DNA from: a virus
Lineage: Duplodnaviria; Caudoviricetes
Direction: 5' to 3' (one strand)
DNA: 64,000 bases
IMG/VR virus record: IMGVR_UViG_3300033067_002106
Location: 18,836-82,835 of that record
This document shows positions 1 through 64,000 of this stretch, in pieces. Under the pieces are notes generated by a model. The model was not told where the DNA came from. It worked only from the letters and a program-made list of their open reading frames with translations, and ran no database searches. How positions within the stretch are numbered: position 1 is the stretch's first letter; each line of letters begins with the position of its first letter. The position numbers and the translations under genes were made by a program.

Positions 1-687
1 ACCGTTGAAATTCAAAAGTTAAATACCGAAATCGACAATTTAAACATAAAGAACTCAACATTACTTGATTCCTCAAATGTATACGCAAATAAAGCGATTG
101 AAGCCAAGGCCGGAAACGGAGCTTCAGCCGAATTAGGTCCATTAAAGTATTTATCTCAACTTACAGGACAACCGATGGATAAGGTTGTTAACTGGTTTAT
201 ATTGTTACTTATTTTTGTGTTTGACCCTCTTGCCGTTGCATTGGTAATAGCAACAAATAGGGTTCTAGAATTAGAGAGTAAACATGGTGATGAACCAGTT
301 AAAAAGAACCCAATATTAAAAACACTTGAAAGTCTAAGAAAAAAACGAGAAGAAATAACACAAGACCCGATTGAAGATTTCGAACCCGAACCTGACCCTG
401 AACCAGAACCCGAACCTGAGCCAGAACCTGAGCCAGAACCTGAGCCAGAACCAGAACCTGAACCAGAACCTGAACCTGAGCCAGCGCCACAAATACACAA
501 AAAAGAACCTGTCATACCAACTGGTAGTGTAAAGCTTGAAGATATAAAAGAAATAAAAGAAAACTCAAATAGGGGTTTCTCAATGCCCATACCAAAACCG
601 TCTAATAACACAATTGAAAGAATTGGAACCAATAAGTTTTTAAGGAAAGATGACCGTGAAAGTCTTATTTTTAAAAGAAAACAATAA
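1..687 (+). CDS. Membrane/coiled-coil protein with Glu-Pro repeat (5' partial)
   Basis: Frame 1 is open from base 1; hydrophobic segment [20 protein letters not shown]; (EP)n tract. Confidence 0.75.
382..483 (+). repeat. 17 x hexamer GARCCN-like microsatellite encoding (EP)n
   Basis: Read directly; one unit is GAC CCT. Confidence 0.95.
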
Positions 688-1298
688 TGTTAATAGATGA
701 GACAACATATATTTTACCAGATGCAAATTATGTAAAGGCAGAAACAATTAAAAAACAAATAGTTATCGCCCATACTGGTAGTATAGATATGAGACATATA
801 CCCAAGTGGAAACACAGATTAAATGGTAGATATAATAAAACAGCCGCATTTTCAATTGATGTGGCTGGTAATGTTTATAGACATTTCGACCCAATTTATT
901 TTTCAAAATTTATAGGTGACCTTGAACTTGATAAAAAAAGTATTATAATTTTACTTGAAAACGAGGGTTGGTTATCTAAAAATACCGAAAATGGTGAATT
1001 TATTAACTGGATTGGCCATATTTATAGTAAACCAGAAAGTGTGTATGAGAAACGTTGGAGGGGTCATGAACATTGGGCACCTTACGGAGTGGAACAATTT
1101 GAATCTACATTGGAATTGGTTAAAAAACTATGTGATGAGTTTTTCATCCCAAAGACATCAGTTCCACATAACACTAAGTTGGATAATATTAACAACCTAG
1201 AAGGTGTTTTATATAGAAGCAATCTAGAAAAATATTACACAGATTTAAGCCCAGCTTGGAACTGTGAGAAATTCAAATATAAACTTGAAAACGAATGA
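687..1298 (+). CDS. N-acetylmuramoyl-L-alanine amidase-like (Amidase_2-like) protein
   Basis: IVIAHTGS...AAFSIDVAGNVY...SIIILLENEGW pattern of phage amidases. Confidence 0.6.
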   Translation: MLIDETTYILPDANYVKAETIKKQIVIAHTGSIDMRHIPKWKHRLNGRYNKTAAFSIDVAGNVYRHFDPIYFSKFIGDLELDKKSIIILLENEGWLSKNTENGEFINWIGHIYSKPESVYEKRWRGHEHWAPYGVEQFESTLELVKKLCDEFFIPKTSVPHNTKLDNINNLEGVLYRSNLEKYYTDLSPAWNCEKFKYKLENE

Positions 1299-1726
1299 AA
1301 AATAGAGAAATGATAAACGAACATGACCTAACTAAAAAAATGATTGAAACCTTGAGAGGTGGAATGCTATTAGAAGGTGATGAAAATTCGGACGTAATAT
1401 CACCTACATCAACTGATGCGGTATATAGTGAAGAAGTTAAAAAAATTAGTGATACTGTTGACCCTAGGGTTCAAATTACAAAGTTCAAAATTTATCCTAG
1501 AGACAGGAATGTTGAATTCGAGGGTAGATTGGATTCCGGTATCAACTTCTTTATGTCAACCAAAGCGATGAAATTGAGTATTTCGATTACCGACGACCAA
1601 GGTCAGGCTACTAGGATTTATATGGATAAAGAATTGCTAGCAACAATTCAAAAACTAAACGGTTTTTATGAAAACTGGACCAGAGAATGGGCACAGAAAT
1701 TAAACACCGAATATAGAGCAAAATAA
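1295..1726 (+). CDS. Hypothetical protein
   Basis: 143-aa ORF, ATGA-coupled to amidase. Confidence 0.75.
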   Translation: MKNREMINEHDLTKKMIETLRGGMLLEGDENSDVISPTSTDAVYSEEVKKISDTVDPRVQITKFKIYPRDRNVEFEGRLDSGINFFMSTKAMKLSISITDDQGQATRIYMDKELLATIQKLNGFYENWTREWAQKLNTEYRAK

Positions 1727-1731
1727 TTTTT

Positions 1732-2181
1732 ATGAATAATAATGAACAAACCCCATCTACCAGTATTAAAGATTCTGGAATTTTGTGTTGGATTAAAAAA
1801 CAAATATCAAAAATAAAGGGTAGAACACTTATTGATATCATCATCATTGCGATTCCGGTGTTATTGATATATGTTTATTTCAATCTAGACCCAACAGAAA
1901 TCAAACAAACGCTTAAAGATAACAAAAAAATTGAGAGCAAGATTGATAGCCTAAAAACGGATAACCAATTTATTGTTGAACGAATGTATGAACTAGAAAA
2001 AAAACAAACGATGTTTTTTGAGCTTATCAATCAAAACAATGATTTGATTAAGGAAAATAATAAAGAATTGCAGAAATTAAAAAGAATATACAATGAAAAA
2101 ATTAATTCTATTAATGGGTATAATGTTAGTCAGCTTGATAGCTTCTTCGCAAACAGGTACAAAGAATACTACAACAAATAA
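1732..2181 (+). CDS. Single-TM coiled-coil protein, possible spanin component
   Basis: One TM helix then coiled coil; overlaps next gene; near amidase. Confidence 0.45.
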   Translation: MNNNEQTPSTSIKDSGILCWIKKQISKIKGRTLIDIIIIAIPVLLIYVYFNLDPTEIKQTLKDNKKIESKIDSLKTDNQFIVERMYELEKKQTMFFELINQNNDLIKENNKELQKLKRIYNEKINSINGYNVSQLDSFFANRYKEYYNK

Positions 2182-2542
2182 TATTGATAGTATTGTTCCG
2201 TTACCAAAAAATGTTGCAAAAGCCGTTGCTAAAGATTTGATTAAAGGTGATTCACTCTTGGCAGAGGTTAACGTATTAAAGAAAAATGAAAAATTATTGC
2301 AAGATAATTTAAAATTAAAGGATAATGTTATTGAAAATAAAGACAATATCATTACACTTTATAAGACTAAAGAGGATAACTACAATACAATGTTAACCCT
2401 TAAGGATATTGAGAAAAAGAATCTAGAGACCCTAGCCAATACACTTAAGAAAGACCTTAAAAAAACAAAACGAGAGTTAAAACTAACAAAAATCGGAGGC
2501 ACCGCTATTATTGGTGTGCTAGCATATTTAATTTTAAAATAA
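2093..2542 (+). CDS. Signal-peptide coiled-coil protein with C-terminal TM, possible spanin component
   Basis: MKKLILLMGIMLVSLIASSQ signal; C-terminal hydrophobic anchor. Confidence 0.45.
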   Translation: MKKLILLMGIMLVSLIASSQTGTKNTTTNNIDSIVPLPKNVAKAVAKDLIKGDSLLAEVNVLKKNEKLLQDNLKLKDNVIENKDNIITLYKTKEDNYNTMLTLKDIEKKNLETLANTLKKDLKKTKRELKLTKIGGTAIIGVLAYLILK

Positions 2543-3024
2543 TGATAGACTTAAATAATTTACAACCACCATATGAACCAAAGGTTAAAAACCGTTTTGT
2601 TGTTACGCTACCCGAAGAACTCGGATTACCAAGTTGGTTGATTCATTCGACAGAACGACCAAGATTCGGAACAAACGGATATCACCTCATACCAGAACCA
2701 TTGAAGTTTGTTTTACGTGACCCAATTACTCCATCTACAACGCAAGCTGTTTGGGAATTGTTATCAGGACTTACAGATATTGAAGCCGGAACAGAAATCA
2801 ACCCAGAATTAAAGATTGAACTTCAGAAGAAATATCAGAAATTCCAACAAGGATTTGATTATACATTGGAATTATTGGACCCACTAGGTGTTGTTGTTGA
2901 AAAATGGACAATAACAGGGTGTAAATTGATACGAATCGATTTTGGTAACCTTGATTATTCAAATTCGGAGATGGTTGACATTACGCTAATATTCCGGCCA
3001 GTGAGAGCTTATCTTGAATTTTAA
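2542..3024 (+). CDS. Tail tube-like protein (T4 gp19-like paralog)
   Basis: YEPKVKNRF...LDPLGVVVEKW...DFGNLDYS motifs. Confidence 0.7.
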   Translation: MIDLNNLQPPYEPKVKNRFVVTLPEELGLPSWLIHSTERPRFGTNGYHLIPEPLKFVLRDPITPSTTQAVWELLSGLTDIEAGTEINPELKIELQKKYQKFQQGFDYTLELLDPLGVVVEKWTITGCKLIRIDFGNLDYSNSEMVDITLIFRPVRAYLEF

Positions 3025-3026
3025 TA

Positions 3027-3058
3027 GAAGAGACTGAAAAGTCTCTTTTTTTGTTTGT
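3027..3058 (+). terminator. Intrinsic terminator
   Basis: agagact-gaaa-agtctct plus T run. Confidence 0.75.
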
Positions 3059-3098
3059 TTTTGTATATTTATATTATATTAAAAGACCCTTAATTCAT

Positions 3099-3335
3099 AT
3101 GAAAATCAATGAAGAATTGACAAAAGCCGATGTTAACAAAGGTGTAGAAACCTATATGGGAACAGCCGAATTTAAGGCAAAGATTGAAAAAATTGTCAAA
3201 GATAGGATAAAGAACGACAAAGAACTTGAAGACAAAGTGGTTGAAATAACCAAAAACGTCTTAACTCAGCTTTATAAAACGCTTTGGGTTAAGAGAAGCT
3301 TTTGGAAGAGTAGTTTATCAAATAGCGGTAACTAA
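3099..3335 (+). CDS. Hypothetical protein
   Basis: ATG at 3099 after ATATTTAT motif. Confidence 0.7.
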   Translation: MKINEELTKADVNKGVETYMGTAEFKAKIEKIVKDRIKNDKELEDKVVEITKNVLTQLYKTLWVKRSFWKSSLSNSGN

Positions 3336-3336
3336 C

Positions 3337-4863
3337 ATGAAAAAAATTAAACTTACCAAGGAACAATATGACAGGCTAGTCACCAAAAATATATTTGAAT
3401 CATCAGATGTTAAAGGTGGGGTTAATAGGGTTAATACTACATTTAAGAAAGCATTTAACAAAGCTGACGTTCAAAATCTTGGTGAAGATGAATTTAATAT
3501 TACCAGACCAATTGCTGGGCTTCCAAATACAAAAATGAACAAGACAAAGGAAATCCCAACACCTGAAGCGATTACTGAAGATATTTTTAGTCCCGATGTT
3601 CATAAAGCGGTACATGATGTTATTCAAAACATCTGGCTTAATCCATCACAACAGGGGTTGGATAAATTTTTTGTTGAAAACGGAATTACATGGGGTGATA
3701 TAATTAGTTATCTTACTAGTGTAGGAGTTGTTGCGGCTGTTGGAAACGGAATATATAAAGTAACAAATTACTTTAAAAGAAAATTTAGTGGTAATAAGCA
3801 AAAAGATATGCAGATGAAGATGGCCGATATTGAAAAGATGGCCAAGATGGTTGAAAAAGACCCAGAATCTCCATGGCAAAAAAAGGTTAGATTACAAAGC
3901 AAACCAGAAACAGGGTTTGAACCCAAGCCAAAATCATTTAATCCAAATGGTCGTAAGCCTATATCTAGTTATCCTAATCCAGCTTTACAAAACAAAGAAA
4001 TGGAAGAAGCTAGTAATTATCCACCCGGAACTGAAGATGACCAATCAGCACCTTGGAATCAGGATAGTTCAAACGTTGAGATTTCAAGTGCCAAAAGGAT
4101 TTACAAACCTATTGTCATGAATTATGATATAGCGGTTCTAAATGGGCCAGATGGTGTGTATATTTTTTACTATGATGATATCGATAGAAGTGAAATACCA
4201 AACGCTGATTATGAGTTAACGATTGACGATTTGGTTGATTACGTAAATGAACATTCTGAAACAATTAAAAAAGGTATAGGAATGGAGGGGTGGAATTCAG
4301 GTGCCGAACTAATTAAACTGGATGAACCACTCAGGGAAGAGCTTATTAAGCTTTATTCTAAGGATAAAGAGTTAATGAAGGCCTTACAAAGACTTGAAGA
4401 GATGACCAGCGCAGCAAGCTCTGGTTCGTTTACAGGGCCATTCGGCGGAACACCAGACAAAAACCGTACAATGGGGTATAGTCCAGCTGAACAAATAGAT
4501 GAAATGACAGCCGCAGGTGGTGGCGGAGCACCAGAAGTCGGTTCAAGTTCAACAGGCCAATATGTTCAACCAGCTATTTGGGCCAATGGTAAAAAAAATT
4601 GGAAAGCGGCTAAGAAAACACAATATCCGGGTGGAGAAATGGTAGATTTAGATTCTTGTACCAAATTAAACAATAATAAATCCGCCCAAAATGGTAAATG
4701 TAGTACTGGAGCCGCTGATGGTGTTGTAAAAACACATAAAACCAATCAATCTGTTATTTCTAAGTCTGTTTATGAAGAAGTGGCTAAAAGAACGGGAAAA
4801 ACAATAGAAGAAGTAGAGAAAATTATTAAAACAAAACAGGTTAAGGATAAATCTTTAAGATAA
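3337..4863 (+). CDS. Hypothetical, probable virion/head-associated protein
   Basis: 508-aa ORF with low-complexity EEMT..A segments. Confidence 0.6.
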   Translation: MKKIKLTKEQYDRLVTKNIFESSDVKGGVNRVNTTFKKAFNKADVQNLGEDEFNITRPIAGLPNTKMNKTKEIPTPEAITEDIFSPDVHKAVHDVIQNIWLNPSQQGLDKFFVENGITWGDIISYLTSVGVVAAVGNGIYKVTNYFKRKFSGNKQKDMQMKMADIEKMAKMVEKDPESPWQKKVRLQSKPETGFEPKPKSFNPNGRKPISSYPNPALQNKEMEEASNYPPGTEDDQSAPWNQDSSNVEISSAKRIYKPIVMNYDIAVLNGPDGVYIFYYDDIDRSEIPNADYELTIDDLVDYVNEHSETIKKGIGMEGWNSGAELIKLDEPLREELIKLYSKDKELMKALQRLEEMTSAASSGSFTGPFGGTPDKNRTMGYSPAEQIDEMTAAGGGGAPEVGSSSTGQYVQPAIWANGKKNWKAAKKTQYPGGEMVDLDSCTKLNNNKSAQNGKCSTGAADGVVKTHKTNQSVISKSVYEEVAKRTGKTIEEVEKIIKTKQVKDKSLR

Positions 4864-4893
4864 ACTGGGATATTTATATTAAAATACGACGAC

Positions 4894-6597
4894 ATGGATA
4901 AGAACATAATTAAAAAATACTTAAACGAGACCTTTGTATCTGAAGCATCAAAGTCAGAGGCCAACGGGACACCTGCTATTAAGCTTGCTGGGAAACTAGC
5001 CAAGGATAATAAGAAGGTAAACAAGGATGGTGTTGAAGAAATTGGAAAGGATATGACAAAATATGAAAAATCCTTAACAAAATCTGATGCTAACGCTAAA
5101 ACAATGGGTCAGAATAAATTTAATTATGCGGATGATGAGGAAAAGAAGTATCATGATGAAATGGAAATCATGAATGGGCAGGAGATGATTCAATACGACA
5201 GAACAGATGAAAAATTTAGAGAAAGAGCATTAGAAGCAATTGAAGGAAGCTCAAACATGGGAAACAATTCAGAGTGGGCGAATGTTGTTGCTAAAGGCCA
5301 AGGTGGAGACCCAAAGTTTGGTAAAAACCTAGCAAAAAAGATAAAATCTTCAATTAAGAAAAGAGCAGAACAAACACCAACAACAAAAATGTTTGGTGAT
5401 GACTGGGAAGTTACAAAAGGCGAGGGGCATAAAAAATATGCGCTTGAAAATGAAAATAAAAACAAACCGAAAATAAAAGAATCTATGAAAAGACTCAAAT
5501 TTAAAAAAGAATTTAAAGGTGTTGGAAACGCCCTTAAAATGATACCTGAATCATACAAGGTAGACAACAAGGTATTTGAAATGACTGACGGAAACGAATC
5601 ATACAAAGTACGTTGGGAAGGCAATCTTACCGAAGGTAAAGCAGTTATATTAATGGCAGCTGATAAAACAATGGTAAACGAAGACATTAAAAAAATGAAA
5701 CACCTTATGGGTTACAAGTCTGAAGATACTCTTGGAACCGTCAAAGGTAAATCAAGAATTGATGAAGACAAAGCATTTGCTGATGTTTGGGCTAAGACCA
5801 AAAAAATCATGGAAAGCGAAGATATCGAAGACCAAGATGCCGAAAAGGAAGCACCATTCGATGAAGCAGACATCAAACAAGCACCAGAAGCTAAGAAGCA
5901 CGTTCAAGGTTCTGTTTCAACAGAAAAAGGAACCAAAGCCCCTAAGCCAAAAGAAGGAGCATGGGAAGAAGCTGATGTAACTCAAGCACCAGAAGCTAAG
6001 AAGCACGTTCAAGGTTCTGTTTCAACAGAAAAAGGAACCAAAGCCCCTGCACCAAAAAATGGTGAATGGGAAAAAGCAAAGAAAGGTGCCGCACCTGAAG
6101 CTACAAAAGATGTTAAAAAAAAAAGTCTAAGTGAGTCTGAATTAGACGATGATGACATAGATTCTGATGTTCCGGTTAAAAAAAGAGCTGATGCGTATGA
6201 TGCAAGCCTAGATGTGGCAGACCCAGAAGACATGGCGCAATCAGTATCACCATCAGATATAGCTAAATCCACCAACGCACCAAAATTCGTAAATAAAGAT
6301 GTTGATGGTGATGACGATATAGATATTGTTGATGTTGATGAACCAGCACAGCCCAACACTGAAACAAAATTAGTTTCAAGTAAGACTAGACCGGGAGTGT
6401 TTGGTATCATGACAAAGGTCGGTGGTAAGGTTGTGGGTGTTGAAGATGTTCCCCCACAATATCTTGAATTAGCTAAAACATCACCAAACGCTGCCTTGGC
6501 TAAGATTAAGGCTGAAAAAAGAATGGCTAGTGTTACTGATGATGAAAGTTTAATGGAGGAAATTGATAAACATTTTGGAATAACAAGAAAAAAATAA
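4894..6597 (+). CDS. Hypothetical acidic, probable head/scaffold-type protein with internal repeat
   Basis: 567-aa ORF after ATATTTAT motif. Confidence 0.65.
   Translation: MDKNIIKKYLNETFVSEASKSEANGTPAIKLAGKLAKDNKKVNKDGVEEIGKDMTKYEKSLTKSDANAKTMGQNKFNYADDEEKKYHDEMEIMNGQEMIQYDRTDEKFRERALEAIEGSSNMGNNSEWANVVAKGQGGDPKFGKNLAKKIKSSIKKRAEQTPTTKMFGDDWEVTKGEGHKKYALENENKNKPKIKESMKRLKFKKEFKGVGNALKMIPESYKVDNKVFEMTDGNESYKVRWEGNLTEGKAVILMAADKTMVNEDIKKMKHLMGYKSEDTLGTVKGKSRIDEDKAFADVWAKTKKIMESEDIEDQDAEKEAPFDEADIKQAPEAKKHVQGSVSTEKGTKAPKPKEGAWEEADVTQAPEAKKHVQGSVSTEKGTKAPAPKNGEWEKAKKGAAPEATKDVKKKSLSESELDDDDIDSDVPVKKRADAYDASLDVADPEDMAQSVSPSDIAKSTNAPKFVNKDVDGDDDIDIVDVDEPAQPNTETKLVSSKTRPGVFGIMTKVGGKVVGVEDVPPQYLELAKTSPNAALAKIKAEKRMASVTDDESLMEEIDKHFGITRKK
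5878..6048 (+). repeat. 66-nt identical direct repeat (5878-5943, 5983-6048)
   Basis: QAPEAKKHVQGSVSTEKGTKAP encoded twice, 105 nt apart. Confidence 0.95.
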
Positions 6598-6604
6598 CAT
6601 TAAG

Positions 6605-6630
6605 AAAGCCCCACTTTGTGGGGTTTTTCA
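6605..6630 (+). terminator. Intrinsic terminator
   Basis: aaagccccac-ttt-gtggggtttt. Confidence 0.8.
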
Positions 6631-6676
6631 TTTATTAAAATATTTATTTTTAATGGATTAGCCTTATAATAATTGA

Positions 6677-7150
6677 ATGCTACAAAATAAAAAACATTTA
6701 GAGTTGTTAAGCTATATTAATACACCGATGAGTAGAGAAAGCATTCTATTACTGTTCACAAGTCATAATATCAAATATGAAAAATGTGAACTTTACAATG
6801 ATTTTATCCAATCACTTATTGTACTTATTTTCGATACATATATGGGTGATGATATAACCAATTCAGTGGAACAAAAAAATCACTTTAAATGGTGCTGGGA
6901 GAAGAATGTTAGCAATTTTAAAACAGAAGGTATCTATATTGATGGACAAAAGTTATACAAACATTTTCTAAGTTTTATGGTTGAACTCTATTACTCAGCC
7001 AGTAATAAGGTGGAAAATAGAATTATTCATGACAATATGTTTAGATATTGGGATTACATTTTTGATTACAACAATACCAAAAGTAAGTCAGATATGGATA
7101 AACTTATTGAAATCTACAAACTCTTCGAAGCCTCAAATATGTCAAAATAA
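6677..7150 (+). CDS. Hypothetical protein
   Basis: 157-aa ORF. Confidence 0.75.
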   Translation: MLQNKKHLELLSYINTPMSRESILLLFTSHNIKYEKCELYNDFIQSLIVLIFDTYMGDDITNSVEQKNHFKWCWEKNVSNFKTEGIYIDGQKLYKHFLSFMVELYYSASNKVENRIIHDNMFRYWDYIFDYNNTKSKSDMDKLIEIYKLFEASNMSK

Positions 7151-7205
7151 TGCCTTTTAGGCTTGATTTTTTCATTTCATTTATTATCTTACTGAAAATT
7201 CACTT

Positions 7206-7448
7206 ATGGATATTAACAGATTTATCAATGTGGTTATGTCAGACCTCTCACTTGAAAACCTAAAGCTTCAGGATAATCTTGAGGTTCAGATTAATAGTCA
7301 AGAACAGATTGAAACCAAAGTACTTAGGATTAAAACCCTACTAGAAAAAATAGTTATAAACGACCTTATGATATCAAAATTTAAATCATTGGTTGCGCCT
7401 ATTATAGATAACAAAAACGAAAATACAGAAGACAATGGAAAAATTTAA
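7206..7448 (+). CDS. Hypothetical protein
   Basis: 80-aa ORF in operon. Confidence 0.7.
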   Translation: MDINRFINVVMSDLSLENLKLQDNLEVQINSQEQIETKVLRIKTLLEKIVINDLMISKFKSLVAPIIDNKNENTEDNGKI

Positions 7449-7626
7449 TCAATTAAAAACCATCCTAACAGATATGACTGAGGACATGGAAAAATTCTAC
7501 TCAAAGGGAAACAAATCAGCTGGTGTTAGAATCAGACAACAACTGCAAGACGTTAAAGCACTCGCACAGGAAATCAGAAAGGAAATTTCTGAAAAGAAGA
7601 AAGAGAAAAAAGATAAAAACGACTAA
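7435..7626 (+). CDS. Histone H1-like (Hc1-family) DNA-binding protein
   Basis: KFYSKGNKSAGVRIRQQLQDVKALAQEIRKE resembles Bacteroidota Hc1. Confidence 0.75.
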   Translation: MEKFNQLKTILTDMTEDMEKFYSKGNKSAGVRIRQQLQDVKALAQEIRKEISEKKKEKKDKND

Positions 7627-7627
7627 T

Positions 7628-7840
7628 ATGTTAATTGACATACTTAATAAGTTTCTCATGGTTTTGTTTTTTGTATCATGTTTAAATACAATAAGACATA
7701 CCTATTACTTCATTCAAGCATGGTTTACATCAACAGATGATGAACCAGTTAAATATACCATTTCAAATAAATCATTATTTTTATTAGGAGTATCAATAGC
7801 GTATATTATAACCTCTATATTTACAGGAATAAAAATATAA
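7628..7840 (+). CDS. Small membrane protein
   Basis: Two hydrophobic segments. Confidence 0.65.
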   Translation: MLIDILNKFLMVLFFVSCLNTIRHTYYFIQAWFTSTDDEPVKYTISNKSLFLLGVSIAYIITSIFTGIKI

Positions 7841-7848
7841 ATTCAAAT

Positions 7849-8547
7849 ATGGCCAATTTACAACAAACACTAGATGCGTTACAACCTTATGTTGTTGGTA
7901 TAAGATATTTAGAAAAACGACCAATCATCGACGTTGTGTTTAAGGACGGTTGGACAGTACTTGAGTCAGACTTAATTACAAAAGAAAAGGGTAGCCAAGA
8001 ACTTAATTACTATATGGTATACAGTAACAAAGAAGGTATTGGACTCGATGAACTCTTATTATATATTGAGGCGACAATCAAATTAAATATTGAACGAGAA
8101 AAGAAGCACGAACTACTTAAAGATAAGGTAAATGAATTAAAAATTCTTTTTAAAAAGACACCATTGGCAACATTGAAAAGATTAAAGTTCACATTCAATG
8201 AAGAAGAGCTGTTACCAGAAATAAATGAGTTTGATTTGGAAGAAAACAAAGACGAACCCGTTGCTGAAACTCAAACACAGGTAATTGAAGAAGACCAACC
8301 AGTCAACGAACCAGTAATTGTGCAAGAATTGGATGCGGAAGAACGTGAACTATTAGAAGAAGAACAAAGGGCAGAAAACTTTAGATTATTGCAACAAAAA
8401 ACTAAAAGTAACGGACAAATCAAGAAAATAAGCTCAACAGTCGAACTTCCCCCAAAAAGAACGATAGAAGAAGTTGTATCACAACCAGATTGTGATTGTG
8501 CGCCAGATGAATTTTGTGATAAATGTATGGGGTATAAAGGCCTGTAA
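7849..8547 (+). CDS. Hypothetical protein with C-terminal Cys cluster
   Basis: 232 aa; CDC...CDKC tail. Confidence 0.75.
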   Translation: MANLQQTLDALQPYVVGIRYLEKRPIIDVVFKDGWTVLESDLITKEKGSQELNYYMVYSNKEGIGLDELLLYIEATIKLNIEREKKHELLKDKVNELKILFKKTPLATLKRLKFTFNEEELLPEINEFDLEENKDEPVAETQTQVIEEDQPVNEPVIVQELDAEERELLEEEQRAENFRLLQQKTKSNGQIKKISSTVELPPKRTIEEVVSQPDCDCAPDEFCDKCMGYKGL

Positions 8548-8871
8548 TTATTTATCAAATGCTCGTTCAAATGCTTCCTGAATAGTATGTGTTAACCAAA
8601 CACCACCACTAGCAAATAATCCATGTAAGAATACTGATAATACCTTATTATCAACAGTAAGTGGTGTTGGAACATTTGATAAAATAAGAATGGTTGTTAT
8701 GGCGAAGCCCATCCATGTACCAAGACACATGAAGCAAGTAAATAGTTTATGAAGGCTATACCCTCCCGTACCAAATTTAGCTAAATAATTTCTAAATCCC
8801 TCAAAGATTGACCCGAAAATAATGTTGTTACATGCTCCATAGCAAATCAGAATAAAAATAACTGGATTCAT
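8548..8871 (-). CDS. Membrane protein with CxxC (DUF1360-like)
   Basis: LFTCFMCLGTWMG within hydrophobic helices. Confidence 0.6.
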   Translation of the reverse strand: MNPVIFILICYGACNNIIFGSIFEGFRNYLAKFGTGGYSLHKLFTCFMCLGTWMGFAITTILILSNVPTPLTVDNKVLSVFLHGLFASGGVWLTHTIQEAFERAFDK

Positions 8872-8938
8872 ATGTTTTATTGTAATGATATTGATTTTTT
8901 TTAAAAAATCAATATCTTTAAACATATTTATTAATATT

Positions 8939-9166
8939 ATGGAAACACCAATACAAACCAATATTGAAAAAGAGCTGGAAAAAAATAAGCAATTGGAACA
9001 TATTGAGAAATATAAAACGGCACTTAAAAAGGCTCAGTTTATAAATGAAATCAAGAATGGGTTGGGTAATGAAATCAAGGTAAATCCAAGTAAAATAAGA
9101 TTTATAAAAAAACCTTGGCATAAAAGGCTTGGTCTGTTTCTTAAAAAAATATTTACAAAGTTTTAG
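8939..9166 (+). CDS. Hypothetical protein
   Basis: ATG after ATATTTAT motif. Confidence 0.65.
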   Translation: METPIQTNIEKELEKNKQLEHIEKYKTALKKAQFINEIKNGLGNEIKVNPSKIRFIKKPWHKRLGLFLKKIFTKF

Positions 9167-9167
9167 T

Positions 9168-9419
9168 ATGAGTTACGATGATTTAATAACAACAATTACA
9201 GAAATTGTTAATAACGATTTGATTAAAAAAGAGGGTCTAACGCTTCAATATGAAGTAGGTGAAAAGACATTCAAACGGTTGAATGAATACTTTTTTTATA
9301 AATCAAATCCTCCTGATGCTGAACCAATTAGCGGCGAAATCTTTGAAATAGAAATCGATGGTTTGATTGTCAGATTTGTCAAAAAATCGACTATTTTTAA
9401 AAAAATAGAAAAAAGTTAA
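9168..9419 (+). CDS. Hypothetical protein
   Basis: ATG directly after previous stop. Confidence 0.65.
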   Translation: MSYDDLITTITEIVNNDLIKKEGLTLQYEVGEKTFKRLNEYFFYKSNPPDAEPISGEIFEIEIDGLIVRFVKKSTIFKKIEKS

Positions 9420-9494
9420 GAAAAAATTTGCAAAATATCGTTTGGTGTCGTATATTTGTGGTCTCTATTCGTTTTTTCAACTAAAACATTTTCT

Positions 9495-10931
9495 ATGTCA
9501 ACATTATTATCTGCTTTGCAGACCAAAGACCGTTTAACTGAAAACGGAATGTCAACCAATTCTTCATCTCTGAACAATTGTGTTAATTTATTTTTCCAAA
9601 TTGGTGCTATGAGAGGTAAAGATAAGCAATTGCTTATCAATGCTTTCGTTAAAGCATATAATGAAGATGCCTTGACAGCTATAAAGTTGTTATTTTGGGC
9701 TCGTGATATCAGAGGTGGTGCCGGAGAAAGAGAAATCTTCAGGAACATAATTAGATATCTTGCAAATACACAGCCAGACTCTTTGGCTAAGAATCTATCA
9801 TTAATACCTGAATATGGTAGATGGGATGACCTATTACAATTAGCTGGTACAAGGCTTGAAAAACAAGCGTTTGAAATCATTAAGAAAGGTCTTAATGATA
9901 ACCATGGATTGTGTGCTAAATGGATGCCACGCCCTAACGTTGGTAACCGAGAAAGAAAAAGACTAGCAAACTCTTTAAGGAAATTCTTAGGTCTTACACC
10001 TAAAGAATACAGAAAACTATTGGTTGAAAAATCCAATACTGTTGAACAATTAATGTGTTCTAAGAATTGGGGCGCAATTGAGTATTCTAAATTGCCATCT
10101 AAGGCTATGTCTGATTATATGAAGGCGTTTAGCAAGAATGACTTGGCCAGATTCCAAGCGTATTTGACTTCACTTGAAAAGGGTGAAACTAAAATCAATG
10201 CCGGTGCAATATACCCATATGATGTAACCAAGAACCTTAAGCATGGTGAGGCAAGAGGTGCTGATGCACAGTGGAATGCGTTACCAAATTATATGGTTGG
10301 TAATACCGAAAGGTTATTACCAGTGGTTGACGTATCAGGTTCTATGAGTAGCAATTCAGCTGGTGGAAGCAAGTCAGTTACATGCATGGATGTATCAATA
10401 TCATTAGGCCTCTATATTTCCGAAAGAAACGAGGGTCCATTTAAGGATGCGTTTGTAACATTTTCAGATTTTCCAGAACTTCAGTATTTGAAGGGTAAGT
10501 TGAGCGAAAGATATGTGCAATTATCCTGTGCAAGCTGGTCCATGTCAACCAATCTTGAATCAGTGTTTAAACTTATTCTTAGTAAGGGTAAGAGTGAAAA
10601 TGTTCCACAGGAACAAATGCCAACAATGATTTTGATTCTATCAGATATGGAGTTTAATTCAGCCACTAGAAGTAATTGGAATCCAACAGCACAAGAAATG
10701 ATAGAAAGCATGTATTTAGAAGCTGGATACAAGATGCCTAAGATTGTTTATTGGAACCTTAATTCTAGAAACCAAAATGTTCCGGTTAAGTTTGATAAGC
10801 AAGATACCGCATTGGTATCAGGGTTTAGCCCATCATTGCTTAAGAGCCTGTTGAGTGGTAAAGACCTCACACCATTGAGCATGATGTATGAAGTTATAAA
10901 TAGTGAGCGATACGCTGCTATTACAGTATAA
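9495..10931 (+). CDS. TROVE-like/VWA protein (DUF2828 family, Ro60-related)
   Basis: LFWARDIRGGAGERE, YGRWDDL, AKWMPR; VWA MIDAS DVSGSM; SDMEF. Confidence 0.85.
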   Translation: MSTLLSALQTKDRLTENGMSTNSSSLNNCVNLFFQIGAMRGKDKQLLINAFVKAYNEDALTAIKLLFWARDIRGGAGEREIFRNIIRYLANTQPDSLAKNLSLIPEYGRWDDLLQLAGTRLEKQAFEIIKKGLNDNHGLCAKWMPRPNVGNRERKRLANSLRKFLGLTPKEYRKLLVEKSNTVEQLMCSKNWGAIEYSKLPSKAMSDYMKAFSKNDLARFQAYLTSLEKGETKINAGAIYPYDVTKNLKHGEARGADAQWNALPNYMVGNTERLLPVVDVSGSMSSNSAGGSKSVTCMDVSISLGLYISERNEGPFKDAFVTFSDFPELQYLKGKLSERYVQLSCASWSMSTNLESVFKLILSKGKSENVPQEQMPTMILILSDMEFNSATRSNWNPTAQEMIESMYLEAGYKMPKIVYWNLNSRNQNVPVKFDKQDTALVSGFSPSLLKSLLSGKDLTPLSMMYEVINSERYAAITV

Positions 10932-10933
10932 AG

Positions 10934-11176
10934 ATACTCTCCTTTGCTGAATTTGCTACTCAGCTGCCTTAAGGAGAATAATTTTGAGTAGCTTGTTTGT
11001 TAAAGATGTTTTCTGCAACCAAAAAAAAATCTAGATATCAATTGCAAACAACGTAGGTCTTTTAGTATTGTTTCTGCCTTTATCGCATTCTGGGGCCAGT
11101 TAATAGGATACCCAATTTGTACCTTACAGAAACAACCTTCATCACTGAGTTCGAAGTAAAAGCTCCCACATCTTGT
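10934..11176 (+). ncRNA. Candidate structured RNA(s) downstream of TROVE gene
   Basis: Helices 10938-44/10971-77, 10955-62/10985-92, 11003-09/11168-74, 11068-76/11127-35. Confidence 0.5.
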
Positions 11177-11195
11177 AAATAAGCGAAAGAATTAA

Positions 11196-11222
11196 GGTCC
11201 GTAGAAATACGGACCTTTTTAT
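11196..11222 (+). terminator. Intrinsic terminator
   Basis: aaggtccgta-gaaa-tacggacctt plus T run. Confidence 0.85.
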
Positions 11223-11278
11223 TTAAACTATTTACACTATCAAAAAAAACCAGTAGACTTACATACTAAATCGAATAT

Positions 11279-11482
11279 ATGTATATATCAGTTAAGACTA
11301 TTGACACACTTAAAAGCACAGTGCATAAGGGGCGACTAATTTCCGAATACATCATTTATGTGATGATTGGAGACGTTGCAATTAAAGCCTATACAGAATA
11401 TGGGTCAAAAGCCTGTGTTGATAGAATTGATGAATTAAAGAAAGAGTATAACATAAATGATGCCTTTTACGAAATAAACTAA
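11279..11482 (+). CDS. Hypothetical protein
   Basis: 67-aa ORF. Confidence 0.55.
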   Translation: MYISVKTIDTLKSTVHKGRLISEYIIYVMIGDVAIKAYTEYGSKACVDRIDELKKEYNINDAFYEIN

Positions 11483-11484
11483 TT

Positions 11485-11784
11485 ATGAACAACAAAACTG
11501 AACACCCACTTGTATTGGTCTTTTATTTGGACCGTTTACTCATGCAAAACACCGAAATAATCAAAACCTTTGGTGAATCAATTAATCATATGATTAATGT
11601 TAAACAATTAAATGCTTTAGCTCTATTTATGCCAACAGACGATGAAGAAAGGGTTGAATGTATTAACCCTGTTATTGCCACAGATGAACAAATGTCTGAA
11701 ATAACAAAACTTATAAGCGATATTAAAAAACAATTCAGTGTCGGAGACGATACATCAAACATTCAATCACCAACCCATGACTAA
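11485..11784 (+). CDS. Hypothetical protein
   Basis: 99-aa ORF. Confidence 0.7.
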   Translation: MNNKTEHPLVLVFYLDRLLMQNTEIIKTFGESINHMINVKQLNALALFMPTDDEERVECINPVIATDEQMSEITKLISDIKKQFSVGDDTSNIQSPTHD

Positions 11785-11965
11785 CGAACAAAAAGCAATT
11801 TATTACGATGAATTACTACGTGAAAGCGATAAGTTACAACGAATTAATTCTAAACTTAAGTCTGAATATGTAACAGATATTCCCCCACATGTTCAGAAAA
11901 TAATAGATGAAAACAATGGTAAGATTGCGTTATTGGTAACTAAATTAGAAAACCTATTACGTTAA
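11777..11965 (+). CDS. Hypothetical protein
   Basis: ATG at 11777 overlapping previous gene end. Confidence 0.65.
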   Translation: MTNEQKAIYYDELLRESDKLQRINSKLKSEYVTDIPPHVQKIIDENNGKIALLVTKLENLLR

Positions 11966-12621
11966 GGTCTGGTTGACCGTCTTCTTATTTTGGTCATCGG
12001 CCATTTGGTGTGTTCATGAATAATTTCATACATTCTACTAACCGTTGCTGGCGTAGCTGTGCCCATAAACATCAGACTTTTTATCTTCTGCTTTTTGGCA
12101 ATCTTATTCAACACATGGTGTAAACGTTGAGCGTCTTCTTTACATTTACACACGACCATATCAAATTGGTCTTCGTTATAAATGACGAGTTTATTATGTA
12201 CAACAATGACTTGTTTTACCATTTTAGCTTTATATGCCCCGGAAACAAGACGCTTAACAACCTCATTTATTGTTGGTCTATTGGCTTTTGAATTTAAACC
12301 AAATATCCAAAATGTCTCCTCTAATTGGTAATCACTTGAAGCCAAAATTGTCCAATCCCCAATAGGTTTTTCAACATATGTCTTCCCATAATCATCCCTT
12401 ATTGTTCTAAATGTATCGGTTGGTTCTGTTGGTTTTATCACACAAATTTTATATTTTACTGGTTTGATTTTCAATGTGTTAACAAATTTTTTTGGAAATT
12501 TGATTTGTTTATTTTTTTCAATAAGATTGTGGTAATTAATAAATGATGTTTCCTTTGTTTTACAGGTGTGTAAGGTTTTTTTATATTTCCCGTTATATGT
12601 TAAAATTACTCTATAAATCAT
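11962..12621 (-). CDS. Hypothetical protein
   Basis: 219-aa ORF. Confidence 0.75.
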   Translation of the reverse strand: MIYRVILTYNGKYKKTLHTCKTKETSFINYHNLIEKNKQIKFPKKFVNTLKIKPVKYKICVIKPTEPTDTFRTIRDDYGKTYVEKPIGDWTILASSDYQLEETFWIFGLNSKANRPTINEVVKRLVSGAYKAKMVKQVIVVHNKLVIYNEDQFDMVVCKCKEDAQRLHHVLNKIAKKQKIKSLMFMGTATPATVSRMYEIIHEHTKWPMTKIRRRSTRP

Positions 12622-12671
12622 TTTTGGTTTTGTTTAATAATTTACGTATATTTGTAGCAAAATAAAGTGAA

Positions 12672-13715
12672 ATGAGTAAAAGAGATTTCTATGATGTTCT
12701 CGGTGTAGCCAAAACCGCAACTCAAGCTGAAATAAAAAAAGCTTACAGGTCATTGGTTAAAACACATCATCCAGATAAGGGAGGTGATGAAACCGCTTTT
12801 AAAGAAATAGCCGAAGCATATGAGGTGTTGTCTGATGAAAAAAAACGCAAAGATTATGATACCTTTGGTCATACCAAACCTTCTCAATTTGGCGGTGGAT
12901 ATGACCCGATGGATGATTTTTTACGAAAAGCGGGTTTTGATACATTTAGAACAGCAAAGCAGCCAGAAATTAAAAAGGGACCAAACCTTCATATGACGGT
13001 TAAACTTACCCTTGAAGAAATATTCAATGGAACAACTAAAAAAATCAAATACAGAAGGAATGTTATGTGCGCAACGTGTTTAGGTAAGGGTGGAACCGGT
13101 GTCAAAGATTGTGGCACATGTTCAGGCCATGGATTTGTCACACAAGTAAGACAAACAAATTTTGGACAGTTCAGACATACAATTAATTGTCCTACTTGTA
13201 ACGGTGAAGGTTCATCATATGAAACAGAGTGTAATACATGTAAGGGCCATGGTGTTAATCTGGAAGAAGACATCAATGAAATTAGCATTCCACATGGTGT
13301 TCTTGATAATATGACAATGTTTTTAGAAGGAAAGGGCCATGCGATTAAAAACGGTATCTCTGGGGATATGCTTATTACAATAATGGAGCTTCCACATGAT
13401 TTATATGTAAGAAACGGTAATGACCTTCGATTTAATCTTAAGCTGACATACCCTCAATTAATTCTTGGTGATAAAGTCGAGATACCAACAATTGAAGGAA
13501 CAAAAATAAGAGTAAATATTGCTGAATATACAAAGGTTGGGGAGACATTAAGAGTTTTGGGAAAGGGAATGAAGGTAATGGAAACAGAAAGTAGGGGTGA
13601 CTTGTTATTGGTTACAGATTTAAAGGTCCCTGAGAAATTAACAGCCAATGAATTGAACCTTATCAAAGAATTAAAAAAACTTGAGACCAAAGTTGCAACT
13701 CAAGAAAGTAATTAG
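12672..13715 (+). CDS. dnaJ: Chaperone DnaJ
   Basis: J domain with HPD; four CxxCxGxG repeats; C-terminal domain. Confidence 0.95.
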
Positions 13716-13743
13716 TATATTTGCAGTATAAAAATCCGTAACC

Positions 13744-14169
13744 ATGGCAAAATTCGAAGAAGTTTTTGAGGACACACAGGCCTTATTCACAAATTTTATC
13801 TCAGACATAGACAATTTAAGAGAGGTAAATATTAAAATCCTTGCAAGTAAAAATCTTAAAGAAATAGGCAAGGTGGTCAAAGCAAATGATTTGCTTAAAT
13901 TTATGACCAAAGAAGATATCATCATCCTTTTAAATGAAACAATTTTTGAACAACTTGATGATGAACAAAAAATGATGGTTGTTGAAGAATTACTTGCTGC
14001 AATATACTTTGATGCTGAAAAAAGCAAGGTTAGTATCATTAAGCCAGACATCAATACATTCTCATTATTGCTTCGCAAATATGGGTATGAAAAGTATGAA
14101 ACCTTACACGAATCAGTTAAGGCACTTTTTGCACAAGCAGATGAAGAAGCAGCTGAAAACAATCTGTAA
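13744..14169 (+). CDS. Phage metallopeptidase-like protein (HE motif apparently degenerate)
   Basis: DIIILLNE...EELLAAI...IIKPDINTF pattern. Confidence 0.45.
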   Translation: MAKFEEVFEDTQALFTNFISDIDNLREVNIKILASKNLKEIGKVVKANDLLKFMTKEDIIILLNETIFEQLDDEQKMMVVEELLAAIYFDAEKSKVSIIKPDINTFSLLLRKYGYEKYETLHESVKALFAQADEEAAENNL

Positions 14170-14420
14170 TGACACCAAGTGAAGTAGCAGAGTTTAATCC
14201 AGAAGCGTATATATGCGATGGATTTGATGAAGCTTTGATAGGAATTGCCGAACGAATAAATCTCGGCCCAGTTGCGGCATATTCCGTTGAAAAAATTATT
14301 GATATTCTTGTTTTGAGAGATGGAATGTCATACGATGATGCAAGAGAATATTTTGAGTTTAATATTCTAGATGCTTGGGTTGGAGAAAACACACCAGTAT
14401 TTATTACAATGACAACATAG
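14169..14420 (+). CDS. Conserved phage hypothetical protein
   Basis: DGFDEALIG...EYFEFNI..AWVGENTP. Confidence 0.75.
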   Translation: MTPSEVAEFNPEAYICDGFDEALIGIAERINLGPVAAYSVEKIIDILVLRDGMSYDDAREYFEFNILDAWVGENTPVFITMTT

Positions 14421-14423
14421 TGT

Positions 14424-14636
14424 ATGTTAAGATTATTTAACTTCTTTAAGAAGAAGAAACAACCAAAAAATGAACCAATAATTCATGTTATTGGCGGAAA
14501 AGAATGTCCGATTTGCGGAGAATATGGACTTTTTAGTTATCACACAAAAGAAAAGGGCAAATATTATTTTTGTGAAGACTGTTTTAGAGAAATATCCAAC
14601 GCACAGTTTGAAAAATTAAAAAAAGAAAAGAAGTAA
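14424..14636 (+). CDS. Small zinc-finger protein
   Basis: CPIC...CEDC. Confidence 0.65.
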   Translation: MLRLFNFFKKKKQPKNEPIIHVIGGKECPICGEYGLFSYHTKEKGKYYFCEDCFREISNAQFEKLKKEKK

Positions 14637-14637
14637 T

Positions 14638-15348
14638 ATGGACCAGTACAACGAATTTAAAGATTATGCTGTAAAACACATGGGAATTTCATCATTAAAT
14701 TTTCATTATTGGGAACAAACTCAAAACAGACTTTATGGACCAAGTTCATCATTAACACCATATATTCTTGAAGAAAGAGAAATGCGTGTTACTCAAATGG
14801 ATATCTTTTCAAGAATGATGATGGACCGTATCATTTGGTTGGCTGGCCCAGTTAATGATATGATGAGTACTGTTGTTCAAGCTCAGCTTATGTTCTTGGA
14901 TAACTTAGAGGTTAAAGATATTACAATGCATGTTGATACACCGGGAGGTTCTGTTAAATCTGGTCTTTCAATGGTTGATGTAATGGATTATATTTCTTCA
15001 GATGTTATGACAATCAATACCGGTATGGCGGCTTCAATGGGTTCCATTCTTTTAGGTGCTGGTACAAAGGGAAAACGTTATAGCCTTCGCTTTAGTAAAG
15101 TGATGTTACATCAGGTTAGCAGTGGTGCAGAAGGCAATATTCAAGATATCAGAATTACACTTCAAGAAAGTGAAAAATATAACGAAATTCTTTTCGGGTT
15201 GTTGGGGAAATACACCAACAAAGACCCAAAACAAGTTCTAGACGATGCCAAACGTGATATGTGGTTAACAGCTGAAGAAGCAGTTAATTACGGAATTATT
15301 GATGGTATTGTACATAATAAAGTAAAAGTAAAACCAAAAATTCTATGA
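14638..15348 (+). CDS. clpP: ATP-dependent Clp protease proteolytic subunit
   Basis: DIFSRMMMDRII, TPGGSV, AASMGS, VMLHQ, RDMWLTAEEAVNYGIID. Confidence 0.95.
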   Translation: MDQYNEFKDYAVKHMGISSLNFHYWEQTQNRLYGPSSSLTPYILEEREMRVTQMDIFSRMMMDRIIWLAGPVNDMMSTVVQAQLMFLDNLEVKDITMHVDTPGGSVKSGLSMVDVMDYISSDVMTINTGMAASMGSILLGAGTKGKRYSLRFSKVMLHQVSSGAEGNIQDIRITLQESEKYNEILFGLLGKYTNKDPKQVLDDAKRDMWLTAEEAVNYGIIDGIVHNKVKVKPKIL

Positions 15349-15659
15349 ATTATTCAGAAAATGTAGGAAGACCTGTCTATTTGGGTGAAGAAAAAGCACC
15401 AAGTGGATTAGGAGTACCTAGAAACGATGAGGCCAGATTAGCAGACCAAACGCCAATTGCGACAGCAGAGATTAATTTACGACCAGTTAATATTGAACCA
15501 TTAAATTCTGGTTATGTGGTAAGGGTTGGGTGCCAAACAATAGCAGTTGAAACAACCGAAAAACTATTGGTATATCTCGGTGAGTACCTTAAAGACCCAG
15601 TCAAATTTCAAGCAAAATGGTTTTCTATCACGGATAGAAATAAATTGAATTTTATGTAA
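15345..15659 (+). CDS. Hypothetical protein
   Basis: 104-aa ORF, ATGA overlap. Confidence 0.7.
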   Translation: MNYSENVGRPVYLGEEKAPSGLGVPRNDEARLADQTPIATAEINLRPVNIEPLNSGYVVRVGCQTIAVETTEKLLVYLGEYLKDPVKFQAKWFSITDRNKLNFM

Positions 15660-15747
15660 TGTTTTTTATTAAAAATTGTATATTTATTCGAAATGTAGTA
15701 TATTTGTGCTACATTTCGGATACTTATATTAATAGTTCTTTTTTTAT

Positions 15748-16101
15748 GGGGGATTTACGGTATTGACTAGGTATAGTCGTAAATTGTAAGCATGTGGTGC
15801 TAAATGGATGCACCATAATCTGTCTATTAAAACACAAACGACAACGATTTTATCGTTTCAGAAAATTTCCTTGATGAAGCTGTTTACAGCTTCGCTGGAG
15901 AGCTTGCTGTAGCCTAATATAGCGATGGTGGTAAACCACCAAAAACATCTTTTTAGAGTGAGGATGTAAAAGAAACTCTGGGTTCATTTGGTTTCCAACA
16001 TTAAAACCAAAATATTTAGAAGGATTAGAAAATCCTGTTCTAAACATGTAGAAAGCTTTTGAAGAATACTTAACACAGCGGTTCGATTCCGCTATCCTCC
16101 A
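15748..16101 (+). ncRNA. ssrA: tmRNA; predicted tag (A)TNDNDFIVSENFLDEAVYSFAGELAVA at 15834-15917
   Basis: GGGGGAU...UUGAC 5' end; T arm gcgg-ttcgatt-ccgc; acceptor with G3-U; tag ORF ending LAVA-stop. Confidence 0.92.
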
Positions 16102-16148
16102 CGTTACTTTTTTGTACCTAGCACATATTTATATAGAAATGTATAGAT

Positions 16149-16763
16149 ATGCCTAGAAAACAAAAAACAATTCACTACCTTTATAAAACCACATGCTTGG
16201 TCACTGGTAGATATTATATCGGAATGCATAGTACATCTAACCTTGAAGATGGTTATTTAGGGAGTGGAAAAGTAATAAGACGTTCAATTCGGAAATATGG
16301 ACCGGAAAACCATAAAAAAGAGATATTAGAGTTCTTTGAGAGTAGAGAGTTATTAATTGAGGCTGAGAAGATGGTAATAACACCGGAGATGGTAGTTGAT
16401 AAAATGTGTATGAATTTGATACATGGAGGTATTGGTTGGATGTTATCCCATAACAAAGCCTTTAGCGAAAAACTTAAATTGGATGAAGAATTCAGATTAG
16501 ATTTTTCAAATAAAATATCAAATGCTCGGAAACGAGAATTAAAATTTAATCTTCGCCCAAACTTTAATTGTGATTGGACGGGTAAGAAACATTTAGAATC
16601 AACAATTATAAAGATGCGTGAAAAAAAACTTGGTACTGGAGTAAAAGAAGCAAATTCAAAATATGGAACTTGTTGGATTACGAATGGTGTTGAAAATAAA
16701 AAAATCAACTTAGTCGACCTTGATAACTATTCTAATTCAGAATGGTTTAGAGGTAGAACATAA
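16149..16763 (+). mobile_element. GIY-YIG homing endonuclease (MPRK family, copy 1)
   Basis: YLYKTT...YYIGMHST.NLEDGYLGSG; C-terminal basic DNA-binding motifs. Confidence 0.85.
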
Positions 16764-16823
16764 ACTCTCTTATCAAGATTCCAACCATTAACCACCTTAG
16801 GATTGGAACTAACGGCCCTCAGC

Positions 16824-16860
16824 AAATCGCTTTGTTGGGGGCTTAACTTTTTAAAAAAAA
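16824..16860 (+). terminator. Probable intrinsic terminator
   Basis: gccctcagcaa-atcgct-ttgttgggggc followed by T run. Confidence 0.6.
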
Positions 16861-16898
16861 ACGGAGCCGTGGCCCCGTTGATAATTTGTATAACTAAT

Positions 16899-17021
16899 TT
16901 ACTTACTTGGTCTTACTGTTGGTATAGTAACAGTTGTTTGAGTTGTTTGAGTAGTGTTAGTATTGGTAGTGGTAGTAGCGGGTGTTGCCGCTGTTGTACC
17001 CTTTTTGCATCCGCACCCCAT
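16899..17021 (-). CDS. 40-aa Thr-rich peptide MGCGCKKGTT...
   Basis: Not in ORF track; ATG at 17021, TAA at 16899; ATATTTAT motif upstream on minus strand. Confidence 0.6.
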   Translation of the reverse strand: MGCGCKKGTTAATPATTTTNTNTTQTTQTTVTIPTVRPSK

Positions 17022-17118
17022 AGGTTAAATTTTAATTTGATGTTATTATACTAATAAATATATCTGGAATCTTTATCTTTATCATAATTTTGATATATTG
17101 TAAGAAATTTACAATAAG

Positions 17119-17343
17119 ATGTTCAAAAGAAAATATTCAATAACAATTCTTGATGATAAATGGGAAAAATTAGTTCTTAATTATAATTTCACCCATATAC
17201 CAAGACGTGATGAGTTGATATTTTTGGATTCAATCGGGAAATATTATAAGGTTTTAAACGTTATTCATTATCTCACCAAAAAACAAGGTATTTTCATCAT
17301 TGTCAAGGAGTTCGAACATGAATTTCATCTAAACCCAAAATAA
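17119..17343 (+). CDS. Hypothetical protein
   Basis: 74-aa ORF. Confidence 0.65.
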   Translation: MFKRKYSITILDDKWEKLVLNYNFTHIPRRDELIFLDSIGKYYKVLNVIHYLTKKQGIFIIVKEFEHEFHLNPK

Positions 17344-17404
17344 TTTTGAAAAAAAAATCAAAAAAACTTGACACGAGCCAATTCTTTTCGTATCTTTGCA
17401 TATA

Positions 17405-17620
17405 TTTACTAAAAAGCTCTTAATTTACTGATACCCAAAAAAGTGGTTACGGCAACGTAAACAAAAACAATAAATGCTAAAGTAGGTATACCATCCTACT
17501 TGCTAGCCTTTTGCTAGTAAACAAAAAATGGTACTGTTATGGTGGCAGTATAAAATCAGCCCTTGTATCTGTTAGTCAAGTAAAATAAAGGCAAACCATC
17601 ACTTTGGGGTAACTTTTTAA
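17405..17620 (+). promoter_or_regulatory. Structured leader with amber-containing uORF (17474-17620; TAG at codons 4, 11, 34)
   Basis: Follows TTGACA/TAnnTTTG promoter; long-range helix about 17430-47/17594-611; internal hairpins. Confidence 0.45.
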
Positions 17621-17621
17621 A

Positions 17622-17680
17622 GGAATCATTACAGCAAATAAAATATTCTTGACTCAAAATTAAGACCAAAAAATGATTCC
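17622..17680 (+). ncRNA. CAGCAA-motif hairpin carrying an anticodon-arm mimic (CAA loop)
   Basis: ggaatcat/atgattcc stem; tacagcaa; tcttga-ctcaaaa-ttaaga. Confidence 0.45.
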
Positions 17681-17686
17681 GTATTT

Positions 17687-17752
17687 GCGTCCTTGGTGTA
17701 AGATAACACGGCTCCGCTGAGGAGTTAATCCAGTATCGAGTCTGGGGACGCA
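17687..17752 (+). pseudogene. Degenerate tRNA-like element
   Basis: gcgtcct/gggacgc acceptor; D arm present; 5-nt anticodon loop; 8-nt T loop. Confidence 0.55.
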
Positions 17753-17759
17753 CAAATAT

Positions 17760-17831
17760 TGCGAGGTAGAGCAGTAGTAGCTCGTGTGGCTCATAACCAT
17801 AAGGTCGGGGGTGCAAATCCCTCCCTCGCAA
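17760..17831 (+). tRNA. tRNA-Met(CAT), initiator-like
   Basis: Cloverleaf; ctCATaa loop; fMet-like D and T arms. Confidence 0.9.
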
Positions 17832-17886
17832 CATCATCAAAATAACGTCAGCGGAATTGGACTGCTGTTTATTATTGATAAAAAAT

Positions 17887-17970
17887 CGTGGGATGGTGTA
17901 ACGGCAACATGCTAGGCTCATAACCTAGAGACATCAAATGCAAGTGTAGGTTCGAGTCCTACTCCCGCAA
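17887..17970 (+). tRNA. tRNA-fMet(CAT) with long variable region
   Basis: C1:A72 mismatch; ctCATaa; 17-nt variable region. Confidence 0.85.
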
Positions 17971-18016
17971 CAAAGCAAAGGCCCTTAGGGGCCGTTTGCA
18001 TTTAAAAAAGAAATAT

Positions 18017-18697
18017 ATGAAAAAGAACATTACCCTAGAAATCAGAGATGCTGAAGGTGGCTCTGATGCAAAACTTCTGGTCTGTGATATGAGAGACATC
18101 TATATCAGAGCAGCAAAGAATAACGACTTCAACTGAAGGGTTCTCGAAGAACGAGATGGGTTTGTCAATATCTGACTCTCAGGCCCAAATGTCGAAAAAT
18201 TTTATCAAAACGAAATAGGTTCTCACAGGTGGCAAAGAGTTCCACCAACCGAAAAACGTGGTAGGGTTCATACCAGTACCATTACCGTTGCATTGCTTGA
18301 ACTTACCAATTATCAAAATATTGAGGTACCACAAAATGAACTTAAGGTTGAAACAACCAGAGGTACAGGTAATGGTGGACAACATAAAAATTCTACTGAT
18401 TCGTGTGTTGTAATGACCCATATACCAACAGGTATAAAGGTTGTGAGAGATGGTAGAAGTCAACTTACAAATAGGGAAGATGCATATAAAGAGATAAATC
18501 GTAGAGTAAATGAATATTATCGTACTGGTCAAATGTGTGAAGAATCTGAAATTCGAAAAGAACAAATCGGTGACGGTGCTAGAAGTGATAAACGAAGAAC
18601 CTATCGTGTTAGGGATGGAATAGTCGTAGACCACATTACAAATAAAATTGCAACAATAAAAGAAATTTTAAAGGGTAAGATTAATTTATTGTCATAA
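18017..18697 (+). CDS. RF1-like peptide chain release factor lacking domain 1, with two in-frame TGA (18134, 18173)
   Basis: One frame: LEIRDAEGG..., HRWQRVPPTEKRGRVHTSTITVA (PxT), GGQ, RRTY. Confidence 0.85.
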
Positions 18698-18732
18698 TCA
18701 AAAATTTTTCGTATCTTTGTTTAAAATATTTT

Positions 18733-19239
18733 ATGCAAAATGAGATTCGTCTTCTTATAATCGGACCAGCCAGACATGGTAAAGACACATTGGCGGAAAC
18801 AATGCGTGATAATTTTGGACTTAACTTTAAATCATCATCACAAGCTTGTTCAGATATCTTTATTTTTAATGAATTAAAAGATAAGTATGGTTATACAACA
18901 CCAGAAGAATGTTTTGAAGATAGATTGAATCATAGAGCTGAGTGGTATCAATTGATTTGTGGTTATAACGTAGATGATAAAGCCAGATTAGCCAAAGAAA
19001 TATTGAAAGATAACAACACATATGTTGGTATGAGAGATAAGGATGAAATCAAAGAATGTATGAATCAGAAATTATTTGATTTGATTATCTGGGTAGATGC
19101 CGAAGGAAGACTTCCAAACGAATCCTCGGAGTCATTTAATATCACCAAGGACCTTGCCGATATTATTATTGAAAATAATGGTACACCAGAAGAGTTTAAT
19201 AAAAAAATTATCAGATTGGGTAAATTTTTAAAAAAATAA
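18733..19239 (+). CDS. P-loop nucleotide kinase (dNMP kinase-like)
   Basis: GPARHGKDT P-loop. Confidence 0.65.
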   Translation: MQNEIRLLIIGPARHGKDTLAETMRDNFGLNFKSSSQACSDIFIFNELKDKYGYTTPEECFEDRLNHRAEWYQLICGYNVDDKARLAKEILKDNNTYVGMRDKDEIKECMNQKLFDLIIWVDAEGRLPNESSESFNITKDLADIIIENNGTPEEFNKKIIRLGKFLKK

Positions 19240-19274
19240 TTGACTTTTTTAGAAAATCTTAGTATATTTGTTCC

Positions 19275-19619
19275 ATGGAAAAATCGGTAATTGAAATATT
19301 AAAAAGAACCAATATCGTTGAAAATGACGAAATTGAAATTCAAAATCTGAAGAACATTGTGGTCAATTGGCCAACCGTTGAAATAAGGGACTCATTTGAT
19401 GATGAAGAAATTGAAGAAGAGGAAGTTGACCTTGAAAACTGGGAAATTATATCGATTTCGGATGAAAAACTAACAATGTGTGCTGGGGGTGATTGGCAGG
19501 AACCAACAATCTTTAGCTTGGTTCCTTATGACGAAAACTATTTGATGGCCACTAATATTCGTGATGGATATGAGGATGGAATGCATTATGATGACGTTTT
19601 GAAAATTTTAACAAATTAA
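19275..19619 (+). CDS. Hypothetical acidic protein
   Basis: 114-aa ORF after promoter. Confidence 0.7.
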   Translation: MEKSVIEILKRTNIVENDEIEIQNLKNIVVNWPTVEIRDSFDDEEIEEEEVDLENWEIISISDEKLTMCAGGDWQEPTIFSLVPYDENYLMATNIRDGYEDGMHYDDVLKILTN

Positions 19620-19662
19620 ATTTGGTTGTTCCAAAAATTCGCCATATCTTTGTTCTCTAATT

Positions 19663-19734
19663 GGCTCGGTGGTGTAACGACAACATTTAGGACTCTAAAT
19701 CCGAAAGATAAGGGTTTGAATCCCTTTCGAGTCT
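19663..19734 (+). tRNA. Amber suppressor tRNA (CTA), copy 1
   Basis: Cloverleaf; loop ctCTAaa; D-loop GG replaced by GA; one anticodon-stem mismatch. Confidence 0.8.
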
Positions 19735-19741
19735 CAAAACC

Positions 19742-19939
19742 TTGAAAATGAATATAAAAGAAGCGAAAAGTAAACTTTGGGAAGAATTAAAGGTGAGTGA
19801 TTTTGTTGTTGGAATATCCTGCGATGAGACAAAAATCGTGGTACATCTTTTAAACGGCAAATCAAAAAAATTGATACCCAAAGATTATGAGGGGCATAAG
19901 GTTACGACTAAAGTAACAGGTAGGATAACGCTTCAATAA
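19742..19939 (+). CDS. Hypothetical protein
   Basis: 65-aa ORF. Confidence 0.6.
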   Translation: MKMNIKEAKSKLWEELKVSDFVVGISCDETKIVVHLLNGKSKKLIPKDYEGHKVTTKVTGRITLQ

Positions 19940-19989
19940 ATTGATTTTTTTTAAACTTGTAATATATTTATTATTATAAAACAACACAG

Positions 19990-20106
19990 ATGACACACTA
20001 GATTTCTAACAACGAAAAGTTACGTATTGTAACAAGAAGGGATATCCCCCTACAGTATGCGGCAGTACAAGCTGGCCTTTTCGATTTCTCTCCATATTTA
20101 TATTAT
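19990..20106 (+). pseudogene. 5' remnant of Pth2-like gene (MTH*ISNNEKLRIVTRRD...), in frame with downstream endonuclease
   Basis: Paralogous to 20795 start; TAG at 19999-20001. Confidence 0.8.
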
Positions 20107-20790
20107 ATGAAAAGACCAAATGTTAGAAAAACAACCGAGAAGTTTATTCAAGAATGTCAAAAAATTCACAAAAAATACGACTATTCATTAGTTGAGTACG
20201 TTACAAATAAAACTCCTGTCAAAATTATTTGTAACATACATGGTGTATTTAGCCAAATTCCATCCCATCATTTAAAAGGTTCTGGGTGTCCAAAGTGTGC
20301 CAATGACGTTAAATCAATAGAGTTCTTCATTGAGAAATCAAAATTGATTCATGGTAATTATTACGATTATTCAAAAGTAGAATTTAAAAACACGAATAAT
20401 AAAGTAATTATTGTCTGCCCCAAACACGGTGATTTTAGTCAACAACCAAAACATCATTATAATGGTGCTGGGTGCCCATATTGTAAGCAATCTAAAGGTG
20501 AAAGGGACATAATAAAATATCTTAAGGAAAACAATATAAAATTTATTTCACAAAAGAGATTTAATGATTGTAGAGATAAAAAACCATTACCGTTTGATTT
20601 TTATCTACCAGAATTAAATATTTGTATTGAATTTGATGGTGAACAACATTTTAAAAGTAAATCAGTTTTTGGTGGTGACAAAGAATTTGAGAATAGGGTC
20701 AGACGTGATGTAATAAAAACCAATTATTGTGATAAAACTGGAATTAAATTAATAAGAATTAAAAATAACGAAACAATTAATCTAAAATAA
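20107..20790 (+). mobile_element. Mobile endonuclease (CxxH/CxxC repeats plus PD-(D/E)XK, DUF559/Vsr-like)
   Basis: Repeated YDYS.V.Y...IIC..HG.F.Q.P..H..G.GCP.C; PFDFYLPELNICIEFDGEQHF. Confidence 0.8.
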
Positions 20791-20794
20791 AACT

Positions 20795-21151
20795 ATGACA
20801 CATTAGGTATCAACAACAGAAAAACTAAGGGTGGTTACCAGACGTGACCTATCATTTGGTGCGCAATCAATTCAATGCGGTCATGCCGCCATCGATTTTC
20901 AACACCAGCATCCAGAATTAGCCAAACTTTGGCACTCCCATTCAAATTATTTAGCGTATTTAACCGTCAAGGACGAACAAGAGCTTATTGACTTAATCGT
21001 CAAAGCAACCTTGCGTGGTATCAAATACACAATCTTCAGGGAGCCTGATATCAATAATCAAATTACAGCGGTGGCCTTTGAGCCAACAAGTGCTAGTCGT
21101 AAGTTAACTAGTTCATTACCACTTCTGGGAAAGGAGGTAAGCTATGCTTAA
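20795..21151 (+). CDS. Peptidyl-tRNA hydrolase II-like protein with TAG at codon 4 (20804)
   Basis: KLRVVTRRDL...QCGHAA...FREPD...ITAVA (Pth2 fold pattern). Confidence 0.75.
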
Positions 21152-21404
21152 CATCAACGAAAGAACTGAGATAATCTTCCATTTCAATAAGAAGTATTTG
21201 GAAGATAATACCATCCCCATGTGGATTATCAAAGCCAAGGGTGAGACATACTATGTTCACCACGTGGATATGGAAAGCGGTGTTGGATTTTCAACCAAAG
21301 AAACACCAGATAATCCCCATACCAAGGGTTCAATCAAATTTAAGGGTAAATTAAGTATTCATCCAAATGAACATGGAGAATTGATAGCAACAATTTCACC
21401 TTAA
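21144..21404 (+). CDS. Hypothetical protein
   Basis: 86-aa ORF. Confidence 0.7.
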   Translation: MLNINERTEIIFHFNKKYLEDNTIPMWIIKAKGETYYVHHVDMESGVGFSTKETPDNPHTKGSIKFKGKLSIHPNEHGELIATISP

Positions 21405-21410
21405 TGAGAA

Positions 21411-21481
21411 GGTCAAGTGGCCGAGTGATAAGGCATGGTTCCGCAAGGACCAGTACGGTGGTTTGAATCCATCCTTGACCT
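21411..21481 (+). tRNA. tRNA-Cys(GCA)
   Basis: Cloverleaf; U73; atypical C33. Confidence 0.8.
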
Positions 21482-21486
21482 CACTA

Positions 21487-21511
21487 GATGCATTAGCTCA
21501 GCGGCAGAGCA
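21487..21511 (+). pseudogene. tRNA 5'-half remnant
   Basis: gatgcat-ta-gctc-agcggca-gagc-a, then the sequence breaks off. Confidence 0.65.
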
Positions 21512-21550
21512 ATAATTTGACGTTTTATCATTTTCATGATATTTATTAAT

Positions 21551-22135
21551 ATGGAAAAAGAATTATTAAAAAAATATATTGATGAGGGTCTCTCAATAAG
21601 AAAAATTGCTGAAAAATTAAGTTGTTCAGCAACAACAATTAGGTATTATTTAAACAAATTTGATTTGGTAAGCAAATGGCATCAGCCAAATAAATTTAAT
21701 GTTGAAGTAATTAGAAAATTATGTGAAGAAAAAATTAGTATTTCTGAAATTTTACGTGAATTAAATTTACATGTTAGCAACACTAATTTTTTATCTATAA
21801 AGAGATTTGCAAAAAAAAATAATATTATATTGCCTAAAAATGGAAATAAAAGCGGAAATAAACGATTTCCAAAAAGAACGAATAGTGAAATTTTTTGTGT
21901 AAATAGTCCCGTTAGTAGGGGGGTGGTAAGAAAACGATTATTAGAAGAAGGTCGAGGTGAAAAATGTGAATTATGTACACAAGGTATTGAATGGAACGGA
22001 AGAAAAATATCTATGATATTAGACCATATTAATGGGGTTCCAGACGATAATAGACGTGAAAATTTAAGATTTATATGCCCAAATTGCGACTCAACATTAG
22101 ACACATTTTGTGGGCGAAATAAAAGATATAAATAA
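21551..22135 (+). mobile_element. HNH homing endonuclease with N-terminal HTH
   Basis: CELC...LDHING...DNRRENLRFICPNC. Confidence 0.85.
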
Positions 22136-22136
22136 T

Positions 22137-22207
22137 GTGGGTGTAGCTTAAAGGTAAAGCGATGGTCTCTAAAACCATTGTTGACAGTTCGATTCTGTTC
22201 ATCCATA
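22137..22207 (+). tRNA. Amber suppressor tRNA (CTA), copy 2
   Basis: Full cloverleaf; atggt-ctCTAaa-accat. Confidence 0.88.
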
Positions 22208-22239
22208 CAGATACTGTGGGTTCGAATCCCGTATATCCA
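22208..22239 (+). pseudogene. tRNA 3'-half remnant
   Basis: gtggg-ttcgaat-cccgt T arm without a 5' half. Confidence 0.6.
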
Positions 22240-22400
22240 ACTAACAATAATGTTAATTAAAAATTTAAAGCTATGATGTAGATTATTAGGGGACCAACTT
22301 AAGTTTTAATCTGGACACTAACTTGGACAAAGTGTCCAGATAATCATCCAAGTCCAAAAAAAAAAAATAACACAATAAAAAACAAATTAAAACTTAAGTT

Positions 22401-22715
22401 ATGAAACAGAATCCCACAACCGCAATCAAATGTAAATTTTCAAATGCTGTACACAAAATGTTAGAACCTAATACGGATATCAAACAACGTGATAGGTGGC
22501 GACACAGAGATAAGTATAAGCTCACCGACAAACAAAAGCTTGAAATGTTTGAAGAAATCTTAAAGCTTCATGCTGAATGTTCAAAAGAGTTAACAACTTA
22601 TCAGTATGACAGACGAGAAAAGAAAAGAGTTCAAAAAGCACGTATTGCACGTGGTTATGTACCTAAGAAAAAGACCAAAAAAGATGATTATTTAAAGGCT
22701 GTTAAATCAGCATAA
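22401..22715 (+). CDS. Hypothetical basic protein
   Basis: 104-aa ORF followed by terminator at about 22718-22743. Confidence 0.7.
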   Translation: MKQNPTTAIKCKFSNAVHKMLEPNTDIKQRDRWRHRDKYKLTDKQKLEMFEEILKLHAECSKELTTYQYDRREKKRVQKARIARGYVPKKKTKKDDYLKAVKSA

Positions 22716-22797
22716 AAATGGGGGCATATGCCCCCATTTCTTTTAAGATATATTTGGTGTTTTCCGAAAAATTTCCTATGTTTGTAGTATAAAACAA

Positions 22798-24762
22798 ATG
22801 ATAATGAAAAAAATCATCACATTTCTAGCAATTCTGATTGGTTTTCAGGGACTTACACAAGATACCCTAAAGATTATAACCCTTGAAAGGGCCTTGGTAA
22901 CTAGTGTTAGGGCGGATAAAAAAACCCCTATAACACAGAAAACAATCGGGGATACATCCATACAGGAAACATATCAGGGTCAGGAGATTCCGATGCTTTT
23001 AGGCTCTCAGCCATCAATAAATTCAAATAGTGATGGTGGTCATCCATTCGGTTATAGTTATTTTAGTCTTAGAGGGGCTAGTCAAAGCAGAATCAATATG
23101 ACGCTTAATGGTGTACCACTTAATGAACCGGAAGACCATGGTGTATATACATCAAACTATCCAAGCTTTATTAATTCAATTCAATCGATTCAAATACAAA
23201 GAGGTGTTGGAACATCCTCTAACGGTGCTGCATCGTTTATTGGGTCTATTAATTTTCAAACAAAAAATGGTCTTAAAAAAGCGACAGATATTCAGTTGGG
23301 TGCCGGTGCTTTCAATACGCTACGGTTTAATGCTTCAACAGCATCTGGATTAAATAAAAACAACATTGCATATGTGGTAAATATTGGTGGAATCAGAACC
23401 GATGGTTTCCGTGAAAACTCTGGAAGTGTTGGTGGTTCAGTATTTACAAGTCTTGGTTATTTTGGAAATAAAAGAATCACCAAGGTAGTATTTTTTTCTG
23501 GTCAGAGTAAAAACAAAATGGCGTGGGATGGCTCAGATGAAAGTGTTTTGAAAACAAACTTTAGGGACAATCCAAGAGGTTTGGATAATACGGATTTGTT
23601 CACCCAATCCCATATTCAATTACACAATGTAAACATGTTCAGTAAGAAATTTAAACTTACAACAACTGTTTTTTATAATCATTTAAGGGGCCATTACGAT
23701 GTTTATAGCATGAAGGATATTTCAGCCATTGGTTATTATGCCGCCGAAAAACAATCATCTAATTGGTTTGGCTATATCAATCAATTCGATTATAAATCAC
23801 GTACAACCAATCTTAGCGTTGGTGTGTCATTAAACACATATAAACGGAACCACAATGGTGTTAAATATTATGATAGCACAACAAGCTTAGAATATAGCAA
23901 CCATGGAGTAAAGAATGAGGCTAGTGGGTTTGTTAAGGTAAACTTTGGTGATGATGTGGTCAGATTTTATGCTGACCTCCAAGGCCGTTACATTGATTTT
24001 AAATATCTGGGTGATGTTCCAATGAATAAACAATCATGGTTCTTTATAAATCCAAAGATTGGTCTAAAGATATTCTTCAACAAGGATATCGATGTTTATT
24101 CCAGTTTAGCAATATCCCACAGGGAACCAACAAGGTCAGTTTTATTTGGTGGTGGATTTTATTTAACAACATTAAATTTGATTAAACCTGAAGAGGTTAT
24201 CGATTTCGAACTTGGAACAAACTATAAAACGGACAGGCTCAGACTTCAATCCAATATTTTTTACATGGCGTTTAGGAATGAAATTATTCCAGCTGGTCCA
24301 ATAGGTTCAAATAGCCTACCAACAATGATTAATGTTGATAAAAGCAAAAGATATGGACTTGAAGTTGACGCTCAATATGCTTTATCAGACAGGGTTTCAT
24401 ATGATGGTAATCTTACTCTTTCACGGAGCCAATTCGGGGACCAAAAAAATGAACAACTGTTTTCACCAAGAGTAATGTTTAATCAATCTATAACGCTTGA
24501 ATATCGAGAACTATCACTTGGGGTAAACCAAACTGTTTTTTCTAAATCATACATTGATATTACAAACACAAACTCAATGGCTGGTTATTTTGTGTATGGG
24601 GTTAATGTGTCTTATGAAAAAAATAATTATAGGGTCAGCATACAAGCCAATAACATAACAGATAAAAAATATTATTCGAATGGTTATGTTGCAAATGGTG
24701 TGAGATATCTTTATCCAAATGCTCTAGCCAGCTATTATGTGACGGTTAAAATTAGGTTATGA
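22798..24762 (+). CDS. TonB-dependent outer-membrane receptor
   Basis: Signal peptide; plug RINMTLNGVPLNEPED, IQIQRGVGTS.NG; beta-barrel pattern. Confidence 0.88.
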   Translation: MIMKKIITFLAILIGFQGLTQDTLKIITLERALVTSVRADKKTPITQKTIGDTSIQETYQGQEIPMLLGSQPSINSNSDGGHPFGYSYFSLRGASQSRINMTLNGVPLNEPEDHGVYTSNYPSFINSIQSIQIQRGVGTSSNGAASFIGSINFQTKNGLKKATDIQLGAGAFNTLRFNASTASGLNKNNIAYVVNIGGIRTDGFRENSGSVGGSVFTSLGYFGNKRITKVVFFSGQSKNKMAWDGSDESVLKTNFRDNPRGLDNTDLFTQSHIQLHNVNMFSKKFKLTTTVFYNHLRGHYDVYSMKDISAIGYYAAEKQSSNWFGYINQFDYKSRTTNLSVGVSLNTYKRNHNGVKYYDSTTSLEYSNHGVKNEASGFVKVNFGDDVVRFYADLQGRYIDFKYLGDVPMNKQSWFFINPKIGLKIFFNKDIDVYSSLAISHREPTRSVLFGGGFYLTTLNLIKPEEVIDFELGTNYKTDRLRLQSNIFYMAFRNEIIPAGPIGSNSLPTMINVDKSKRYGLEVDAQYALSDRVSYDGNLTLSRSQFGDQKNEQLFSPRVMFNQSITLEYRELSLGVNQTVFSKSYIDITNTNSMAGYFVYGVNVSYEKNNYRVSIQANNITDKKYYSNGYVANGVRYLYPNALASYYVTVKIRL

Positions 24763-25301
24763 TAGAGATAATTGCAGTTGTGTTTTCTTTATTATCGGTT
24801 TATCTTACAATAAAGATGAAGGTCGTTAATTGGCCAATTGGGATAATCGGAATCATCGCATATCTTATATTATTTTGTCAACAACATCTTTATGGACAAG
24901 CTGTCCTTCAGTTAATCTTTATTATTCAATCAATTTATGGTTGGATTGTTTGGAAGAAATATAATGAGCGTGAACTTTGTTTTATTCCGATGAACACATT
25001 TCTGAGGCATTTAATGGCTACAATTGTTTTGATTTGTGTAATGACCTTTGTTCTCGGTAAATATACAGACAACCCACAACCAGCGTTTGATTCAATTACG
25101 ACATTATTCAGTTTATTGGCAACATGGTACATGGCAAAAAAGATTATTTACAATTGGTTGGTCTGGCTGATGGCTGACATATATTTTGTTTTGATGTTTC
25201 TTGAACAAAAAATGTATTGGTCTGTTGGACTATATTTTATACTTATATTTTTAGTAATTAAAGGTTTAATAGAATGGGGAAGAAATTCAACGACGGCTTA
25301 G
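24759..25301 (+). CDS. pnuC: PnuC-family nicotinamide riboside transporter
   Basis: NWPIGI; DSITTLFSLLATWYMAKK..NWLVWLMAD. Confidence 0.85.
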   Translation: MIEIIAVVFSLLSVYLTIKMKVVNWPIGIIGIIAYLILFCQQHLYGQAVLQLIFIIQSIYGWIVWKKYNERELCFIPMNTFLRHLMATIVLICVMTFVLGKYTDNPQPAFDSITTLFSLLATWYMAKKIIYNWLVWLMADIYFVLMFLEQKMYWSVGLYFILIFLVIKGLIEWGRNSTTA

Positions 25302-26284
25302 TTCTTGGTAAGTTCATGCCGCCACAAAATGGTCACCTGTATCTCATTGATACAGCTGCATCACAATGCAACACACTTCATGTAATGGTATGCTCAGACG
25401 AAACCCAACCAATTCCGGGTGAGTTACGTTATAAATGGTTTCGTGAGATATATAAAAATCAACCAAACATAAGAATCATTTGGTGTCAGGACCCAAATCC
25501 ACAATACCCGAATGAGTGTGAATCGGTTGATATCTTTTATAACAAATATTGGGTACCCAGCGTATACAAACACATCAAAAAATTGGATGTTGTATTTACA
25601 TCTGAAGAATATGGCGATGAGTTTGGTAGATATTTAGGTGTACCTCACGTACAAGTTGACCAACCAAGAAGTCACTATGCAGTTTCTGGAACAGCTGTCA
25701 GAACAGACCCATATACCAATTGGAAGTATATCCCAAGACCCGTAAGGCCTTATTACACAAAAAAAGTTGTTGTAATGGGACCAGAATCGGTTGGTAAGTC
25801 AACACTGATGAAAAAGTTAGCGGTACATTATGATACGTATTATGTTGAAGAGTATGGACGAACATATACTGAACTTAGCGGAACACATAGTATTTCTAAT
25901 CAGGACTTCATTAATATTGCCGAAGGTCAGGTTGAATTGATTGAAAAAACAATTAATAAGGGAGAAAAGGTTATATTTGTGGATACTGAGGCCATGACAA
26001 CAAAAATTTTTGGTGAGATGTATCTGGGGAATGAATTCGACCCAACAAATATTAATAAAATCATCAAAAACCAAAAATTTGACCTGTATTTACTCTTGGA
26101 TATTGATGTACCATGGGTTGATGATGGTACTCGTGAATTTCCACATGCAAGGGTTGAACATTTTGAGCGAATCAAGAAAGAATTGACCGATAATAACATA
26201 TCTTACGTTTTGATTAGTGGGGATTATAATGAAAGATTTGAAAAAGCCGTAAAAGAAGTGGATAAACTGGGATATTTATATTGA
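25274..26284 (+). CDS. nadR: NadR-like NMN adenylyltransferase / ribosylnicotinamide kinase
   Basis: GKFMPPQNGH; GPESVGKST; EYGR; PWVDDGTR. Confidence 0.88.
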   Translation: MGKKFNDGLVLGKFMPPQNGHLYLIDTAASQCNTLHVMVCSDETQPIPGELRYKWFREIYKNQPNIRIIWCQDPNPQYPNECESVDIFYNKYWVPSVYKHIKKLDVVFTSEEYGDEFGRYLGVPHVQVDQPRSHYAVSGTAVRTDPYTNWKYIPRPVRPYYTKKVVVMGPESVGKSTLMKKLAVHYDTYYVEEYGRTYTELSGTHSISNQDFINIAEGQVELIEKTINKGEKVIFVDTEAMTTKIFGEMYLGNEFDPTNINKIIKNQKFDLYLLLDIDVPWVDDGTREFPHARVEHFERIKKELTDNNISYVLISGDYNERFEKAVKEVDKLGYLY

Positions 26285-26297
26285 AACGCTAAAAGCG

Positions 26298-27461
26298 ATG
26301 AAAACGTTTATTAAAGAACAACTAAGAAGATTTATTTTAATGGAACAAAGGATTAAATATGATATGCATATTCCTGATGATATCTTAGCAATCAAAGACG
26401 TTTTTAAAAAGAACGGCTATAAGCTATATGTTGTTGGTGGAGCGGTTCGTGATGCTATCCTAGGCAAAACACCAAAAGACTTTGACCTAGCAACCGATGC
26501 TGTTCCAGACAAGGTTGAAGAAATAATGAAAAATGCTGGATTGAAAACCCTTCCAACCGGAAAAGCTTTTGGTGTAATAAATGTTTTTACAAATAAAGGT
26601 GAATATGAGATAGCTACCTTCCGTGAGGATAGCTCTACTGGTGATGGCCGTAGACCAGACTCAGTTAGCTTTACAAACATCGAGGGTGACGTTAAACGAC
26701 GAGATTTGACCATCAACGCCCTTTTCTATGATATAGATACACATGAGGTGGTTGACTTGGTTGGGGGCGTAAATGACCTTAAAAACGGTGTGGTGAGAAC
26801 CGTGGGAAGTCCAGAAGAAAGGTTCAACGAAGATAAGCTTAGGATTCTTAGGGCCATCAGATTTGCTGGTCGGTTTGGTTCTGGTTTGGACCCTGCTGTG
26901 GATGCCGCATTAATGAAAGATGCTAGCCTTCAAGGAATATCTGGTGAAAGAATCAGAGATGAATTCCTTAAGGGTATCAAATCATCCAAATCAGTTGTTC
27001 AATTTTTAAGACTTATCGATAAATACAACCTGTTTGACTGGATATTTAGGGGGTTAAAGGTTAATAAAGAATTTGTGGAAGACAAGGACCCAATCCTTGT
27101 AATAGCTAACCTATTGAAATTCAATGAATCTTCAGTACTCAACAAACAATTAAATGTTTATAAGTATACCATTGAAGAAATACGAGCTATTACATTCTTA
27201 ATCAATCTTTTAAAATTGAGTCCAGAAACAGCTGTTGCACTGAAGAGAGCCCAAAAGATTTCTGGTGTATCAGATGAACAAATTAGAAAGTTTGGCCATC
27301 AGGAAGGGTTGAATTCTAAGCTTTTAGAAGCTTTTTTGAAGTTTAGATTAACTGTAAATGGTGAACAACTCATGCAACAGCTTAATATGAAGCCGGGAAA
27401 GGAACTTGGTGATGCAATAAATAAGGCTGAATACGATAATTTTAAAAAATTGTTGGGGTAA
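26298..27461 (+). CDS. cca: tRNA nucleotidyltransferase (CCA-adding enzyme, class II)
   Basis: VGGAVRD...DFDLAT; RRDLTINAL; EDKLRILRAIRF. Confidence 0.85.
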   Translation: MKTFIKEQLRRFILMEQRIKYDMHIPDDILAIKDVFKKNGYKLYVVGGAVRDAILGKTPKDFDLATDAVPDKVEEIMKNAGLKTLPTGKAFGVINVFTNKGEYEIATFREDSSTGDGRRPDSVSFTNIEGDVKRRDLTINALFYDIDTHEVVDLVGGVNDLKNGVVRTVGSPEERFNEDKLRILRAIRFAGRFGSGLDPAVDAALMKDASLQGISGERIRDEFLKGIKSSKSVVQFLRLIDKYNLFDWIFRGLKVNKEFVEDKDPILVIANLLKFNESSVLNKQLNVYKYTIEEIRAITFLINLLKLSPETAVALKRAQKISGVSDEQIRKFGHQEGLNSKLLEAFLKFRLTVNGEQLMQQLNMKPGKELGDAINKAEYDNFKKLLG

Positions 27462-27535
27462 AATTTGCACGAACTGATTTTTTGTCGTATCTTTGTGTTC
27501 TTAATTGTATAATAAATTATTAAATCAAAGTACAC

Positions 27536-27778
27536 ATGTCTAAAACACAAACACAAAAAACCAGAACGCAAGTTTCCGTTGAAAACGGTATCAAAGTTTT
27601 AAAACTTGCAATCAGAGGAAAACTTTCCTTGTCTGAAGCCTCAAGAAGAAATTCTTTTGGAAGAAACTACGTTTCTGATGTAAAAGCAAGAATTGCTGAT
27701 AACTACAGAAACAAGAATGTTGATAAAGAAACTTATCAAACATTCAAAACACTTTTGAAAACCTACGCAACTCTTTAA
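27536..27778 (+). CDS. Hypothetical protein, possibly DNA-binding
   Basis: 80-aa basic ORF after promoter. Confidence 0.65.
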   Translation: MSKTQTQKTRTQVSVENGIKVLKLAIRGKLSLSEASRRNSFGRNYVSDVKARIADNYRNKNVDKETYQTFKTLLKTYATL

Positions 27779-27852
27779 GGTTACAAAGGACATCAATTCA
27801 AAGAAATAATTATGGCGCTATTCAAAGTAGCGCCATATTTATTTAAAAAAAT

Positions 27853-28197
27853 ATGGCAAGGTATATAGCAATCTTCACGGATAATCATAATGAAGAATTT
27901 GATGTTAACGGATTCAAAACAATGACAGAACGTGAAGTTGAGAATTTTGAGAATTTAGCAATGAGTATTACATGGGAATTTAGTTATCGTGCAAATGACG
28001 AAGCCCTAACCTATGTGAGTGGTGAGGATTTACTATCAAGAATAGAATTCAAAGAGATATCCAAGGCTGAATATGACTCGTTGGAGAAAGTGTTTGGTGG
28101 TGAATTTGGCACCTTTATCAGTGAAGAATATCTTGAAACAATCATTGATGATGAGGAAGGCCCAGATACTGAAGATTGGGATGAAGAGGACCAATAA
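27853..28197 (+). CDS. Hypothetical acidic protein
   Basis: 114-aa ORF. Confidence 0.7.
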   Translation: MARYIAIFTDNHNEEFDVNGFKTMTEREVENFENLAMSITWEFSYRANDEALTYVSGEDLLSRIEFKEISKAEYDSLEKVFGGEFGTFISEEYLETIIDDEEGPDTEDWDEEDQ

Positions 28198-28199
28198 AA

Positions 28200-28261
28200 A
28201 AATATTTAAAAAAAAGTCAGAAAAAACTTGTTTATTTGGAAAAGTTTTGTATATTTGCATT
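28200..28261 (+). promoter_or_regulatory. Conserved tRNA-operon promoter, copy 1
   Basis: aaaaaacttgtttatttg...gtatatttgca; near-identical at about 58045 and 63585. Confidence 0.8.
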
Positions 28262-28395
28262 CTAATTGATAACAATCCACGCAGTAACTGAGACCAATGG
28301 ATTGGGTGTTAAGCCTGAATAAGAAGCTGGTAAAACCGATAAATTTGTTTCTCAGCAAGTGCTTCTAAAAGAAACTGACACAAATATCAATTAGA
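28261..28395 (+). ncRNA. Candidate small RNA with paired ends and CAGCAA core (Y-RNA-like topology)
   Basis: Perfect 10-bp 28261-70/28386-95 followed by U run; inner helices 28273-79/28298-304 and 28347-51/28371-75. Confidence 0.55.
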
Positions 28396-28468
28396 TTTTT
28401 GATTTTTTTGCTTTTTTTAATTTTGTAACATATTTATTACTTAACGGGTAACCCATAAACATAAAACA

Positions 28469-28567
28469 ATGAGAACTATTAACATACATATGAATTCGAT
28501 TAATTGGAGACGCAATAGTCATTCAAATCGACAGGTCATGCTTAATAGTGACGATACTTGGGGATAA
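28469..28567 (+). CDS. Leader peptide MRTINIHMNSINWRRNSHSNRQVMLNSDDTWG
   Basis: A-rich initiation region; followed by terminator; composition matches downstream tRNAs. Confidence 0.8.
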   Translation: MRTINIHMNSINWRRNSHSNRQVMLNSDDTWG

Positions 28568-28587
28568 CCCAGCAATCAAAATACTTT

Positions 28588-28622
28588 AAAGCCTCTGACC
28601 CAGAAATCAGAGGCTTTTTTTT
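28588..28622 (+). terminator. Attenuator terminator
   Basis: aaagcctctga-8nt-tcagaggcttt plus T run. Confidence 0.85.
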
Positions 28623-28625
28623 ATT

Positions 28626-28796
28626 ATGTTAGATGAAAGATACAAGAAACTAGGTAGTGAAACACAAAAAAATCTAAATACTGATTTTGACAGAATATAT
28701 GAGAAGTACAAAGAGAAAGCATTGGAGCTGGGGTTTATGGGTGAATTGAAGTTTGTGAAGGAACGTGGAAGAGTGTTGATTTATGTAGTTATTTGA
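28626..28796 (+). CDS. Hypothetical 56-aa protein
   Basis: Not in ORF track; open frame ATG to TGA. Confidence 0.55.
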   Translation: MLDERYKKLGSETQKNLNTDFDRIYEKYKEKALELGFMGELKFVKERGRVLIYVVI

Positions 28797-28812
28797 AATA
28801 GATTTTATATAC

Positions 28813-28883
28813 ACAGGTATGGTGCAATGGTAGCATACGAGTCTCCAAAACTTTTGATGTGGGTTCGAATCCTACTACCTGTG
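28813..28883 (+). tRNA. tRNA-Trp(CCA)
   Basis: Cloverleaf; ctCCAaa; G73. Confidence 0.9.
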
Positions 28884-28980
28884 CATTGTGCATCGCCTAG
28901 CCTCTTATTGGCTCTCTAAACCAATTACGAAGCGATTCCCTAACGCAAGGGAGATACGTTAATAATAAGAATGTATCACA

Positions 28981-29064
28981 CACCTCGGCTCATTGGCGTG
29001 ACCAGTCGGTTCCAACCCGATAATGCGTAAGCGTGGTTAAGAGTTCGAATCTCTTCCTTGGTGC
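28981..29064 (+). tRNA. Atypical tRNA with CCA anticodon and Sec-like body
   Basis: Imperfect 8-bp acceptor; small D loop; long variable arm; ttCCAac. Confidence 0.5.
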
Positions 29065-29068
29065 AAAT

Positions 29069-29238
29069 TGATGAGTGTTGAAAATTAAGGGCCAGAAGGC
29101 CCAACGGCAGACATGCCCCTTTGTCTCAGGGGTGGTGATAACGAGATAGATAAACAGTAACGGGTTGACCACAAGCTTGCAAGCACACATGCTGTTTACC
29201 GAATCGCACCGTGGATGGTTCGAATCCTCCCTCATCAG
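29069..29238 (+). ncRNA. 170-nt tRNA-like RNA with very large variable domain
   Basis: tgatgag/ctcatca acceptor; T arm; GTC-containing 7-nt loop hairpin; long internal helices. Confidence 0.55.
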
Positions 29239-29380
29239 CAAAGTTTGAATGACGTAAACGTGGGAAAATTTCATTAACTGGGTTCGAATCCTAGGTCTGG
29301 GTCTAACCCAGACATTGATAACATATCAAACGATATTTAGTTTACTTGGACAACGTTCTATAAAAATCGGAGTCCGTTAT

Positions 29381-29469
29381 GGAGAGGTCGCATAATGGTA
29401 GTGCAGCAGTCTTGAAAACTGCCGTGTCGATGATGAGTCGGCTTTAGGGTTCGAGTCCCTATCTCTCCG
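29381..29469 (+). tRNA. tRNA-Ser(TGA)
   Basis: Class II cloverleaf; ctTGAaa. Confidence 0.9.
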
Positions 29470-29515
29470 CAAAGTAATCGAAAGAACAGTACTTAACGAT
29501 TAGATTACTAGACAG

Positions 29516-29602
29516 ACCCTATTGGTCGAGAGGCTTAAGACATCTTGCGAGAAGCAGGAGGCCCCGTGAAATGGTCCGTGGGTTCGAATCCCACATAGGG
29601 TT
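29516..29602 (+). pseudogene. Ser-like tRNA with aberrant anticodon loop (cgAGAag)
   Basis: Class II body; lacks U33; flanks extend the acceptor stem to 12 bp. Confidence 0.55.
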
Positions 29603-29611
29603 TGTCAACTT

Positions 29612-29697
29612 GGAGAGTTAAGGAAGGGAAGGTCCCTCGCTTGCTTGGAAAGCAAGAACCCATTAAGTTGGGCGGTTTTCGAATAGCCAGCTCTCCT
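29612..29697 (+). tRNA. tRNA-Ser(GGA) with 8/4 acceptor/T-stem fold
   Basis: ggagagtt/agctctcc 8 bp; ggtt/agcc 4 bp; ttGGAaa. Confidence 0.7.
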
Positions 29698-29709
29698 CCT
29701 TGACTTTAC

Positions 29710-29784
29710 GGTGGCGTTAGCTCAGTTGGTTAGAGCATCAGATTGTGATTCTGAGGGTCGTGGGTTCGAACCCCATACGCCACC
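29710..29784 (+). tRNA. tRNA-His(GTG)
   Basis: G-1:C73; ttGTGat. Confidence 0.92.
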
Positions 29785-29793
29785 CCCTGATAT

Positions 29794-29869
29794 TGTTAAG
29801 TGGTGTAATTGTAGATAGCATGACTCTAGCGCAGGGGTAGGAAGTTGGTGCAACTCCAATACTTAACAG
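29794..29869 (+). pseudogene. Degenerate tRNA-like element
   Basis: tgttaag/cttaaca acceptor; T arm; irregular anticodon loop. Confidence 0.5.
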
Positions 29870-29875
29870 CAACAT

Positions 29876-29966
29876 GGTGTGTGTGGTCCGAGTGGTCGAA
29901 GGAATCTGCCTGTGAAGCAGAATGAGATTATATCAAACGTCGTGGGTTCAAATCCCATCATGCACC
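29876..29966 (+). tRNA. tRNA-His(GTG) with 20-nt variable region
   Basis: G-1:C73; ctGTGaa. Confidence 0.75.
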
Positions 29967-30011
29967 CTTTAAGATGGTTGTGAGTATACTGTAATCAGAA
30001 ACTCTCAAATC

Positions 30012-30089
30012 GGTGTCGTAACCCCCCTGTCTGATACACAGGACAAAGGTAATTGGTGGGAGATATGGGTTCGAGCCCCATCGACACCA
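30012..30089 (+). tRNA. D-arm-less tRNA-Ile(GAT)-like
   Basis: Perfect acceptor, anticodon and T stems; no D stem; GTAATTGG in variable region. Confidence 0.65.
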
Positions 30090-30096
30090 CAGACAA

Positions 30097-30179
30097 CCTG
30101 ACGAGGCAGACTGGTTGATGCACCACCCTGATAAGGTGGGTTCGCAAGAACAAGGTGGGTTCGATTCTCACCGTCAGGA
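30097..30179 (+). tRNA. tRNA-Ile(GAT) with variable arm
   Basis: ctGATaa; gttc-gcaa-gaac arm. Confidence 0.8.
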
Positions 30180-30181
30180 CA

Positions 30182-30379
30182 ATGAAAATTGAAAAAGCAA
30201 TTGAGGTATTACATGATGTTGGTGTTGCTAAAAGTACAACATTAGAGATTATGTATGAATTATTAGAAAATGCAAATAAATATGCCAATAATTCAGAAGC
30301 AATCGAAAAGCTTTTAAAAGAAAAGCTTTCAATTGAAGAATTCATCTCGGTTAAAAATCAATTTATTTTGGACGCTTAG
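30182..30379 (+). CDS. Hypothetical protein
   Basis: 65-aa ORF; stop overlaps next tRNA. Confidence 0.55.
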   Translation: MKIEKAIEVLHDVGVAKSTTLEIMYELLENANKYANNSEAIEKLLKEKLSIEEFISVKNQFILDA

Positions 30380-30443
30380 CTCAGTTGGTTAGAGCAGCTG
30401 ACTCATAATCAGCGGGTCACTGGTTCGAACCCAGTAGTGTCCA
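30370..30443 (+). tRNA. tRNA-Ile2/Met(CAT)
   Basis: Cloverleaf; ctCATaa; Ile2-like context. Confidence 0.9.
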
Positions 30444-30444
30444 C

Positions 30445-30641
30445 GGGGATGGGGAGGTTAAATCTCGCTCGGACAAAACTGAGTAACCCTTAATCGGGGT
30501 TCGATTTTATCAAAGACCATCAAAGAGACCTGAAAAAAGAGTAACTAACACAACGGGATGTTGTTGTAGAAGAAAATTTTCTAACATTGGAGATGAAAAC
30601 TGGATAAATAGAATAAGCGGGTGAAATTCCCGTCGTCGCCA
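30445..30641 (+). ncRNA. Candidate 197-nt RNA with tRNA-like ends
   Basis: ggggatg/cgtcgcc (6 of 7 paired); gcggg-tgaaatt-cccgt T-like arm; flush between two tRNAs. Confidence 0.4.
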
Positions 30642-30646
30642 AACCT

Positions 30647-30737
30647 TGGGTAGTAGCAGCGGTGCCTTATACGCATCACACTTGTAACTGGCATCTTGAG
30701 ATAACTTCAAATGTGGGTTCGAACCCCATCTACCCAA
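30647..30737 (+). tRNA. D-arm-less tRNA-Ile(TAT)-like
   Basis: Acceptor, anticodon (ctTATac) and T stems; GTAACTGG in variable region. Confidence 0.65.
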
Positions 30738-30803
30738 CAATTGGAATCATATTCTTGTTGCCCCGTTTGGGATATGATATTGAAATTGAGTTACGGGGCC
30801 CTT

Positions 30804-30888
30804 GGATGGGTTGCTTTAGAGGCCGAAAAGTCTAGATTGTTAATCTAGTGTCGCAAGACCACCGTGGGTTCGACTCCCACCCCATCCT
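30804..30888 (+). tRNA. tRNA-Asn(GTT) with variable arm
   Basis: ttGTTaa; gtc-gcaa-gac arm; U73. Confidence 0.7.
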
Positions 30889-30895
30889 CAAATAT

Positions 30896-30969
30896 TCTGA
30901 TGTAGCTCAGTTGGTTAGAGCATCTGACTGTTAATCAGAGGGTCGTAGGTTCGAGTCCCACCATCAGAG
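30896..30969 (+). tRNA. tRNA-Asn(GTT)
   Basis: Canonical cloverleaf; G73. Confidence 0.92.
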
Positions 30970-30983
30970 CAAATAAATGTGTT

Positions 30984-31220
30984 ATGGAACTTAAAAGCAT
31001 TTCAAAAGAGGTTATCGATGAGTACAAAGAATTTATTCTTGAGCGATTAACTATCCGTCCAACTGATACTCCAACAGCTATTGCTAGCAGAGCATGGTAT
31101 CGTGGGTTTAAGGATTTCAGGTTTGATGATGCTAGGGCTTTGGCTGAGAAGGTTAAACAGATTTATTTGACACATATCAACAAGAAAACTATTTCTGAAG
31201 TTAGAGATATGATTTTTTAA
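30984..31220 (+). CDS. Hypothetical protein
   Basis: 78-aa ORF. Confidence 0.6.
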   Translation: MELKSISKEVIDEYKEFILERLTIRPTDTPTAIASRAWYRGFKDFRFDDARALAEKVKQIYLTHINKKTISEVRDMIF

Positions 31221-31221
31221 C

Positions 31222-31296
31222 GGACAATTAGCTATTAATTGGTAGAGCGAGTGGTTGTTAGCCACAGGGTTGTGGGTTCGAATCCTACATTGTCCG
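31222..31296 (+). tRNA. tRNA-Asn(GTT)
   Basis: Cloverleaf; ttGTTag. Confidence 0.8.
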
Positions 31297-31387
31297 CTTT
31301 TTTAGTTCTTTGAAATTATTTTTGTTTTAAAGTTTAAACTTTGGGTATAGTTTCGGTATTTATTAAATGATAACTTTCGTTTAATAA

Positions 31388-32461
31388 ATGCAACAAACAA
31401 TGCCACACAACACCAAGGTACTTTTTATCCTAAAAAGAAGACAAGATTATAATGGAGACAAACATTCACATGCTAATTTAAGCACTGGGTTATATAATTC
31501 AGCGGCTTTTATGAATGATATGTTAAATGAACAAGGTATTCGTTCTAAGATTGCTGTTGTTAGAGATAACAATGATATCGATAGACAAGTCACCAAGTTC
31601 AAACCAAAATATGTTATTATTGAAGCACTTTGGGTTGTTCCAAGTAAATTCAGTGTTTTATGTAAGCTACACCCTAATGTAAAATGGATTATTCGTTTAC
31701 ATAGTGAAATTCCATTCTTAGCAAATGAGGGAATAGCAATGGATTGGTTGGGTGATTATCCAGCTTTTCATAATCTTATTATAGCAGCAAACGCTCCGAG
31801 AGCATTAAAAGACCTTAGATTTTATTTAAAGACAAAGTATCATTGGAACGATGAAAAACTTGAGAAGAAAGTCATCTATCTTCCAAATTATTATCCAGAT
31901 ACTTACAAACGTAAGGAATTTGATGATACCAAATGTCACATTGACATTGGTTGTTTTGGTGCAATCAGACCAATGAAAAATCATTTAACTCAAGCAATTG
32001 CGGCAATAAAGTTTGCTGAATCTATTGGTAAAAAATTAAGATTTCATATCAATGCTGGAAGGATTGAACAAAAGGGTGATAGTGTATTGAATAATCTTAA
32101 AGCTTTATTTACACAATTAAAGTCTTCTGGTCATCAGTTGATTGACCATGGTTGGATGCCTAGGGAAGAATTCTTAAAGGTGTGTGGAAAAATGGATATT
32201 GGAATGCAAGTTTCAATGTCAGAAACCTTTAATATTGTTGGTGCTGATTTGATGGGCCAAGGTGTTCCTCTTGTCGGTTCAAATGAAATTCCTTGGATGT
32301 GTAAGTTTTTTACTGCTAAACCAACAGATACTGAAAGCATTTATAGAAAACTAAGATTAACTCATTGTTTTTCTAAAGTGAATGTTTTCTTAAATCAATT
32401 ATTCCTGAGAAAATATACAAATAAAACAAGGAAGATATGGGTTAAATACTTCGAAGATTAA
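31388..32461 (+). CDS. Probable GT-B glycosyltransferase
   Basis: IGCFGAIRPMKN; DIGMQVSMSETFNIVGAD..GQGVP. Confidence 0.6.
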   Translation: MQQTMPHNTKVLFILKRRQDYNGDKHSHANLSTGLYNSAAFMNDMLNEQGIRSKIAVVRDNNDIDRQVTKFKPKYVIIEALWVVPSKFSVLCKLHPNVKWIIRLHSEIPFLANEGIAMDWLGDYPAFHNLIIAANAPRALKDLRFYLKTKYHWNDEKLEKKVIYLPNYYPDTYKRKEFDDTKCHIDIGCFGAIRPMKNHLTQAIAAIKFAESIGKKLRFHINAGRIEQKGDSVLNNLKALFTQLKSSGHQLIDHGWMPREEFLKVCGKMDIGMQVSMSETFNIVGADLMGQGVPLVGSNEIPWMCKFFTAKPTDTESIYRKLRLTHCFSKVNVFLNQLFLRKYTNKTRKIWVKYFED

Positions 32462-32478
32462 ATTAAAACAAAGGTAAC

Positions 32479-32757
32479 ATGAAAAAAAGAAACAAATTAA
32501 CTATTAATATTACACAATGGAAAAATGGTGTGCTAGACGTATCTGATATTGAATGTGATTCACTAGATGAAGCAAAAGGATTTATCAGGGGTCTTAAGGG
32601 TAAAATGAAGGTTAAGGTTTATGATGGAAATAAAAGAGTTCAACATTCAGAGGACATAGATAATGAAGATAAACATGAACACCACGAACACCACGAACAT
32701 CATGGACATCATGAACACCATGGTCATCATGAGCATGATAACGATTCATATTGTTAA
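32479..32757 (+). CDS. Small protein with His-rich (HE/HG)n tail
   Basis: HEHHEHHEHHGHHEHHGHHEH. Confidence 0.7.
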   Translation: MKKRNKLTINITQWKNGVLDVSDIECDSLDEAKGFIRGLKGKMKVKVYDGNKRVQHSEDIDNEDKHEHHEHHEHHGHHEHHGHHEHDNDSYC

Positions 32758-32869
32758 TATTAGCTTTCTATTTTTCATTTAAATGCCGATGTATCCAAGT
32801 GGCCAAAGCTATATTTGGATAAAATTGGAGTGTATTTCCCTGTGACAATTAGCACAAACTAAAATACAT

Positions 32870-32939
32870 TGCATGAGTTATTGGAATACAGCCATCTCTC
32901 ATAAGGAAGGCCAAGGCGGTTCGACTCCGCTTCATGCAA
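32870..32939 (+). tRNA. Degenerate tRNA-Met(CAT)
   Basis: Good acceptor and T arm; weak D and anticodon stems. Confidence 0.55.
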
Positions 32940-32945
32940 CAACAA

Positions 32946-33024
32946 GCCGATGTAACCAGTTCTGTCTTCGAAACAGTTATCTGTAATGGAGTTGCAAATG
33001 TGGGTTCGAATCCCTCCATCGGTT
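32946..33024 (+). tRNA. D-arm-less tRNA-Arg(TCG)-like
   Basis: ctTCGaa; no D stem; GTAATGG in variable region. Confidence 0.65.
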
Positions 33025-33077
33025 CAACAACACTTATAGAGCCTCTCAATGATGCGCAACTTCTATAGGTTTTATTT

Positions 33078-33153
33078 GGCTTTATAGTTTAACTGGATAA
33101 AACACCTGATTGCGAATCAGGAGACGTGATGGGTTCGAATCCCTCTAAGGTCA
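33078..33153 (+). tRNA. tRNA-Arg(GCG)
   Basis: cctga-ttGCGaa-tcagg; bulged T stem. Confidence 0.8.
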
Positions 33154-33208
33154 CAAATTGTATTATGATTGTATTTTTAAAATATGAATGTGTTTATGTT
33201 GACCGACT

Positions 33209-33439
33209 ATGTGGGTCAACATCATACAACTTCGTGTAAACGAAAAGCAATCAAAAAAAATTGATAGAAGCAAGGTTGAGAAACATAGAAAACACCTTGA
33301 AATGGGCGGTGACATGTTTCCAATCGACGTTGTAAAAATCAATGAAGAAGAACACTGTATTTGCGGCAATGGCAGACACCGTTACTATGGTGCGTTGGAA
33401 GCCGGTGTTCAATTTATTGATGTCAATGTACTGAATTAA
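33209..33439 (+). CDS. ParB-like small protein
   Basis: PIDV...GNGRHRYYGA. Confidence 0.5.
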   Translation: MWVNIIQLRVNEKQSKKIDRSKVEKHRKHLEMGGDMFPIDVVKINEEEHCICGNGRHRYYGALEAGVQFIDVNVLN

Positions 33440-33440
33440 T

Positions 33441-33518
33441 GGTCTCGTAGTGTAACAGGATAACATAGACGTTTCCTAAACGGCCAGAGTAAGGGTTCGA
33501 ATCCCTTCGAGACTACCA
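33441..33518 (+). tRNA. tRNA-Arg(CCT)
   Basis: Cloverleaf with encoded CCA. Confidence 0.88.
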
Positions 33519-33523
33519 AATAT

Positions 33524-33612
33524 GCCCCAGTAACCGAGTCGGCCTTCTAAGCTGTTAATCGTAATTGGAGTTGAGATTGTATCAAACGCAGGTTCGAATC
33601 CTGTCTGGGGTT
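33524..33612 (+). tRNA. D-arm-less tRNA-Arg(TCT)-like
   Basis: ctTCTaa; GTAATTGG plus TGAGATTGTATCAAAC in variable region. Confidence 0.65.
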
Positions 33613-33618
33613 CAAGAT

Positions 33619-33694
33619 GGTTCCATAAGCTAACTGGATAAACTGGCCGCCTTCTAAGCGGCACTTATGGGTTCGAATCCCGTTGGAACTACCA
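33619..33694 (+). tRNA. tRNA-Arg(TCT)
   Basis: Cloverleaf with encoded CCA. Confidence 0.9.
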
Positions 33695-33762
33695 AATATT
33701 TCGTATGAATGTACCATACAGTATGGCATCCAGTACTAGGCAAAAACCCCTAGTCGGTAGCC

Positions 33763-34050
33763 ATGAACAAGAAAAGAAGACAAGAGCTTAAACAGCTTAA
33801 ATTTATTAATCGTATTAAACGATTTATTGCAAATGGTAAATATTATTTTACCAAGGATAGAGAACGGATTGATTCGCCAACCGTTCAAGATATAATCAAC
33901 GATGGTGGGTTTTTATGTTATAAAACAACATCAACACCATGTTCCTGTTATACGTGCTCTGGGGAATATAAATACCGTAGACATGAGCATAAAATAATAG
34001 AAAGAAAGTTGGTTCAAGAAGGATTGGAAGATTATTACAACCTAGATTAG
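33763..34050 (+). CDS. Hypothetical basic protein with Cys cluster
   Basis: TPCSCYTCS. Confidence 0.65.
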   Translation: MNKKRRQELKQLKFINRIKRFIANGKYYFTKDRERIDSPTVQDIINDGGFLCYKTTSTPCSCYTCSGEYKYRRHEHKIIERKLVQEGLEDYYNLD

Positions 34051-34062
34051 TCTAGGTATTTT

Positions 34063-34151
34063 GGAGGATAGGCAGATACGGTTTGCTGCGTTAGTTTGCT
34101 AAACTAATCTACCCCACAAGGGTAGTGAGGGTTCGAATCCCTTGTCCTCCG
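34063..34151 (+). tRNA. tRNA-Ser(GCT)
   Basis: Class II cloverleaf; ttGCTaa. Confidence 0.9.
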
Positions 34152-34209
34152 CTAAAGGCCACACATGTGTGGTCTTTTTTTGTTTTATACCATATTTATT
34201 ACTAAAAGT

Positions 34210-34599
34210 ATGGCATTCATTCCCAATCACTTACATTTGATAGTTAAGGGTAAAATCAACAACCCACCTAAAGAAGAAATCGACTTAAATAATTGGTTTA
34301 TAGAGCTGGTAAAGGGTGTCCGAATGGTAGTAGTGGCGGGTCCGACATCAGTTTACGTAAAAGATGAAGGGAATGAGGGGTTAACCGGAACGGTGACACT
34401 TGCCACATCTCATGCTTCAATTCATATTTGGGACAATACAATCCCATCTCTTTTTCAATTTGATATTTATTCGTGTTCATGTTTTACCGTTGAGGAGGTA
34501 TTACAACATTTAAACAAATTTGACCTAAGTGAATATGAGTACATATTTATTGATAGAAATAATGAAATAAAGATTATAGATACTGGGAAAAATCAGTGA
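34210..34599 (+). CDS. speD: S-adenosylmethionine decarboxylase proenzyme-like
   Basis: GLTGTVTLATSHASIHIW...FDIYSC. Confidence 0.75.
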   Translation: MAFIPNHLHLIVKGKINNPPKEEIDLNNWFIELVKGVRMVVVAGPTSVYVKDEGNEGLTGTVTLATSHASIHIWDNTIPSLFQFDIYSCSCFTVEEVLQHLNKFDLSEYEYIFIDRNNEIKIIDTGKNQ

Positions 34600-35165
34600 A
34601 AATTGGTGAAATATATAATGAGATTTTTGAAGAAAGCGGTGAAAGGGTTTTTTACCATGGTTCTCCATATCAGTTTGACAAATTTGATTTTGATAGAATA
34701 GGTAGTGGTGATGGGTTGGCTAAGTTTGGTTATGGGTTGTATTTTACTGATAATCCAGATTTAGCGATTTATTACGCAAAAGAGCTTTCAAAGGGTGAAC
34801 TAAAAAAAACAGGATTTAACTTATATACGGTTAAGCTTTACAATTTGGATGAATTTTATGTTTGGGAGGAAGAAACCCCGGAATTTGTTGCTCAGTGTGT
34901 TGTAAGAAAACTTTTAAAACTTGGTAAAACAAGTGATGCTGAATTGATAACTACAGAATATGAAGAGTATGGTAAATACTGGGAACTAAAAAACATGTAT
35001 TCAGTCTTAACTGATATTTTAGGAACTCAAAAAGAAACATCTGAATGGTTAACTATTTGTGGTGTTGGTGGGGTCATAAGTGATGCAATAACACATAGTG
35101 GTAAGATATATACCGTTTATGATGATTCATTAATAAAGATTGTCAACGTAGAAAATTTAAGATGA
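34596..35165 (+). CDS. ADP-ribosyltransferase-like (ART-PolyVal-type) protein
   Basis: FYHGSP..FDKF...GSGDG...FGYGLYFTD. Confidence 0.5.
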   Translation: MKIGEIYNEIFEESGERVFYHGSPYQFDKFDFDRIGSGDGLAKFGYGLYFTDNPDLAIYYAKELSKGELKKTGFNLYTVKLYNLDEFYVWEEETPEFVAQCVVRKLLKLGKTSDAELITTEYEEYGKYWELKNMYSVLTDILGTQKETSEWLTICGVGGVISDAITHSGKIYTVYDDSLIKIVNVENLR

Positions 35166-35797
35166 AAATAGGAAAACTATATGATGAGGTATTGGGTGAA
35201 GAGTATCCAAGTTCTTGGAACATAGAAGAATTTGCAAATTTAAAATCATTTAATCAAAGAAAAAACTATTGTGAACAAAATCTTCGACGTATTTCTTCTG
35301 GTAGTGGTCGAATTGTTTATCAAGTAGATAATGAAAAGGTATTAAAGTTAGCCAAGAATAAAAAAGGTGTTGCACAGAATGAAGTGGAAATTCAATATGG
35401 AAACGAGAGGTATTTTTCAAGCATTATTGGGCAAACTTATAACTCTGATGACAATGCTTTATGGGTTGAAATGGAATTGGCAAAAAGGGTAAGTCCAAAA
35501 CAATTTAAAAATATTGTTGGTGTTGATATCGACACATTTGGAGGATATATTCGAAATCAAGTGGCCGTCAATCGAGGAAGGCCAAGTTATTTTAGAATTG
35601 ACCCAGACATCAAGGAGCAATTAGATAATAATGAAATAGCCAATGATACAATTGATTTCGTTATGAATACCGATAGCGAAGCTGGTGATATAGGAAGATT
35701 AAGTACATGGGGATTGGTACATAGGGAAGGAAGTGATTCATTGGTAATTATTGATTATGGATTGACACAAGGTGTTTATACAACATATTATAGATAA
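35162..35797 (+). CDS. Atypical protein kinase-like protein
   Basis: SGSGRIVY...VLKLAK...QNEVE...IIDYGL. Confidence 0.55.
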   Translation: MKIGKLYDEVLGEEYPSSWNIEEFANLKSFNQRKNYCEQNLRRISSGSGRIVYQVDNEKVLKLAKNKKGVAQNEVEIQYGNERYFSSIIGQTYNSDDNALWVEMELAKRVSPKQFKNIVGVDIDTFGGYIRNQVAVNRGRPSYFRIDPDIKEQLDNNEIANDTIDFVMNTDSEAGDIGRLSTWGLVHREGSDSLVIIDYGLTQGVYTTYYR

Positions 35798-35843
35798 TAA
35801 ATAAACATGAAACATTCGTGTTTATAATAAAAAACAAAAAAAA

Positions 35844-36332
35844 ATGGACAACGTTACACAACAAAGAATTCAATTGTTACACCCAAGTCTAAGAGATGAA
35901 GTAACAAATTTAATTAATCAAGCTGATGCAAGCTTAACAAAGCATTCCCAAGTAAGAATTGTACAAGGGCTAAGAACAATCGCTGAGCAAGATGCGTTAT
36001 ACGCACAGGGAAGAACAGCACCCGGCCCTAAGGTCACCAAAGCCAAGGGTGGTCAATCATTCCATAATTATGGTGTTGCAATTGACTTTGCACTTCTTAT
36101 TGATGGTAAGGAAATATCTTGGGACACCAAAAAAGATTGGGATGGCGATAAGATAGCCGATTGGATGGAAGTAGTAAGCATTTTCCGTAAAGCTGGTTGG
36201 GCTTGGGGTGGTTCATTCACGTTCAAAGATAACCCACATTTTGAGAAACCATTTGGAAACACATGGCAACAACTTTTAGCCAAATATAAAGCGGGTAATT
36301 TTGTTCCCGGAACAAAATATGTGAATCTTTAA
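35844..36332 (+). CDS. M15-family L-Ala-D-Glu peptidase (endolysin)
   Basis: EQDALYAQGRT; SFHNYGVAID; D.PHFE. Confidence 0.88.
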   Translation: MDNVTQQRIQLLHPSLRDEVTNLINQADASLTKHSQVRIVQGLRTIAEQDALYAQGRTAPGPKVTKAKGGQSFHNYGVAIDFALLIDGKEISWDTKKDWDGDKIADWMEVVSIFRKAGWAWGGSFTFKDNPHFEKPFGNTWQQLLAKYKAGNFVPGTKYVNL

Positions 36333-36371
36333 AATAAATTTGGTTATATAAAGTTTTTAACTTACCTTTGC

Positions 36372-37304
36372 ATGAAGAACTATATTAGAAAACTATTAAA
36401 AGAGAATCTGATGGTAAATGCATTGGGTATTAAGGTTTCACGTCCAAACCAAGTATTGGTTATTATGAGGGGTATATCCGGTAGCGGTAAGTCCACAAAG
36501 GCTAAATCCATTGTGGGTGAAGGTGTTATACACTCAACAGATGCTTTGATTGAAGCAACTGGTGATTACAATGGTTTTTTTGCTGAGATGAACAAAACAA
36601 AAAACTTCATTGGGTTAAGCCGTATGCACTCAAAGAACTTAGCCAACGCAAAGAAATCAATGAATGAGGGTGTTTCACCTGTTGTTATTGATAACACAAA
36701 TTTGAAGGCAAATGAAGCTAAGGCTTATGTTAAATATGCTTTGGAATTGGGTTATGCTGATGACAATATCAAGATTATTGATGTTGGTACTGGTGGTTTA
36801 ACAGCTGAAGGGTTGGCTGCAAGAAACCAACATGGTGTTCCATTGGAAAAAATAGAACAAATGGTTAAGTCACATAAGAGTGTCGGACCACTCACACTTA
36901 AAAGGATATTGGAGTCCAAGGATATGTATCCAAACTCTGATATCCTTTATTCAGCGGTTGTTTTGGATGAAAAATCAAGAAGCAAACTACTTGCAGCGTA
37001 TGGTAAAAATATTCCTTCCGGTTGGGATGTAATTGCTCATCACATGACAATTGCTTTTGGCAAACCAGTAAAGAATGAAGAAGACTTGGGCAAAACCGTA
37101 TGTCTTAGAGTTACAAAGGTTGGCGCTAGCGATATGGCATATGCTGTTCAGGTTGAAGGATATCCATCAAACAACGCTATTCCACATATTACCTTGGCCA
37201 TCAATCCAGATGGTGGAAAAGCGATGATGTCTAACGACATAACTAATTGGATGTCAACGAAGGGTATTGAAGTTTGTGGTGTTGTGACAAATATCAAGAA
37301 ATAA
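36372..37304 (+). CDS. Polynucleotide kinase (AAA_33) plus 2H cyclic phosphodiesterase fusion
   Basis: GISGSGKST; DNTN; HMT and HIT 2H motifs. Confidence 0.75.
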   Translation: MKNYIRKLLKENLMVNALGIKVSRPNQVLVIMRGISGSGKSTKAKSIVGEGVIHSTDALIEATGDYNGFFAEMNKTKNFIGLSRMHSKNLANAKKSMNEGVSPVVIDNTNLKANEAKAYVKYALELGYADDNIKIIDVGTGGLTAEGLAARNQHGVPLEKIEQMVKSHKSVGPLTLKRILESKDMYPNSDILYSAVVLDEKSRSKLLAAYGKNIPSGWDVIAHHMTIAFGKPVKNEEDLGKTVCLRVTKVGASDMAYAVQVEGYPSNNAIPHITLAINPDGGKAMMSNDITNWMSTKGIEVCGVVTNIKK

Positions 37305-37350
37305 ATTTGTAAGGGGCGATTCTTTTACGTATATTTGCTAAAATTACTCT

Positions 37351-37719
37351 ATGAATAATGAAGCAAGAAGAATCGATTTAAGTACCAAACTTCGTCAGAT
37401 GGGGGACTCCCTAATGAACGAATCCAATGTTTCTGGTGATGAAAATCTCTTGATAACTGGAAATCTTATGGGCTTTATAAGTACTCTTATCCTTTTTGAT
37501 GAGGATATAAGAAGTTTTAGTTTATTAAGTGAAATGTTTTCAGCAAAAAGGGTTTTGGATTCAATGTTACATGGGATTCCTGATAATATATCTCCGGCAG
37601 TAGCTGCGCATATACAAGAATCTGCTGATAAACTTGAAGAAAAACTTGGTGTTAAAAAGAAAAGAGCCCCTAGGAAAAAAAAGAATGACAATTCTAAGGG
37701 TGAAGAACCAACACCTTAA
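37351..37719 (+). CDS. Hypothetical protein
   Basis: 122-aa ORF after promoter. Confidence 0.7.
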   Translation: MNNEARRIDLSTKLRQMGDSLMNESNVSGDENLLITGNLMGFISTLILFDEDIRSFSLLSEMFSAKRVLDSMLHGIPDNISPAVAAHIQESADKLEEKLGVKKKRAPRKKKNDNSKGEEPTP

Positions 37720-37745
37720 AATTTTTGTGGTTTAAAACCACAAAT

Positions 37746-37774
37746 GCATCAGTAGCTCAGTTGGATAGAGCACA
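37746..37774 (+). pseudogene. tRNA 5'-half remnant
   Basis: gcatcag-ta-gctc-agttggata-gagc; pairs with remnant at 38321-27. Confidence 0.75.
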
Positions 37775-37807
37775 TAATTAGTTCTTTGATATATTGGAAA
37801 GATTTAG

Positions 37808-37881
37808 GGTCTTGTAGCATAATTGGATAATTCAACTGCCTTCTAAGCAGTAGACTACAGGTTCGAATCCTGTCGGGACTA
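37808..37881 (+). tRNA. tRNA-Arg(TCT), cassette-borne
   Basis: actgc-ctTCTaa-gcagt; weak D stem. Confidence 0.8.
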
Positions 37882-38238
37882 CATTAAATGATGTCTAATT
37901 CTGTGGCAATTTGAGCACAGTAAAACACATTTATCTAACTCTTTTGTAATTTGATTCCACGGTCTTAAACGTAATCTATTCCAGTCAAAATCTTTCTCGG
38001 ATGGAGTAATATGATGAAAATCAAATATTACATAAGGCATTTCTGGGTAAGTTACCTGACAATCTACGCATGAACAACCCTTATATTCAATAGCTTTAAT
38101 TTTTTGGTTAATCCATCGTTGAATACAATATTTATTGTGACATTTCTTACATTTTGAAGCACCACTTTTTCTATCTTTTTGATGATAAAACTCAGATATT
38201 GATTTAGTTAAATTACAAACAGTACATATTTTCTCCAT
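37879..38238 (-). mobile_element. HNH homing endonuclease
   Basis: CTVC...CKKC; CVDC; FDFHH; KCVLLCSNCHR. Confidence 0.8.
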
Positions 38239-38287
38239 ATTAATAAATATATGGAAAGAAGCCAAAAATCTATCCAATATATTAAAA

Positions 38288-38331
38288 TTCTAAGTTTGGG
38301 GTCATAGGTTCGAATCCTATCTGGTGTACCA
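38288..38331 (+). pseudogene. tRNA-Arg(TCT) 3'-half remnant with CCA
   Basis: tTCTaa-gtttg-gggtc-atagg-ttcgaat-cctat-ctggtgt-acca. Confidence 0.75.
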
Positions 38332-38341
38332 AACCTATTTT

Positions 38342-38584
38342 ATGAAAACATTCATCGAATGGTTGGTAGATAAAACCAACGAAGATGACCTACCGTTTGA
38401 CATGTCAAAAGATGATGTTATAACTTGGGTTAAGAACATTCAAGAGATACTTATCTCTGATGAAAAGAAGCCTTATATGGGACGGCATTACGGTGATTGT
38501 ACGAAACAAAATATTCCTTGCCAACTTTGTTTATATTTGAATTGGTTGGTAGACTATAAAGAATATTGTATATCGATTATATAA
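38342..38584 (+). CDS. Hypothetical protein
   Basis: 80-aa ORF; HxGDC...CxxC. Confidence 0.65.
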   Translation: MKTFIEWLVDKTNEDDLPFDMSKDDVITWVKNIQEILISDEKKPYMGRHYGDCTKQNIPCQLCLYLNWLVDYKEYCISII

Positions 38585-38596
38585 ATAATTAAACAC

Positions 38597-38932
38597 ATGT
38601 TGGACCCACGAACATTTGGCGGCTCAAGAGCGGCTGAAGTTTTGGTTGAAAGATTGAAAGCTCACGACTCAAAAATGATTAATAAGGTTGGTCATATTTG
38701 GGTTTCTTATAGTCAAACTTTTAACGAAATAAAAAAGTTAGACAGCAGGATTTCAATCGGGTTAGCCAAATTGGTATATCATAATGCAATAGGAAAGGCT
38801 GATACCTTTCCTGATGATATTAAAACTTATTTTAAAAACATAATCAGTGCTCGTTATAGGGTTTTTCTAATTGAAAGGGACGCACACAAACCTTATAAAC
38901 ATAGGGCGGATTATCCGGCAAAACAAAAATAA
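38597..38932 (+). CDS. Hypothetical protein
   Basis: 111-aa ORF. Confidence 0.65.
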   Translation: MLDPRTFGGSRAAEVLVERLKAHDSKMINKVGHIWVSYSQTFNEIKKLDSRISIGLAKLVYHNAIGKADTFPDDIKTYFKNIISARYRVFLIERDAHKPYKHRADYPAKQK

Positions 38933-38933
38933 C

Positions 38934-40040
38934 ATGTTAGCAATAATCAGATACATAAAGACACATGGCCTAGCTAAGGCTATTGAAACTTTCAAACTCA
39001 AGACTAGAGTCTATGAGAAGAAAATTCTATTGAACTATGACCAAATAGAATCCAATATGTCCTTCGAGGAAGTTCAAGACTGTCGTGGTCTTATTCTTGA
39101 AAGAGATACATGGAAGGTTATGTCCATGTCATTCAGAAAGTTCTTCAACCATGGTGAAGGAAATGCTGCAACAATTGATTGGAATACCGCACGTGTACTT
39201 GAAAAGGTAGACGGAACGATGATTCAACTTTATTGGGATTGGCATAAGAACGAATGGTTTGCGGCAACAACTGGTATGGCTGAGGCAGAGGGAGAGGTCA
39301 ATAATATCGAGAAAACTACTTTTAGTTTATTGTTTTGGAACACAGTTAAACTAGACAAAAATAAGTTGGATAAAGATTTAACCTATGTCTTCGAGCTATG
39401 CACACCAGAAAATATTGTTGTAACACCACACACTGAATATAAGGCTATTTTATTAGCGGTTAGAAATAAAATTTCACTAAAGGAAATGTCATATTCAGAA
39501 CTTGAATCCGTTAGTCAAGTATTGTCAATTCCATTGGTCAAGTCAATCGAGATGACATTTACTTCTGTTGAGGATATAAAGAAGACATTTGAAAATATGC
39601 CATTTAGCGAAGAAGGTTATATCATTATTGATGCTAATTTTAATCGTATCAAGATTAAGAATCCAGCATATGTTGCCGCACATATATTAAAAGGAAAGTC
39701 TGGATTTCATCACATCATGGATATTATTAAAACAAATGAAGTTGAGGAATATGTCGCAACATTTCCAAACAGAAAGGATGAAATCTTGAAACTTAAAGTA
39801 AATTACGACAACTTAATAAATCGGTTAACCAATTTGTGGAGTATACTGATAAAAGAAACACCTAAGAATGATGGTAAAACACAAAAAGGTTACGCTGAAT
39901 CAGTATTTAAACTTACAAGTGAGCATGGGCTAAAATGTTTTTCGGGTTTGTTCTTTAATTTGGCAAACGATAAAGTATCAAACATTGATGAGTTTGTCTC
40001 TAACTTTGATAATAAGATTCTATATGAACTACTTCGGTAG
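38934..40040 (+). CDS. RNA ligase (T4 Rnl1-like)
   Basis: CRGLIL; KFFN; EKVDGT; FEL; EEGYII; KIKN. Confidence 0.8.
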   Translation: MLAIIRYIKTHGLAKAIETFKLKTRVYEKKILLNYDQIESNMSFEEVQDCRGLILERDTWKVMSMSFRKFFNHGEGNAATIDWNTARVLEKVDGTMIQLYWDWHKNEWFAATTGMAEAEGEVNNIEKTTFSLLFWNTVKLDKNKLDKDLTYVFELCTPENIVVTPHTEYKAILLAVRNKISLKEMSYSELESVSQVLSIPLVKSIEMTFTSVEDIKKTFENMPFSEEGYIIIDANFNRIKIKNPAYVAAHILKGKSGFHHIMDIIKTNEVEEYVATFPNRKDEILKLKVNYDNLINRLTNLWSILIKETPKNDGKTQKGYAESVFKLTSEHGLKCFSGLFFNLANDKVSNIDEFVSNFDNKILYELLR

Positions 40041-40463
40041 TTCATTTTTTTTGATAACCCTATTAATATAACTACATAGTGGTTGGAGATTAGTATAATG
40101 GTTTAATCGGATTATATCCTCTTCTGTTTTTGCAGAGGATAATGGTATTATATGGTCAAGGTCCCATCCATAGCCCTCAGTACCATTATATAGTCCATGG
40201 TTTCCCCAGTTCATCCAAGGCTCAAATTTGGATTCAATCCGTTTTTTAAGTTCTTCAAAAGAACATCCTATAATACTTAATGTTTTCGAAGTTTTTGATA
40301 AGGAATTTTGTTTAAAAGCTTTAATTATTGATAATCTAATTTTATTTTTTAATTTGAATAAGGCATCAGTTTTAATCTTTTTTCTGTAATGCTCTCGTCT
40401 TTTTTTATTTATTGCGTCTTTATTATTTTTATCATACGTTATATTCTGAGAGTCGAAAAACAT
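40029..40463 (-). mobile_element. HNH endonuclease, probably N-terminally truncated
   Basis: WDLDHIIPLS...NHYTNLQPLC. Confidence 0.7.
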
Positions 40464-40486
40464 GGCCTGAGATACCGTATCTTGAA

Positions 40487-40891
40487 ATGGCTAAGAAGTT
40501 AGAGAAAAGACCTGATTGGATTGTCGGTGACTTTGGTTGTGGTGAGAATCTGATGGCCAAAGAAATAAAGAATAAGGTTTATGCTTTTGACCACATTGCG
40601 ATTGATGATTCGGTTACCGCTTGTGATATCGCTAGGGTACCGCTTCAGGACGCATCCTTGGACGTTGCAGTATTTTCCTTATCGCTTATGGGTAGCAATT
40701 ATTTGGACTACTTAAAAGAGGCGTATAGGGTTCTGAGACCATATGGAAAAATATTTGTATGTGAACCAGCAAACAAGTGGGGTGAAAACGGTGAGGAATT
40801 GAAAGAAGTACTTGAAAGTGTTGGTTTTAAGTGTTTTGGTGCGGTTAAAAATACGGATAAGTTCGTATATGTTTACGGGGATAAAAATTAA
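40487..40891 (+). CDS. Rrp8-like SAM methyltransferase domain, probably 5'-truncated
   Basis: VGDFGCGE; CDIARVPL; DVAVFSLSLMGSN. Confidence 0.7.
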   Translation: MAKKLEKRPDWIVGDFGCGENLMAKEIKNKVYAFDHIAIDDSVTACDIARVPLQDASLDVAVFSLSLMGSNYLDYLKEAYRVLRPYGKIFVCEPANKWGENGEELKEVLESVGFKCFGAVKNTDKFVYVYGDKN

Positions 40892-40941
40892 TTTTGAATT
40901 GATTGATATTTTACGTATATTTGCATTTCTCAACATAAATA

Positions 40942-41205
40942 ATGGATAAAAATAATCTAAATTTTTTAAGGAATAGCCGACCACATAATTTGGTTTTGGG
41001 TGAAGATTACATTGTTTGGTATGGGCAAAAACCGGAACTCTGCAAGTTCATTCAACCAACCGAAAAGGGGTTTAATTTCCTTAATTTAGATACATCAAAA
41101 TGCATTCTTAAAAGACATCTCTATCCTTCAAAAAAAATCGGTACCGGAAGTACATTTTTTATTCATTCTTTCATTTCAATTCTCAAACATCAAAAAGTAG
41201 CATAA
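40942..41205 (+). CDS. Hypothetical protein
   Basis: 87-aa ORF after promoter. Confidence 0.65.
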   Translation: MDKNNLNFLRNSRPHNLVLGEDYIVWYGQKPELCKFIQPTEKGFNFLNLDTSKCILKRHLYPSKKIGTGSTFFIHSFISILKHQKVA

Positions 41206-41996
41206 TGAAGTTCAAAAACACATTATCTGAAAATAATCTTTATGGTAATATAGCCGTCTATTCGCCGGATATGGATTTTATGTTTTATTGTAATCAGAGG
41301 AAACTTAATTTTTATATCAAGAACAATTTAATCAAAGAGATTGGTGAAGATAAGTTTCAACTTACCTTCAAACCAAGTGGTTTAGGACATTCCGATACAG
41401 ATAGTCTTTGTGGATTTGGTATCAAAAGCAAACGTGAAAATATGTGTGTTGTAACGGGGAAAACAAATAACCTAACAAAGCACCATATTGTTCCCACTTT
41501 TTTCAGAAAACATCTTCCGACCAAATACAAATGTTCTTATTTATTGGTCGTTTTGATAGAAGCAAATGAGCATCGTCGGTATACAATTGAAGAACAAAAA
41601 TTCTATAACGTATTGGCCGAAAAATATGGTGTTGAAAAATGGGAAATTGAAAGGAACGCTCAAAATAGACGACCAAACAATATTGCATATGCTCTGCTTA
41701 GCTATGCTTCGGCAATACCTGAAGAAACACAAGCAAACTTAAGGGTTGAGTTCAAAGAATTAACAGGCTTAGAAGCGACTGAAGAAAACTTAACCGAATA
41801 TAACACAAAAAAAGCCAAGAAGGGTTCCAATGATTTATTTGGGGCTAAGCTTGTTGCCAAGATAACAGATTTTGAAGAATTTGAAAAGATTTGGTTGAAT
41901 CATTTTATTGAAACAACCAAACCAAACTTTTTACCTGAAGATATTATTCTAAAATATAAACCAAAACAATACAATGACTATCAAACAAATTTTTGA
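41205..41996 (+). CDS. HNH-like protein resembling the EXD2 C-terminal domain
   Basis: LYGN...SPD...RK..FY; L.FKPSG; ENMCVVTG; HHIVP..FRKHLP. Confidence 0.55.
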   Translation: MKFKNTLSENNLYGNIAVYSPDMDFMFYCNQRKLNFYIKNNLIKEIGEDKFQLTFKPSGLGHSDTDSLCGFGIKSKRENMCVVTGKTNNLTKHHIVPTFFRKHLPTKYKCSYLLVVLIEANEHRRYTIEEQKFYNVLAEKYGVEKWEIERNAQNRRPNNIAYALLSYASAIPEETQANLRVEFKELTGLEATEENLTEYNTKKAKKGSNDLFGAKLVAKITDFEEFEKIWLNHFIETTKPNFLPEDIILKYKPKQYNDYQTNF

Positions 41997-43356
41997 TGAA
42001 ATAGCAAATGAATCTTCAACCAATAAAAAGATGGAGATTCTTGGTAAGTATAAAGATAATGACCAGCTCAAACGGGTCTTATATCTGGCAAACTCAAAAC
42101 GGGTAAAGTTCTATATCAAACAAATACCAAGCTATACCAAAGCCATGCTTACACATGACTTAAGTGATGCGTTGGATGCCCTTTCACAGTTAAGTGAAAG
42201 AACGCTTACTGGTAATGCCGCTAACACACACTTAGCCGCTGTTCTATCCCTTTGTGAACCTGATGATGCTTATATCATTGAGCGTATCATCGAAAAGGAT
42301 TGTAAGATTGGTATGGGCACATCCAATATGAACAAGGTATTCCCTAAGCTCATTGAAGATACCCCTTATATGGGTGCAAAATCCTTCAGCGAAGACCTTG
42401 CAAAGAAAATTTTTAAGGATGGGCCCGCTTATAGCCAAATCAAAATGGATGGCCGTTATTGCAATGCAATTATCCGTTCTGGAGAGGTTGATTTGGAAAG
42501 CCGTCAAGGTGAGCCAACAATCCTTACAGGTGCCAAATTTTTGGAAGAACTATCAAGAGTAAATGATTGTGTGCTTAATGGTGAGTTAACGATGAACAAC
42601 ATTTCACGTTATGAAAGCAATGGTATTATCGCCTCATTAATTAGTATTGGTAAAAAACGAGCGGATGGCGAAGATGTAACTAAAGAAATCGCCAAGTTTG
42701 AAGAAAAACATATGGGTTATCAAAAAGCGCTTGATAAGATTGTCTTCACAATCTGGGATAGAATTACCGTCGACGAATATTTTGAAGTTAAATCAACAGT
42801 CCCATATAATGTTAGATTTGATGCAGTTGTTGAATTGGTAACATATGTTGCTGAGCCATTCACAAACCTAGCATTCGTTGAAACATATAGGGTTGATACA
42901 TATGAGGACGCAATTGCACATTTCCAAGATGCATTGGCGAGAGGTGAAGAAGGAACAATCTTAAAATCACGCAAGGGTATGTGGAAGGATGGTAAGCCCA
43001 ACTGGCAGGTTAAGATGAAACTCGAAATGGATGTGGACCTTAAGATTGTTGGGTTCAATTACGGTACAGGTAAAAACGCAAATGTAATTTCAAGTGTAAA
43101 TGCTGTATCATCCGATGGTAAAGTTTTTACCCGACCAACGGGTATTGATGAGGAAACAATGCAATACATTACCGACAATCAGGATAAATTGCGTGATACT
43201 ATTCTTGAGGTTAAATGTTGTGGATTATCTAGCGATTCTGATGGAAATTATTCACTCTTACATCCTGTATTTAAGAAGCTCAGGGATGATAAAAACACTT
43301 GCGATAGTCTTGAGTCAATCAAGGATATTGAAGCAATGGCCAAGGGGTTAAAATAG
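41974..43356 (+). CDS. ATP-dependent DNA ligase
   Basis: QIKMDGRYC; LNGEL; EEGTILK; KMK; OB fold LLHPVF...R.DK. Confidence 0.9.
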   Translation: MTIKQIFDEIANESSTNKKMEILGKYKDNDQLKRVLYLANSKRVKFYIKQIPSYTKAMLTHDLSDALDALSQLSERTLTGNAANTHLAAVLSLCEPDDAYIIERIIEKDCKIGMGTSNMNKVFPKLIEDTPYMGAKSFSEDLAKKIFKDGPAYSQIKMDGRYCNAIIRSGEVDLESRQGEPTILTGAKFLEELSRVNDCVLNGELTMNNISRYESNGIIASLISIGKKRADGEDVTKEIAKFEEKHMGYQKALDKIVFTIWDRITVDEYFEVKSTVPYNVRFDAVVELVTYVAEPFTNLAFVETYRVDTYEDAIAHFQDALARGEEGTILKSRKGMWKDGKPNWQVKMKLEMDVDLKIVGFNYGTGKNANVISSVNAVSSDGKVFTRPTGIDEETMQYITDNQDKLRDTILEVKCCGLSSDSDGNYSLLHPVFKKLRDDKNTCDSLESIKDIEAMAKGLK

Positions 43357-43445
43357 TCCTTTTTTTAGTTAAAAATAAATTTGGATAGAAATCAAATTCT
43401 TCGTATATTTGTCTTTCAATATTACATAATTAAACACAAAAAACA

Positions 43446-44009
43446 ATGAAAATCGGAAATTTCCAAGTACCAAATTTTTTAAAATGGTTAGTCCTTATTG
43501 GTCTGCCCCTTCTCTTCATTATTTCGACATATGCTTCGTTTAATAACCGTGAGGTTGATTTACGAACCACGTTTGAAATGCAAATGAAGAATCGTACCGC
43601 CCTGTTTGATAAGATGTGGAAAGTAATTTCCCAAAAGGCTCAGATTACCAAAGCGTATGACTCATCATTTCTTCGTATCGTACAGGCTGCGATGGACCCT
43701 CGTAAAGACGGTGCCGGAATCATGATGAAATGGGTTAAGGAAAGCAACCCAACCTTACAAGCCAACACAGTACAAGAGCTTTATAAAGACCTTGGACGTA
43801 CAATTGAGAGTGAGCGTAACGGCTTTTTCGAACGTGAAGAAACACTCGCATCTATTCAGCAACAACACTCTAAGTTTTTAAGAAGTTTTCCAAACAACCT
43901 GTATAATGTTTTTATGGGTCGGAAAGAATTGAATTACAATCCGATTTCATCCGATAAGACCGACGATGTTATGCGAACTGGTAAGGACAACGATACAAAA
44001 GTTTTTTAA
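43446..44009 (+). CDS. LemA-like membrane-anchored protein
   Basis: N-terminal TM; coiled coil; SFPNNLY. Confidence 0.5.
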   Translation: MKIGNFQVPNFLKWLVLIGLPLLFIISTYASFNNREVDLRTTFEMQMKNRTALFDKMWKVISQKAQITKAYDSSFLRIVQAAMDPRKDGAGIMMKWVKESNPTLQANTVQELYKDLGRTIESERNGFFEREETLASIQQQHSKFLRSFPNNLYNVFMGRKELNYNPISSDKTDDVMRTGKDNDTKVF

Positions 44010-44045
44010 TCAAAAGGGGCCTAGCCCCTTTTAAAATTTACCTTC

Positions 44046-45251
44046 ATGATAATTTGGTTTGCAATGTTACTCCCATTTATTGGGTGTGCAATAGCATATA
44101 AGCTTTGGAGAAACAAATTTGTTTGGTGGGAATTAACCTTACCTACGATTTTGTCATTTCTTTTTATATTGATTACAAAGTTCAGTGTTGAAAGTTCAAT
44201 GCTTTCCGATACTCAATATAAGGGTGGAATGATAGTTGAGGCCAGATATTACGAATACTGGTCAACATGGGTACATAAAATATGTTCAGAACAATATGCT
44301 TGTGGAACGTATACAACTGGTACTGGTAACAATAGAACAACACATACCAGATATTGCACAAGATATTATGATTGCTCATATTGTGATAGAAATGACCCAT
44401 ATTGGGTTGTTTTGGATGACCAAGGCCACACATGGAGAATAAGTGAAAACGAATACAATCGCCTTAGAATTCAGTGGAAAGCAGCACCACAATTTGTTGA
44501 ACTTAATCGAAATATCAATTACCATGGTACTTGTGGTCAAGATGGTAACATGTATTCTATTAAATGGGATGGGGGAATGTTAACATCAGAATCATCAACA
44601 TGGGAATCAACATATGAAAACCATGTTCAGGTTTCAAAATCAAATTTTGACCTCAGAGATGTTTCTAAATCGGAAGCTAAAAAATATGGACTATACGACT
44701 ATCCAAATGTCAACACATATTATCAAACAAGCATATTAGGTATTGATAGTCTTACGTTTTTACAACCTAGTTATAAACTTGGTGCTGTTAAAATGTTTGA
44801 TTATTTTAACGGTGTATATGGGCCTAAACGAAAAATAAGGGTATTTGTTCTTCTGTTTAATGATAAACCGTTCGATGTTGCCATCAAACAAAAAAATTAT
44901 TGGGATGGTGGAAATAAGAATGAGGTTGTTATTTGTATTGACGTTAATAAAACCACTGGTAAATTAAATTGGGTTTATCCATTTACGTGGGGGGAGAATA
45001 AACGTATATCGATTGATTTACGAGAAGATATAATGAATCTTAATACGTTGAATTTTACCCAGATGTATCACATTGTTGATTCGGCCACGGTTAATTTTAC
45101 ATACAGAGATTTTAAACAATTCAATTATCTCTCAGTGGACCCGCCAACATGGGAAGTGTGGTTGGTATATTTGATGACAGCGATTATAACGGTTGGAATG
45201 TTGTATTATGGTTATCAGAACGAATTTGAAACAGAATCTGAAACAAATTAG
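44046..45251 (+). CDS. Membrane protein with Cys-rich region and TPM-like domain
   Basis: N- and C-terminal TMs; YWDGGNKNEVVICI. Confidence 0.55.
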   Translation: MIIWFAMLLPFIGCAIAYKLWRNKFVWWELTLPTILSFLFILITKFSVESSMLSDTQYKGGMIVEARYYEYWSTWVHKICSEQYACGTYTTGTGNNRTTHTRYCTRYYDCSYCDRNDPYWVVLDDQGHTWRISENEYNRLRIQWKAAPQFVELNRNINYHGTCGQDGNMYSIKWDGGMLTSESSTWESTYENHVQVSKSNFDLRDVSKSEAKKYGLYDYPNVNTYYQTSILGIDSLTFLQPSYKLGAVKMFDYFNGVYGPKRKIRVFVLLFNDKPFDVAIKQKNYWDGGNKNEVVICIDVNKTTGKLNWVYPFTWGENKRISIDLREDIMNLNTLNFTQMYHIVDSATVNFTYRDFKQFNYLSVDPPTWEVWLVYLMTAIITVGMLYYGYQNEFETESETN

Positions 45252-45460
45252 AAAGACCAAATATATTGAAATGAAAAAAACATATTATTGGTTTTTTAAA
45301 AATGTTATACAGAGGATAACAGGGTATATTATAAATAAAACTAGCCTAACCCAAAAGGGGTTAAAAAAGACAATGAGAATTTATGAGAAATCAAAGTAAC
45401 CAAAGGGTAAAAACTTGATTTTTTGATAAAAAATCGTATATTAGTATAAATAAGATTAAC

Positions 45461-46528
45461 ATGAAAAAGCATATTTCATATCCTTCTATTGAACAATTCA
45501 GAAATATTATTGCAACCGTAAATCGAGAAGCCAACTTTGTTGGATTGGATGAAAACGGTGATGCAATTTATGATACTTCAAAACCGAAGCCTGTCCTTAC
45601 ATTTAAAGGAACAATCAAACTCCATGGTACAAACTTTGGGGTGAGCTATAACTCAATTGAGGGAATGTGGGCACAATCAAAAGAAAATATTATCACACCA
45701 CAAAATGATAATGCAGGTTCAGCCTTCTTTGTTGAAACGAATAAGGATGCATTCCAACAGCTATTTGCTGAAGTGGCTGAGAAATACAATATTGATACTA
45801 CAACCAATACCATCTCTATCTATGGAGAATGGGCTGGTAAGGGTATTCAAAAGGGTGTTGCTATTTCAAATATTGAAAAGTCAATGTTCATCTTTGGTGT
45901 AAAGATTACACCCTTCCCTAAGGGTGAAGACGACAAAACACCAGCATATTGGGTTGATTCTTCATTCTTGAGAAACCCAGAGAAAAGAATTTATAACATT
46001 GAGGACTTCAAGACATATTCAATTGATATTGATTTCAATCTACCACAACTGGCGCAAAATAGAATTATTGAAATGACAATTGAGGTTGAAGATGAATGCC
46101 CCGTTTCAAAAGAGTTGGGACATATCGGTATTGGTGAAGGAATTGTTTTTTCACACATGACATCAAAAGGTAAGGTTTATCGTTTCAAGTCAAAGGGTGA
46201 AAAACACAGCAAAGCATCAAAGGTAACCACTCTTAAACCAGTTGATGATGTTAAGCTTAACAAGATTATCGAAATTGTTAATAAGGTTACACCGGATTGG
46301 AGACTTGAACAAATGTTGGATAAAACATTCGACCTAATTAATGGTGGGAAAATTGATATCAAGCAGATGGGAATGTTTATCAAGAACGTAATGGGTGATA
46401 TCCTTAAGGAAGAATCCGATATTCTTGCTGAGGCTGGCCTTGAACCAAAGGATATTAGTGGTAAGGTTGCAGAAAGGTCCAAAAATTATTTTTTTGCAAA
46501 ACAAAATGAGGCTGTTGGCCTTAATTAA
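45461..46528 (+). CDS. RNA ligase (Rnl2-like)
   Basis: KLHGTN; GEWAG; GEGIV; FKSKGEKH. Confidence 0.75.
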   Translation: MKKHISYPSIEQFRNIIATVNREANFVGLDENGDAIYDTSKPKPVLTFKGTIKLHGTNFGVSYNSIEGMWAQSKENIITPQNDNAGSAFFVETNKDAFQQLFAEVAEKYNIDTTTNTISIYGEWAGKGIQKGVAISNIEKSMFIFGVKITPFPKGEDDKTPAYWVDSSFLRNPEKRIYNIEDFKTYSIDIDFNLPQLAQNRIIEMTIEVEDECPVSKELGHIGIGEGIVFSHMTSKGKVYRFKSKGEKHSKASKVTTLKPVDDVKLNKIIEIVNKVTPDWRLEQMLDKTFDLINGGKIDIKQMGMFIKNVMGDILKEESDILAEAGLEPKDISGKVAERSKNYFFAKQNEAVGLN

Positions 46529-46546
46529 TTATATAAAAAATCAACT

Positions 46547-47719
46547 ATGAACGACGGACAACTGTATATTCCGAAAAAAATAATGGTCGGATATAATAAA
46601 AGAGACGATACATACACCAAGAAGCTAGCTTATGTCATTTACTATGATGATAAGGGTGTATTAAGAAAAGAAGCGTCTTGGCAAAACTGGAGAGATAAAA
46701 AAATCAAAGCCGACGAATTCGATAATGTACCAACTGAAGGATTTGTTTTAAACAAAGGCGTTGGTGGTCAACGTGAGAGTTATGGTTGGAATGCACGTAA
46801 TGAATATATTCGTGTTTATGACCCAAGAGGTTTTGAATTTGAAATCAGTGTTGAGAATCTTCTTTACATTTTACAAGAAGCTACATCGACAAAGGGTAAG
46901 GGGCTTGAAGGTGAATTTATATATTCATGGGATAAGAAAGATTTGGTTTTGATTCCGGTTGATAGTGGAGCATATAAAGAGTCTCAGGTTTTTACTTCAT
47001 TACAAAGCAAAGCTGTATCAACAAAAGACCTCGTTCCCGGATGTGTTTATAGAACCAAGAAACAGCTGGACCTTATATATTTGGGCAGATTTCCATGGTA
47101 TACCATGGTTAATTGTGGGGAGGCTAAATATATTAATGGTTATTTGAGTAGGGATTATGACCATTACCATAAGAGATTGAAAGAATCTAAGATGCATATC
47201 TTTCTTAACGAGAAAGGTAAGAAGGATGATGATGAATACATTGTTGTAACAACACCTACGAATATTTCGGTATGTATCAATGATGTTCCCGTATCTAATT
47301 ATGCTGAATTGATTGAAGATTATAATAAAGAGAACATCAACGCATCAAAACCTATTGGTCTTGAGTTGGTACGTAAGACAATAAAAGTTAATGAATCGGC
47401 CCGGAATTGGTGGGACGCACTTGAAGAAACAGAATATGCTTTTGATTTAACAGATAACTGTTACGCTCTTGAAACGATGCAAGTAGATTATGATTACATG
47501 AATGGTAAATATAACATAAATGGCCTAAAGAAATTTCCAAGGGGTATTGTGGTTTCATTCAAAGATGGTAAACTGGAAACCAAAGGAAATAATAAAGGAG
47601 ACAGCCCATATAATACCAAGACACGTAGTGTTGAGGAGATAAACCAAAATGGTGTTCATGTTCTTTATGTTAAGCTTGAAAATGGTAAGAAAATAAAATT
47701 TAGTAAATACAGAATCTAA
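46547..47719 (+). CDS. Conserved phage hypothetical protein
   Basis: 390 aa; DPRGFEFEIS..NL; GE..Y.W. Confidence 0.75.
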   Translation: MNDGQLYIPKKIMVGYNKRDDTYTKKLAYVIYYDDKGVLRKEASWQNWRDKKIKADEFDNVPTEGFVLNKGVGGQRESYGWNARNEYIRVYDPRGFEFEISVENLLYILQEATSTKGKGLEGEFIYSWDKKDLVLIPVDSGAYKESQVFTSLQSKAVSTKDLVPGCVYRTKKQLDLIYLGRFPWYTMVNCGEAKYINGYLSRDYDHYHKRLKESKMHIFLNEKGKKDDDEYIVVTTPTNISVCINDVPVSNYAELIEDYNKENINASKPIGLELVRKTIKVNESARNWWDALEETEYAFDLTDNCYALETMQVDYDYMNGKYNINGLKKFPRGIVVSFKDGKLETKGNNKGDSPYNTKTRSVEEINQNGVHVLYVKLENGKKIKFSKYRI

Positions 47720-48171
47720 TGTCAAATACAACAGTTGACCAAGCGCAGGTCCAAGAACTATTAGGAATAGTTAAAGCGCAAAAAGCTGAAATCAGCAATG
47801 CTGAAAAACCAAATTGGGAGACCAATTGTACATTCGGCTATAATAAGGAGACAAGCAATAGAAGTAATATTAGAACAATCACCGATGTTAATGAATTGAC
47901 CAACATGCTGGCCTTTCTCCTTGGAAAGGAAAAGGATTTTACTGAGGCCAATAACAGATTGGGTGGCGGTGCGACCTTCGATTGGCTTGGCTATTCAGTA
48001 AAAAAATGGGAATCCGATTTAAAGACTAGGGTTTCACAAATTCAATTGGCCAAGAGAAAACAAACTCTTGAACAAACAGAAGCACGTCTTGATAAGATGG
48101 TTAGTCAGACAGTTAAAGATGAACAGGATTTGGCTATCATTGCAAAATTATTAAAAGGCGACAATGATTGA
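47719..48171 (+). CDS. Hypothetical protein
   Basis: 150-aa ORF. Confidence 0.75.
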   Translation: MSNTTVDQAQVQELLGIVKAQKAEISNAEKPNWETNCTFGYNKETSNRSNIRTITDVNELTNMLAFLLGKEKDFTEANNRLGGGATFDWLGYSVKKWESDLKTRVSQIQLAKRKQTLEQTEARLDKMVSQTVKDEQDLAIIAKLLKGDND

Positions 48172-48367
48172 AAATAAAGTATTCAAATTGACACAAACAG
48201 CTCGTTTGCAGAACGGAATCGAGTTTAAATCAGGTCAGGAAATTGAAGTTGTAATGGATGTGGTATATGTTGGTGGTTTCCCGTTACCACCAAACGTGCA
48301 AGCAACGACACTTAACTGGATTAAAGATAATCCATCCTTGTTTAAGGATGATACAAGAAATTGGTAA
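48164..48367 (+). CDS. Hypothetical protein
   Basis: 67-aa ORF. Confidence 0.65.
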   Translation: MIENKVFKLTQTARLQNGIEFKSGQEIEVVMDVVYVGGFPLPPNVQATTLNWIKDNPSLFKDDTRNW

Positions 48368-48369
48368 AT

Positions 48370-49041
48370 ATGGAAGAACTTAAAAGTGGATATGAGTGGT
48401 GTGTATTAAATAAAATACGCCCACGCAAAGTTTCTCAATGGCCAACAGAAATGGCATTTTATATGGAATCTTTTTATGAAGAGAAGATTCCATATTCTGA
48501 TTTTTTTGATAGAATAAAATCTTGTGAATATTATGAGGGTGAAATACCTGTTCCATCTCCGCTGTATTTAAGATATAGGATGTATGGGTTGGTACCTTAT
48601 AATCTTTCACCAATTCAACAGGGTATTCAATTTGGACATGCGGTTGTTGAATATGGGCAACAAGCAAAGGAGGTACCAACATTTGAGGGTATATATGATA
48701 AATTTGCTCGTAAAGACAAAACATTTATCATATTAAATGGTGGGACAACCAATGAAAAACCAGAAAGACTCGGAAGTTTACAAGAACACACAGCGCTTCT
48801 TAAATTAAACAACATATTTGTTGGTGAGTTTAGAGAGCCGGACCTTAATGATACGTTAACAGCAACTGTATTTTTGGTTGATGAAAGGGTATTTGATAAA
48901 GACCTTTATCCAGATTTTGTTGATAATCCGTTGTTATCTGAAGATGAAAACCTAAGAAATTGGAGAGACTGGGTAGAGACTATTGGCGGACAACAAAACC
49001 TATTTCTCAGAAGATTTTTACCAAATTTTAGATTGGCATAA
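48370..49041 (+). CDS. Second Pth2-like fold protein with N-terminal extension
   Basis: QQGIQFGHAVVEY...FREPDLN..LTA. Confidence 0.55.
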   Translation: MEELKSGYEWCVLNKIRPRKVSQWPTEMAFYMESFYEEKIPYSDFFDRIKSCEYYEGEIPVPSPLYLRYRMYGLVPYNLSPIQQGIQFGHAVVEYGQQAKEVPTFEGIYDKFARKDKTFIILNGGTTNEKPERLGSLQEHTALLKLNNIFVGEFREPDLNDTLTATVFLVDERVFDKDLYPDFVDNPLLSEDENLRNWRDWVETIGGQQNLFLRRFLPNFRLA

Positions 49042-49045
49042 TTTT

Positions 49046-49567
49046 ATGGAAAATAAATTAACACTTATGGGCAAGATTGTTTTCGAACCTGAAAACAAAA
49101 CCAAGAAGCATAATGCACAGGCTTCATGGAAACATATTGCTATGGTGTTTTTTAATGGTGATGTTACCGAATATTATGCTTGGTTTATTCAAAAGAGATT
49201 TAACCTTATATTGAATAAACCATTAAGAGGTGCCCATATTTCATTTATCAACGATAGCTTTAGAGATATGAGTCTAAATGGTAAAAGAAACATGGAAGAG
49301 GTTAAGCAAATCTGGAATTCGGTAAAGAATAAATGGAATGGAAAACAAATTCCGGTAATGTTGAATTTGGAACCACGAACAGATGATAAGCATTGGTGGC
49401 TTAATGTTGACCATGAATATCGTGACAAGATTCATGGTATCAGAGCTGAACTTGGATTGCCAAAACCATTTTTTGGACTTCATATGAGCATTGGATATGC
49501 CAATGAGAAAAACATTGACCACTCAAAATATATTCATGAATTAATCAAAACAGGTCTTATAAAATGA
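49046..49567 (+). CDS. 2H phosphoesterase-like protein
   Basis: HIS and HMS motifs. Confidence 0.6.
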   Translation: MENKLTLMGKIVFEPENKTKKHNAQASWKHIAMVFFNGDVTEYYAWFIQKRFNLILNKPLRGAHISFINDSFRDMSLNGKRNMEEVKQIWNSVKNKWNGKQIPVMLNLEPRTDDKHWWLNVDHEYRDKIHGIRAELGLPKPFFGLHMSIGYANEKNIDHSKYIHELIKTGLIK

Positions 49568-49878
49568 AAATAACTCCAATAACACCCATAGAGGTGTCAT
49601 CAAATATTGAAAAATCGTTTCCAGAATTTGTAATTGAAGCGGTGAATAATTGTATTCAAAAAAATTCCTTTGGTAAAAAATCGTTTTCAATAAAAAGAGG
49701 GGTAATCATTGACGAAATCTTAAAGTGTGCTCCACCAGAAACCACCGTTGATATGATTTTTGATAATCATTGGTTGGACTTTGAGAAACTATATGCGAAA
49801 TATGGTTGGGAGGTTAAGTATTGTTCACCGGGATGGGACGAAACATATGAAGAATATTTTTCATTCAATGTAAAATAA
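49564..49878 (+). CDS. Hypothetical protein
   Basis: 104-aa ORF. Confidence 0.7.
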   Translation: MKITPITPIEVSSNIEKSFPEFVIEAVNNCIQKNSFGKKSFSIKRGVIIDEILKCAPPETTVDMIFDNHWLDFEKLYAKYGWEVKYCSPGWDETYEEYFSFNVK

Positions 49879-49879
49879 A

Positions 49880-50461
49880 ATGATTGACTATAAATTATTA
49901 AATGATTCGTTGATATTTTATGAGAATAATGGGTATAAACGAATTGAATCTCCTTGGACTGTATCACAGTATGTTGATGATTTAACTAGGCCAAAAGATA
50001 GAGTTCCATTTGAACTCAAACATAATAATAAACGTTTGGTGGCATCTGGAGAACAATCATTTTTGTATCTATACTTGAAAGAGTTTTTACCATTAGGACA
50101 ATTTCAAACAATAACACCATGTTACAGATTTGAATCGTTTGATTATCTTCACACCAAATATTTCATAAAGAATGAGTTAATCAAAACAGATGTTGTTAAT
50201 AAATCTGAATTGGATAAAATTGTGATTACAGCATTAGAATTTTTCAACAAATTTTTTCCAAGATTAGATTTAGACACCATTAAAACTGAAGATGGTTATG
50301 ACATAACAGTTAATGGTCTTGAACTTGGGTCATATGGAATAAGAGAATGTGAATTTTTAAAATGGATTTATGGAACAGGATGTGCTGAACCACGAACATC
50401 AAAATTAATTAAATTATATGGTAACGAGAAAATCGTACACACAAGAACAAATAATGGTTAA
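49880..50461 (+). CDS. Minimal class II aminoacyl-tRNA synthetase-like catalytic domain
   Basis: Motif 1-like GYKRIESP; motif 2 PCYRFE; ELGSYG; motif 3 GTGCAEPR. Confidence 0.6.
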   Translation: MIDYKLLNDSLIFYENNGYKRIESPWTVSQYVDDLTRPKDRVPFELKHNNKRLVASGEQSFLYLYLKEFLPLGQFQTITPCYRFESFDYLHTKYFIKNELIKTDVVNKSELDKIVITALEFFNKFFPRLDLDTIKTEDGYDITVNGLELGSYGIRECEFLKWIYGTGCAEPRTSKLIKLYGNEKIVHTRTNNG

Positions 50462-50609
50462 ATTTAAAAAATTACCATTAGAAAAACGTTATGAAATATT
50501 AGATAAGGCATTAACGCTAGTTTTAAGTCATAGGGCTGGAACCAGAGAATACGCCATTGCATTTACAATGGGTTATTGCTATCAAGACGATGGGAGTTAT
50601 TCAAAATAA
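50454..50609 (+). CDS. Hypothetical protein
   Basis: 51-aa ORF. Confidence 0.5.
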   Translation: MVKFKKLPLEKRYEILDKALTLVLSHRAGTREYAIAFTMGYCYQDDGSYSK

Positions 50610-50613
50610 TCAT

Positions 50614-50859
50614 ATGGGTTATCACGTTAATAAAATCGACAAAGGAGTATTAGGTAAGTACTCAAAAATTATTGAGGAATTTCAAGAGTTACAGGATGCC
50701 AATGAACAACGTAACCCAATATTGGAGCTATGTGAACTTGCAGACCTGATTGGAGCAATTGAAGCTTACACCACCACTCAATATAATATCACACTTGAAA
50801 ATTTGATTGAGATGAAAGAAAGAACCAAAGAGGCTTTCGAAGAAGGGAAAAGAAAATAA
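50614..50859 (+). CDS. MazG-like NTP pyrophosphatase-fold protein
   Basis: KIIEEFQEL...ELADLIGA. Confidence 0.5.
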   Translation: MGYHVNKIDKGVLGKYSKIIEEFQELQDANEQRNPILELCELADLIGAIEAYTTTQYNITLENLIEMKERTKEAFEEGKRK

Positions 50860-50992
50860 TTTGGTAATTTCATAATTTTTTTGTATATTTGTATAACTTA
50901 TTGAAAATTAACTGAAAAGGTGTAATTTTTAATAAGAATGGTAGAAGAGATGGGGGTGATTTTATGCATAGTTTTGTATAAAATCACCAAAA

Positions 50993-51190
50993 ATGAAAAT
51001 TCTATTCCTTCTAATCATGAGTTTAGCCATCATGGCCTGTTTATCACAAACAACAATAACCTTTAAACCATTTTTTATTACGGTTGAAGGTAATTGGGAA
51101 TTGATGGATTATGAAAAAGTCTTTTTTATAGGCGAACCAAGACACATAGTGGTGAAAAGCATAATAAGAAAAAGAACTATATTAGAGTAG
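50993..51190 (+). CDS. Hypothetical secreted/membrane protein
   Basis: Hydrophobic N-terminus. Confidence 0.45.
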   Translation: MKILFLLIMSLAIMACLSQTTITFKPFFITVEGNWELMDYEKVFFIGEPRHIVVKSIIRKRTILE

Positions 51191-51197
51191 TTAATTA

Positions 51198-51413
51198 ATG
51201 TTGAATGATATGAGTAAAAAAATAACCGAAAAAAATTTTGAAACCGTATTGGACAATTTTAAAAATCAATTGATTTCATTACGTGATTCAAAAGAGAAGA
51301 ACACATTAAAAAGCCTTTGCAAAGACATCAATAATTTTTTTGATGAATTGTTGTCACAAGATGCATTTGGCACTGAAGGACAGTTGGACCCTAGAGGCGA
51401 CCAACGCAATTAA
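51198..51413 (+). CDS. Hypothetical protein
   Basis: 71-aa ORF. Confidence 0.6.
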   Translation: MLNDMSKKITEKNFETVLDNFKNQLISLRDSKEKNTLKSLCKDINNFFDELLSQDAFGTEGQLDPRGDQRN

Positions 51414-51564
51414 ATAATTAAAACCTAAAGAAATATTTTTTGACTTCGAGTGGGATAAATCCGAATAAAATTGTATCTTCGCATTAAATTTTAAATTTTA
51501 AATTTAGGATTAGCATTAAAACAGACGTTTCGAATATTGTCGAATATTTATATATAAACATCAC

Positions 51565-52230
51565 ATGGTTATATATAAAACGACAAATTTAATAGATGGT
51601 AAATTTTACGTTGGAAAGGACGAAAAAAATAATCCACAATACTTAGGTTCTGGTTTAAGACTAAATAGGGCAATCAAAAAGTATGGTATTCAAAACTTTA
51701 AAAAGGAAATACTAGAATTTTGCTTAGATAAAAAAATGTTATCCGAAAGAGAAAAGTTTTGGATTAAAAATTTGGATGCGATTAAAAAAGGTTATAATAT
51801 TGCATTAGGTGGAGCTGGGGGTGATACATATTCTGAAAACCCTAATTTAGTTAGTATTAAAGAAAAGTTTAAGGGGGGTAATAACCCATTTTATGGTAAA
51901 ACGCATTCTGCGGATAGTAGGATAAAAATCAGTGAAGGTAATTTAGGTCGAGAAGCGTGGAATAAGGGTAAAAAGAATATTTATACGGAAAAACACTTAG
52001 AAAATTTAAGTAATATCCGAAAAGAAAAATATTCTGGTTCAAACCATCCTAGATATATTGATATACCAGAAGATGAGTTAGTTGATTTGTTGAAATCAAT
52101 GTCACCGATTCAGATTAGTAAACATTATGGTGTTAGTAAACATTGTATTTATAGTAAGTTAAAATATTATCAAATTAATTACAAACAATTAAACAAGGAG
52201 GGTGACCCCAAAAGGGCATTACGGTCATAG
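51565..52230 (+). mobile_element. GIY-YIG/NUMOD3 homing endonuclease
   Basis: VIYKTTNL..GKFYVGK; GYNIA; NPFYGKTHS. Confidence 0.85.
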
Positions 52231-53276
52231 GCGGAAGAGCACTAAAAAATACATTCACACGTAGATACGAAAGAACTGAATTTGAAGCAATCAGCAAAGA
52301 ACTGGTAGAGATTCTTAGCAATAGATTTGCTAGGGTTGCAATTCCTTTGTTCTATAAAAATAAGGTAACATTTGGTGATGCTGATGTTCTAGTTTCTACC
52401 GAGTTAAAGGCAGCATCTGGTGATTCATACCAAACGGAAGAAGCGTTCAATATCAGAAATTATATTGAAGAAACTTGCAAACCAAATGAAATCTTCCACA
52501 ATGGAAATTGTTGGTCATTTGACTATAAGGAATTGCAAGTTGATATTATCACAACTGCACCGGAACATTTCGATTCAAACCTGATGTATCTGTCATATAA
52601 TGACCTTGGAAACTTCATTGGAAGATTGGCCCACGGCTTTGGTCTGAGATATGGTCAAGAAGGCCTGTGGTTGGAACATCAATTTAAGGGAAAGAATATT
52701 GGTAGCGTGTCAATTTCTAAAGATTACCCAACAATCTTTAAATTCTTGGGACTCTCATATGAAAGATGGGAACAAGGTTTCGATGAACTAGAGGACATCT
52801 TTAAGTTTATTGCTGCATCCCCATATTTCAACTGGAAACGTTTTCAATTGGAAGAATTAAATAAAATCAATCGTGACCGAAACAAGAAAAGGTTATCATA
52901 TATGACCTTTTTGGATTGGATGGATAAGAATGTTGCTGATGAAAATCACGAATATCAGTTTGCTGAAAACAAGGATGAATATTTTAATCTTATTGATAAA
53001 ACATTCCCTGAGGCCGACCTTGTTGTTGGTGTAAGAAGACTTGAATATCTTGAATGCCGAAAGCTTTACGTTCAAGCTAAATTCAGCGGTGGTGGTATTA
53101 TGAAAAAATATGGTTTTGAGGGTAAAAAACTTGGCGATGTGCTTACTGGGTTTAAGGAATATATCACCAAGGAATATCAATCTTATAATGACTACATCAT
53201 TTATACCGATAAGAAGGAAATTTTTGATGAGTTTGAAACGTATTTGAATGAACAGGAAATTAGAAAAGCTGAATAA
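52227..53276 (+). CDS. Nucleotidyltransferase (Pol-beta superfamily-like), probable ATA start
   Basis: Frame open from ATA-GGRALKN; FGDADVLV; QVDII. Confidence 0.65.
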   Translation: MGGRALKNTFTRRYERTEFEAISKELVEILSNRFARVAIPLFYKNKVTFGDADVLVSTELKAASGDSYQTEEAFNIRNYIEETCKPNEIFHNGNCWSFDYKELQVDIITTAPEHFDSNLMYLSYNDLGNFIGRLAHGFGLRYGQEGLWLEHQFKGKNIGSVSISKDYPTIFKFLGLSYERWEQGFDELEDIFKFIAASPYFNWKRFQLEELNKINRDRNKKRLSYMTFLDWMDKNVADENHEYQFAENKDEYFNLIDKTFPEADLVVGVRRLEYLECRKLYVQAKFSGGGIMKKYGFEGKKLGDVLTGFKEYITKEYQSYNDYIIYTDKKEIFDEFETYLNEQEIRKAE

Positions 53277-53535
53277 CGGAGAAACCTTCGTTACGAGTGA
53301 AAAGGGCAACTCTATGGTCCCCTTGATTAAATCAGGACAAGAACATAGGCTTGCCCCTGCCACTTGGGAGGGTGTTGAGGTTGGTGATATCGTTTATTGC
53401 AAGGTTAGAGGTCGTTTCTATACTCATTTGGTTAAAGCCAAGAATGGCCAGAAGGGTTGCCAGATAGGAAATAATCGTGGTAACATCAATGGGTGGACAA
53501 AACAAGTTTTTGGAAAAGTAATTGAAGTTTTATGA
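53248..53535 (+). CDS. S24/S26 peptidase-like protein
   Basis: GNSMVPLI; GDIVYCK; HLVK. Confidence 0.6.
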   Translation: MNRKLEKLNNGETFVTSEKGNSMVPLIKSGQEHRLAPATWEGVEVGDIVYCKVRGRFYTHLVKAKNGQKGCQIGNNRGNINGWTKQVFGKVIEVL

Positions 53536-53735
53536 CACATTATGTATACCTAGACACTAACATTAATCGTTTACTTATTACAACGACGCAGCTTGACCCC
53601 CAAAAATTTAGTTTATTGCTTTCAAGTAGTGGGAATTTTAGTCTTGGGCTTACGCAATGTAAGTTATATTGTATTGGATATATTGCCGGAAGCTTAAATA
53701 AACCACCAATAAACGACATTAATGAATTCAATTAA
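53532..53735 (+). CDS. Hypothetical protein
   Basis: 67-aa ORF, ATGA overlap. Confidence 0.55.
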   Translation: MTHYVYLDTNINRLLITTTQLDPQKFSLLLSSSGNFSLGLTQCKLYCIGYIAGSLNKPPINDINEFN

Positions 53736-53737
53736 TT

Positions 53738-54430
53738 ATGAAAATAAACAAATTAGCAATCGCAGGGGCAGATGATAAAGTTGACCAATCTAAATTGGTT
53801 GCACTCTCACATGAATTTCCATTTATTGAATGGTCAATTCTATTAAGTAAAAATAAAGAAGGTTCACAAAGATATCCCTCACCAGAATGGGTTGCTGAAT
53901 TTGCAAAGAATGACCTTCCATTATCGGCACACTTCTGTGGTTGGTTGGCAAGACAGGTTCTTGAAGAAAAGAATTATGACCTCATTAAAGAATTGCCGGA
54001 GTCATTTAAGCGTGTACAATTAAACTATAATTTTAAGAATTCTTCCGGATATAAACTCTCCCCCCTTGTTGAATTCATGGCATCATATCCAGAAAGGAGT
54101 GTTATTCTCCAATTGAATAAAAGCAACAGTCCTGTGCTTAGACAGCTAGTTCAAGACGAGAAACTAACACCAAATATTCACTTCTTATATGACGCAAGTG
54201 GTGGTTATGGTAAGGTTATTGAAAGGATTGAAGGTACAATCGATAACCAATATACTGGTTATGCTGGTGGCCTTAACACTGAGAATATTGAACATATTTG
54301 TCAAATGATAACTGACGATTCCGAACAAGTTGAAACATATGTTGATTTGGAAAGTGGGGTTAGGACAGACAATGAATTTGATTTGGCAAAGGTTCGTGAT
54401 ATTGCACAGAAGGTGGCCAAATTTATTTAA
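53738..54430 (+). CDS. TIM-barrel protein (PRAI-like)
   Basis: LYDASGG; GYAGGLN..N; VDLESGVR. Confidence 0.6.
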   Translation: MKINKLAIAGADDKVDQSKLVALSHEFPFIEWSILLSKNKEGSQRYPSPEWVAEFAKNDLPLSAHFCGWLARQVLEEKNYDLIKELPESFKRVQLNYNFKNSSGYKLSPLVEFMASYPERSVILQLNKSNSPVLRQLVQDEKLTPNIHFLYDASGGYGKVIERIEGTIDNQYTGYAGGLNTENIEHICQMITDDSEQVETYVDLESGVRTDNEFDLAKVRDIAQKVAKFI

Positions 54431-54770
54431 AGAACGGATTATCTCTTAAGAGGTCGAAGGCAGCTTCGGCCTTTTTGCATTCATCCAAGAACCCTAAAAC
54501 ATCCTCACTAGTGAGATTAAACCACTCATTTTGTGCTAGTGTTTTTTTGGACAAATAACGTCCATGGAGCCATTTTTCAACTTTTTTATAATTCTTGGAC
54601 TCGTAATGATTAATGACGGAAATTTTATTAGAATTCCCTGTTTGCAATTCACGAATTCTTTTTTCAATATTTCTTTTGGTGACCCCAATTTTATATTTTT
54701 CATTACCATTTTCATCGGTTTCTAATAGTAAGTATACAAAACCGTTATTGTTTTTCCCATTTATATCCAT
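54423..54770 (-). CDS. T5orf172/MUG113-type GIY-YIG protein
   Basis: VYLL...YKIGVT..R...LQTGN; EWF. Confidence 0.75.
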   Translation of the reverse strand: MDINGKNNNGFVYLLLETDENGNEKYKIGVTKRNIEKRIRELQTGNSNKISVINHYESKNYKKVEKWLHGRYLSKKTLAQNEWFNLTSEDVLGFLDECKKAEAAFDLLRDNPFFK

Positions 54771-55803
54771 AACTAGTTTTTCTTTTTTTATTAATACATT
54801 CGCTTATTTTAGCATAAGGATATTCTTTAATCGCATCGGAAATACTATTCCAACGTTTAACAATATTATTATCTAATTCTAATTGATTTATCTTAATTCT
54901 TATTTTATTTTTATACTCTTCTGTGTGTATTTTTTTACCCATTCTTTTTTCACTCATCTTTTTTTTTGCCTCTTCAGAATGTTTAGTACCTAACTTTCTA
55001 TTTCTAGCATTAATTATAAAGTCTTCACTTCTTTTCTTTCCCTTATTAGCAATACTTATATTATTTTTATGCTCGTCGGAAAAAATATATTTAGTATTTT
55101 GTTTTGTTTTAACCTCTATAACCTTTAGTGGGTCTAGTCGTTCAAAAAAATAAAAACTCCACCTAAAATTAGCAGTGGATTTTCGTTTCCCATTACAAAC
55201 GTCAAGTATTTTACTTGTTTTAAAAAATTTACTAGCCTCATTAACACAACCCCATTCTTTTATATATGTTCCATCCAAATTGTATTGATAGCAAATTTTC
55301 GCCCCATCCTTTAAGTGTGATTTACTTAATTTATTTTTAGTTTCTTCAGATATACGATATTCTCTTTTGCGTTTAGTTTCTTTAATTTTATCTAAATGTT
55401 CCTTTGTTAATTTAACACCTAACCTATGATGATTTTTCCCTTTAAAATACTCTTTTTTAATCACACTCAATTTTTCTCTTGTCTTATCATTATGACGTTT
55501 TAATTTTGGTGGGTTCTCACCACCATCGGTACTATTCACCAAATTAAACCCCCAGAGTTTAAACTGGGATATCCAGTAAATTTCAGCCGATTGCCAATCA
55601 CAACCAATTTCAATTTCTTCAAGTACCTCAATTATTGGTTTAACACCAAGTTTTAATAACCTTTGAATCCAAAAATCTTTGTGTGTTTTCTTATTTTTTG
55701 AACAAATTATATGTGTTTTCAATCTACTCTTAATATTATTCGTTTTACCAATATATCTAACAGCATTAGTTATCGGGTCTATTAATGTATAAATATAATT
55801 CAT
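54745..55803 (-). mobile_element. GIY-YIG homing endonuclease with NUMOD repeats
   Basis: YIYTL.DP...RYIGKT; N.TDGGE; NUMOD1/3-like repeats. Confidence 0.85.
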
Positions 55804-55916
55804 AGTCTTTATTATAAATATCATATTAACACCGCAAAGTCATTTTATTTATAGATTAATTAATCCCATTTCATAAAATATAGGAAATTTAGTCTTATTT
55901 GTCAATATTTATTGGT

Positions 55917-56408
55917 ATGAAAGATTTCATAAGAATGAGATTACATGAATGGGGTTTTGACGACATTGACCCAGAACTTATTATTAAAGCATATACAAGC
56001 AAAATTAATGGGTTATATGATAATCTTTTGGCGAAGGGTGCTAGAAATCCAAACTTTAGATTTGAGCTTAAGAGAGATGTTTTAAAAATCTCCTACGGCC
56101 AGCCAAATCGTTGTGAAACCAATGCATATAATTTTGTAAAGGAAAAGCTTCAAAATGGTGAAACTTCTTTTTATCCAGTTGGTGGATTTACTTTTCAGGG
56201 GCCTAATTTTTGGCCGTTGGAACATTGGTGGGTTTATGATAAACAAGCAAATAAGTTTTTAGAGGTTACACCACTAGAACCTGATGTCTTTCGTGCTTAT
56301 GCTGGAATAATAAACACCGATATCCAAGAAGAGATATTAAAGTCACAAAATGTGTTTGATATTGATTTTTTTAAAGGTGGAAATGTACAGAGAATATATT
56401 TTAAGTAA
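55917..56408 (+). CDS. Hypothetical protein
   Basis: C..NA...HWWVYD; follows ATATTTAT motif. Confidence 0.65.
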   Translation: MKDFIRMRLHEWGFDDIDPELIIKAYTSKINGLYDNLLAKGARNPNFRFELKRDVLKISYGQPNRCETNAYNFVKEKLQNGETSFYPVGGFTFQGPNFWPLEHWWVYDKQANKFLEVTPLEPDVFRAYAGIINTDIQEEILKSQNVFDIDFFKGGNVQRIYFK

Positions 56409-57007
56409 TGAAGAATTGGATTAAACAAATATTAAGAGAATCATTGAATGAAATGACCCCAATCAATAAGCCGGAGTTTGGTAGTGGAATGGACCACACC
56501 GTTTTTAAATCAAAACAACATCCAGATAGACTTTATAAAATAGGTCGAGAAAACAACATTAAAGTATGGGTACCAATATTTAAAGCATATCCGAAGATAT
56601 TTCCAAGAGTTTATCGTGTGTTCCCATTAACCAAAGACCCTTACTTTTGGGTGGCTGAAATTGAAAAATTGAATACGGATACAGCAAAAAAAGATTTCAA
56701 ATTGGCATCGGATTATCTAGAAGATTATACTGAACAAATTTTTAAATTTCCTATAAGATTAGCTAGAATTGATATTTTTGATAACGAATCAAATATTCCA
56801 TTTAGTGTTTTTATCATAAAATTTAAAAATTGGTTGCTAGATATACATAAAGACGAAAGAATAATTAAAAATATACTTATGTGGGTTAAAACGGTATATC
56901 AAATATATAAACTTTTAGACAAAAAATATCAATACGAAATTTATGATATACATTCAGGTAATGTTGCATATGATAATAATGGAAATATAAAGATAATTGA
57001 TATTTAA
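56408..57007 (+). CDS. Atypical kinase-like protein (paralog A)
   Basis: FGSG.DH; LYK; DIHSGNV; IIDI. Confidence 0.65.
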   Translation: MKNWIKQILRESLNEMTPINKPEFGSGMDHTVFKSKQHPDRLYKIGRENNIKVWVPIFKAYPKIFPRVYRVFPLTKDPYFWVAEIEKLNTDTAKKDFKLASDYLEDYTEQIFKFPIRLARIDIFDNESNIPFSVFIIKFKNWLLDIHKDERIIKNILMWVKTVYQIYKLLDKKYQYEIYDIHSGNVAYDNNGNIKIIDI

Positions 57008-57008
57008 G

Positions 57009-57575
57009 ATGAAGACATGGATTAAACAAATATTAAGAGAGAATTTAGAAGAAATAGCACCAAAACCAAAACCAGTATTTGGTAAGGGCAGCTTTCATAA
57101 GGTTTTCCCATCAAAACAACACCCTGACCGACTTTATAAGGTTGGAGAAAAAGATACAGTTGAAGAATGGCTATCAATATTCAAAGCGTACCCAAAATAT
57201 TTTCCAAAAATTTATAGAGAATTTCCGTATGCTAAGAACCCAACACTTATGGTTGTTGAAATTGAGAAAATAGATACAGTAAGAGCAGCAAATGAGTTAA
57301 ATAAAATCGATAATTTTTTATTTGATGTTCCAGACACAATAAATTGCGAATATCTTTCACTACACAAATTTTTTGATACTGAATGTATTGATAATGTAAT
57401 AGAAGCAGCTAAAAATGACGATGACCCTTATTTATTACCCATGATATATAAATGGGCTAAATTTCTTAGGACTGTATCTAAAATTGTTTATGATTATATG
57501 GGCCGTGATATAGATATTCATGTGGGAAACGTTGCCTATGATAATAAAGGGAATCTAAAAATGATTGATATTTAA
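57009..57575 (+). CDS. Atypical kinase-like protein (paralog B)
   Basis: FGKGSFH; LYK; DIHVGNV; MIDI. Confidence 0.65.
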   Translation: MKTWIKQILRENLEEIAPKPKPVFGKGSFHKVFPSKQHPDRLYKVGEKDTVEEWLSIFKAYPKYFPKIYREFPYAKNPTLMVVEIEKIDTVRAANELNKIDNFLFDVPDTINCEYLSLHKFFDTECIDNVIEAAKNDDDPYLLPMIYKWAKFLRTVSKIVYDYMGRDIDIHVGNVAYDNKGNLKMIDI

Positions 57576-57576
57576 G

Positions 57577-58044
57577 ATGAAGACTTGGATTAAAAAAATA
57601 TTAAGAGAAACACTAGGTGAAGCTATTTTTAGCCCTGAGAATGAATTATTCTCAGCATATAATGGTCGATACCTGTTTGATGTTGATAAAGCATATTCTC
57701 TTATTAAAAGCGGAGGAGTTAAATCACAAATCAAAACATACTCTCCAACGTTTTTAAAGCAATTCTCACACCCAGAATTTTCAGCTGTAGACAACACCAA
57801 GCTTGATAGACTTAAGGGCTCCTTGGACCTTAAAAACCCTCTTGGGATACTTGTAAATTTTATGAACCCAGATGATGGAAAAACTGAATGGATTTTGATT
57901 GATGGGAATCACAGAGTCCGGGTTGCAGCTGAGAATAATGTGAATGGTTCGCTTTATGTTATTCAAGACCCAAATGATGTTGGTAAATTCATGAAAACAA
58001 ATACCCAAAAGCCCCACCAACTTTTCCCTGATGAAGATTTTTAA
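57577..58044 (+). CDS. ParB/Srx-like domain protein
   Basis: LIDGNHRV. Confidence 0.6.
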   Translation: MKTWIKKILRETLGEAIFSPENELFSAYNGRYLFDVDKAYSLIKSGGVKSQIKTYSPTFLKQFSHPEFSAVDNTKLDRLKGSLDLKNPLGILVNFMNPDDGKTEWILIDGNHRVRVAAENNVNGSLYVIQDPNDVGKFMKTNTQKPHQLFPDEDF

Positions 58045-58095
58045 AAAAAAGTAAGAAAAAACTTGTTTATTTGAGAAAGTTTCGTATATTTGCAT
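58045..58095 (+). promoter_or_regulatory. Conserved tRNA-operon promoter, copy 2
   Basis: aaaaaacttgtttatttg...gtatatttgca. Confidence 0.8.
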
Positions 58096-58110
58096 ATATT
58101 TATTAAAACA

Positions 58111-58191
58111 ATGAAAAAGATGAGTAACATATTGGTCCTTTGTTTATGTGTGCTAGTGCTTACTAGTACGGCTGGGATATTTATGTTATAA
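58111..58191 (+). CDS. Leader peptide MKKMSNILVLCLCVLVLTSTAGIFML
   Basis: LVLCLCVLVL core; antiterminator ggctggg 58170-76. Confidence 0.85.
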   Translation: MKKMSNILVLCLCVLVLTSTAGIFML

Positions 58192-58212
58192 CATCACTGA
58201 AATATAGCATTC

Positions 58213-58241
58213 AAACCCAGCCATTTAGGTTGGGTTTTTTT
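58213..58241 (+). terminator. Attenuator terminator
   Basis: aaacccagcc-attta-ggttgggttt plus T run, directly before tRNA-Cys. Confidence 0.85.
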
Positions 58242-58243
58242 AT

Positions 58244-58327
58244 GTCTACGTGGTCGAGTGGTCGATGGCAGCGGTCTGCAAAACCGCAAGGGAAACCTCA
58301 TCGTTGGTTCAAATCCAACCGTAGATT
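58244..58327 (+). tRNA. tRNA-Cys(GCA) with long variable region
   Basis: ctGCAaa; U73. Confidence 0.8.
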
Positions 58328-58333
58328 CAAGAC

Positions 58334-58404
58334 GCATCTGTGGCCGAGTGGTTAGGCTCAGGTCTGCAAAACCTGCTACAACAGTTCGAACCTGTTCGGA
58401 TGCT
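58334..58404 (+). tRNA. tRNA-Cys(GCA)
   Basis: Canonical; U73. Confidence 0.92.
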
Positions 58405-58453
58405 CCGAGTAGTCGTTTTTGTACTTTCAGCATATTTATTATAAAAGATAGAT

Positions 58454-59092
58454 ATGCCAAGAAAAGAAAAGGAGTATCACTTCATTTACAAAACGACCAA
58501 CTTACTTAGTGGTAAGTATTATATCGGAATGCATAGCACAGATAACCTTGAAGATGGTTATATGGGTAGCGGAAAACGACTTAGATATTCGTTGAATAAG
58601 TACGGTAAAGAAAACCATAAGGTGGAAATATTAGAGTTCTTTGATTCAAGAGAAGCCTTAGTTGAAAGAGAGAAATGGATTGTTTCTTTAAACGAGATTG
58701 CGAAAGAAGAGTGTATGAATTTAGTTGTTGGTGGTCAAGGTGGTTTTATTAGTTTAGAAGGTGCAAAGAAGGGTGGTAGAATTGTTGGGTATAAAAATGG
58801 TAAAAAACATGCCTTACGATTAGAAACGGATTTGATTTATCGAAATAATTTTTTAAATAGAATGAAAGCCGCACATCAAAGCGGGAGAGTTAAATACAAA
58901 AGTTTCAAGGGTAAAACACATACTGATGAAGCGAAAGAAAAAATGAGGAATAAGAAGCTAGGAAAAGGACTAGGGAAGACTAATTCTCAGTATGGTACCT
59001 GTTGGATTAACAACGGTACGCAAGAGATAAAAATTAAAAAAGAAGACTTAGAGAATTGGTTAGAGAATTCATGGGTTAAGGGTAGAATATAA
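58454..59092 (+). mobile_element. GIY-YIG homing endonuclease (MPRK family, copy 2)
   Basis: Clear paralog of 16149. Confidence 0.85.
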
Positions 59093-59120
59093 TAATTTAA
59101 TTATTTAAAGTTCTAATTTT

Positions 59121-59378
59121 ATGGACAAAAATGAAGTGAAAAAAGATTTGTACAAGTCAAAGGTGAATGCTAAATTTGCATATTATTGCCATGGTAGTTT
59201 GTACTATAATGTTGAAGTGCTTGGTAGTATTTATCAATTTCCAATTGAAACATTGGAAGATGGTACCTTATCAAATGATTTGGGGACAACACCTTTCAAT
59301 GCTGAAATCAAAGCATCTGATTTAAACAGATGGATTGCAGAAGCGATTGATAAGGATGCATTTATCAAGATTGGTTAA
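59121..59378 (+). CDS. Hypothetical protein
   Basis: 85-aa ORF. Confidence 0.7.
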   Translation: MDKNEVKKDLYKSKVNAKFAYYCHGSLYYNVEVLGSIYQFPIETLEDGTLSNDLGTTPFNAEIKASDLNRWIAEAIDKDAFIKIG

Positions 59379-59380
59379 AC

Positions 59381-59465
59381 GGGAACATAGCTCAGTGGTC
59401 AAGAGCACTGCCCTTACAAGGCAGCGGCGAATAGTATAACGGGTGTTCGATTCACCCTGTTCCCA
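59381..59465 (+). tRNA. tRNA-Val(TAC) with long variable region
   Basis: ctgcc-ctTACaa-ggcag. Confidence 0.82.
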
Positions 59466-59473
59466 CAATAAGT

Positions 59474-59608
59474 TCTATAATGGTGAAAGTGGTAGACACA
59501 GCGGTCACGGGGTAAAGGAGTACGTATAGTTGTAAACGGAAACGCTCGACATAAAATCAGTCCCAACCCGCCTCAACTCTTGTATAGGTTCGAGTCCTAT
59601 TTATAGTT
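59474..59608 (+). ncRNA. Leu-like tRNA body with about 65-nt insert replacing the anticodon loop
   Basis: ctataa/ttatag acceptor; gtg..cac D stem; gcgg/ccgc stem; atagg-ttcgagt-cctat T arm. Confidence 0.6.
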
Positions 59609-59618
59609 CTTATTTCAA

Positions 59619-59690
59619 TGTCTCTTAGCTAAGTGGTATAGCGTCTCTTTGACATGGAGAAGGCCGACAGTTCGATTCTGTCAGAGACAA
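59619..59690 (+). tRNA. tRNA-Val(GAC)
   Basis: Cloverleaf; ttGACat. Confidence 0.88.
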
Positions 59691-59733
59691 CAATGAAAAA
59701 ACAACTAGATGCATATTAGGTAAAAAACCTAAT

Positions 59734-59955
59734 ATGTCAAAAAACAGAAACAGAGCCAAATTAAACAAGGCTCAAACAGGTAGAGAATACCACATTATGT
59801 TGTTAAACGATTTGTATCCCCCATACTGGGATGAAGGGGTTAACTTTCATCCGAAATACAGAAGAGGATACAAGGAATCGAAGAAACAAATAATACACTA
59901 TCAAGTACGAATGTATCATACTTGGAAGCATAACCGAAAAACTAAATGGAAATGA
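59734..59955 (+). CDS. Hypothetical basic protein
   Basis: 73-aa ORF. Confidence 0.6.
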   Translation: MSKNRNRAKLNKAQTGREYHIMLLNDLYPPYWDEGVNFHPKYRRGYKESKKQIIHYQVRMYHTWKHNRKTKWK

Positions 59956-60005
59956 AAAAAGAAACTGATGGTCTTTAAGGTTGCTCAAATGTAACCCCAA
60001 AAGAC

Positions 60006-60302
60006 ATGAGAGAATTTCAAGAACTCAGAAAAACAACAAACAGGTCAGTTTATAATAAACTGTACAAAAAAGAACTTGACAAACGTGGTAAAATCAAATG
60101 CTCACTTGATGGTTACCACAGAGGTGAAAATGATGACAGCAAATATTATGGCGTATCTTGGATGGAAGCGTCTCAAGACCCAAAACCAAGATACCCTTCA
60201 TGGAAGCTGACATCAAAGAACCGGAAACAATGGATGAAAAAACGTTTGAAGATTAGAAAGAGAAGCTTCAAATGTTGGCACCAAGTGAAGATAACTTGGT
60301 AA
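60006..60302 (+). CDS. Hypothetical basic protein
   Basis: 98-aa ORF. Confidence 0.6.
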   Translation: MREFQELRKTTNRSVYNKLYKKELDKRGKIKCSLDGYHRGENDDSKYYGVSWMEASQDPKPRYPSWKLTSKNRKQWMKKRLKIRKRSFKCWHQVKITW

Positions 60303-60304
60303 AT

Positions 60305-60390
60305 GGCCGAGTGGTGGAATTGGTAGACACGCAGGTCTTAAAAACCTGTGGTCCGTAAGGGCCGTGTGGGTTCGAGTCCCATCTTGGCTA
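60305..60390 (+). tRNA. tRNA-Leu(TAA)
   Basis: Class II cloverleaf. Confidence 0.92.
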
Positions 60391-60462
60391 CAGAAATCTG
60401 TCGGAATGATATATGCCGTAAGCCTTGAGGCAAAGTTGACAGCTTGGAACAGACAAGCAAAT

Positions 60463-60550
60463 GGCCTTGTGATGGAACTGGCAGACAACTCAGACTCAGA
60501 ATCTGGGGCGAAATAACAGTAGCGTGAGGGTTCGAATCCCTCCAAGGTCA
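60463..60550 (+). tRNA. tRNA-Leu(CAG)
   Basis: Class II cloverleaf. Confidence 0.88.
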
Positions 60551-60554
60551 CAAT

Positions 60555-60731
60555 ATGAGAAAGAAAATTTTAAGTACGGAAGAGCGAATTAAACACTCTG
60601 AAGATTATATTGAATTTCTTAGAAAGAGATTAGCTTCTGAAAACTATAAGACTTCCGTATCAAAGGAAGAGTATGAAAAAACAAAAGCGAAGCTTGATAA
60701 AGAAAAAATAATCCTAAGGATGTTAAGGTAA
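60555..60731 (+). CDS. Hypothetical 58-aa protein
   Basis: Not in ORF track; open frame ATG to TAA. Confidence 0.55.
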   Translation: MRKKILSTEERIKHSEDYIEFLRKRLASENYKTSVSKEEYEKTKAKLDKEKIILRMLR

Positions 60732-60761
60732 TTTCAATTCTTTTTCGTATCTTTGTAGTAT

Positions 60762-60843
60762 GGCCCTATGGTGGAATTGGTAGACACGCTTGCCTTAGGA
60801 GCAAGTGCCGAGAGGCGTGGGGGTTCGAATCCCTCTAGGGTCA
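60762..60843 (+). tRNA. tRNA-Leu(TAG)
   Basis: Class II cloverleaf. Confidence 0.92.
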
Positions 60844-60984
60844 CAAGACAATATTTCTGGTAAGAGTTTATTGTGAAGCTTCAATGTCTAAAGATATTCT
60901 TATCTATATAGACACTAACTTTTACTCGTTTGCGGATAATGCTCATGACATAGGCCGCTCACCCAGTACGAGAATCTGGAATTT

Positions 60985-61010
60985 GGCCGTGTGGTGGAAT
61001 TGGTAGACAG
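60985..61010 (+). pseudogene. tRNA-Leu 5'-half remnant
   Basis: ggccgtg-tg-gtggaattggtagaca, then the sequence breaks off. Confidence 0.75.
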
Positions 61011-61082
61011 GGGTATTTTATATAAAATTTAAAGTTCTTTAAAATATGGTGTTTTTTGCGAACCTATCACATATTTATTGAT

Positions 61083-61793
61083 ATGAAAACTAAAGATGAG
61101 TATCAAAAAGTATGCGAATTGTTTGGGCAAGGTATTAAAAAATCTAAAATCGCCGAAATAATGGGTTTAGATAGGGGAACCGTTAGACGCTGGATAACAA
61201 CAGGGTTTACTGGTAAATCATCTAATGATATTATAGAATCATTAATCCTAAAAAAAGAAGATTATTCGTACATTTTAGGATTATATTTAGGTGATGGTTA
61301 TATTAACAAAACAGATAGAGCATATAGATTGAGAATATGTTTAGATTTAAAATATAATTTGTTGAATGATTATGCGTTTGAAAGATTAAAAAATCTGTTT
61401 CCAAATAACAGTGTTGGGAGTGTACACAGTTCTGGTTGTATCTATTTATATGTTTATAATAAACATTTACCAATAATGTTTCCACAACATGGTAGTGGAA
61501 GAAAACATTTAAGAAATATTATATTAGAAAATTGGCAGGTTAATATGATTGATTGGGTTGAATTGTTAAGAGGATTATTTCATTCGGACGGTTCATACTA
61601 TTTTGATAGGGGAAAAGATTATTTTAATTTTACTAATCTTTCGGATAATATTTTGAACTTATTTAAAATGTGTTGCCATAATCTTGGAATTCATTATACG
61701 CAAACTAATGATAAAACAATAAGAATTGGTAAACGACAAGACGTTAAAACAGTAAAAGAATTAATAGGTACAAAAATAAATATGGTCCTGTAG
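61083..61793 (+). mobile_element. LAGLIDADG-like homing endonuclease with N-terminal HTH
   Basis: SYILGLYLGDG; LRGLFHSDG. Confidence 0.8.
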
Positions 61794-61857
61794 CCCAACT
61801 GGGAGAGGCAATAGACTCAAAATCTATACAGTGTCGGTTCGAATCCGACTAGGACTA
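61784..61857 (+). tRNA. tRNA-Leu(CAA), short variable loop
   Basis: ataga-ctCAAaa-tctat; overlaps endonuclease stop codon. Confidence 0.85.
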
Positions 61858-61867
61858 CAAAACCCAA

Positions 61868-61941
61868 GAGAGGTAAATCCAAGGATGAGAATGTTATGGG
61901 GTATGGGTCCCTATTTCGATGGTGTAATCCTTGGGTCTCTC
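61868..61941 (+). ncRNA. Candidate 74-nt hairpin RNA
   Basis: gagag/ctctc and ccaaggat/atccttgg helices between tRNAs. Confidence 0.35.
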
Positions 61942-61945
61942 AAAT

Positions 61946-62027
61946 GGCTGAATGGTGGAATTGGTAGACACGCAGGTCTAAGAAGCCTGTGCCGCAAGGC
62001 GTGAGAGTTCGAGTCTCTCTTTGGTCA
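61946..62027 (+). tRNA. tRNA-Leu(AAG)
   Basis: caggt-ctAAGaa-gcctg; class II body. Confidence 0.88.
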
Positions 62028-62039
62028 CAAATATCTCTG

Positions 62040-62444
62040 ATGACTAATATAAAAAAGGGAACAACACGTGTTGTTTTTATTTTTGGTAGCTATGTTATTA
62101 AGTTACCGAGAATTTACAAATGGAAATGTTTTCTTAGGGGAATATTGGCAAACTTAGATGAAAATCTATGGTATCGTCATTCACCAAATGAATGGAAAAC
62201 AAAAATGTGCCCAGTTATAGGCATATATCTAAAGGGATTGTTATTGATAGCGAAAAGAGCAACACCAATTTCAGAAGAAGAGTTCAATAATATCAAACCA
62301 TCTGACTTCTATCCAATTCCAATGGATTATAAACAAACCAATTTTGGCTGGTATAACAACCAAATTGTTTTGATTGATTATGCCGATAGTAAATATTTTT
62401 GTTCGGATTGTGAAAACATTCTAAAACGATTATCAAATGTCTAA
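62040..62444 (+). CDS. Kinase-like protein
   Basis: GTTRVVF...VIKLP; NFG...VLIDY. Confidence 0.5.
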   Translation: MTNIKKGTTRVVFIFGSYVIKLPRIYKWKCFLRGILANLDENLWYRHSPNEWKTKMCPVIGIYLKGLLLIAKRATPISEEEFNNIKPSDFYPIPMDYKQTNFGWYNNQIVLIDYADSKYFCSDCENILKRLSNV

Positions 62445-62781
62445 GGTTGTTCATGTTAATAAAGAACCTTACGATGTCTATATCGGAAGACCCTCAAAAT
62501 GGGGTAATCCTTATACACATATCGTTGATAAGGAAACTCTGGCTGAATTTATTGTTGATTCAAGAGAGGAAGCGATAAGTAAATACAGAGAGTATTTGAC
62601 CAACAATGATGAGCTAATGGGTTCCATAATGGAACTGGATGGCAAAACGCTAGGTTGCTGGTGTATACAAGATTCAAACAATCCACCCTATCCTTATGTT
62701 TGCCATGGACAAGTGATTCAAGAAATAATCACAAGCTTAAAATTTAAACATGTTTTACGTAATACAAGAAAACCTCTTTAA
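62437..62781 (+). CDS. DUF4326-family protein
   Basis: VYIGRPSKWGNP; LDGKTLGCWC; CHG. Confidence 0.8.
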   Translation: MSKVVHVNKEPYDVYIGRPSKWGNPYTHIVDKETLAEFIVDSREEAISKYREYLTNNDELMGSIMELDGKTLGCWCIQDSNNPPYPYVCHGQVIQEIITSLKFKHVLRNTRKPL

Positions 62782-63571
62782 AGAGCATCACTATCAAACA
62801 TTGCTTAACACAATGGAGCGTTTCAAATTTGAATACGACATTGTAAAGTTTCTCCCATTCGTTGATGGTATCTATGAATGGTATGACCGTGAAGTTGTTG
62901 GTGATGCCTTTGAGCCAATACCCTACAAAACAGACCGTGAAAAAGTCTTTTGTTTTGGGGCTGTTGCTATGGCGGCTGCTGCTAAGAGGTATGGTTGGAC
63001 TCCCGGCTCAATGCTCAATGATAACCATGATTTTGACATATATGCTGAAAAATTTGGTGTTGAAAATATGTTAAACGGTGATGGTAAGGTGATTAATTTT
63101 ACTGACCCAATACCTTTCGAAGACGAATATTTTTTTGTAAGACCAACAAAAGATACAAAGGTTTTTAGTGGCCAAGTATTTAGCCGAGCAGCTTGGGCGG
63201 ATTATGCGAAGGTTTGTCGAGATACAGATACGGTAAACAGCATAACTGAAGAAACCAAAATCTTGGTCTCTCCAACCAAAAACATTCAACAAGAAGTAAG
63301 ATGTTGGGTTGTTGGTGGGAAGGTTGTAACAGCCAGTCGTTATAAGATTGGAAATAGGGTTATATATACCAACTATGACCATGAAACTGAATTTATTGAT
63401 TTTGCTCAAAGCATGGTTGATAAGTTTCAAGTTGCCGAAGCATTTGTTATTGACGTTTGTCTGGTGGATGACGAACTTAAGGTTGTTGAAGTCAACAATA
63501 TCAATTCCGCTGGGTTTTATGACTGTAATATGGTCAAGTTAATTGAGGCGCTGGAAAACCATTTTAACTAG
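62750..63571 (+). CDS. ATP-grasp protein (DUF4343/R2K-like)
   Basis: FFVRP.KD.K.FSG; EVRCWVV; FVID; VEVN..NSAGFY. Confidence 0.75.
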   Translation: MFYVIQENLFKEHHYQTLLNTMERFKFEYDIVKFLPFVDGIYEWYDREVVGDAFEPIPYKTDREKVFCFGAVAMAAAAKRYGWTPGSMLNDNHDFDIYAEKFGVENMLNGDGKVINFTDPIPFEDEYFFVRPTKDTKVFSGQVFSRAAWADYAKVCRDTDTVNSITEETKILVSPTKNIQQEVRCWVVGGKVVTASRYKIGNRVIYTNYDHETEFIDFAQSMVDKFQVAEAFVIDVCLVDDELKVVEVNNINSAGFYDCNMVKLIEALENHFN

Positions 63572-63579
63572 GTAAAAAA

Positions 63580-63641
63580 AATATTTAAAAAAAAAACCAG
63601 AAAAAACTTGTTTATTTGGAAAACTTTTGTATATTTGCATT
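63580..63641 (+). promoter_or_regulatory. Conserved tRNA-operon promoter, copy 3
   Basis: Near-identical to 28197-28261. Confidence 0.8.
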
Positions 63642-63682
63642 ATATTTATAAACAAGGGGAAATACCCCACAAAGAAAAAGAA

Positions 63683-63772
63683 ATGAGAAGCGTTAATTTT
63701 ATATTTGATTTTGCGATTGAAGCAGCCGAGGCCGATTTTAGCCACGGAAGGTCGAGTATTGCCCAAAATTAA
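63683..63772 (+). CDS. Leader peptide MRSVNFIFDFAIEAAEADFSHGRSSIAQN
   Basis: F/D/A/E-rich core; antiterminator aggtcgag 63749-56. Confidence 0.8.
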   Translation: MRSVNFIFDFAIEAAEADFSHGRSSIAQN

Positions 63773-63795
63773 CGTTTGAAAGATAACAAGTTTTG

Positions 63796-63825
63796 AAGCC
63801 CTCGACCTAAAATCGAGGGTTTTTT
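63796..63825 (+). terminator. Attenuator terminator
   Basis: aagccctcga-cctaaaa-tcgagggttt plus T run, directly before tRNA-Asp. Confidence 0.85.
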
Positions 63826-63829
63826 GTTT

Positions 63830-63917
63830 GGATATGGCGCATAGCGGTTGTTGCACCACCCTGTCACGGTGGTAAGTAGGTAAAACGAAAAAGCGGGTTC
63901 GATTCCCGTCATATCCG
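63830..63917 (+). tRNA. tRNA-Asp(GTC) with 20-nt variable region
   Basis: ccacc-ctGTCac-ggtgg; G73. Confidence 0.78.
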
Positions 63918-63966
63918 CCCTTGACTTTTTTGTACCTAGCACATATTTATATAGAAATGTATAGAT

Positions 63967-64000
63967 ATGCCTAGAAAACAAAAAACAATTCACTACCTTT
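63967..64000 (+). mobile_element. GIY-YIG endonuclease (MPRK family, copy 3), 3' partial
   Basis: 63924-64000 is identical to 16106-16182. Confidence 0.8.

Follow-up and report, generated by a model that had tools for sequence, protein, structure and literature searches.

A homing-type HNH nuclease cassette that appears to break a phage tRNA-Arg gene and to carry its replacement

Results

A tRNA-Arg(UCU) gene in two pieces

In the window, the 64,000-nucleotide stretch of DNA that was analysed here, a tRNA-Arg(UCU) gene lies in two pieces, between which are found a second, intact tRNA-Arg(UCU) gene (referred to as the cargo tRNA) and a gene for an HNH endonuclease. We consider it probable, at about 75%, that the locus contains a nuclease cassette of the homing type, by which a tRNA-Arg gene is broken and its replacement brought along. 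The source is an 82.8-kb IMG/VR virus record with an estimated completeness of 23%. Since the window encodes 31 tRNA genes and one tmRNA, its origin must be a very large uncultured phage. Genes for two RNA repair enzymes lie on either side of the locus, and within the interval between them small uncharacterised ORFs flank it on both sides. The features of the region are as follows (other contigs are denoted by L numbers).

36372-37304, polynucleotide kinase fused to a 2H phosphodiesterase (fungal-Trl1-like), on one side of the split tRNA-Arg locus
37724-37744, plus strand, palindrome TTTGTGGTTT A AAACCACAAA (10+10, perfect), immediately upstream of the 5' tRNA piece
37746-37774, plus strand, resident tRNA-Arg(UCU) gene (the target), 5' piece, with acceptor 5' strand, D arm and A26, followed by CA
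37777-37807, plus strand, left cassette end, with the motif ATTAGTTC...ATATTGG... common to L064, L063/L069 and L070
37808-37881, plus strand, cargo tRNA-Arg(UCU), intact, without encoded CCA
37879-38238 including the stop codon, minus strand, HNH endonuclease gene, 119 aa (coding 38238-37882)
38249-38286, plus strand, right cassette end, just upstream of the HNH start, with a local hairpin and the right arm of a long helix
38287-38331, plus strand, 3' piece of the target tRNA-Arg(UCU) gene: anticodon loop through A73, plus encoded CCA
38934-40040, Rnl1-like RNA ligase, on the other side of the split tRNA-Arg locus

The 5' piece comprises, at 37746-37772, the acceptor 5' strand GCATCAG, U8/A9, the D arm GCTC-AGTTGGATA-GAGC and A26; the two extra bases CA that extend it to 37774 could be tRNA positions 27-28. 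The 3' piece consists, in this order, of the loop ATTCTAA, GTTTG (the 3' strand of the anticodon stem), the variable loop GGGTC, the T arm ATAGG-TTCGAAT-CCTAT, the acceptor strand CTGGTGT, A73 and CCA. Every position of the two acceptor strands, GCATCAG and CTGGTGT, forms a pair (7/7), and two of these pairs are G-U. A first-pass annotation made from the sequence had pointed to two tRNA-Arg halves with complementary acceptor strands, and both are present at or near the places where it had put them. The UCU loop and the terminal CCA that it ascribed to the 3' half are also there, but this half does not start at the anticodon: the piece begins at 38287, with the loop ATTCTAA.

Taken alone with the DNA upstream of it, the 3' piece scored only 14.5 bits against the Rfam tRNA model (RF00005; cut-off 29). 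A search for the window's halves matched three viral contigs with an uninterrupted tRNA that has the same acceptor halves. The intact tRNA-Arg(UCU) of L138/L139 is identical to the 5' piece at 27/27 bases and to the 3' piece, from GGTC to A73, at 29/29; its difference from the window pieces is confined to the anticodon stem, and the genomic contexts of the intact copies differ from that of the window. This identity indicates that the two pieces are the ends of one real tRNA-Arg(UCU) gene and not a chance resemblance. The claim that they are halves of one gene thus held, but they do not add up to the whole of it, as the 5' strand of the anticodon stem is essentially missing. Rejoining them in any way yields at best a CAAAA/GUUUG stem with an A-G mismatch, so no simple ligation would restore a normal tRNA. 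The pieces are undecayed and, because they are also identical to intact genes elsewhere, they are best read as the result of a recent capture.

The cargo tRNA and the HNH gene

The cargo tRNA bears out the statement that an intact and different tRNA-Arg(UCU) lies between the halves: 37808-37881 scored 60.3 bits against the Rfam tRNA model (cut-off 29). It has one mismatch, C11-U24, in the D stem. The start of the HNH gene was placed at 38238 on the minus strand, the alternatives 38277 and 38241 having been discarded. The ORF is antisense to the tRNA genes and convergent with the cargo tRNA, and the reported overlap of its stop codon with that tRNA is exact, TAG being the complement of 37879-37881, the last two acceptor bases and the discriminator.

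The HNH protein matches PHROG 2255, 'HNH endonuclease', with E=7e-29; its match to Pfam HNH_2 remains below the cut-off (14.3 vs 21 bits), GIY-YIG gave no match in the protein, and a sequence search of solved structures returned nothing useful. Among 26 distinct homologous HNH proteins, DFHH...CSNCH and two CxxC pairs are invariant or nearly so, and the retention of these metal-binding and catalytic Cys/His residues indicates that the gene is under purifying selection. Judging from this conservation, the enzyme is probably active. The gene ends in TAG, and the window encodes two tRNAs with the anticodon CUA (19663-19735 and 22137-22208); read-through of the stop codon would append 27 residues, encoded antisense to the cargo tRNA.

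The same cassette occurs in other phages

The HNH protein was searched against viral and metagenome contigs, and a locus was regarded as evaluable when sequence was available past the 3' end of the HNH gene. A convergent tRNA-Arg(UCU) was found 0-37 nt from that end in 32/32 evaluable loci with an HNH protein at least 58% identical, while the tRNA arrays and genes around this two-gene module vary from locus to locus. The cassette thus occurs in dozens of other uncultured phages. In many loci the order is that of the window: the cargo has a 5' tRNA piece upstream of it, and a 3' piece follows past the start of the HNH gene. At least nine distinct loci have flanking tRNA-Arg pieces with 7/7 acceptor pairing, each with a sequence of its own. 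Examples of the acceptor halves are:

Window, GCATCAG/CTGGTGT, 7/7
L027, GGTTCCG/CGGAATC, 7/7
L030, GGTCCCG/CGGGATC, 7/7
L063 (L063/L069), ACACTCG/CGGGTGT, 7/7
L070, GCGCCCA/TGGGCGT, 7/7
L036, GGTTCCG/CGGGACT, 7/7
L034 (L034/L071), GGCTCCA/TGGGGTC, 7/7

Matching halves whose sequence is specific to each locus imply that each pair comes from one interrupted gene. In a second architecture, with HNH proteins 53-55% identical (L079, L078 and L077), the order is 5' piece, HNH gene, cargo tRNA and 3' piece, and here too the halves match. The L079 locus lies at about 1480-2010 of its contig, and all three loci were read in flipped orientation. Neither ARAGORN nor Rfam recognised the cargo of L078 as a tRNA, and on visual inspection this cargo seems to be without a normal D arm.

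The junctions vary between subfamilies, the 5' pieces breaking at positions 21-28 and the 3' pieces starting at about 28-49, which suggests that some insertions are imprecise and that they are not always the precise event of classical homing. The state of the pieces varies as well. The 5' piece of L064 has lost G19, and the acceptor strands there no longer pair; in L033 and L036 the 3' piece is reduced to the T arm and the acceptor strand; L029 and L081 are without a 3' piece, L073 and L083 without a 5' piece; and the anticodon loop of L030 is mutated. In L031/L068 and L033, the cargo and the HNH gene stand beside whole tRNAs, without a 5' piece. The cargo tRNA-Arg next to the HNH gene of L037, one of the 32 loci (about 2460-2560, flipped orientation), is 96 nt long and carries, inside the anticodon loop (CTTC-insert-TCTAA), a 23-nt insert with a small hairpin, which could be a mini-intron or an insertion that spoils a nuclease site.

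Taken together, these comparisons support a mobile cassette that would break a tRNA-Arg gene and bring in a tRNA-Arg with the same anticodon. The core of the first-pass annotation, a cassette that breaks a tRNA-Arg gene and supplies another, is thus strengthened by the module being conserved in 32 of the 32 loci and by the paired halves in nine or more.

Sites without the cassette

Cassette-free alleles were sought in other contigs and found: unbroken genes in L148 (L027 subfamily) and in the L138/L139 contigs, and a site without the cassette in L002. Behind one homologous upstream gene (72% amino-acid identity), L148 has an unbroken tRNA-Arg(UCU), L027 a split gene and L083 the cargo tRNA directly after the flank. 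L002 is syntenic with the window (ligase 88% identical) and has neither the HNH gene nor the cassette at the site; L064/L025, with the same synteny, have the cassette, with an HNH protein 86% identical. At 8361-8441 of L002, the closest cassette-free syntenic relative, we found a single odd 81-nt tRNA-Arg-like gene (Rfam, 46 bits). At position 26/27 it has the additional bases TGGAACCA, which are complementary to the acceptor 5' strand of the same tRNA and are located exactly where the window carries the cassette. They are possibly the scar of a fold-back repair. This tRNA is not an intact copy of the window's target, and the empty-site evidence from L002 is less clean than that for L027.

A fold-back similar to that of the L002 tRNA is seen in the 5' piece of L026/L027. 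At 6001-7839 of L002, the kinase-phosphodiesterase gene is itself split: an antisense ORF of 207 aa, which has the motif DxDH...N...N and is without a match in Pfam, separates a kinase ORF of 187 aa from a phosphodiesterase ORF of 137 aa. Behind the ligase gene there is an ORF of 229 aa that resembles the antisense one. The arrangement has the look of a further gene in pieces made by an endonuclease.

Instead of an inserting cassette, the locus might hold debris from recombination among neighbouring tRNA-Arg genes, arising for example by break-induced segmental duplication as for SegB, with the HNH gene as a resident neighbour. Rearrangements driven by SegB in tRNA arrays are documented (PMC13096335), and the loci with whole tRNAs and no 5' piece (L031/L068 and L033), as well as the junctions that differ among subfamilies, would fit such an origin. 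However, perfectly complementary acceptor strands in nine or more distinct loci point to one gene each and not to two neighbours, no tandem repeat unit surrounds the window's cassette, and cassette presence and absence alternate at one site in L148, L027 and L083. We therefore regard this explanation as improbable and retain that of a cassette inserting into a tRNA-Arg gene.

Target, immunity and a proposed mechanism

The D stem TAGCTCA is carried by 11/12 of the 5' pieces, in most of them followed by TGGATAG(AGC). In contrast, 22 of the 23 distinct cargo tRNAs are without TGGATAGAGC, the D-arm string typical of the targets, and most have a different D stem. The other tRNA-Arg(UCU) of the window, at 33619, also has a different D arm. 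From these differences we infer that the HNH enzyme may be specific for the unbroken tRNA-Arg gene and that the cargo tRNA may resist cutting.

These observations can be combined into the following model. A free-standing HNH homing endonuclease gene and its own tRNA-Arg(UCU) would move together as a tight unit. During mixed infection, the nuclease would cut tRNA-Arg genes that have the common D arm TAGCTCAG-TGGATAGAGC, the cut falling between the D arm and the anticodon loop, and the donor phage's cassette would presumably be copied in as the break is repaired. Short homology on either side is probably provided by the tRNA gene's own conserved D-arm and T-arm sequences, so that the cassette could enter unrelated phages. 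Of the resident gene, a 5' and a 3' piece would remain, from which no working tRNA can be put together again, and arginine decoding would be kept up by the cargo tRNA, whose D arm is unlike the presumed recognition sequence. Because breakage destroys the cut site, the carrier genome would be immune.

Cassette ends and a long-range helix

The two ends of the cassette can pair with each other. Nucleotides 37785-37805 form with 38266-38286 a 21-bp helix with one mismatch and one G-U pair, inside a 38-nt inverted repeat that is 76% complementary and whose score was reached by 0/200 shuffles. The helix is kept in four subfamily members (less firmly paired in L064), and two positions covary when the window type is compared with the L063/L070 type. 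The right arm also contributes one half of a local hairpin, in which GGAAAGA (38253-38259) pairs with TCTATCC (38269-38275). Located upstream of the HNH start, this hairpin is conserved, with covariation from one subfamily to another (GGATAGATTT/AAATCTATCC in L035, GGTTAGTC/GACTAACC in L031). The reverse complement of the right arm reads TTGGATAGA, which is the D-loop string of the target tRNA.

Possible roles of the helix are those of a nuclease operator, of an element for mRNA end-pairing or processing, or of a scar left by fold-back repair. Undecayed pieces and a helix with two covarying positions could also reflect a use at the RNA level. The inverted repeat was considered as a transposon end and rejected, as there is no transposase and the repeat is present in one subfamily only.

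The hairpin and its resemblance to the target D loop also bear on the view that the module has been domesticated, i.e. that the HNH gene is immobile and serves the phage otherwise, by cutting tRNA-Arg genes of competitor phages or of the host, or by amplifying tRNA genes under defence pressure, the terminal helix being a regulatory or processing element. The purifying selection on the HNH gene and the conserved hairpin with its D-loop look-alike speak for this view, and a beneficial role of this sort is known for SegB (PMC13096335). Yet continuing mobility is suggested by the many genomic contexts, by the variety of the pieces and by the empty sites. Domestication, which would be compatible with the homing cassette and not exclusive of it, is in our view highly improbable as the explanation of the locus.

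No indication of an intron, and little of splicing

No group I or group II intron matched within 37500-38600 in Rfam at E<=10, and RF00028 had no match in 20 loci of more distant HNH homologues. ARAGORN in intron mode called no intron-containing tRNA, only the cargo tRNA. An ARAGORN scan of all join points was uninformative, since the acceptor, D and T arms are good enough for a tRNA to be called at almost any join. A group I intron in the tRNA anticodon loop was therefore rejected: there is no ribozyme, the exons are incomplete and the ORF is antisense. That the element is intron-less, as proposed at the outset, agrees with these searches and with the position of the HNH ORF, which lies antisense and outside any self-splicing intron or intein.

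When 37746-38331 (586 nt) is folded to minimum energy, the broken tRNA retains its acceptor, D and T arms. The place of the anticodon arm is taken by 2 bp followed by a 3x3 loop, a 4-bp helix sequestering the anticodon, a second 3x3 loop and the 21-bp helix. With symmetric 3x3 internal loops and only 2 bp of anticodon stem, this is not a bulge-helix-bulge.

The fold raises the question of whether the pieces might still be used, the whole insert being a tRNA intron spliced by proteins, with a tRNA and a nuclease gene on board. The 21-bp helix would hold the ends together, the insert would be removed, e.g. with RNase P/Z cutting at the cargo and, at the helix, a double-strand RNase, and the flanking kinase-phosphodiesterase and Rnl1-like ligase would rejoin the pieces. 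Such a scheme gains from the retained arms with the long helix in place of the anticodon arm, from an inverted repeat that beats 200 of 200 shuffles and has covarying positions, from the healing and sealing enzyme genes flanking the locus and from pieces that are undecayed, with CCA encoded. It is opposed by the absence of the 5' anticodon-stem strand in 4/4 subfamily members, which precludes a normal anticodon arm by ligation, and by internal loops that are two 3x3 loops around a 4-bp helix. Furthermore, no group I intron was detected, the pieces of L064, L033, L036, L029 and L073 are truncated or non-complementary, so that the halves are not under consistent selection, and the repair genes are present also in the cassette-free relatives L001 and L002. 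With the missing strand, the decayed or truncated pieces of several relatives and no ribozyme, splicing of the pieces is unlikely, and among the alternatives we consider it the least probable.

Setting of the locus

A tRNA-Arg gene is kept between, or just after, the kinase-phosphodiesterase and ligase genes in L002, L064 and L004/L005, which hints that tRNA-Arg is possibly what this repair kit protects. In L002 (8247-8360) and in L064 (upstream of the 5' piece), the resident tRNA is preceded by a conserved stretch of about 110 nt, for which Rfam gave no match. The window has in its place the 21-nt perfect palindrome at 37724-37744, which is absent from both syntenic relatives. A candidate YrlA (Y RNA-like) at 37690-37804 was discarded as weak (22.6 bits vs a cut-off of 69) and due to the tRNA-like 5' piece. 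A scan for sigma-70 promoters gave no more sites than shuffled sequence, and we therefore claim no promoter. Elsewhere in the window, several tRNAs (for Met, His, Ile, Asn, Cys, Val and Asp) have lengths of 84-91 nt and, unusually for the amino acids concerned, long variable regions (17887-17971, 29877-29967, 30097-30180, 30804-30889, 58244-58328, 59381-59466 and 63830-63919).

Discussion

Homing endonucleases survive in essential genes in three ways: within self-splicing introns, within inteins, and by splitting proteins that reassemble. The locus described here, like those related to it, suggests a fourth, in which the gene is broken and a functional copy comes with the intruder; if this is true, the nuclease pays for the invasion of a conserved gene with a spare one. 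The chances that these loci represent a widespread, undescribed class of homing cassettes that cut and replace a tRNA gene, with the D and T arms as portable homology arms and a terminal helix that is functional as a nuclease operator or as an element of RNA processing or stability, seem to us evenly balanced. The mechanism would explain the tRNA fragments and nested tRNAs that confuse the annotation of large-phage genomes, the shuffling of tRNA genes between distant phages, and the unusual D arms of some phage tRNAs, which may reflect escape from the nuclease. The HNH family may also offer natural enzymes with specificity for tRNA genes.

Several known systems share parts of this arrangement. 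SegB of phages T4/T6 is a free-standing GIY-YIG homing endonuclease encoded in the tRNA gene cluster; it cuts inside tRNA genes of SegB-less phages and drives the inheritance, and even the amplification, of neighbouring tRNA genes, and its homologues are statistically linked to tRNA genes (PMC2330249; PMC13096335). The window likewise has a free-standing endonuclease gene inside a phage tRNA array. However, SegB has the GIY-YIG fold, recognises a T-loop motif of many tRNAs and is located between whole tRNA genes without isotype preference, whereas the window's enzyme is of the HNH type, is tied strictly to one isoacceptor, overlaps its cargo and lies inside a broken gene of that same isoacceptor. 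By analogy, the HNH enzyme may work like SegB without being a member of the SegB/GIY-YIG family.

Phage T5 has the free-standing endonucleases F-TflI, -II and -IV in its tRNA cluster (a 2004 study, as cited in PMC2330249). They resemble the window's enzyme as HNH-type nucleases encoded within a phage tRNA cluster. We are aware of no description in which they come with a spare tRNA of the same isoacceptor or in which their target gene is split.

Endonuclease insertions that split genes are represented by mobE in Aeh1 nrdA and by mobA and seg in other genes (PMC2988022). As in mobE/nrdA, a free-standing endonuclease gene has landed in a conserved gene and cut it in two; in nrdA the protein halves reassemble and the gene is functional, whereas in the window the RNA halves look dead and a second, imported copy would supply the function.

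In 2009, Bonocora and Shub reportedly dealt with mobile group I introns that sit in the anticodon loop of tRNA genes, and with collaborative homing. Such introns, and the collaborative homing of an intron with a free-standing endonuclease, are documented (PMC3984707). They share with the window an insertion in the anticodon region with an endonuclease gene, disrupting the nuclease's own target site, but no ribozyme core was found in the window, where the exons are incomplete and the endonuclease is encoded on the other strand. Whereas the group I introns meet the cost of insertion by splicing, here it would be met by gene replacement.

In the split tRNA genes of Nanoarchaeum equitans and the archaeal bulge-helix-bulge introns, the halves are joined by a splicing endonuclease and a ligase. 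The pieces in the window resemble the N. equitans halves in that each has an adjacent complementary sequence able to pair them; the N. equitans halves, however, make a full cloverleaf, whereas the window has an incomplete anticodon stem and no bulge-helix-bulge, and the pieces in its relatives show decay. An endonuclease ORF in the mitochondrial atp6 gene of Allomyces macrogynus is said, by Paquin, Laforest and Lang in 1994, to have brought a foreign gene end that displaced the original. That case, too, has a mobile endonuclease gene with a replacement for the disrupted part and the displaced original left as a remnant, but it concerns a protein gene of a fungal mitochondrion, in which only the 3' end was replaced, by in-frame fusion.

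Our literature searches, which returned SegB, F-Tfl and mobE, found no description of a cassette of a nuclease and a spare tRNA. As far as the sequences allow us to judge, the cassette would differ from the known systems in the strict pairing of the HNH gene with a tRNA of the same isoacceptor as its apparent target, in its insertion inside that target, and in a rescue by replacement, not by splicing or reassembly.

Follow-up and report, generated by a model that had tools for sequence, protein, structure and literature searches.

Why does a short open reading frame followed by an intrinsic terminator stand directly in front of a cluster of phage tRNA genes? This question is raised by a locus in a 64,000-nt stretch of DNA (the window) from a large uncultured phage, in which a 26-codon ORF on the plus strand precedes an intrinsic terminator and nine tRNA genes (Table 1). 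From comparison of related sequences and from folding models, we consider it likely that this unit is a ribosome-mediated leader-peptide transcription attenuator gating a phage tRNA operon, and one of four such units in the lineage.

Organization of the class II unit

The promoter, the ORF encoding a 26-aa peptide, the terminator and the Cys, Val, Leu order of the tRNA genes were all found as a preliminary description of the locus had given them. By its sequence, the promoter of this unit (class II of the four leader classes described below) is of the Bacteroidota TTTG/TAnnTTTG type, and thus host-type, and not of the sigma-70 type. The source for the Bacteroidota consensus and the placement of a G at -5 was PMC6847099. 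The box of about 45 nt around TATATTTG recurs at 28222 and 63602 (three matches against 0.01 expected), and the same promoter box lies upstream of 33/33 leaders. Transcription is predicted to start near 58097, which would leave an A-rich 5' UTR of about 14 nt ahead of the leader ORF. An A at -3 is present in 27/33 leaders and the 15 nt preceding the ATG are 64% A, a start-codon context that fits translation in the host phylum (PMC6847099).

Codons 8-17 of the leader read L V L C L C V L V L. The claim that each of them is matched by an anticodon downstream was borne out under strict wobble rules, with 10/10 codons readable by anticodons of the block, including CTT by AAG. The reported complementarity of GGCTGGG (58170-58176) to the terminator 5' arm is exact, involving CCCAGCC at 58216-58222, and the calculated energy of the duplex, -16 kcal/mol, corresponds to z = -3.3 when the upstream segment is dinucleotide-shuffled. 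The terminator stops 2 nt short of tRNA-Cys.

The tRNA block as a whole (58244-62028) holds two Cys, two Val and five Leu tRNA genes, and homing-endonuclease genes as well as small ORFs break up this 'operon'. A candidate internal -7 box, TATCTTTG, could provide an attenuator bypass for the last three Leu tRNAs; similar boxes are present within the tRNA blocks of relatives too, and some block tRNAs may have promoters of their own.

Table 1. Coordinates of promoter, leader, terminator and tRNA features in the window
Feature	Position	Strand	Details
Bacteroidota-type promoter box	58057..58092	+	TTTG near -33; -7 box TATATTTG at 58085-58092
Class II leader ORF	58111..58191	+	26 codons + TAA; A at -3
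Class II putative sensing block, codons 8-17	58132..58161	+	Exclusively Leu/Val/Cys; four different Leu and two different Val codons
Putative antiterminator 5' strand GGCTGGG	58170..58176	+	Leader codons 20-22; covaries with terminator 5' arm, 13 distinct sequences
Class II intrinsic terminator	58213..58241	+	5' arm 58213-58222, loop, 3' arm 58228-58237, T-run to 58241; -15.0 kcal/mol
tRNA-Cys(GCA) x2	58244..58406	+	
GIY-YIG (SegE-like) homing endonuclease gene	58454..59092	+	Within tRNA block; PF19835, E = 1.5e-5
tRNA-Val(UAC) and tRNA-Val(GAC)	59381..59691	+	
tRNA-Leu(UAA, CAG, UAG, CAA, AAG)	60305..62028	+	
Candidate internal -7 box TATCTTTG	60748..60755	+	About 6 nt upstream of tRNA-Leu(UAG) at 60762
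LAGLIDADG homing endonuclease gene	61056..61793	+	Within tRNA block; PF14528, E = 1.2e-7
Class I leader ORF	28469..28567	+	32 codons; 23/31 residues in downstream tRNA set
Class I terminator	28588..28622	+	5' arm complementary to leader 28534-28543
Class I tRNA block	28813..37882	+	Trp, Ser, Ser, His, Ala, His, Ile, Met/Ile2, Asn x3, Arg x3, Ser, Arg
Class III leader ORF with Phe/Asp/Glu/Ala block	63683..63772	+	29 codons; antiterminator strand 63749-63756
Class III terminator	63795..63829	+	63801-63808 pairs with 63749-63756
tRNA-Asp behind class III terminator	63830-63919	+	Remainder of class III block past contig end

Leader classes and their tRNA sets

Two further units of leader, terminator and tRNA genes lie in the window, at 28469 (class I) and 63683 (class III). 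With relatives from viral and metagenome collections, we obtained 33 non-redundant leaders in four classes, whose tRNA sets are W S H I M N R (I), C V L (II), D F E A (III) and P Q Y T G K (IV); their union is all 20 amino acids. In each class enrichment is limited to residues for which its own block carries tRNAs, and residues of the three remaining sets are always depleted. Measured as a whole-peptide binomial tail against genome background, in-set residues are enriched in class I (23/31, p = 6e-7), class II (11/25, p = 6e-4), class III (13/28, p = 3e-3) and class IV (21/29, p = 1e-5), and the enrichment persists with every unit scored against its own downstream tRNAs. The comparison of leader codons with tRNA sets in relatives, which had been put forward as a check, came out in favour of the original proposal: homologous and non-homologous leaders alike track tRNA content. 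For class II, the match between codons and tRNAs far exceeds chance.

The window's class III leader provided a prediction, namely that its F/D/E/A block would be accompanied by the corresponding tRNAs. In the closest relative (L001), the class III block consists of Asp, Asp, Phe, Phe, Glu, Glu, Asp, Ala and Ala, exclusively the four amino acids predicted. Across units, the anticodons present in the operon can read the block codons, among which there are several synonymous ones. Block tRNAs that lack a leader counterpart are Ala(AGC) in class I of the window and Val(CAC), Ser(GGA) and Arg(UCG) in relatives.

Among relatives, in-block residues are permuted and the tails vary freely. In-block replacements stay in-set above background expectation (15/26 in class I, 11/24 in class II, 6/11 in class III and 12/21 in class IV); judged from these replacements, selection is on set membership rather than on the peptide. 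A scan of all fetched loci for any ORF of 18-45 aa followed by a terminator and tRNA returned the four classes, overlapping-frame artefacts and nothing else. The best-window composition score of the leaders was equalled by just one of 707 random ORFs of 20-40 aa from these phages, and that ORF is hydrophobic.

Antiterminator pairing and ribosome position

Hairpins with a T-run are present in all units (-12 to -19 kcal/mol); in the first 19 units examined, the terminators range from -14 to -19 kcal/mol and the T-run lies 44-56 nt past the stop codon. The pairing proposed for class II is conserved with compensatory changes and has equivalents in the other three classes. Helices between the 3' part of the leader and the terminator 5' arm, derived from the same sequences on which they were scored, are 85-97% paired in the four classes, against at most 52% when slid, and in each class both strands of the helix carry changes. 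The values are 96.8% for class I, 85% for class III and 91.9% for class IV, and in class II 86% of cells are paired against at most 49% when slid. Compensatory changes in the class II helix comprise AU 7/GC 3/GU 3 at one pair and CG 11/AU 2 at another, and its covariation score, again for a helix derived from the same sequences, was beaten by 0/500 shuffles. The Gly codon in the class II antiterminator strand is GGG in 13/14 leaders despite the AT-rich genome (L065 has GGA), and adjacent residues vary. The antiterminator duplex was better than shuffled controls in just 14/33 units and was weak in class I.

In folding models, transcripts were cut ahead of the terminator 3' arm and a modelled ribosome was placed along the leader. 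The probability that the terminator 5' arm is paired upstream was 0.65 with the ribosome in the block versus 0.34 with the ribosome 2-6 codons beyond it (Wilcoxon p = 2e-10). The antiterminator starts breaking at the last block codon in this model, with a median offset of 0 codons and 27/33 units within one codon. With no ribosome the antiterminator still forms, at about 0.6-0.75; on this model a leader without a ribosome would read through by default, unlike trp and his. The full-length RNA at equilibrium prefers the terminator in nearly every unit regardless of ribosome position, the class II unit of the window being the sole one to switch, and the attenuation model therefore has to assume kinetic competition during transcription. 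Attenuation of trp likewise depends on such competition. As for the trp/his/ilv-type geometry that had been ascribed to the locus, the modelled ribosome position fits attenuation, with the switch point at the block end. The units differ from trp and his in having no supported anti-antiterminator or pause (1:2) hairpin: a candidate before the antiterminator strand, 75% paired, was not above shuffled or slid controls.

Proposed mechanism and alternatives

Under the attenuation model, the host-type (Bacteroidota) promoter would fire and a ribosome would begin translating the short leader. With charged Leu, Val and Cys tRNAs ample, the ribosome would pass codons 8-17 and cover 58170-58176, which would then be unable to pair with the terminator 5' arm; the terminator would fold and RNA polymerase would halt 2 nt upstream of the first tRNA gene. 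Were one or more of these tRNAs scarce, the ribosome would stall in the block and leave 58170-58176 free to pair with the emerging 58216-58222, the terminator would not form and the tRNA genes would be transcribed. The analysis shows the parts of the unit, the codon match, the conserved alternative pairing and the geometry; from this anatomy we infer translation of the leader, readthrough as the consequence of stalling, and the kind of physiological shortage that would be sensed. The tRNA set is thus probably made only when ribosomes run short of that set. Because the product would be the sensed molecule, each unit is proposed to control by negative feedback how much of its own set of tRNAs is supplied, and the four leaders would jointly report on all 20 amino acids. 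That host anticodon nucleases act as the trigger is speculation.

An alternative that keeps attenuation but changes its signal is that the leader responds to amino-acid starvation, through uncharged tRNA, or to a general slowdown of translation in infection, and is a timer or stress switch, not a tRNA homeostat. In the trp and his attenuators stalling is established to depend on charged tRNA, so that a leader cannot distinguish low tRNA from low charging; furthermore, the default-on state without ribosomes in the model would give readthrough whenever translation initiation drops. We nevertheless regard this alternative as unlikely, since the amino acids represented in each leader are exactly those of its own block, with several isoacceptor codons sampled, which would be pointless for general stress, and since extra tRNA gives no relief from a true amino-acid shortage, a point that weighs on the feedback model as well.

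Less probable again is that the codon-matched sensors are real but that what they control is how stable the tRNA precursor is, how RNases process it or whether Rho gains access, with the hairpin serving mainly as an insulator or processing signal. The conservation of pairing to the terminator 5' arm, with compensatory changes, in four classes with three unrelated terminator sequences argues against such an output, as do the T-run typical of intrinsic terminators on every hairpin and the exact coincidence, in the model, of the block end with the onset of ribosome occlusion of the antiterminator strand. The points in its favour are that the terminator prevails at equilibrium in most units, that antiterminator duplexes are modestly above shuffles and weak in class I, and that the hairpin adjoins the RNase P cleavage site at the tRNA 5' end.

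Finally, it is very improbable that the arrangement is a coincidence, with 58111-58191 coding for an unremarkable hydrophobic peptide of the membrane or signal-like kind, made of Leu, Val and Cys simply because hydrophobic segments are, beside an ordinary terminator. The class II leader on its own does resemble a transmembrane segment, and the lone random ORF of equal score is also hydrophobic, but this class alone is hydrophobic, the other three units have at the homologous position hydrophilic blocks that match their own tRNAs equally well, relatives show permuted residues within blocks, the unbiased scan yields nothing else at such a position, the GGG codon is held while its neighbours vary, and the matching of four classes to their own tRNA sets contradicts the peptide reading.

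Comparison with known systems

Our best reading is that a known kind of control, leader-peptide attenuation, has a new target in tRNA genes; in agreement with the preliminary description, we found no description in the literature of leader-peptide attenuation of tRNA genes. The phage units resemble the ilvGMEDA, thr, trpL, hisL, leuL and pheL systems in the codon block within a short leader, the terminator before the genes, the upstream strand set against the terminator 5' arm and the decision by ribosome position, which is predicted here. The enterobacterial ilvGMEDA leader senses Ile, Val and Leu and the thr leader senses Thr and Ile, and the use of one leader for several amino acids is a further likeness. 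In contrast to the enterobacterial attenuators, which regulate biosynthetic enzymes, the regulated genes here are the tRNAs themselves, so that the loop is proposed to close on tRNA supply. The phage leaders also cover up to seven amino acids each, and the four together all 20; the units are without a supported 1:2 hairpin, and the untranslated state is therefore predicted to read through; and they differ in their phage location, Bacteroidota promoters and predicted SD-less initiation. The Rfam families Phe_leader, His_leader, Trp_leader, Leu_leader and Thr_leader gave no gathering-level match in the window (the best was Phe_leader, 26.3 bits against a cut-off of 55), where gathering-level matches were to tRNA and tmRNA only.

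Expression of E. coli pheST, encoding phenylalanyl-tRNA synthetase, is controlled by leader-peptide attenuation via the pheM leader. Here too attenuation governs part of the translation machinery that serves the amino acid being sensed, but the target is a synthetase protein, for one amino acid, with no tRNA genes and not in a phage. T-box riboswitches, which control synthetase and amino-acid genes in Firmicutes, bind uncharged tRNA directly and independently of translation. They share with the phage units a leader RNA whose choice between terminator and antiterminator reports the state of a specific tRNA, whereas in the phage units the reading is proposed to be done by a translating ribosome. 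No T-box covariance-model match was found in 58040-58250 even at E up to 1, and none at gathering level in the window.

The same design, a leader ORF and terminator before a tRNA block, is found in a phiCbK-like Caulobacter phage (JX100813; locus L071, 2541-2678), where 31/44 leader residues are in the downstream tRNA set (p = 2e-6) and the terminator has -18.5 kcal/mol; a second phiCbK unit was weak in a crude test (12/31, p = 0.12). This phage belongs to another lineage; its host is an alphaproteobacterium, its genome is GC-rich and its leader sequences are unrelated to those described here, all of which suggests an independent origin or very old ancestry. On balance we lean towards the view that large phages rich in tRNA genes keep their decoding capacity under closed-loop control: the entire tRNA complement would be divided among a few operons, and a multi-codon 'test gene' in front of each would permit transcription only while ribosomes are slow in decoding the codons of that operon. 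This would be a general and previously unrecognised principle of phage translation takeover, because the same solution would be present in unrelated lineages, the freshwater Bacteroidota phages studied here and the phiCbK-like Caulobacter phages. If so, phages could respond codon by codon to the loss of host tRNAs, whether from shutoff or from tRNA-cleaving defences.

Results

Structure of the class II unit

The preliminary description had placed a promoter, a 26-codon ORF, an intrinsic terminator and tRNA genes for Cys, Val and Leu at 58045-62027, and all of these are present as described (see the table). The promoter box matches the Bacteroidota consensus, whose final G lies at -5 (PMC6847099), and not that of sigma-70; transcription is predicted to start at about 58097. 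This box of ~45 nt is repeated at 28222 and 63602 (3 matches against 0.01 expected by chance). Nine tRNAs were called in the block by both ARAGORN and Rfam: Cys x2, Val(UAC), Val(GAC) and Leu(UAA, CAG, UAG, CAA, AAG). Small ORFs and two genes, one GIY-YIG and one LAGLIDADG, interrupt the block. Codons 8-17 of the leader (58132-58161) encode exclusively Leu, Val and Cys, and 10/10 can be decoded by anticodons of the block under strict wobble rules, which bears out the proposed codon match. The claimed complementarity between GGCTGGG (58170-58176) and CCCAGCC in the terminator 5' arm (58216-58222) is likewise exact, with equivalent pairing in every class of unit described below.

Features of the leader units and the tRNA sets of the four classes
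Feature	Position	Strand	Description
Class I leader ORF	28469-28567		32 codons
Class I terminator	28588-28622		3' of class I leader
Class I tRNA block			Trp, Ser, Ser, His, Ala, His, Ile, Met/Ile2, Asn x3, Arg x3, Ser, Arg
Class II promoter box	58085-58092 (end of box)	+	ends in TATATTTG; Bacteroidota consensus TTTG/TAnnTTTG
Class II leader ORF	58111-58191	+	26 codons; ATG with A at -3, A-rich tract upstream
Class II terminator	58213-58237, T-run to 58241	+	10-bp hairpin, -15 kcal/mol
Class II tRNA block	58244 (tRNA-Cys start) to 62028	+	ARAGORN and Rfam concordant
Homing-endonuclease genes among tRNA genes	58454-59092 and 61056-61793		GIY-YIG SegE-like, LAGLIDADG
Class III leader ORF	63683-63772		29 codons, Phe/Asp/Glu/Ala block
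Class III terminator	63795-63823		then tRNA-Asp, where contig ends
Class I tRNA set			W S H I M N R
Class II tRNA set			C V L
Class III tRNA set			D F E A
Class IV tRNA set			P Q Y T G K

A -7-like box at 60748-60755 adjoins tRNA-Leu(UAG), so part of the class II block may bypass the attenuator. It is one of several boxes of the -7 type that sit just 5' of single tRNA genes inside blocks (60748-60762 in the window, 7914 in the closest relative, L001, and 11243 in another relative, L024), so near that the predicted transcription start would be the mature tRNA 5' end. Directly upstream of the class II unit is a tandem of three paralogous ORFs (56408-57007, 56997-57575 and 57565-58044) that are nearly identical at their N-termini; neither these nor its other flanking ORFs have a Pfam or PHROGs match.

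Other units and tRNA genes in the window

Two more units in the window are built alike. In the class I leader, 23/31 residues after Met1 fall in the downstream tRNA set. Here, at 28222-28425, an extra ~140-nt element parts the promoter box from the leader, unlike in the relatives, in which the promoter is immediately 5' of the leader. This element, which an 11-bp stem closes and after which comes a U-rich tract, folds at -32.7 kcal/mol (z = -1.45) and has no Rfam match. A conserved 56-aa ORF (28626-28796), with no Pfam or PHROGs match, sits between the terminator and tRNA-Trp in all class I relatives, and so would be co-regulated with the tRNAs. Beyond the tRNA-Asp of the class III unit, near the contig end, there is a further GIY-YIG-like start (63966 onward).

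Control by leader units would not be universal among the tRNAs here, since a tRNA-Met pair (17760-17971) follows a Bacteroidota-type promoter and a leader region of ~360 nt (17368-17760) with no codon-matched ORF and no Rfam match; this region may be another leader type or a non-coding RNA. A tmRNA and two CUA-anticodon (amber suppressor) tRNAs, at 15748-16104, 19663-19735 and 22137-22208, also stand behind no leader unit.

Leaders and downstream tRNA sets in relatives

Protein-anchored searches, together with promoter-pattern searches of viral contigs and metagenomes, gathered about 60 loci from related AT-rich phages, mostly in freshwater samples and including contigs of 160 and 343 kb. A stricter first version of the promoter pattern had no match in viral contigs, and in GenBank phages leader regions were matched through tRNA genes only, with no close relatives otherwise. 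L005/L006, a distant ATP-grasp relative, was set aside as uninformative: this unrelated phage is GC-rich and has no leader 5' of its tRNA block.

All loci were scanned on both strands for an ATG ORF of 18-45 aa followed by a terminator of <= -11 kcal/mol and a tRNA within 400 nt. This unbiased scan returned only classes I-IV and overlapping-frame artefacts, and yielded 33 non-redundant leaders (I 7, II 14, III 5, IV 7). Class IV is known from the relatives, where tRNAs for Pro, Gln, Tyr, Thr, Gly and Lys follow a leader with a high content of Lys, Thr, Tyr, Gln, Pro and Gly. Leader codons thus match the downstream tRNA sets in four classes, as the preliminary description would predict, and jointly these sets partition all 20 amino acids. 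In the closest relative the class III leader precedes Asp, Asp, Phe, Phe, Glu, Glu, Asp, Ala and Ala, the tRNAs that the window leader predicts for the off-contig portion of its own block.

Against the amino-acid composition of long ORFs of the window contig, every leader over-represents its own set and under-represents the remaining three (examples: class I, 23/31 in-set, p = 6e-7; II, 11/25, p = 6e-4; III, 13/28, p = 3e-3; IV, 21/29, p = 1e-5). Rescoring against the tRNAs actually downstream of each unit gave the same outcome wherever the block was complete. The best 12-residue window score of the leaders was equalled by one of 707 random ORFs of 20-40 aa, a hydrophobic one, and for sets I, III and IV by none of the 707.

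The enriched block is contiguous in the class alignments, running from about codons 2-8 to 15-25 depending on class and unit. Within it residues are permuted between relatives, and replacements stay in-set above background (I 15/26, II 11/24, III 6/11, IV 12/21); the C-terminal tails vary freely. Permuted blocks and in-set replacements form the pattern that would be expected if the selected trait were the tRNAs called, rather than the peptide product.

Some units depart from the common layout or content. In class III, one leader (L040) has an Arg codon that was rejected as a match to the tRNA-Arg(UCG) of its block because it is AGA, which UCG does not read, and the out-of-class block tRNAs Ala AGC, Val CAC and Ser GGA have no counterpart codons in the leaders. 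In another relative (L022, 1105-1308) the class III leader ORF is parted from the promoter by a tRNA-Met gene, and this leader would therefore be translated from a transcript starting with a tRNA. A short metagenome contig (L065, both strands, ~2750-2860) carries two inverted class II-like leader copies facing tRNA-Cys pairs, with the block disrupted in one of them.

Antiterminator pairing and ribosome position

The terminators of the first 19 units examined have energies of -14 to -19 kcal/mol with T-runs 44-56 nt past the stop codon, and in classes II-IV only a few bases separate the end of the T-run from the first tRNA. In every class the strand directly after the sensing block can pair with the terminator 5' arm, as a third strand, separate from the two arms of the terminator itself, and this antiterminator pairing persists through changes in terminator sequence. 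The class II helix is paired in 86% of cells, against <=49% with the partner slid, and has variable pairs AU 7/GC 3/GU 3 and CG 11/AU 2; corresponding values are 96.8% with AU 5/GC 2 for class I, 85% with GC 3/AU 2 where the terminator is replaced for class III, and 91.9% for class IV, all of these pair counts being inflated because the helices were read from the sequences that were scored. The class II covariation score was reached by 0/500 shuffles. Duplex energies were better than shuffles in only 14/33 units, and pair counts give no support to a candidate pause or anti-antiterminator hairpin lying 5' of the antiterminator strand.

We modelled folding with the transcript cut just 5' of the terminator 3' arm and 30 nt masked around the ribosome A site. 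In this model the terminator 5' arm is paired upstream with a mean probability of 0.65 for A-site positions inside the block, and of 0.34 for positions 2-6 codons past it (Wilcoxon p = 2e-10). Collapse of the antiterminator begins at the last block codon (median offset 0; 27/33 within one codon), the footprint limits being assumed, with a 2-nt move of the leading edge shifting the switch by less than one codon. The block would therefore span the zone in which a stalled ribosome leaves the antiterminator intact. The model also forms the antiterminator when no ribosome is present.

With the full terminator present, equilibrium folding around a masked ribosome prefers the terminator in almost all units, so that the switch must be kinetic; the exception is the class II unit of the window, in which a ribosome at codons 7-12 lowers the terminator to 29-68%. 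As a switch test, equilibrium folding of the complete leaders was set aside, because dominance of the terminator almost everywhere makes it unhelpful for a kinetic switch.

Discussion

Phage tRNAs have been proposed to compensate for codon usage, to replace degraded host tRNAs or to escape anticodon nucleases, and both the regulation of their genes and the reason for near-complete sets are still debated (PMC10264068, PMC11555353). The best explanation of the class II unit, and a probable one, is a leader-peptide attenuator gating the tRNAs, in support of the initial reading; host anticodon nucleases, the trigger suggested there, are a speculative part of it. On the sequence evidence, the observation at 58045-62027 behind this proposed regulation is confirmed and extended to four classes. 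Full-text literature searches, which took in few subscription journals, turned up no account of tRNA genes under leader-peptide control, phage or cellular.

If this is correct, the tRNA genes would be governed by demand for their own products, in a regulatory circuit with no known precedent, with each leader a readout of decoding speed for exactly those codons that its downstream tRNAs serve. A textbook mechanism would gain a new class of target, and the tRNA pool of this phage lineage would be divided into four modules, each under its own control. The leaders would then offer compact, naturally occurring sensors of the capacity to decode chosen codon sets, and useful parts for gauging tRNA supply in Bacteroidota.

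By sequence, the class II unit belongs to none of the Rfam leader families (26.3 bits for Phe_leader, where the cut-off is 55), and it is not a T-box in Rfam; permissive Rfam thresholds gave nothing but sub-threshold, terminator-driven matches. A comparable unit occurs in phiCbK (JX100813; L071 2541-2678), in which 31/44 leader residues fall in the set of the downstream tRNAs Pro, Lys, Leu, Ala and Ser (p = 2e-6) and the terminator has -18.5 kcal/mol; a second phiCbK unit is weak in a crude composition test. The nearest mechanism is that of the multivalent leader-peptide attenuators of amino-acid operons (ilv, thr), whose other defining parts the phage units have, the anti-antiterminator hairpin being a candidate and the physiological response a prediction. 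They would differ from trp in the behaviour of an untranslated leader, which, because the antiterminator is predicted to form without a ribosome, should read through. They differ from ilv and thr in that their predicted targets are tRNA genes, and the molecule sensed would thus be the product itself.

Follow-up and report, generated by a model that had tools for sequence, protein, structure and literature searches.

INTRODUCTION

The pheST attenuator of E. coli, with its pheM leader, reads the status of tRNA-Phe via Phe codons. Like the locus described here, it is a leader-peptide attenuator placed on a component of the decoding apparatus, but it controls a synthetase rather than a tRNA, senses a single amino acid, and belongs to a cellular gene. 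To our knowledge, all leader-peptide attenuators described so far regulate amino acid biosynthesis enzymes or aminoacyl-tRNA synthetases, and none regulates tRNAs. The tRNA genes of phages are usually viewed as cargo that is expressed constitutively, serving to adjust codon usage or to make up for tRNAs that host defenses have cleaved, and we know of no description of leader-peptide control for the tRNA arrays of large phages.

Here, we analyze a stretch of viral DNA of 64,000 nucleotides (the window), near the end of which a short open reading frame (ORF) and a hairpin precede a tRNA gene. Judging from sequence, and with no expression data, we consider it likely that positions 63603 to 63919 form a ribosome-mediated (leader-peptide) transcription attenuator that gates a phage tRNA operon, whose tRNAs would probably be made only when ribosomes read Phe, Asp, Ala, and Glu codons slowly. 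Support for this interpretation comes from the statistics of leader composition, from compensatory changes, and from the geometry of the folds.

RESULTS

Source of the window and recovery of related leaders

The window comprises bases 18836 to 82835 of one 82,835-base viral contig, and the end of that contig is window base 64000. No terminal overlap was found in the 82,835-base contig. An earlier, sequence-only reading of the window had predicted that tRNAs for Phe, Ala, and Glu, and possibly Ile, lie further downstream; because the record holds no DNA past window base 64000, this prediction was tested in relatives. Relatives were sought via the ATP-grasp protein encoded at 62750 to 63571, which adjoins the leader. 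This search identified six viral contigs, and DNA patterns from the leader gave more. The closest relative is L001, in which the neighboring protein is 77% identical. A metagenome search with a degenerate pattern from the 3' end of the leader matched one contig, L009. Viral contigs were also scanned for the promoter plus the leader-start motif, yielding 36 stretches; these and the loci found earlier gave a set of 31 leaders (28 unique) from more than 15 viral contigs.

No close relative of this genome was detected by blastn among deposited phages, and a cultured phage with the leader, terminator, and tRNA architecture was sought but none was found. The best deposited matches of the ATP-grasp neighbor protein are uncultured huge phages, among them LR756501. 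The source is a giant phage of Bacteroidota; Bacteroidetes hosts have been predicted for huge-phage genomes above 634 kb (PMC7162821).

Promoter and 5' region

The elements observed or predicted at the locus are collected in Table 1. The promoter box AAAACTTGTTTATTTGGAAAA is present in three copies in the window (exact at 28223 and 63603, with two mismatches at 58058), versus 0.05 expected from shuffles. We take the pattern TTG-N19-TAnnTTTG to be the Bacteroidota promoter type known from Bacteroides and Flavobacterium promoters. In related contigs, an identical -7 motif is also found upstream of ordinary protein genes, and the "same promoter" that the sequence-only reading assigned to the leaders is therefore an extended copy of a general Bacteroidota-type consensus. 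No terminator was seen in the stretch that separates the promoter at 63603 from the gene before it, so read-in transcripts may exist.

Table 1. Elements of the putative attenuator and the first gene behind it (window coordinates)
Feature	Position	Strand	Description
Promoter	63603..63637	+	21-nt box 63603-63623 with -33-like CTTG at 63607-63610, 19-nt spacer, -7 box TATATTTG at 63630-63637
Small 5' hairpin	63656..63668	+	GGGG, 5-nt loop, CCCC; between expected transcript start and leader ATG
Leader ORF	63683..63772	+	ATG, 29 sense codons, TAA at 63770-63772
Region 1 (protector helix 5' strand)	63688..63712	+	Codons 2-10; pairs with region 2 in the ribosome-free fold
Regulatory codons 6-19 (putative)	63698..63739	+	Core FIFDFAIEAAEADF; Phe x5, Ala x4, Asp x2, Glu x2, non-matching Ile at codon 12
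Region 2 (protector helix 3' strand)	63748..63777	+	Holds the antiterminator strand AGGTCGAG (63749-63756) and the stop codon
Intrinsic terminator (predicted)	63796..63825	+	Stem 63799-63805/63813-63819, 7-nt loop, TTTTTT at 63820-63825; hairpin -13.5 kcal/mol
Region 3	63801..63808	+	CTCGACCT; partner of the antiterminator strand, overlaps terminator 5' arm and loop
tRNA-Asp(GTC)	63830..63919	+	90 nt, unusually long variable region; ARAGORN, Rfam tRNA 45.7 bits; first gene of the gated operon

Two relatives carry a tRNA-Met(CAT) gene between the promoter and the leader orthologous to that of the window (L007:1135-1208 and L009:2864-2937), where the window and L001 have the GGGG/CCCC hairpin instead. 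Because of this position, attenuation would not affect transcription of the tRNA-Met.

The promoter copy at 28223 has no leader directly behind it. It is followed by a structured RNA of about 140 nt (28262-28410) with a 9-bp closing helix and a T-run end, and a stretch of L001 (10880-10960) begins similarly. The first leader of the window comes only after this RNA, and its own -7 box looks degenerate.

The leader ORF and its codon core

Several elements proposed in the sequence-only reading were recovered at exactly the positions given there: direct reading of the DNA confirms the 29-amino-acid ORF with its core at codons 6 to 19, as well as the perfect 8-nt complementarity between AGGTCGAG and CTCGACCT in the terminator (Table 1), and the tRNA-Asp(GTC) that it placed after the terminator is called both by ARAGORN and by the Rfam tRNA model. 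The ORF lies in an A-rich upstream context, without a Shine-Dalgarno sequence. Within the core, 11 of the 14 residues belong to the set D, F, E, and A, against a background of 0.225 (P = 1.4e-5).

The reading frame of the leader is kept in five diverged orthologs. The leaders of L001, L007/L017, and L009 are orthologous to that of the window, and their 3' half is nucleotide-identical to it. In the distant leaders of L052 and L055, the order of the core is rearranged and its composition is the same as in the window. That order varies between relatives while composition is kept argues for selection on the codons rather than on the peptide. The agreement is not complete at the level of single codons, as core codons without such tRNAs downstream occur both in the window leader (Ile) and in L001 (Asn). 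Codon 7, also Ile, is conserved across all leader classes. The number of distinct synonymous codons per leader was not significantly above expectation, and codons rarer than those of the phage's genes are used by leaders of classes 2 and 4 only (classes are defined below).

Taken together, the structural criteria of leader-peptide attenuators, namely, a short ORF, matching codons, a terminator, an exclusive antiterminator, and a 1:2 helix, are met at this locus, the antiterminator by computation only.

tRNA genes in the window and behind orthologous leaders

The absence of Phe, Ala, and Glu tRNAs from the window, as stated in the sequence-only reading, is essentially right. The sole call is an "Ala(AGC)" at 29794 to 29870 made by ARAGORN alone; its anticodon stem is mismatched, and it has no Rfam match at E <= 0.001. 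Similarly, an ARAGORN tRNA-Ser(AGA) at 29515 to 29603 falls below the Rfam tRNA model at E <= 0.001. Both calls are probably decayed or aberrant tRNA copies.

Behind the terminator of the orthologous leader, L001 carries tRNAs for Asp, Asp, Phe, Phe, Glu, Glu, Asp, Ala, and Ala; L007/L017 carries Asp, Phe, Phe, Glu, Glu, Asp, Ala, and Ala; and L009 carries Asp, Asp, Phe, Phe, and Glu before the available sequence ends. In L017, a class 4 leader comes after this tRNA operon. For the distant leaders, the tRNAs are Phe, Glu, Asp, and Ala in L052 and Phe, Glu, and Asp in L055, where no Ala was called. The downstream prediction can be judged in these relatives only. Its Phe and Glu tRNAs are present in every one of them; its Ala tRNA is present in L001, L007/L017, and L052, is out of reach of the available sequence in L009, and was not called in L055. 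Its possible Ile tRNA occurs in no class 3 operon of these five and was rejected as part of this operon; Ile tRNAs belong to the operon behind the first leader of the window. Not all relatives gate this set of tRNAs: in the more distant contig G002 (L023:17142-17240), a tRNA-Phe follows directly after a promoter with no leader, and no class 3 leader was seen.

Behind each terminator, the operon opens with an isoacceptor gene of excessive length (Asp, 88 to 91 nt; Cys, 85 to 88 nt) that has a long variable arm, and a normal-length copy follows later in the operon. Examples are found at 63830-63919 and 58244-58328 in the window, at L001:12295-12382, and at L007:1366-1456. The extra arm co-varies between L001 and L007 and looks unstructured in the window.

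Other elements accompany the tRNA genes. L001 contains a GOLLD-like large RNA at 11557-11971, which matches Rfam RF02032 over the whole model (74 bits, E = 5e-19) but does not reach its gathering score, 150. This RNA lies immediately upstream of a tRNA-Gln and the class 3 leader; the window has no such match. Homing endonuclease genes of the GIY-YIG SegE-like and LAGLIDADG types lie among the tRNA genes of the window (58454-59092 and 61056-61793). An ORF beginning at 63967 and truncated where the contig stops (63967-64000) has the same N terminus as the GIY-YIG gene, and this repeat may be the reason that the assembly broke there. Upstream of the attenuator-controlled operons, the window encodes a phage tmRNA (15748-16104) and two tRNAs with a CTA anticodon (amber suppressors; 19663-19735 and 22137-22208).

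Leader composition follows tRNA content in four leader classes

The 28 unique leaders form four paralogous classes with a common N-terminal pattern. Class 1 leaders are rich in Ile, Asn, His, Met, Ser, Trp, and Arg and precede tRNAs for Trp, Ser, His, Ile, Met, Asn, and Arg; class 2 leaders are rich in Leu, Val, and Cys and precede Cys, Val, and Leu tRNAs; class 3, which includes the leader at 63683 in the window, is rich in Phe, Asp, Ala, and Glu and precedes Asp, Phe, Glu, and Ala tRNAs; and class 4 is rich in Lys, Thr, Tyr, Gln, Pro, and Gly and precedes Pro, Gln, Tyr, Thr, Gly, and Lys tRNAs. Each of the 20 amino acids belongs to exactly one of the four sets. For 20 of 20 amino acids, the class with the highest core frequency is the class that carries the corresponding tRNA (binomial P = 9e-13, with the reservation that the contigs are related). 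The true assignment of classes scores 0.84, versus 0.49 for the best of 23 permuted assignments.

Because the contigs of the four classes are related, independent replicates were sought in huge-phage records. Two published records, LR756501 (L060) and LR756500 (L061), have their tRNAs grouped differently, and in each the leader follows the local grouping. In L060, 21 of the 27 core residues of an ORF starting at ATG 7992 are R, T, V, A, G, or P (P = 1.3e-7); the ORF is followed by a 10-nt antiterminator complementarity and a terminator and then by tRNAs for Arg x3, Thr x3, Val x2, Ala x2, Gly x3, Arg, and Pro. In L061, H, E, V, W, and L are abundant in the leader at ATG 8901, and the tRNAs behind it are those for His, Glu, Val, Trp, and Leu.

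Exceptions were also observed. The class 2 leader of L003 and L004 keeps four Val codons (L003:7606-9174), and neither ARAGORN nor Rfam detects a Val tRNA in that block; in L040, the class 1 leader retains Trp, with no Trp tRNA detected.

Predicted alternative folds of the leader transcript

The leader region folds far better than its shuffles (z = -4.9). In the minimum-energy fold without a ribosome, regions 1 and 2 pair and the terminator forms too, and an equivalent 1:2 helix is found in the folds of L001, L007, L009, L052, and L055. Conservation of the closing helix GTTAACGTTT extends to sequences with a different reading frame. When ribosome masks were applied to the full-length leader, the terminator remained in the minimum-energy fold at every ribosome position. 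As the terminator is never lost at equilibrium in the full-length transcript, any switch must be kinetic, as in trp; this outcome is what a kinetic switch would be expected to give and is not counted as evidence for one. Such a kinetic switch is assumed here and has not been shown, and the tightness of transcription-translation coupling in the host is unknown.

Co-transcriptional folding was modeled by cutting the transcript just before the 3' arm of the terminator and moving a ribosome footprint along it codon by codon. In the cut transcript, an antiterminator hairpin spanning 63749 to 63808 (-17.0 kcal/mol) beats the terminator (-13.5 kcal/mol). In this computation, the antiterminator forms with the A site on codons 1 to 19, except codon 17, and is blocked on codons 20 to 29. 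The boundary at which blocking begins, codon 20, coincides with the end of the Phe/Asp/Ala/Glu core. Across the 28 unique leaders, the two boundaries lie no more than about two codons apart throughout classes 2, 3, and 4 and for the majority of class 1 leaders. Among stall codons that leave the antiterminator free, 80% match amino acids of the operon, compared with 39% elsewhere, although these sequences are related and not independent.

Conservation of the predicted antiterminator pairing

The position of the terminator is constant, lying 23 to 34 nt past the stop codon in 30 of the 30 leaders with a detected hairpin (31 were collected), and the best complementarity to its 5' arm occupies a class-specific fixed place inside the 3' part of the ORF. 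For the window leader alone, the duplex energy of the 8-bp core antiterminator reaches only p = 0.06 against shuffles; in single leaders this complementarity is often not significant by that comparison, and class 1 antiterminators are weak. Compensatory changes are seen between relatives, with the AGGTCGAG/CTCGACCT pair of the window replaced by AGGTCA/TGACCT in L052 and L055, and equivalent double changes are present in classes 1 and 2. Further, cognate duplexes exceeded non-cognate ones in strength in 88% of the comparisons made in class 3, and in 66 to 89% within each class. This evidence was taken from helices identified per sequence, with shuffled and non-cognate controls, rather than from alignment-wide counting of pairs, because MAFFT sets the terminators of L052 and L055 one column out of register.

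DISCUSSION

A model for control of the tRNA operon

The features described above can be arranged into a working model in which translation of the leader is inferred. Host RNA polymerase would initiate at the promoter, and a ribosome would translate the 29-codon leader. If codons 6 to 19 are read fast, the ribosome would move onto codons 20 to 29 and cover region 2, in which case the terminator hairpin would form and transcription would end before the tRNAs. If aminoacyl-tRNA for the core codons is scarce, the ribosome is predicted to stall in the core, breaking the 1:2 helix and leaving region 2 free. The antiterminator strand could then pair with region 3 before the 3' arm of the terminator is synthesized, and polymerase would continue into tRNA-Asp. 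Read-through would next reach the Phe, Glu, and Ala tRNAs, a step that is inferred from relatives, as the operon of this phage is unseen beyond 64000. The physiological trigger is likewise an inference. Since the tRNA products would relieve the stall, the circuit would amount to negative feedback on decoding capacity.

Alternative explanations

Three other explanations have to be weighed against this model. There may be no switch at all. The hairpin would then be a leaky terminator that acts constitutively, or would serve in processing or stability, and the ORF would be untranslated or encode a micropeptide with its own function. The equilibrium folds, which always retain the terminator in the full-length leader, fit this possibility, as do the resemblance of class 2 leaders to hydrophobic membrane peptides and the frequent failure of single leaders to exceed shuffles in their antiterminator complementarity. 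It leaves unexplained, however, the agreement of leader composition with operon content for 20 of 20 amino acids, the leaders of L060 and L061 that follow other tRNA groupings, the shuffled order of cores whose composition is kept, and the coincidence of the composition boundary with the boundary set by the ribosome footprint, and we regard it as very unlikely. Alternatively, the leader may be translated and sense the same codons, but with an output other than termination: the stalled ribosome would alter how the tRNA precursor is processed or degraded, for example through an RNase site or the 5' helix that it exposes or hides. A GC-rich hairpin with a T-run at a fixed distance after the leaders is the signature of intrinsic termination, and the conserved, co-varying complementarity is aimed specifically at the terminator 5' arm; these points make an effect on processing improbable in our judgment, even though the tRNA gene between promoter and leader in L007 and L009 implies that the transcript is processed near the leader anyway, and even though the closing helix is conserved despite a differing reading frame.

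A remaining explanation accepts the same attenuator but changes its signal, which would be host amino acid starvation, sensed through uncharged tRNA, so that the leader would report growth state and would not provide feedback on tRNA supply. Classical leaders respond to the level of charging, and sequence alone cannot separate the two signals. Yet extra tRNA does not relieve amino acid starvation, and gating sets of tRNAs by their own codons would seem sensible only if tRNA supply limits decoding, which is itself an inference. With these points in mind, we find a starvation signal hard to credit and continue to favor an attenuator that responds to the supply of tRNAs.

Possible role of the four proposed attenuators

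What the four attenuators do together is a more speculative matter. They may constitute a decoding-capacity sensor for all 20 amino acids, through which each block of replacement tRNAs is induced only upon depletion of the corresponding host tRNAs, for instance by host anticodon nucleases or phage shutdown of the host. Such an arrangement would serve both as an inducible counterdefense and as a tRNA homeostat, and it would have evolved repeatedly in huge Bacteroidota phages, with each leader tracking its own grouping. We put this forward tentatively, as a possibility that we do not rate at even odds. A codon-sensing attenuator ahead of every tRNA block would mean that the phage gauges translation speed for each codon family and supplies tRNAs on demand.

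A full-text literature search found no description of leader-peptide attenuation controlling tRNA genes, and no description of codon-sensing control of tRNA genes was found in any organism. The text of the huge-phage paper of Al-Shayeb et al. 2020 contains neither "attenuat" nor "leader" (PMC7162821). At the level of sequence, the rule that leader composition predicts operon content held across lineages, including a published huge-phage genome. The leaders also offer compact, portable sensors of decoding capacity for chosen codons.

Comparison with known systems

The Rfam leader families (His, Leu, Thr, Trp, and Phe) and the T-box gave no match in the window at E <= 0.001; only the tRNA and tmRNA models match. 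T-box riboswitches resemble the proposed attenuator in that the choice between terminator and antiterminator is set by the state of a specific tRNA and acts on translation-related genes. They differ in binding uncharged tRNA directly, without a ribosome, and in having a specifier loop and a T-box motif. The tRNA arrays of large phages (T4, T5, and huge phages) share with this locus the clustering of tRNA genes interspersed with homing endonuclease genes, and two huge-phage records (LR756501 and LR756500) carry the same leader architecture as the window.

In architecture, the locus resembles the leader attenuators of enterobacteria. As in the leaders of ilvGMEDA (Ile/Val/Leu) and in thrL (Thr/Ile), trpL, hisL, and pheL, a promoter-proximal short ORF is rich in the codons to be sensed, alternative 1:2, 2:3, and 3:4 helices are combined with an intrinsic terminator before the regulated genes, and the full-length terminator is thermodynamically favored, hence the kinetic choice. 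The phage leader differs in belonging to a Bacteroidota phage and in lacking a Shine-Dalgarno sequence. Whereas the enterobacterial leaders regulate biosynthetic enzymes, those of the phage would regulate tRNAs. Each phage leader would sense between four and seven amino acids, and all 20 are covered by the set of leaders in one genome.
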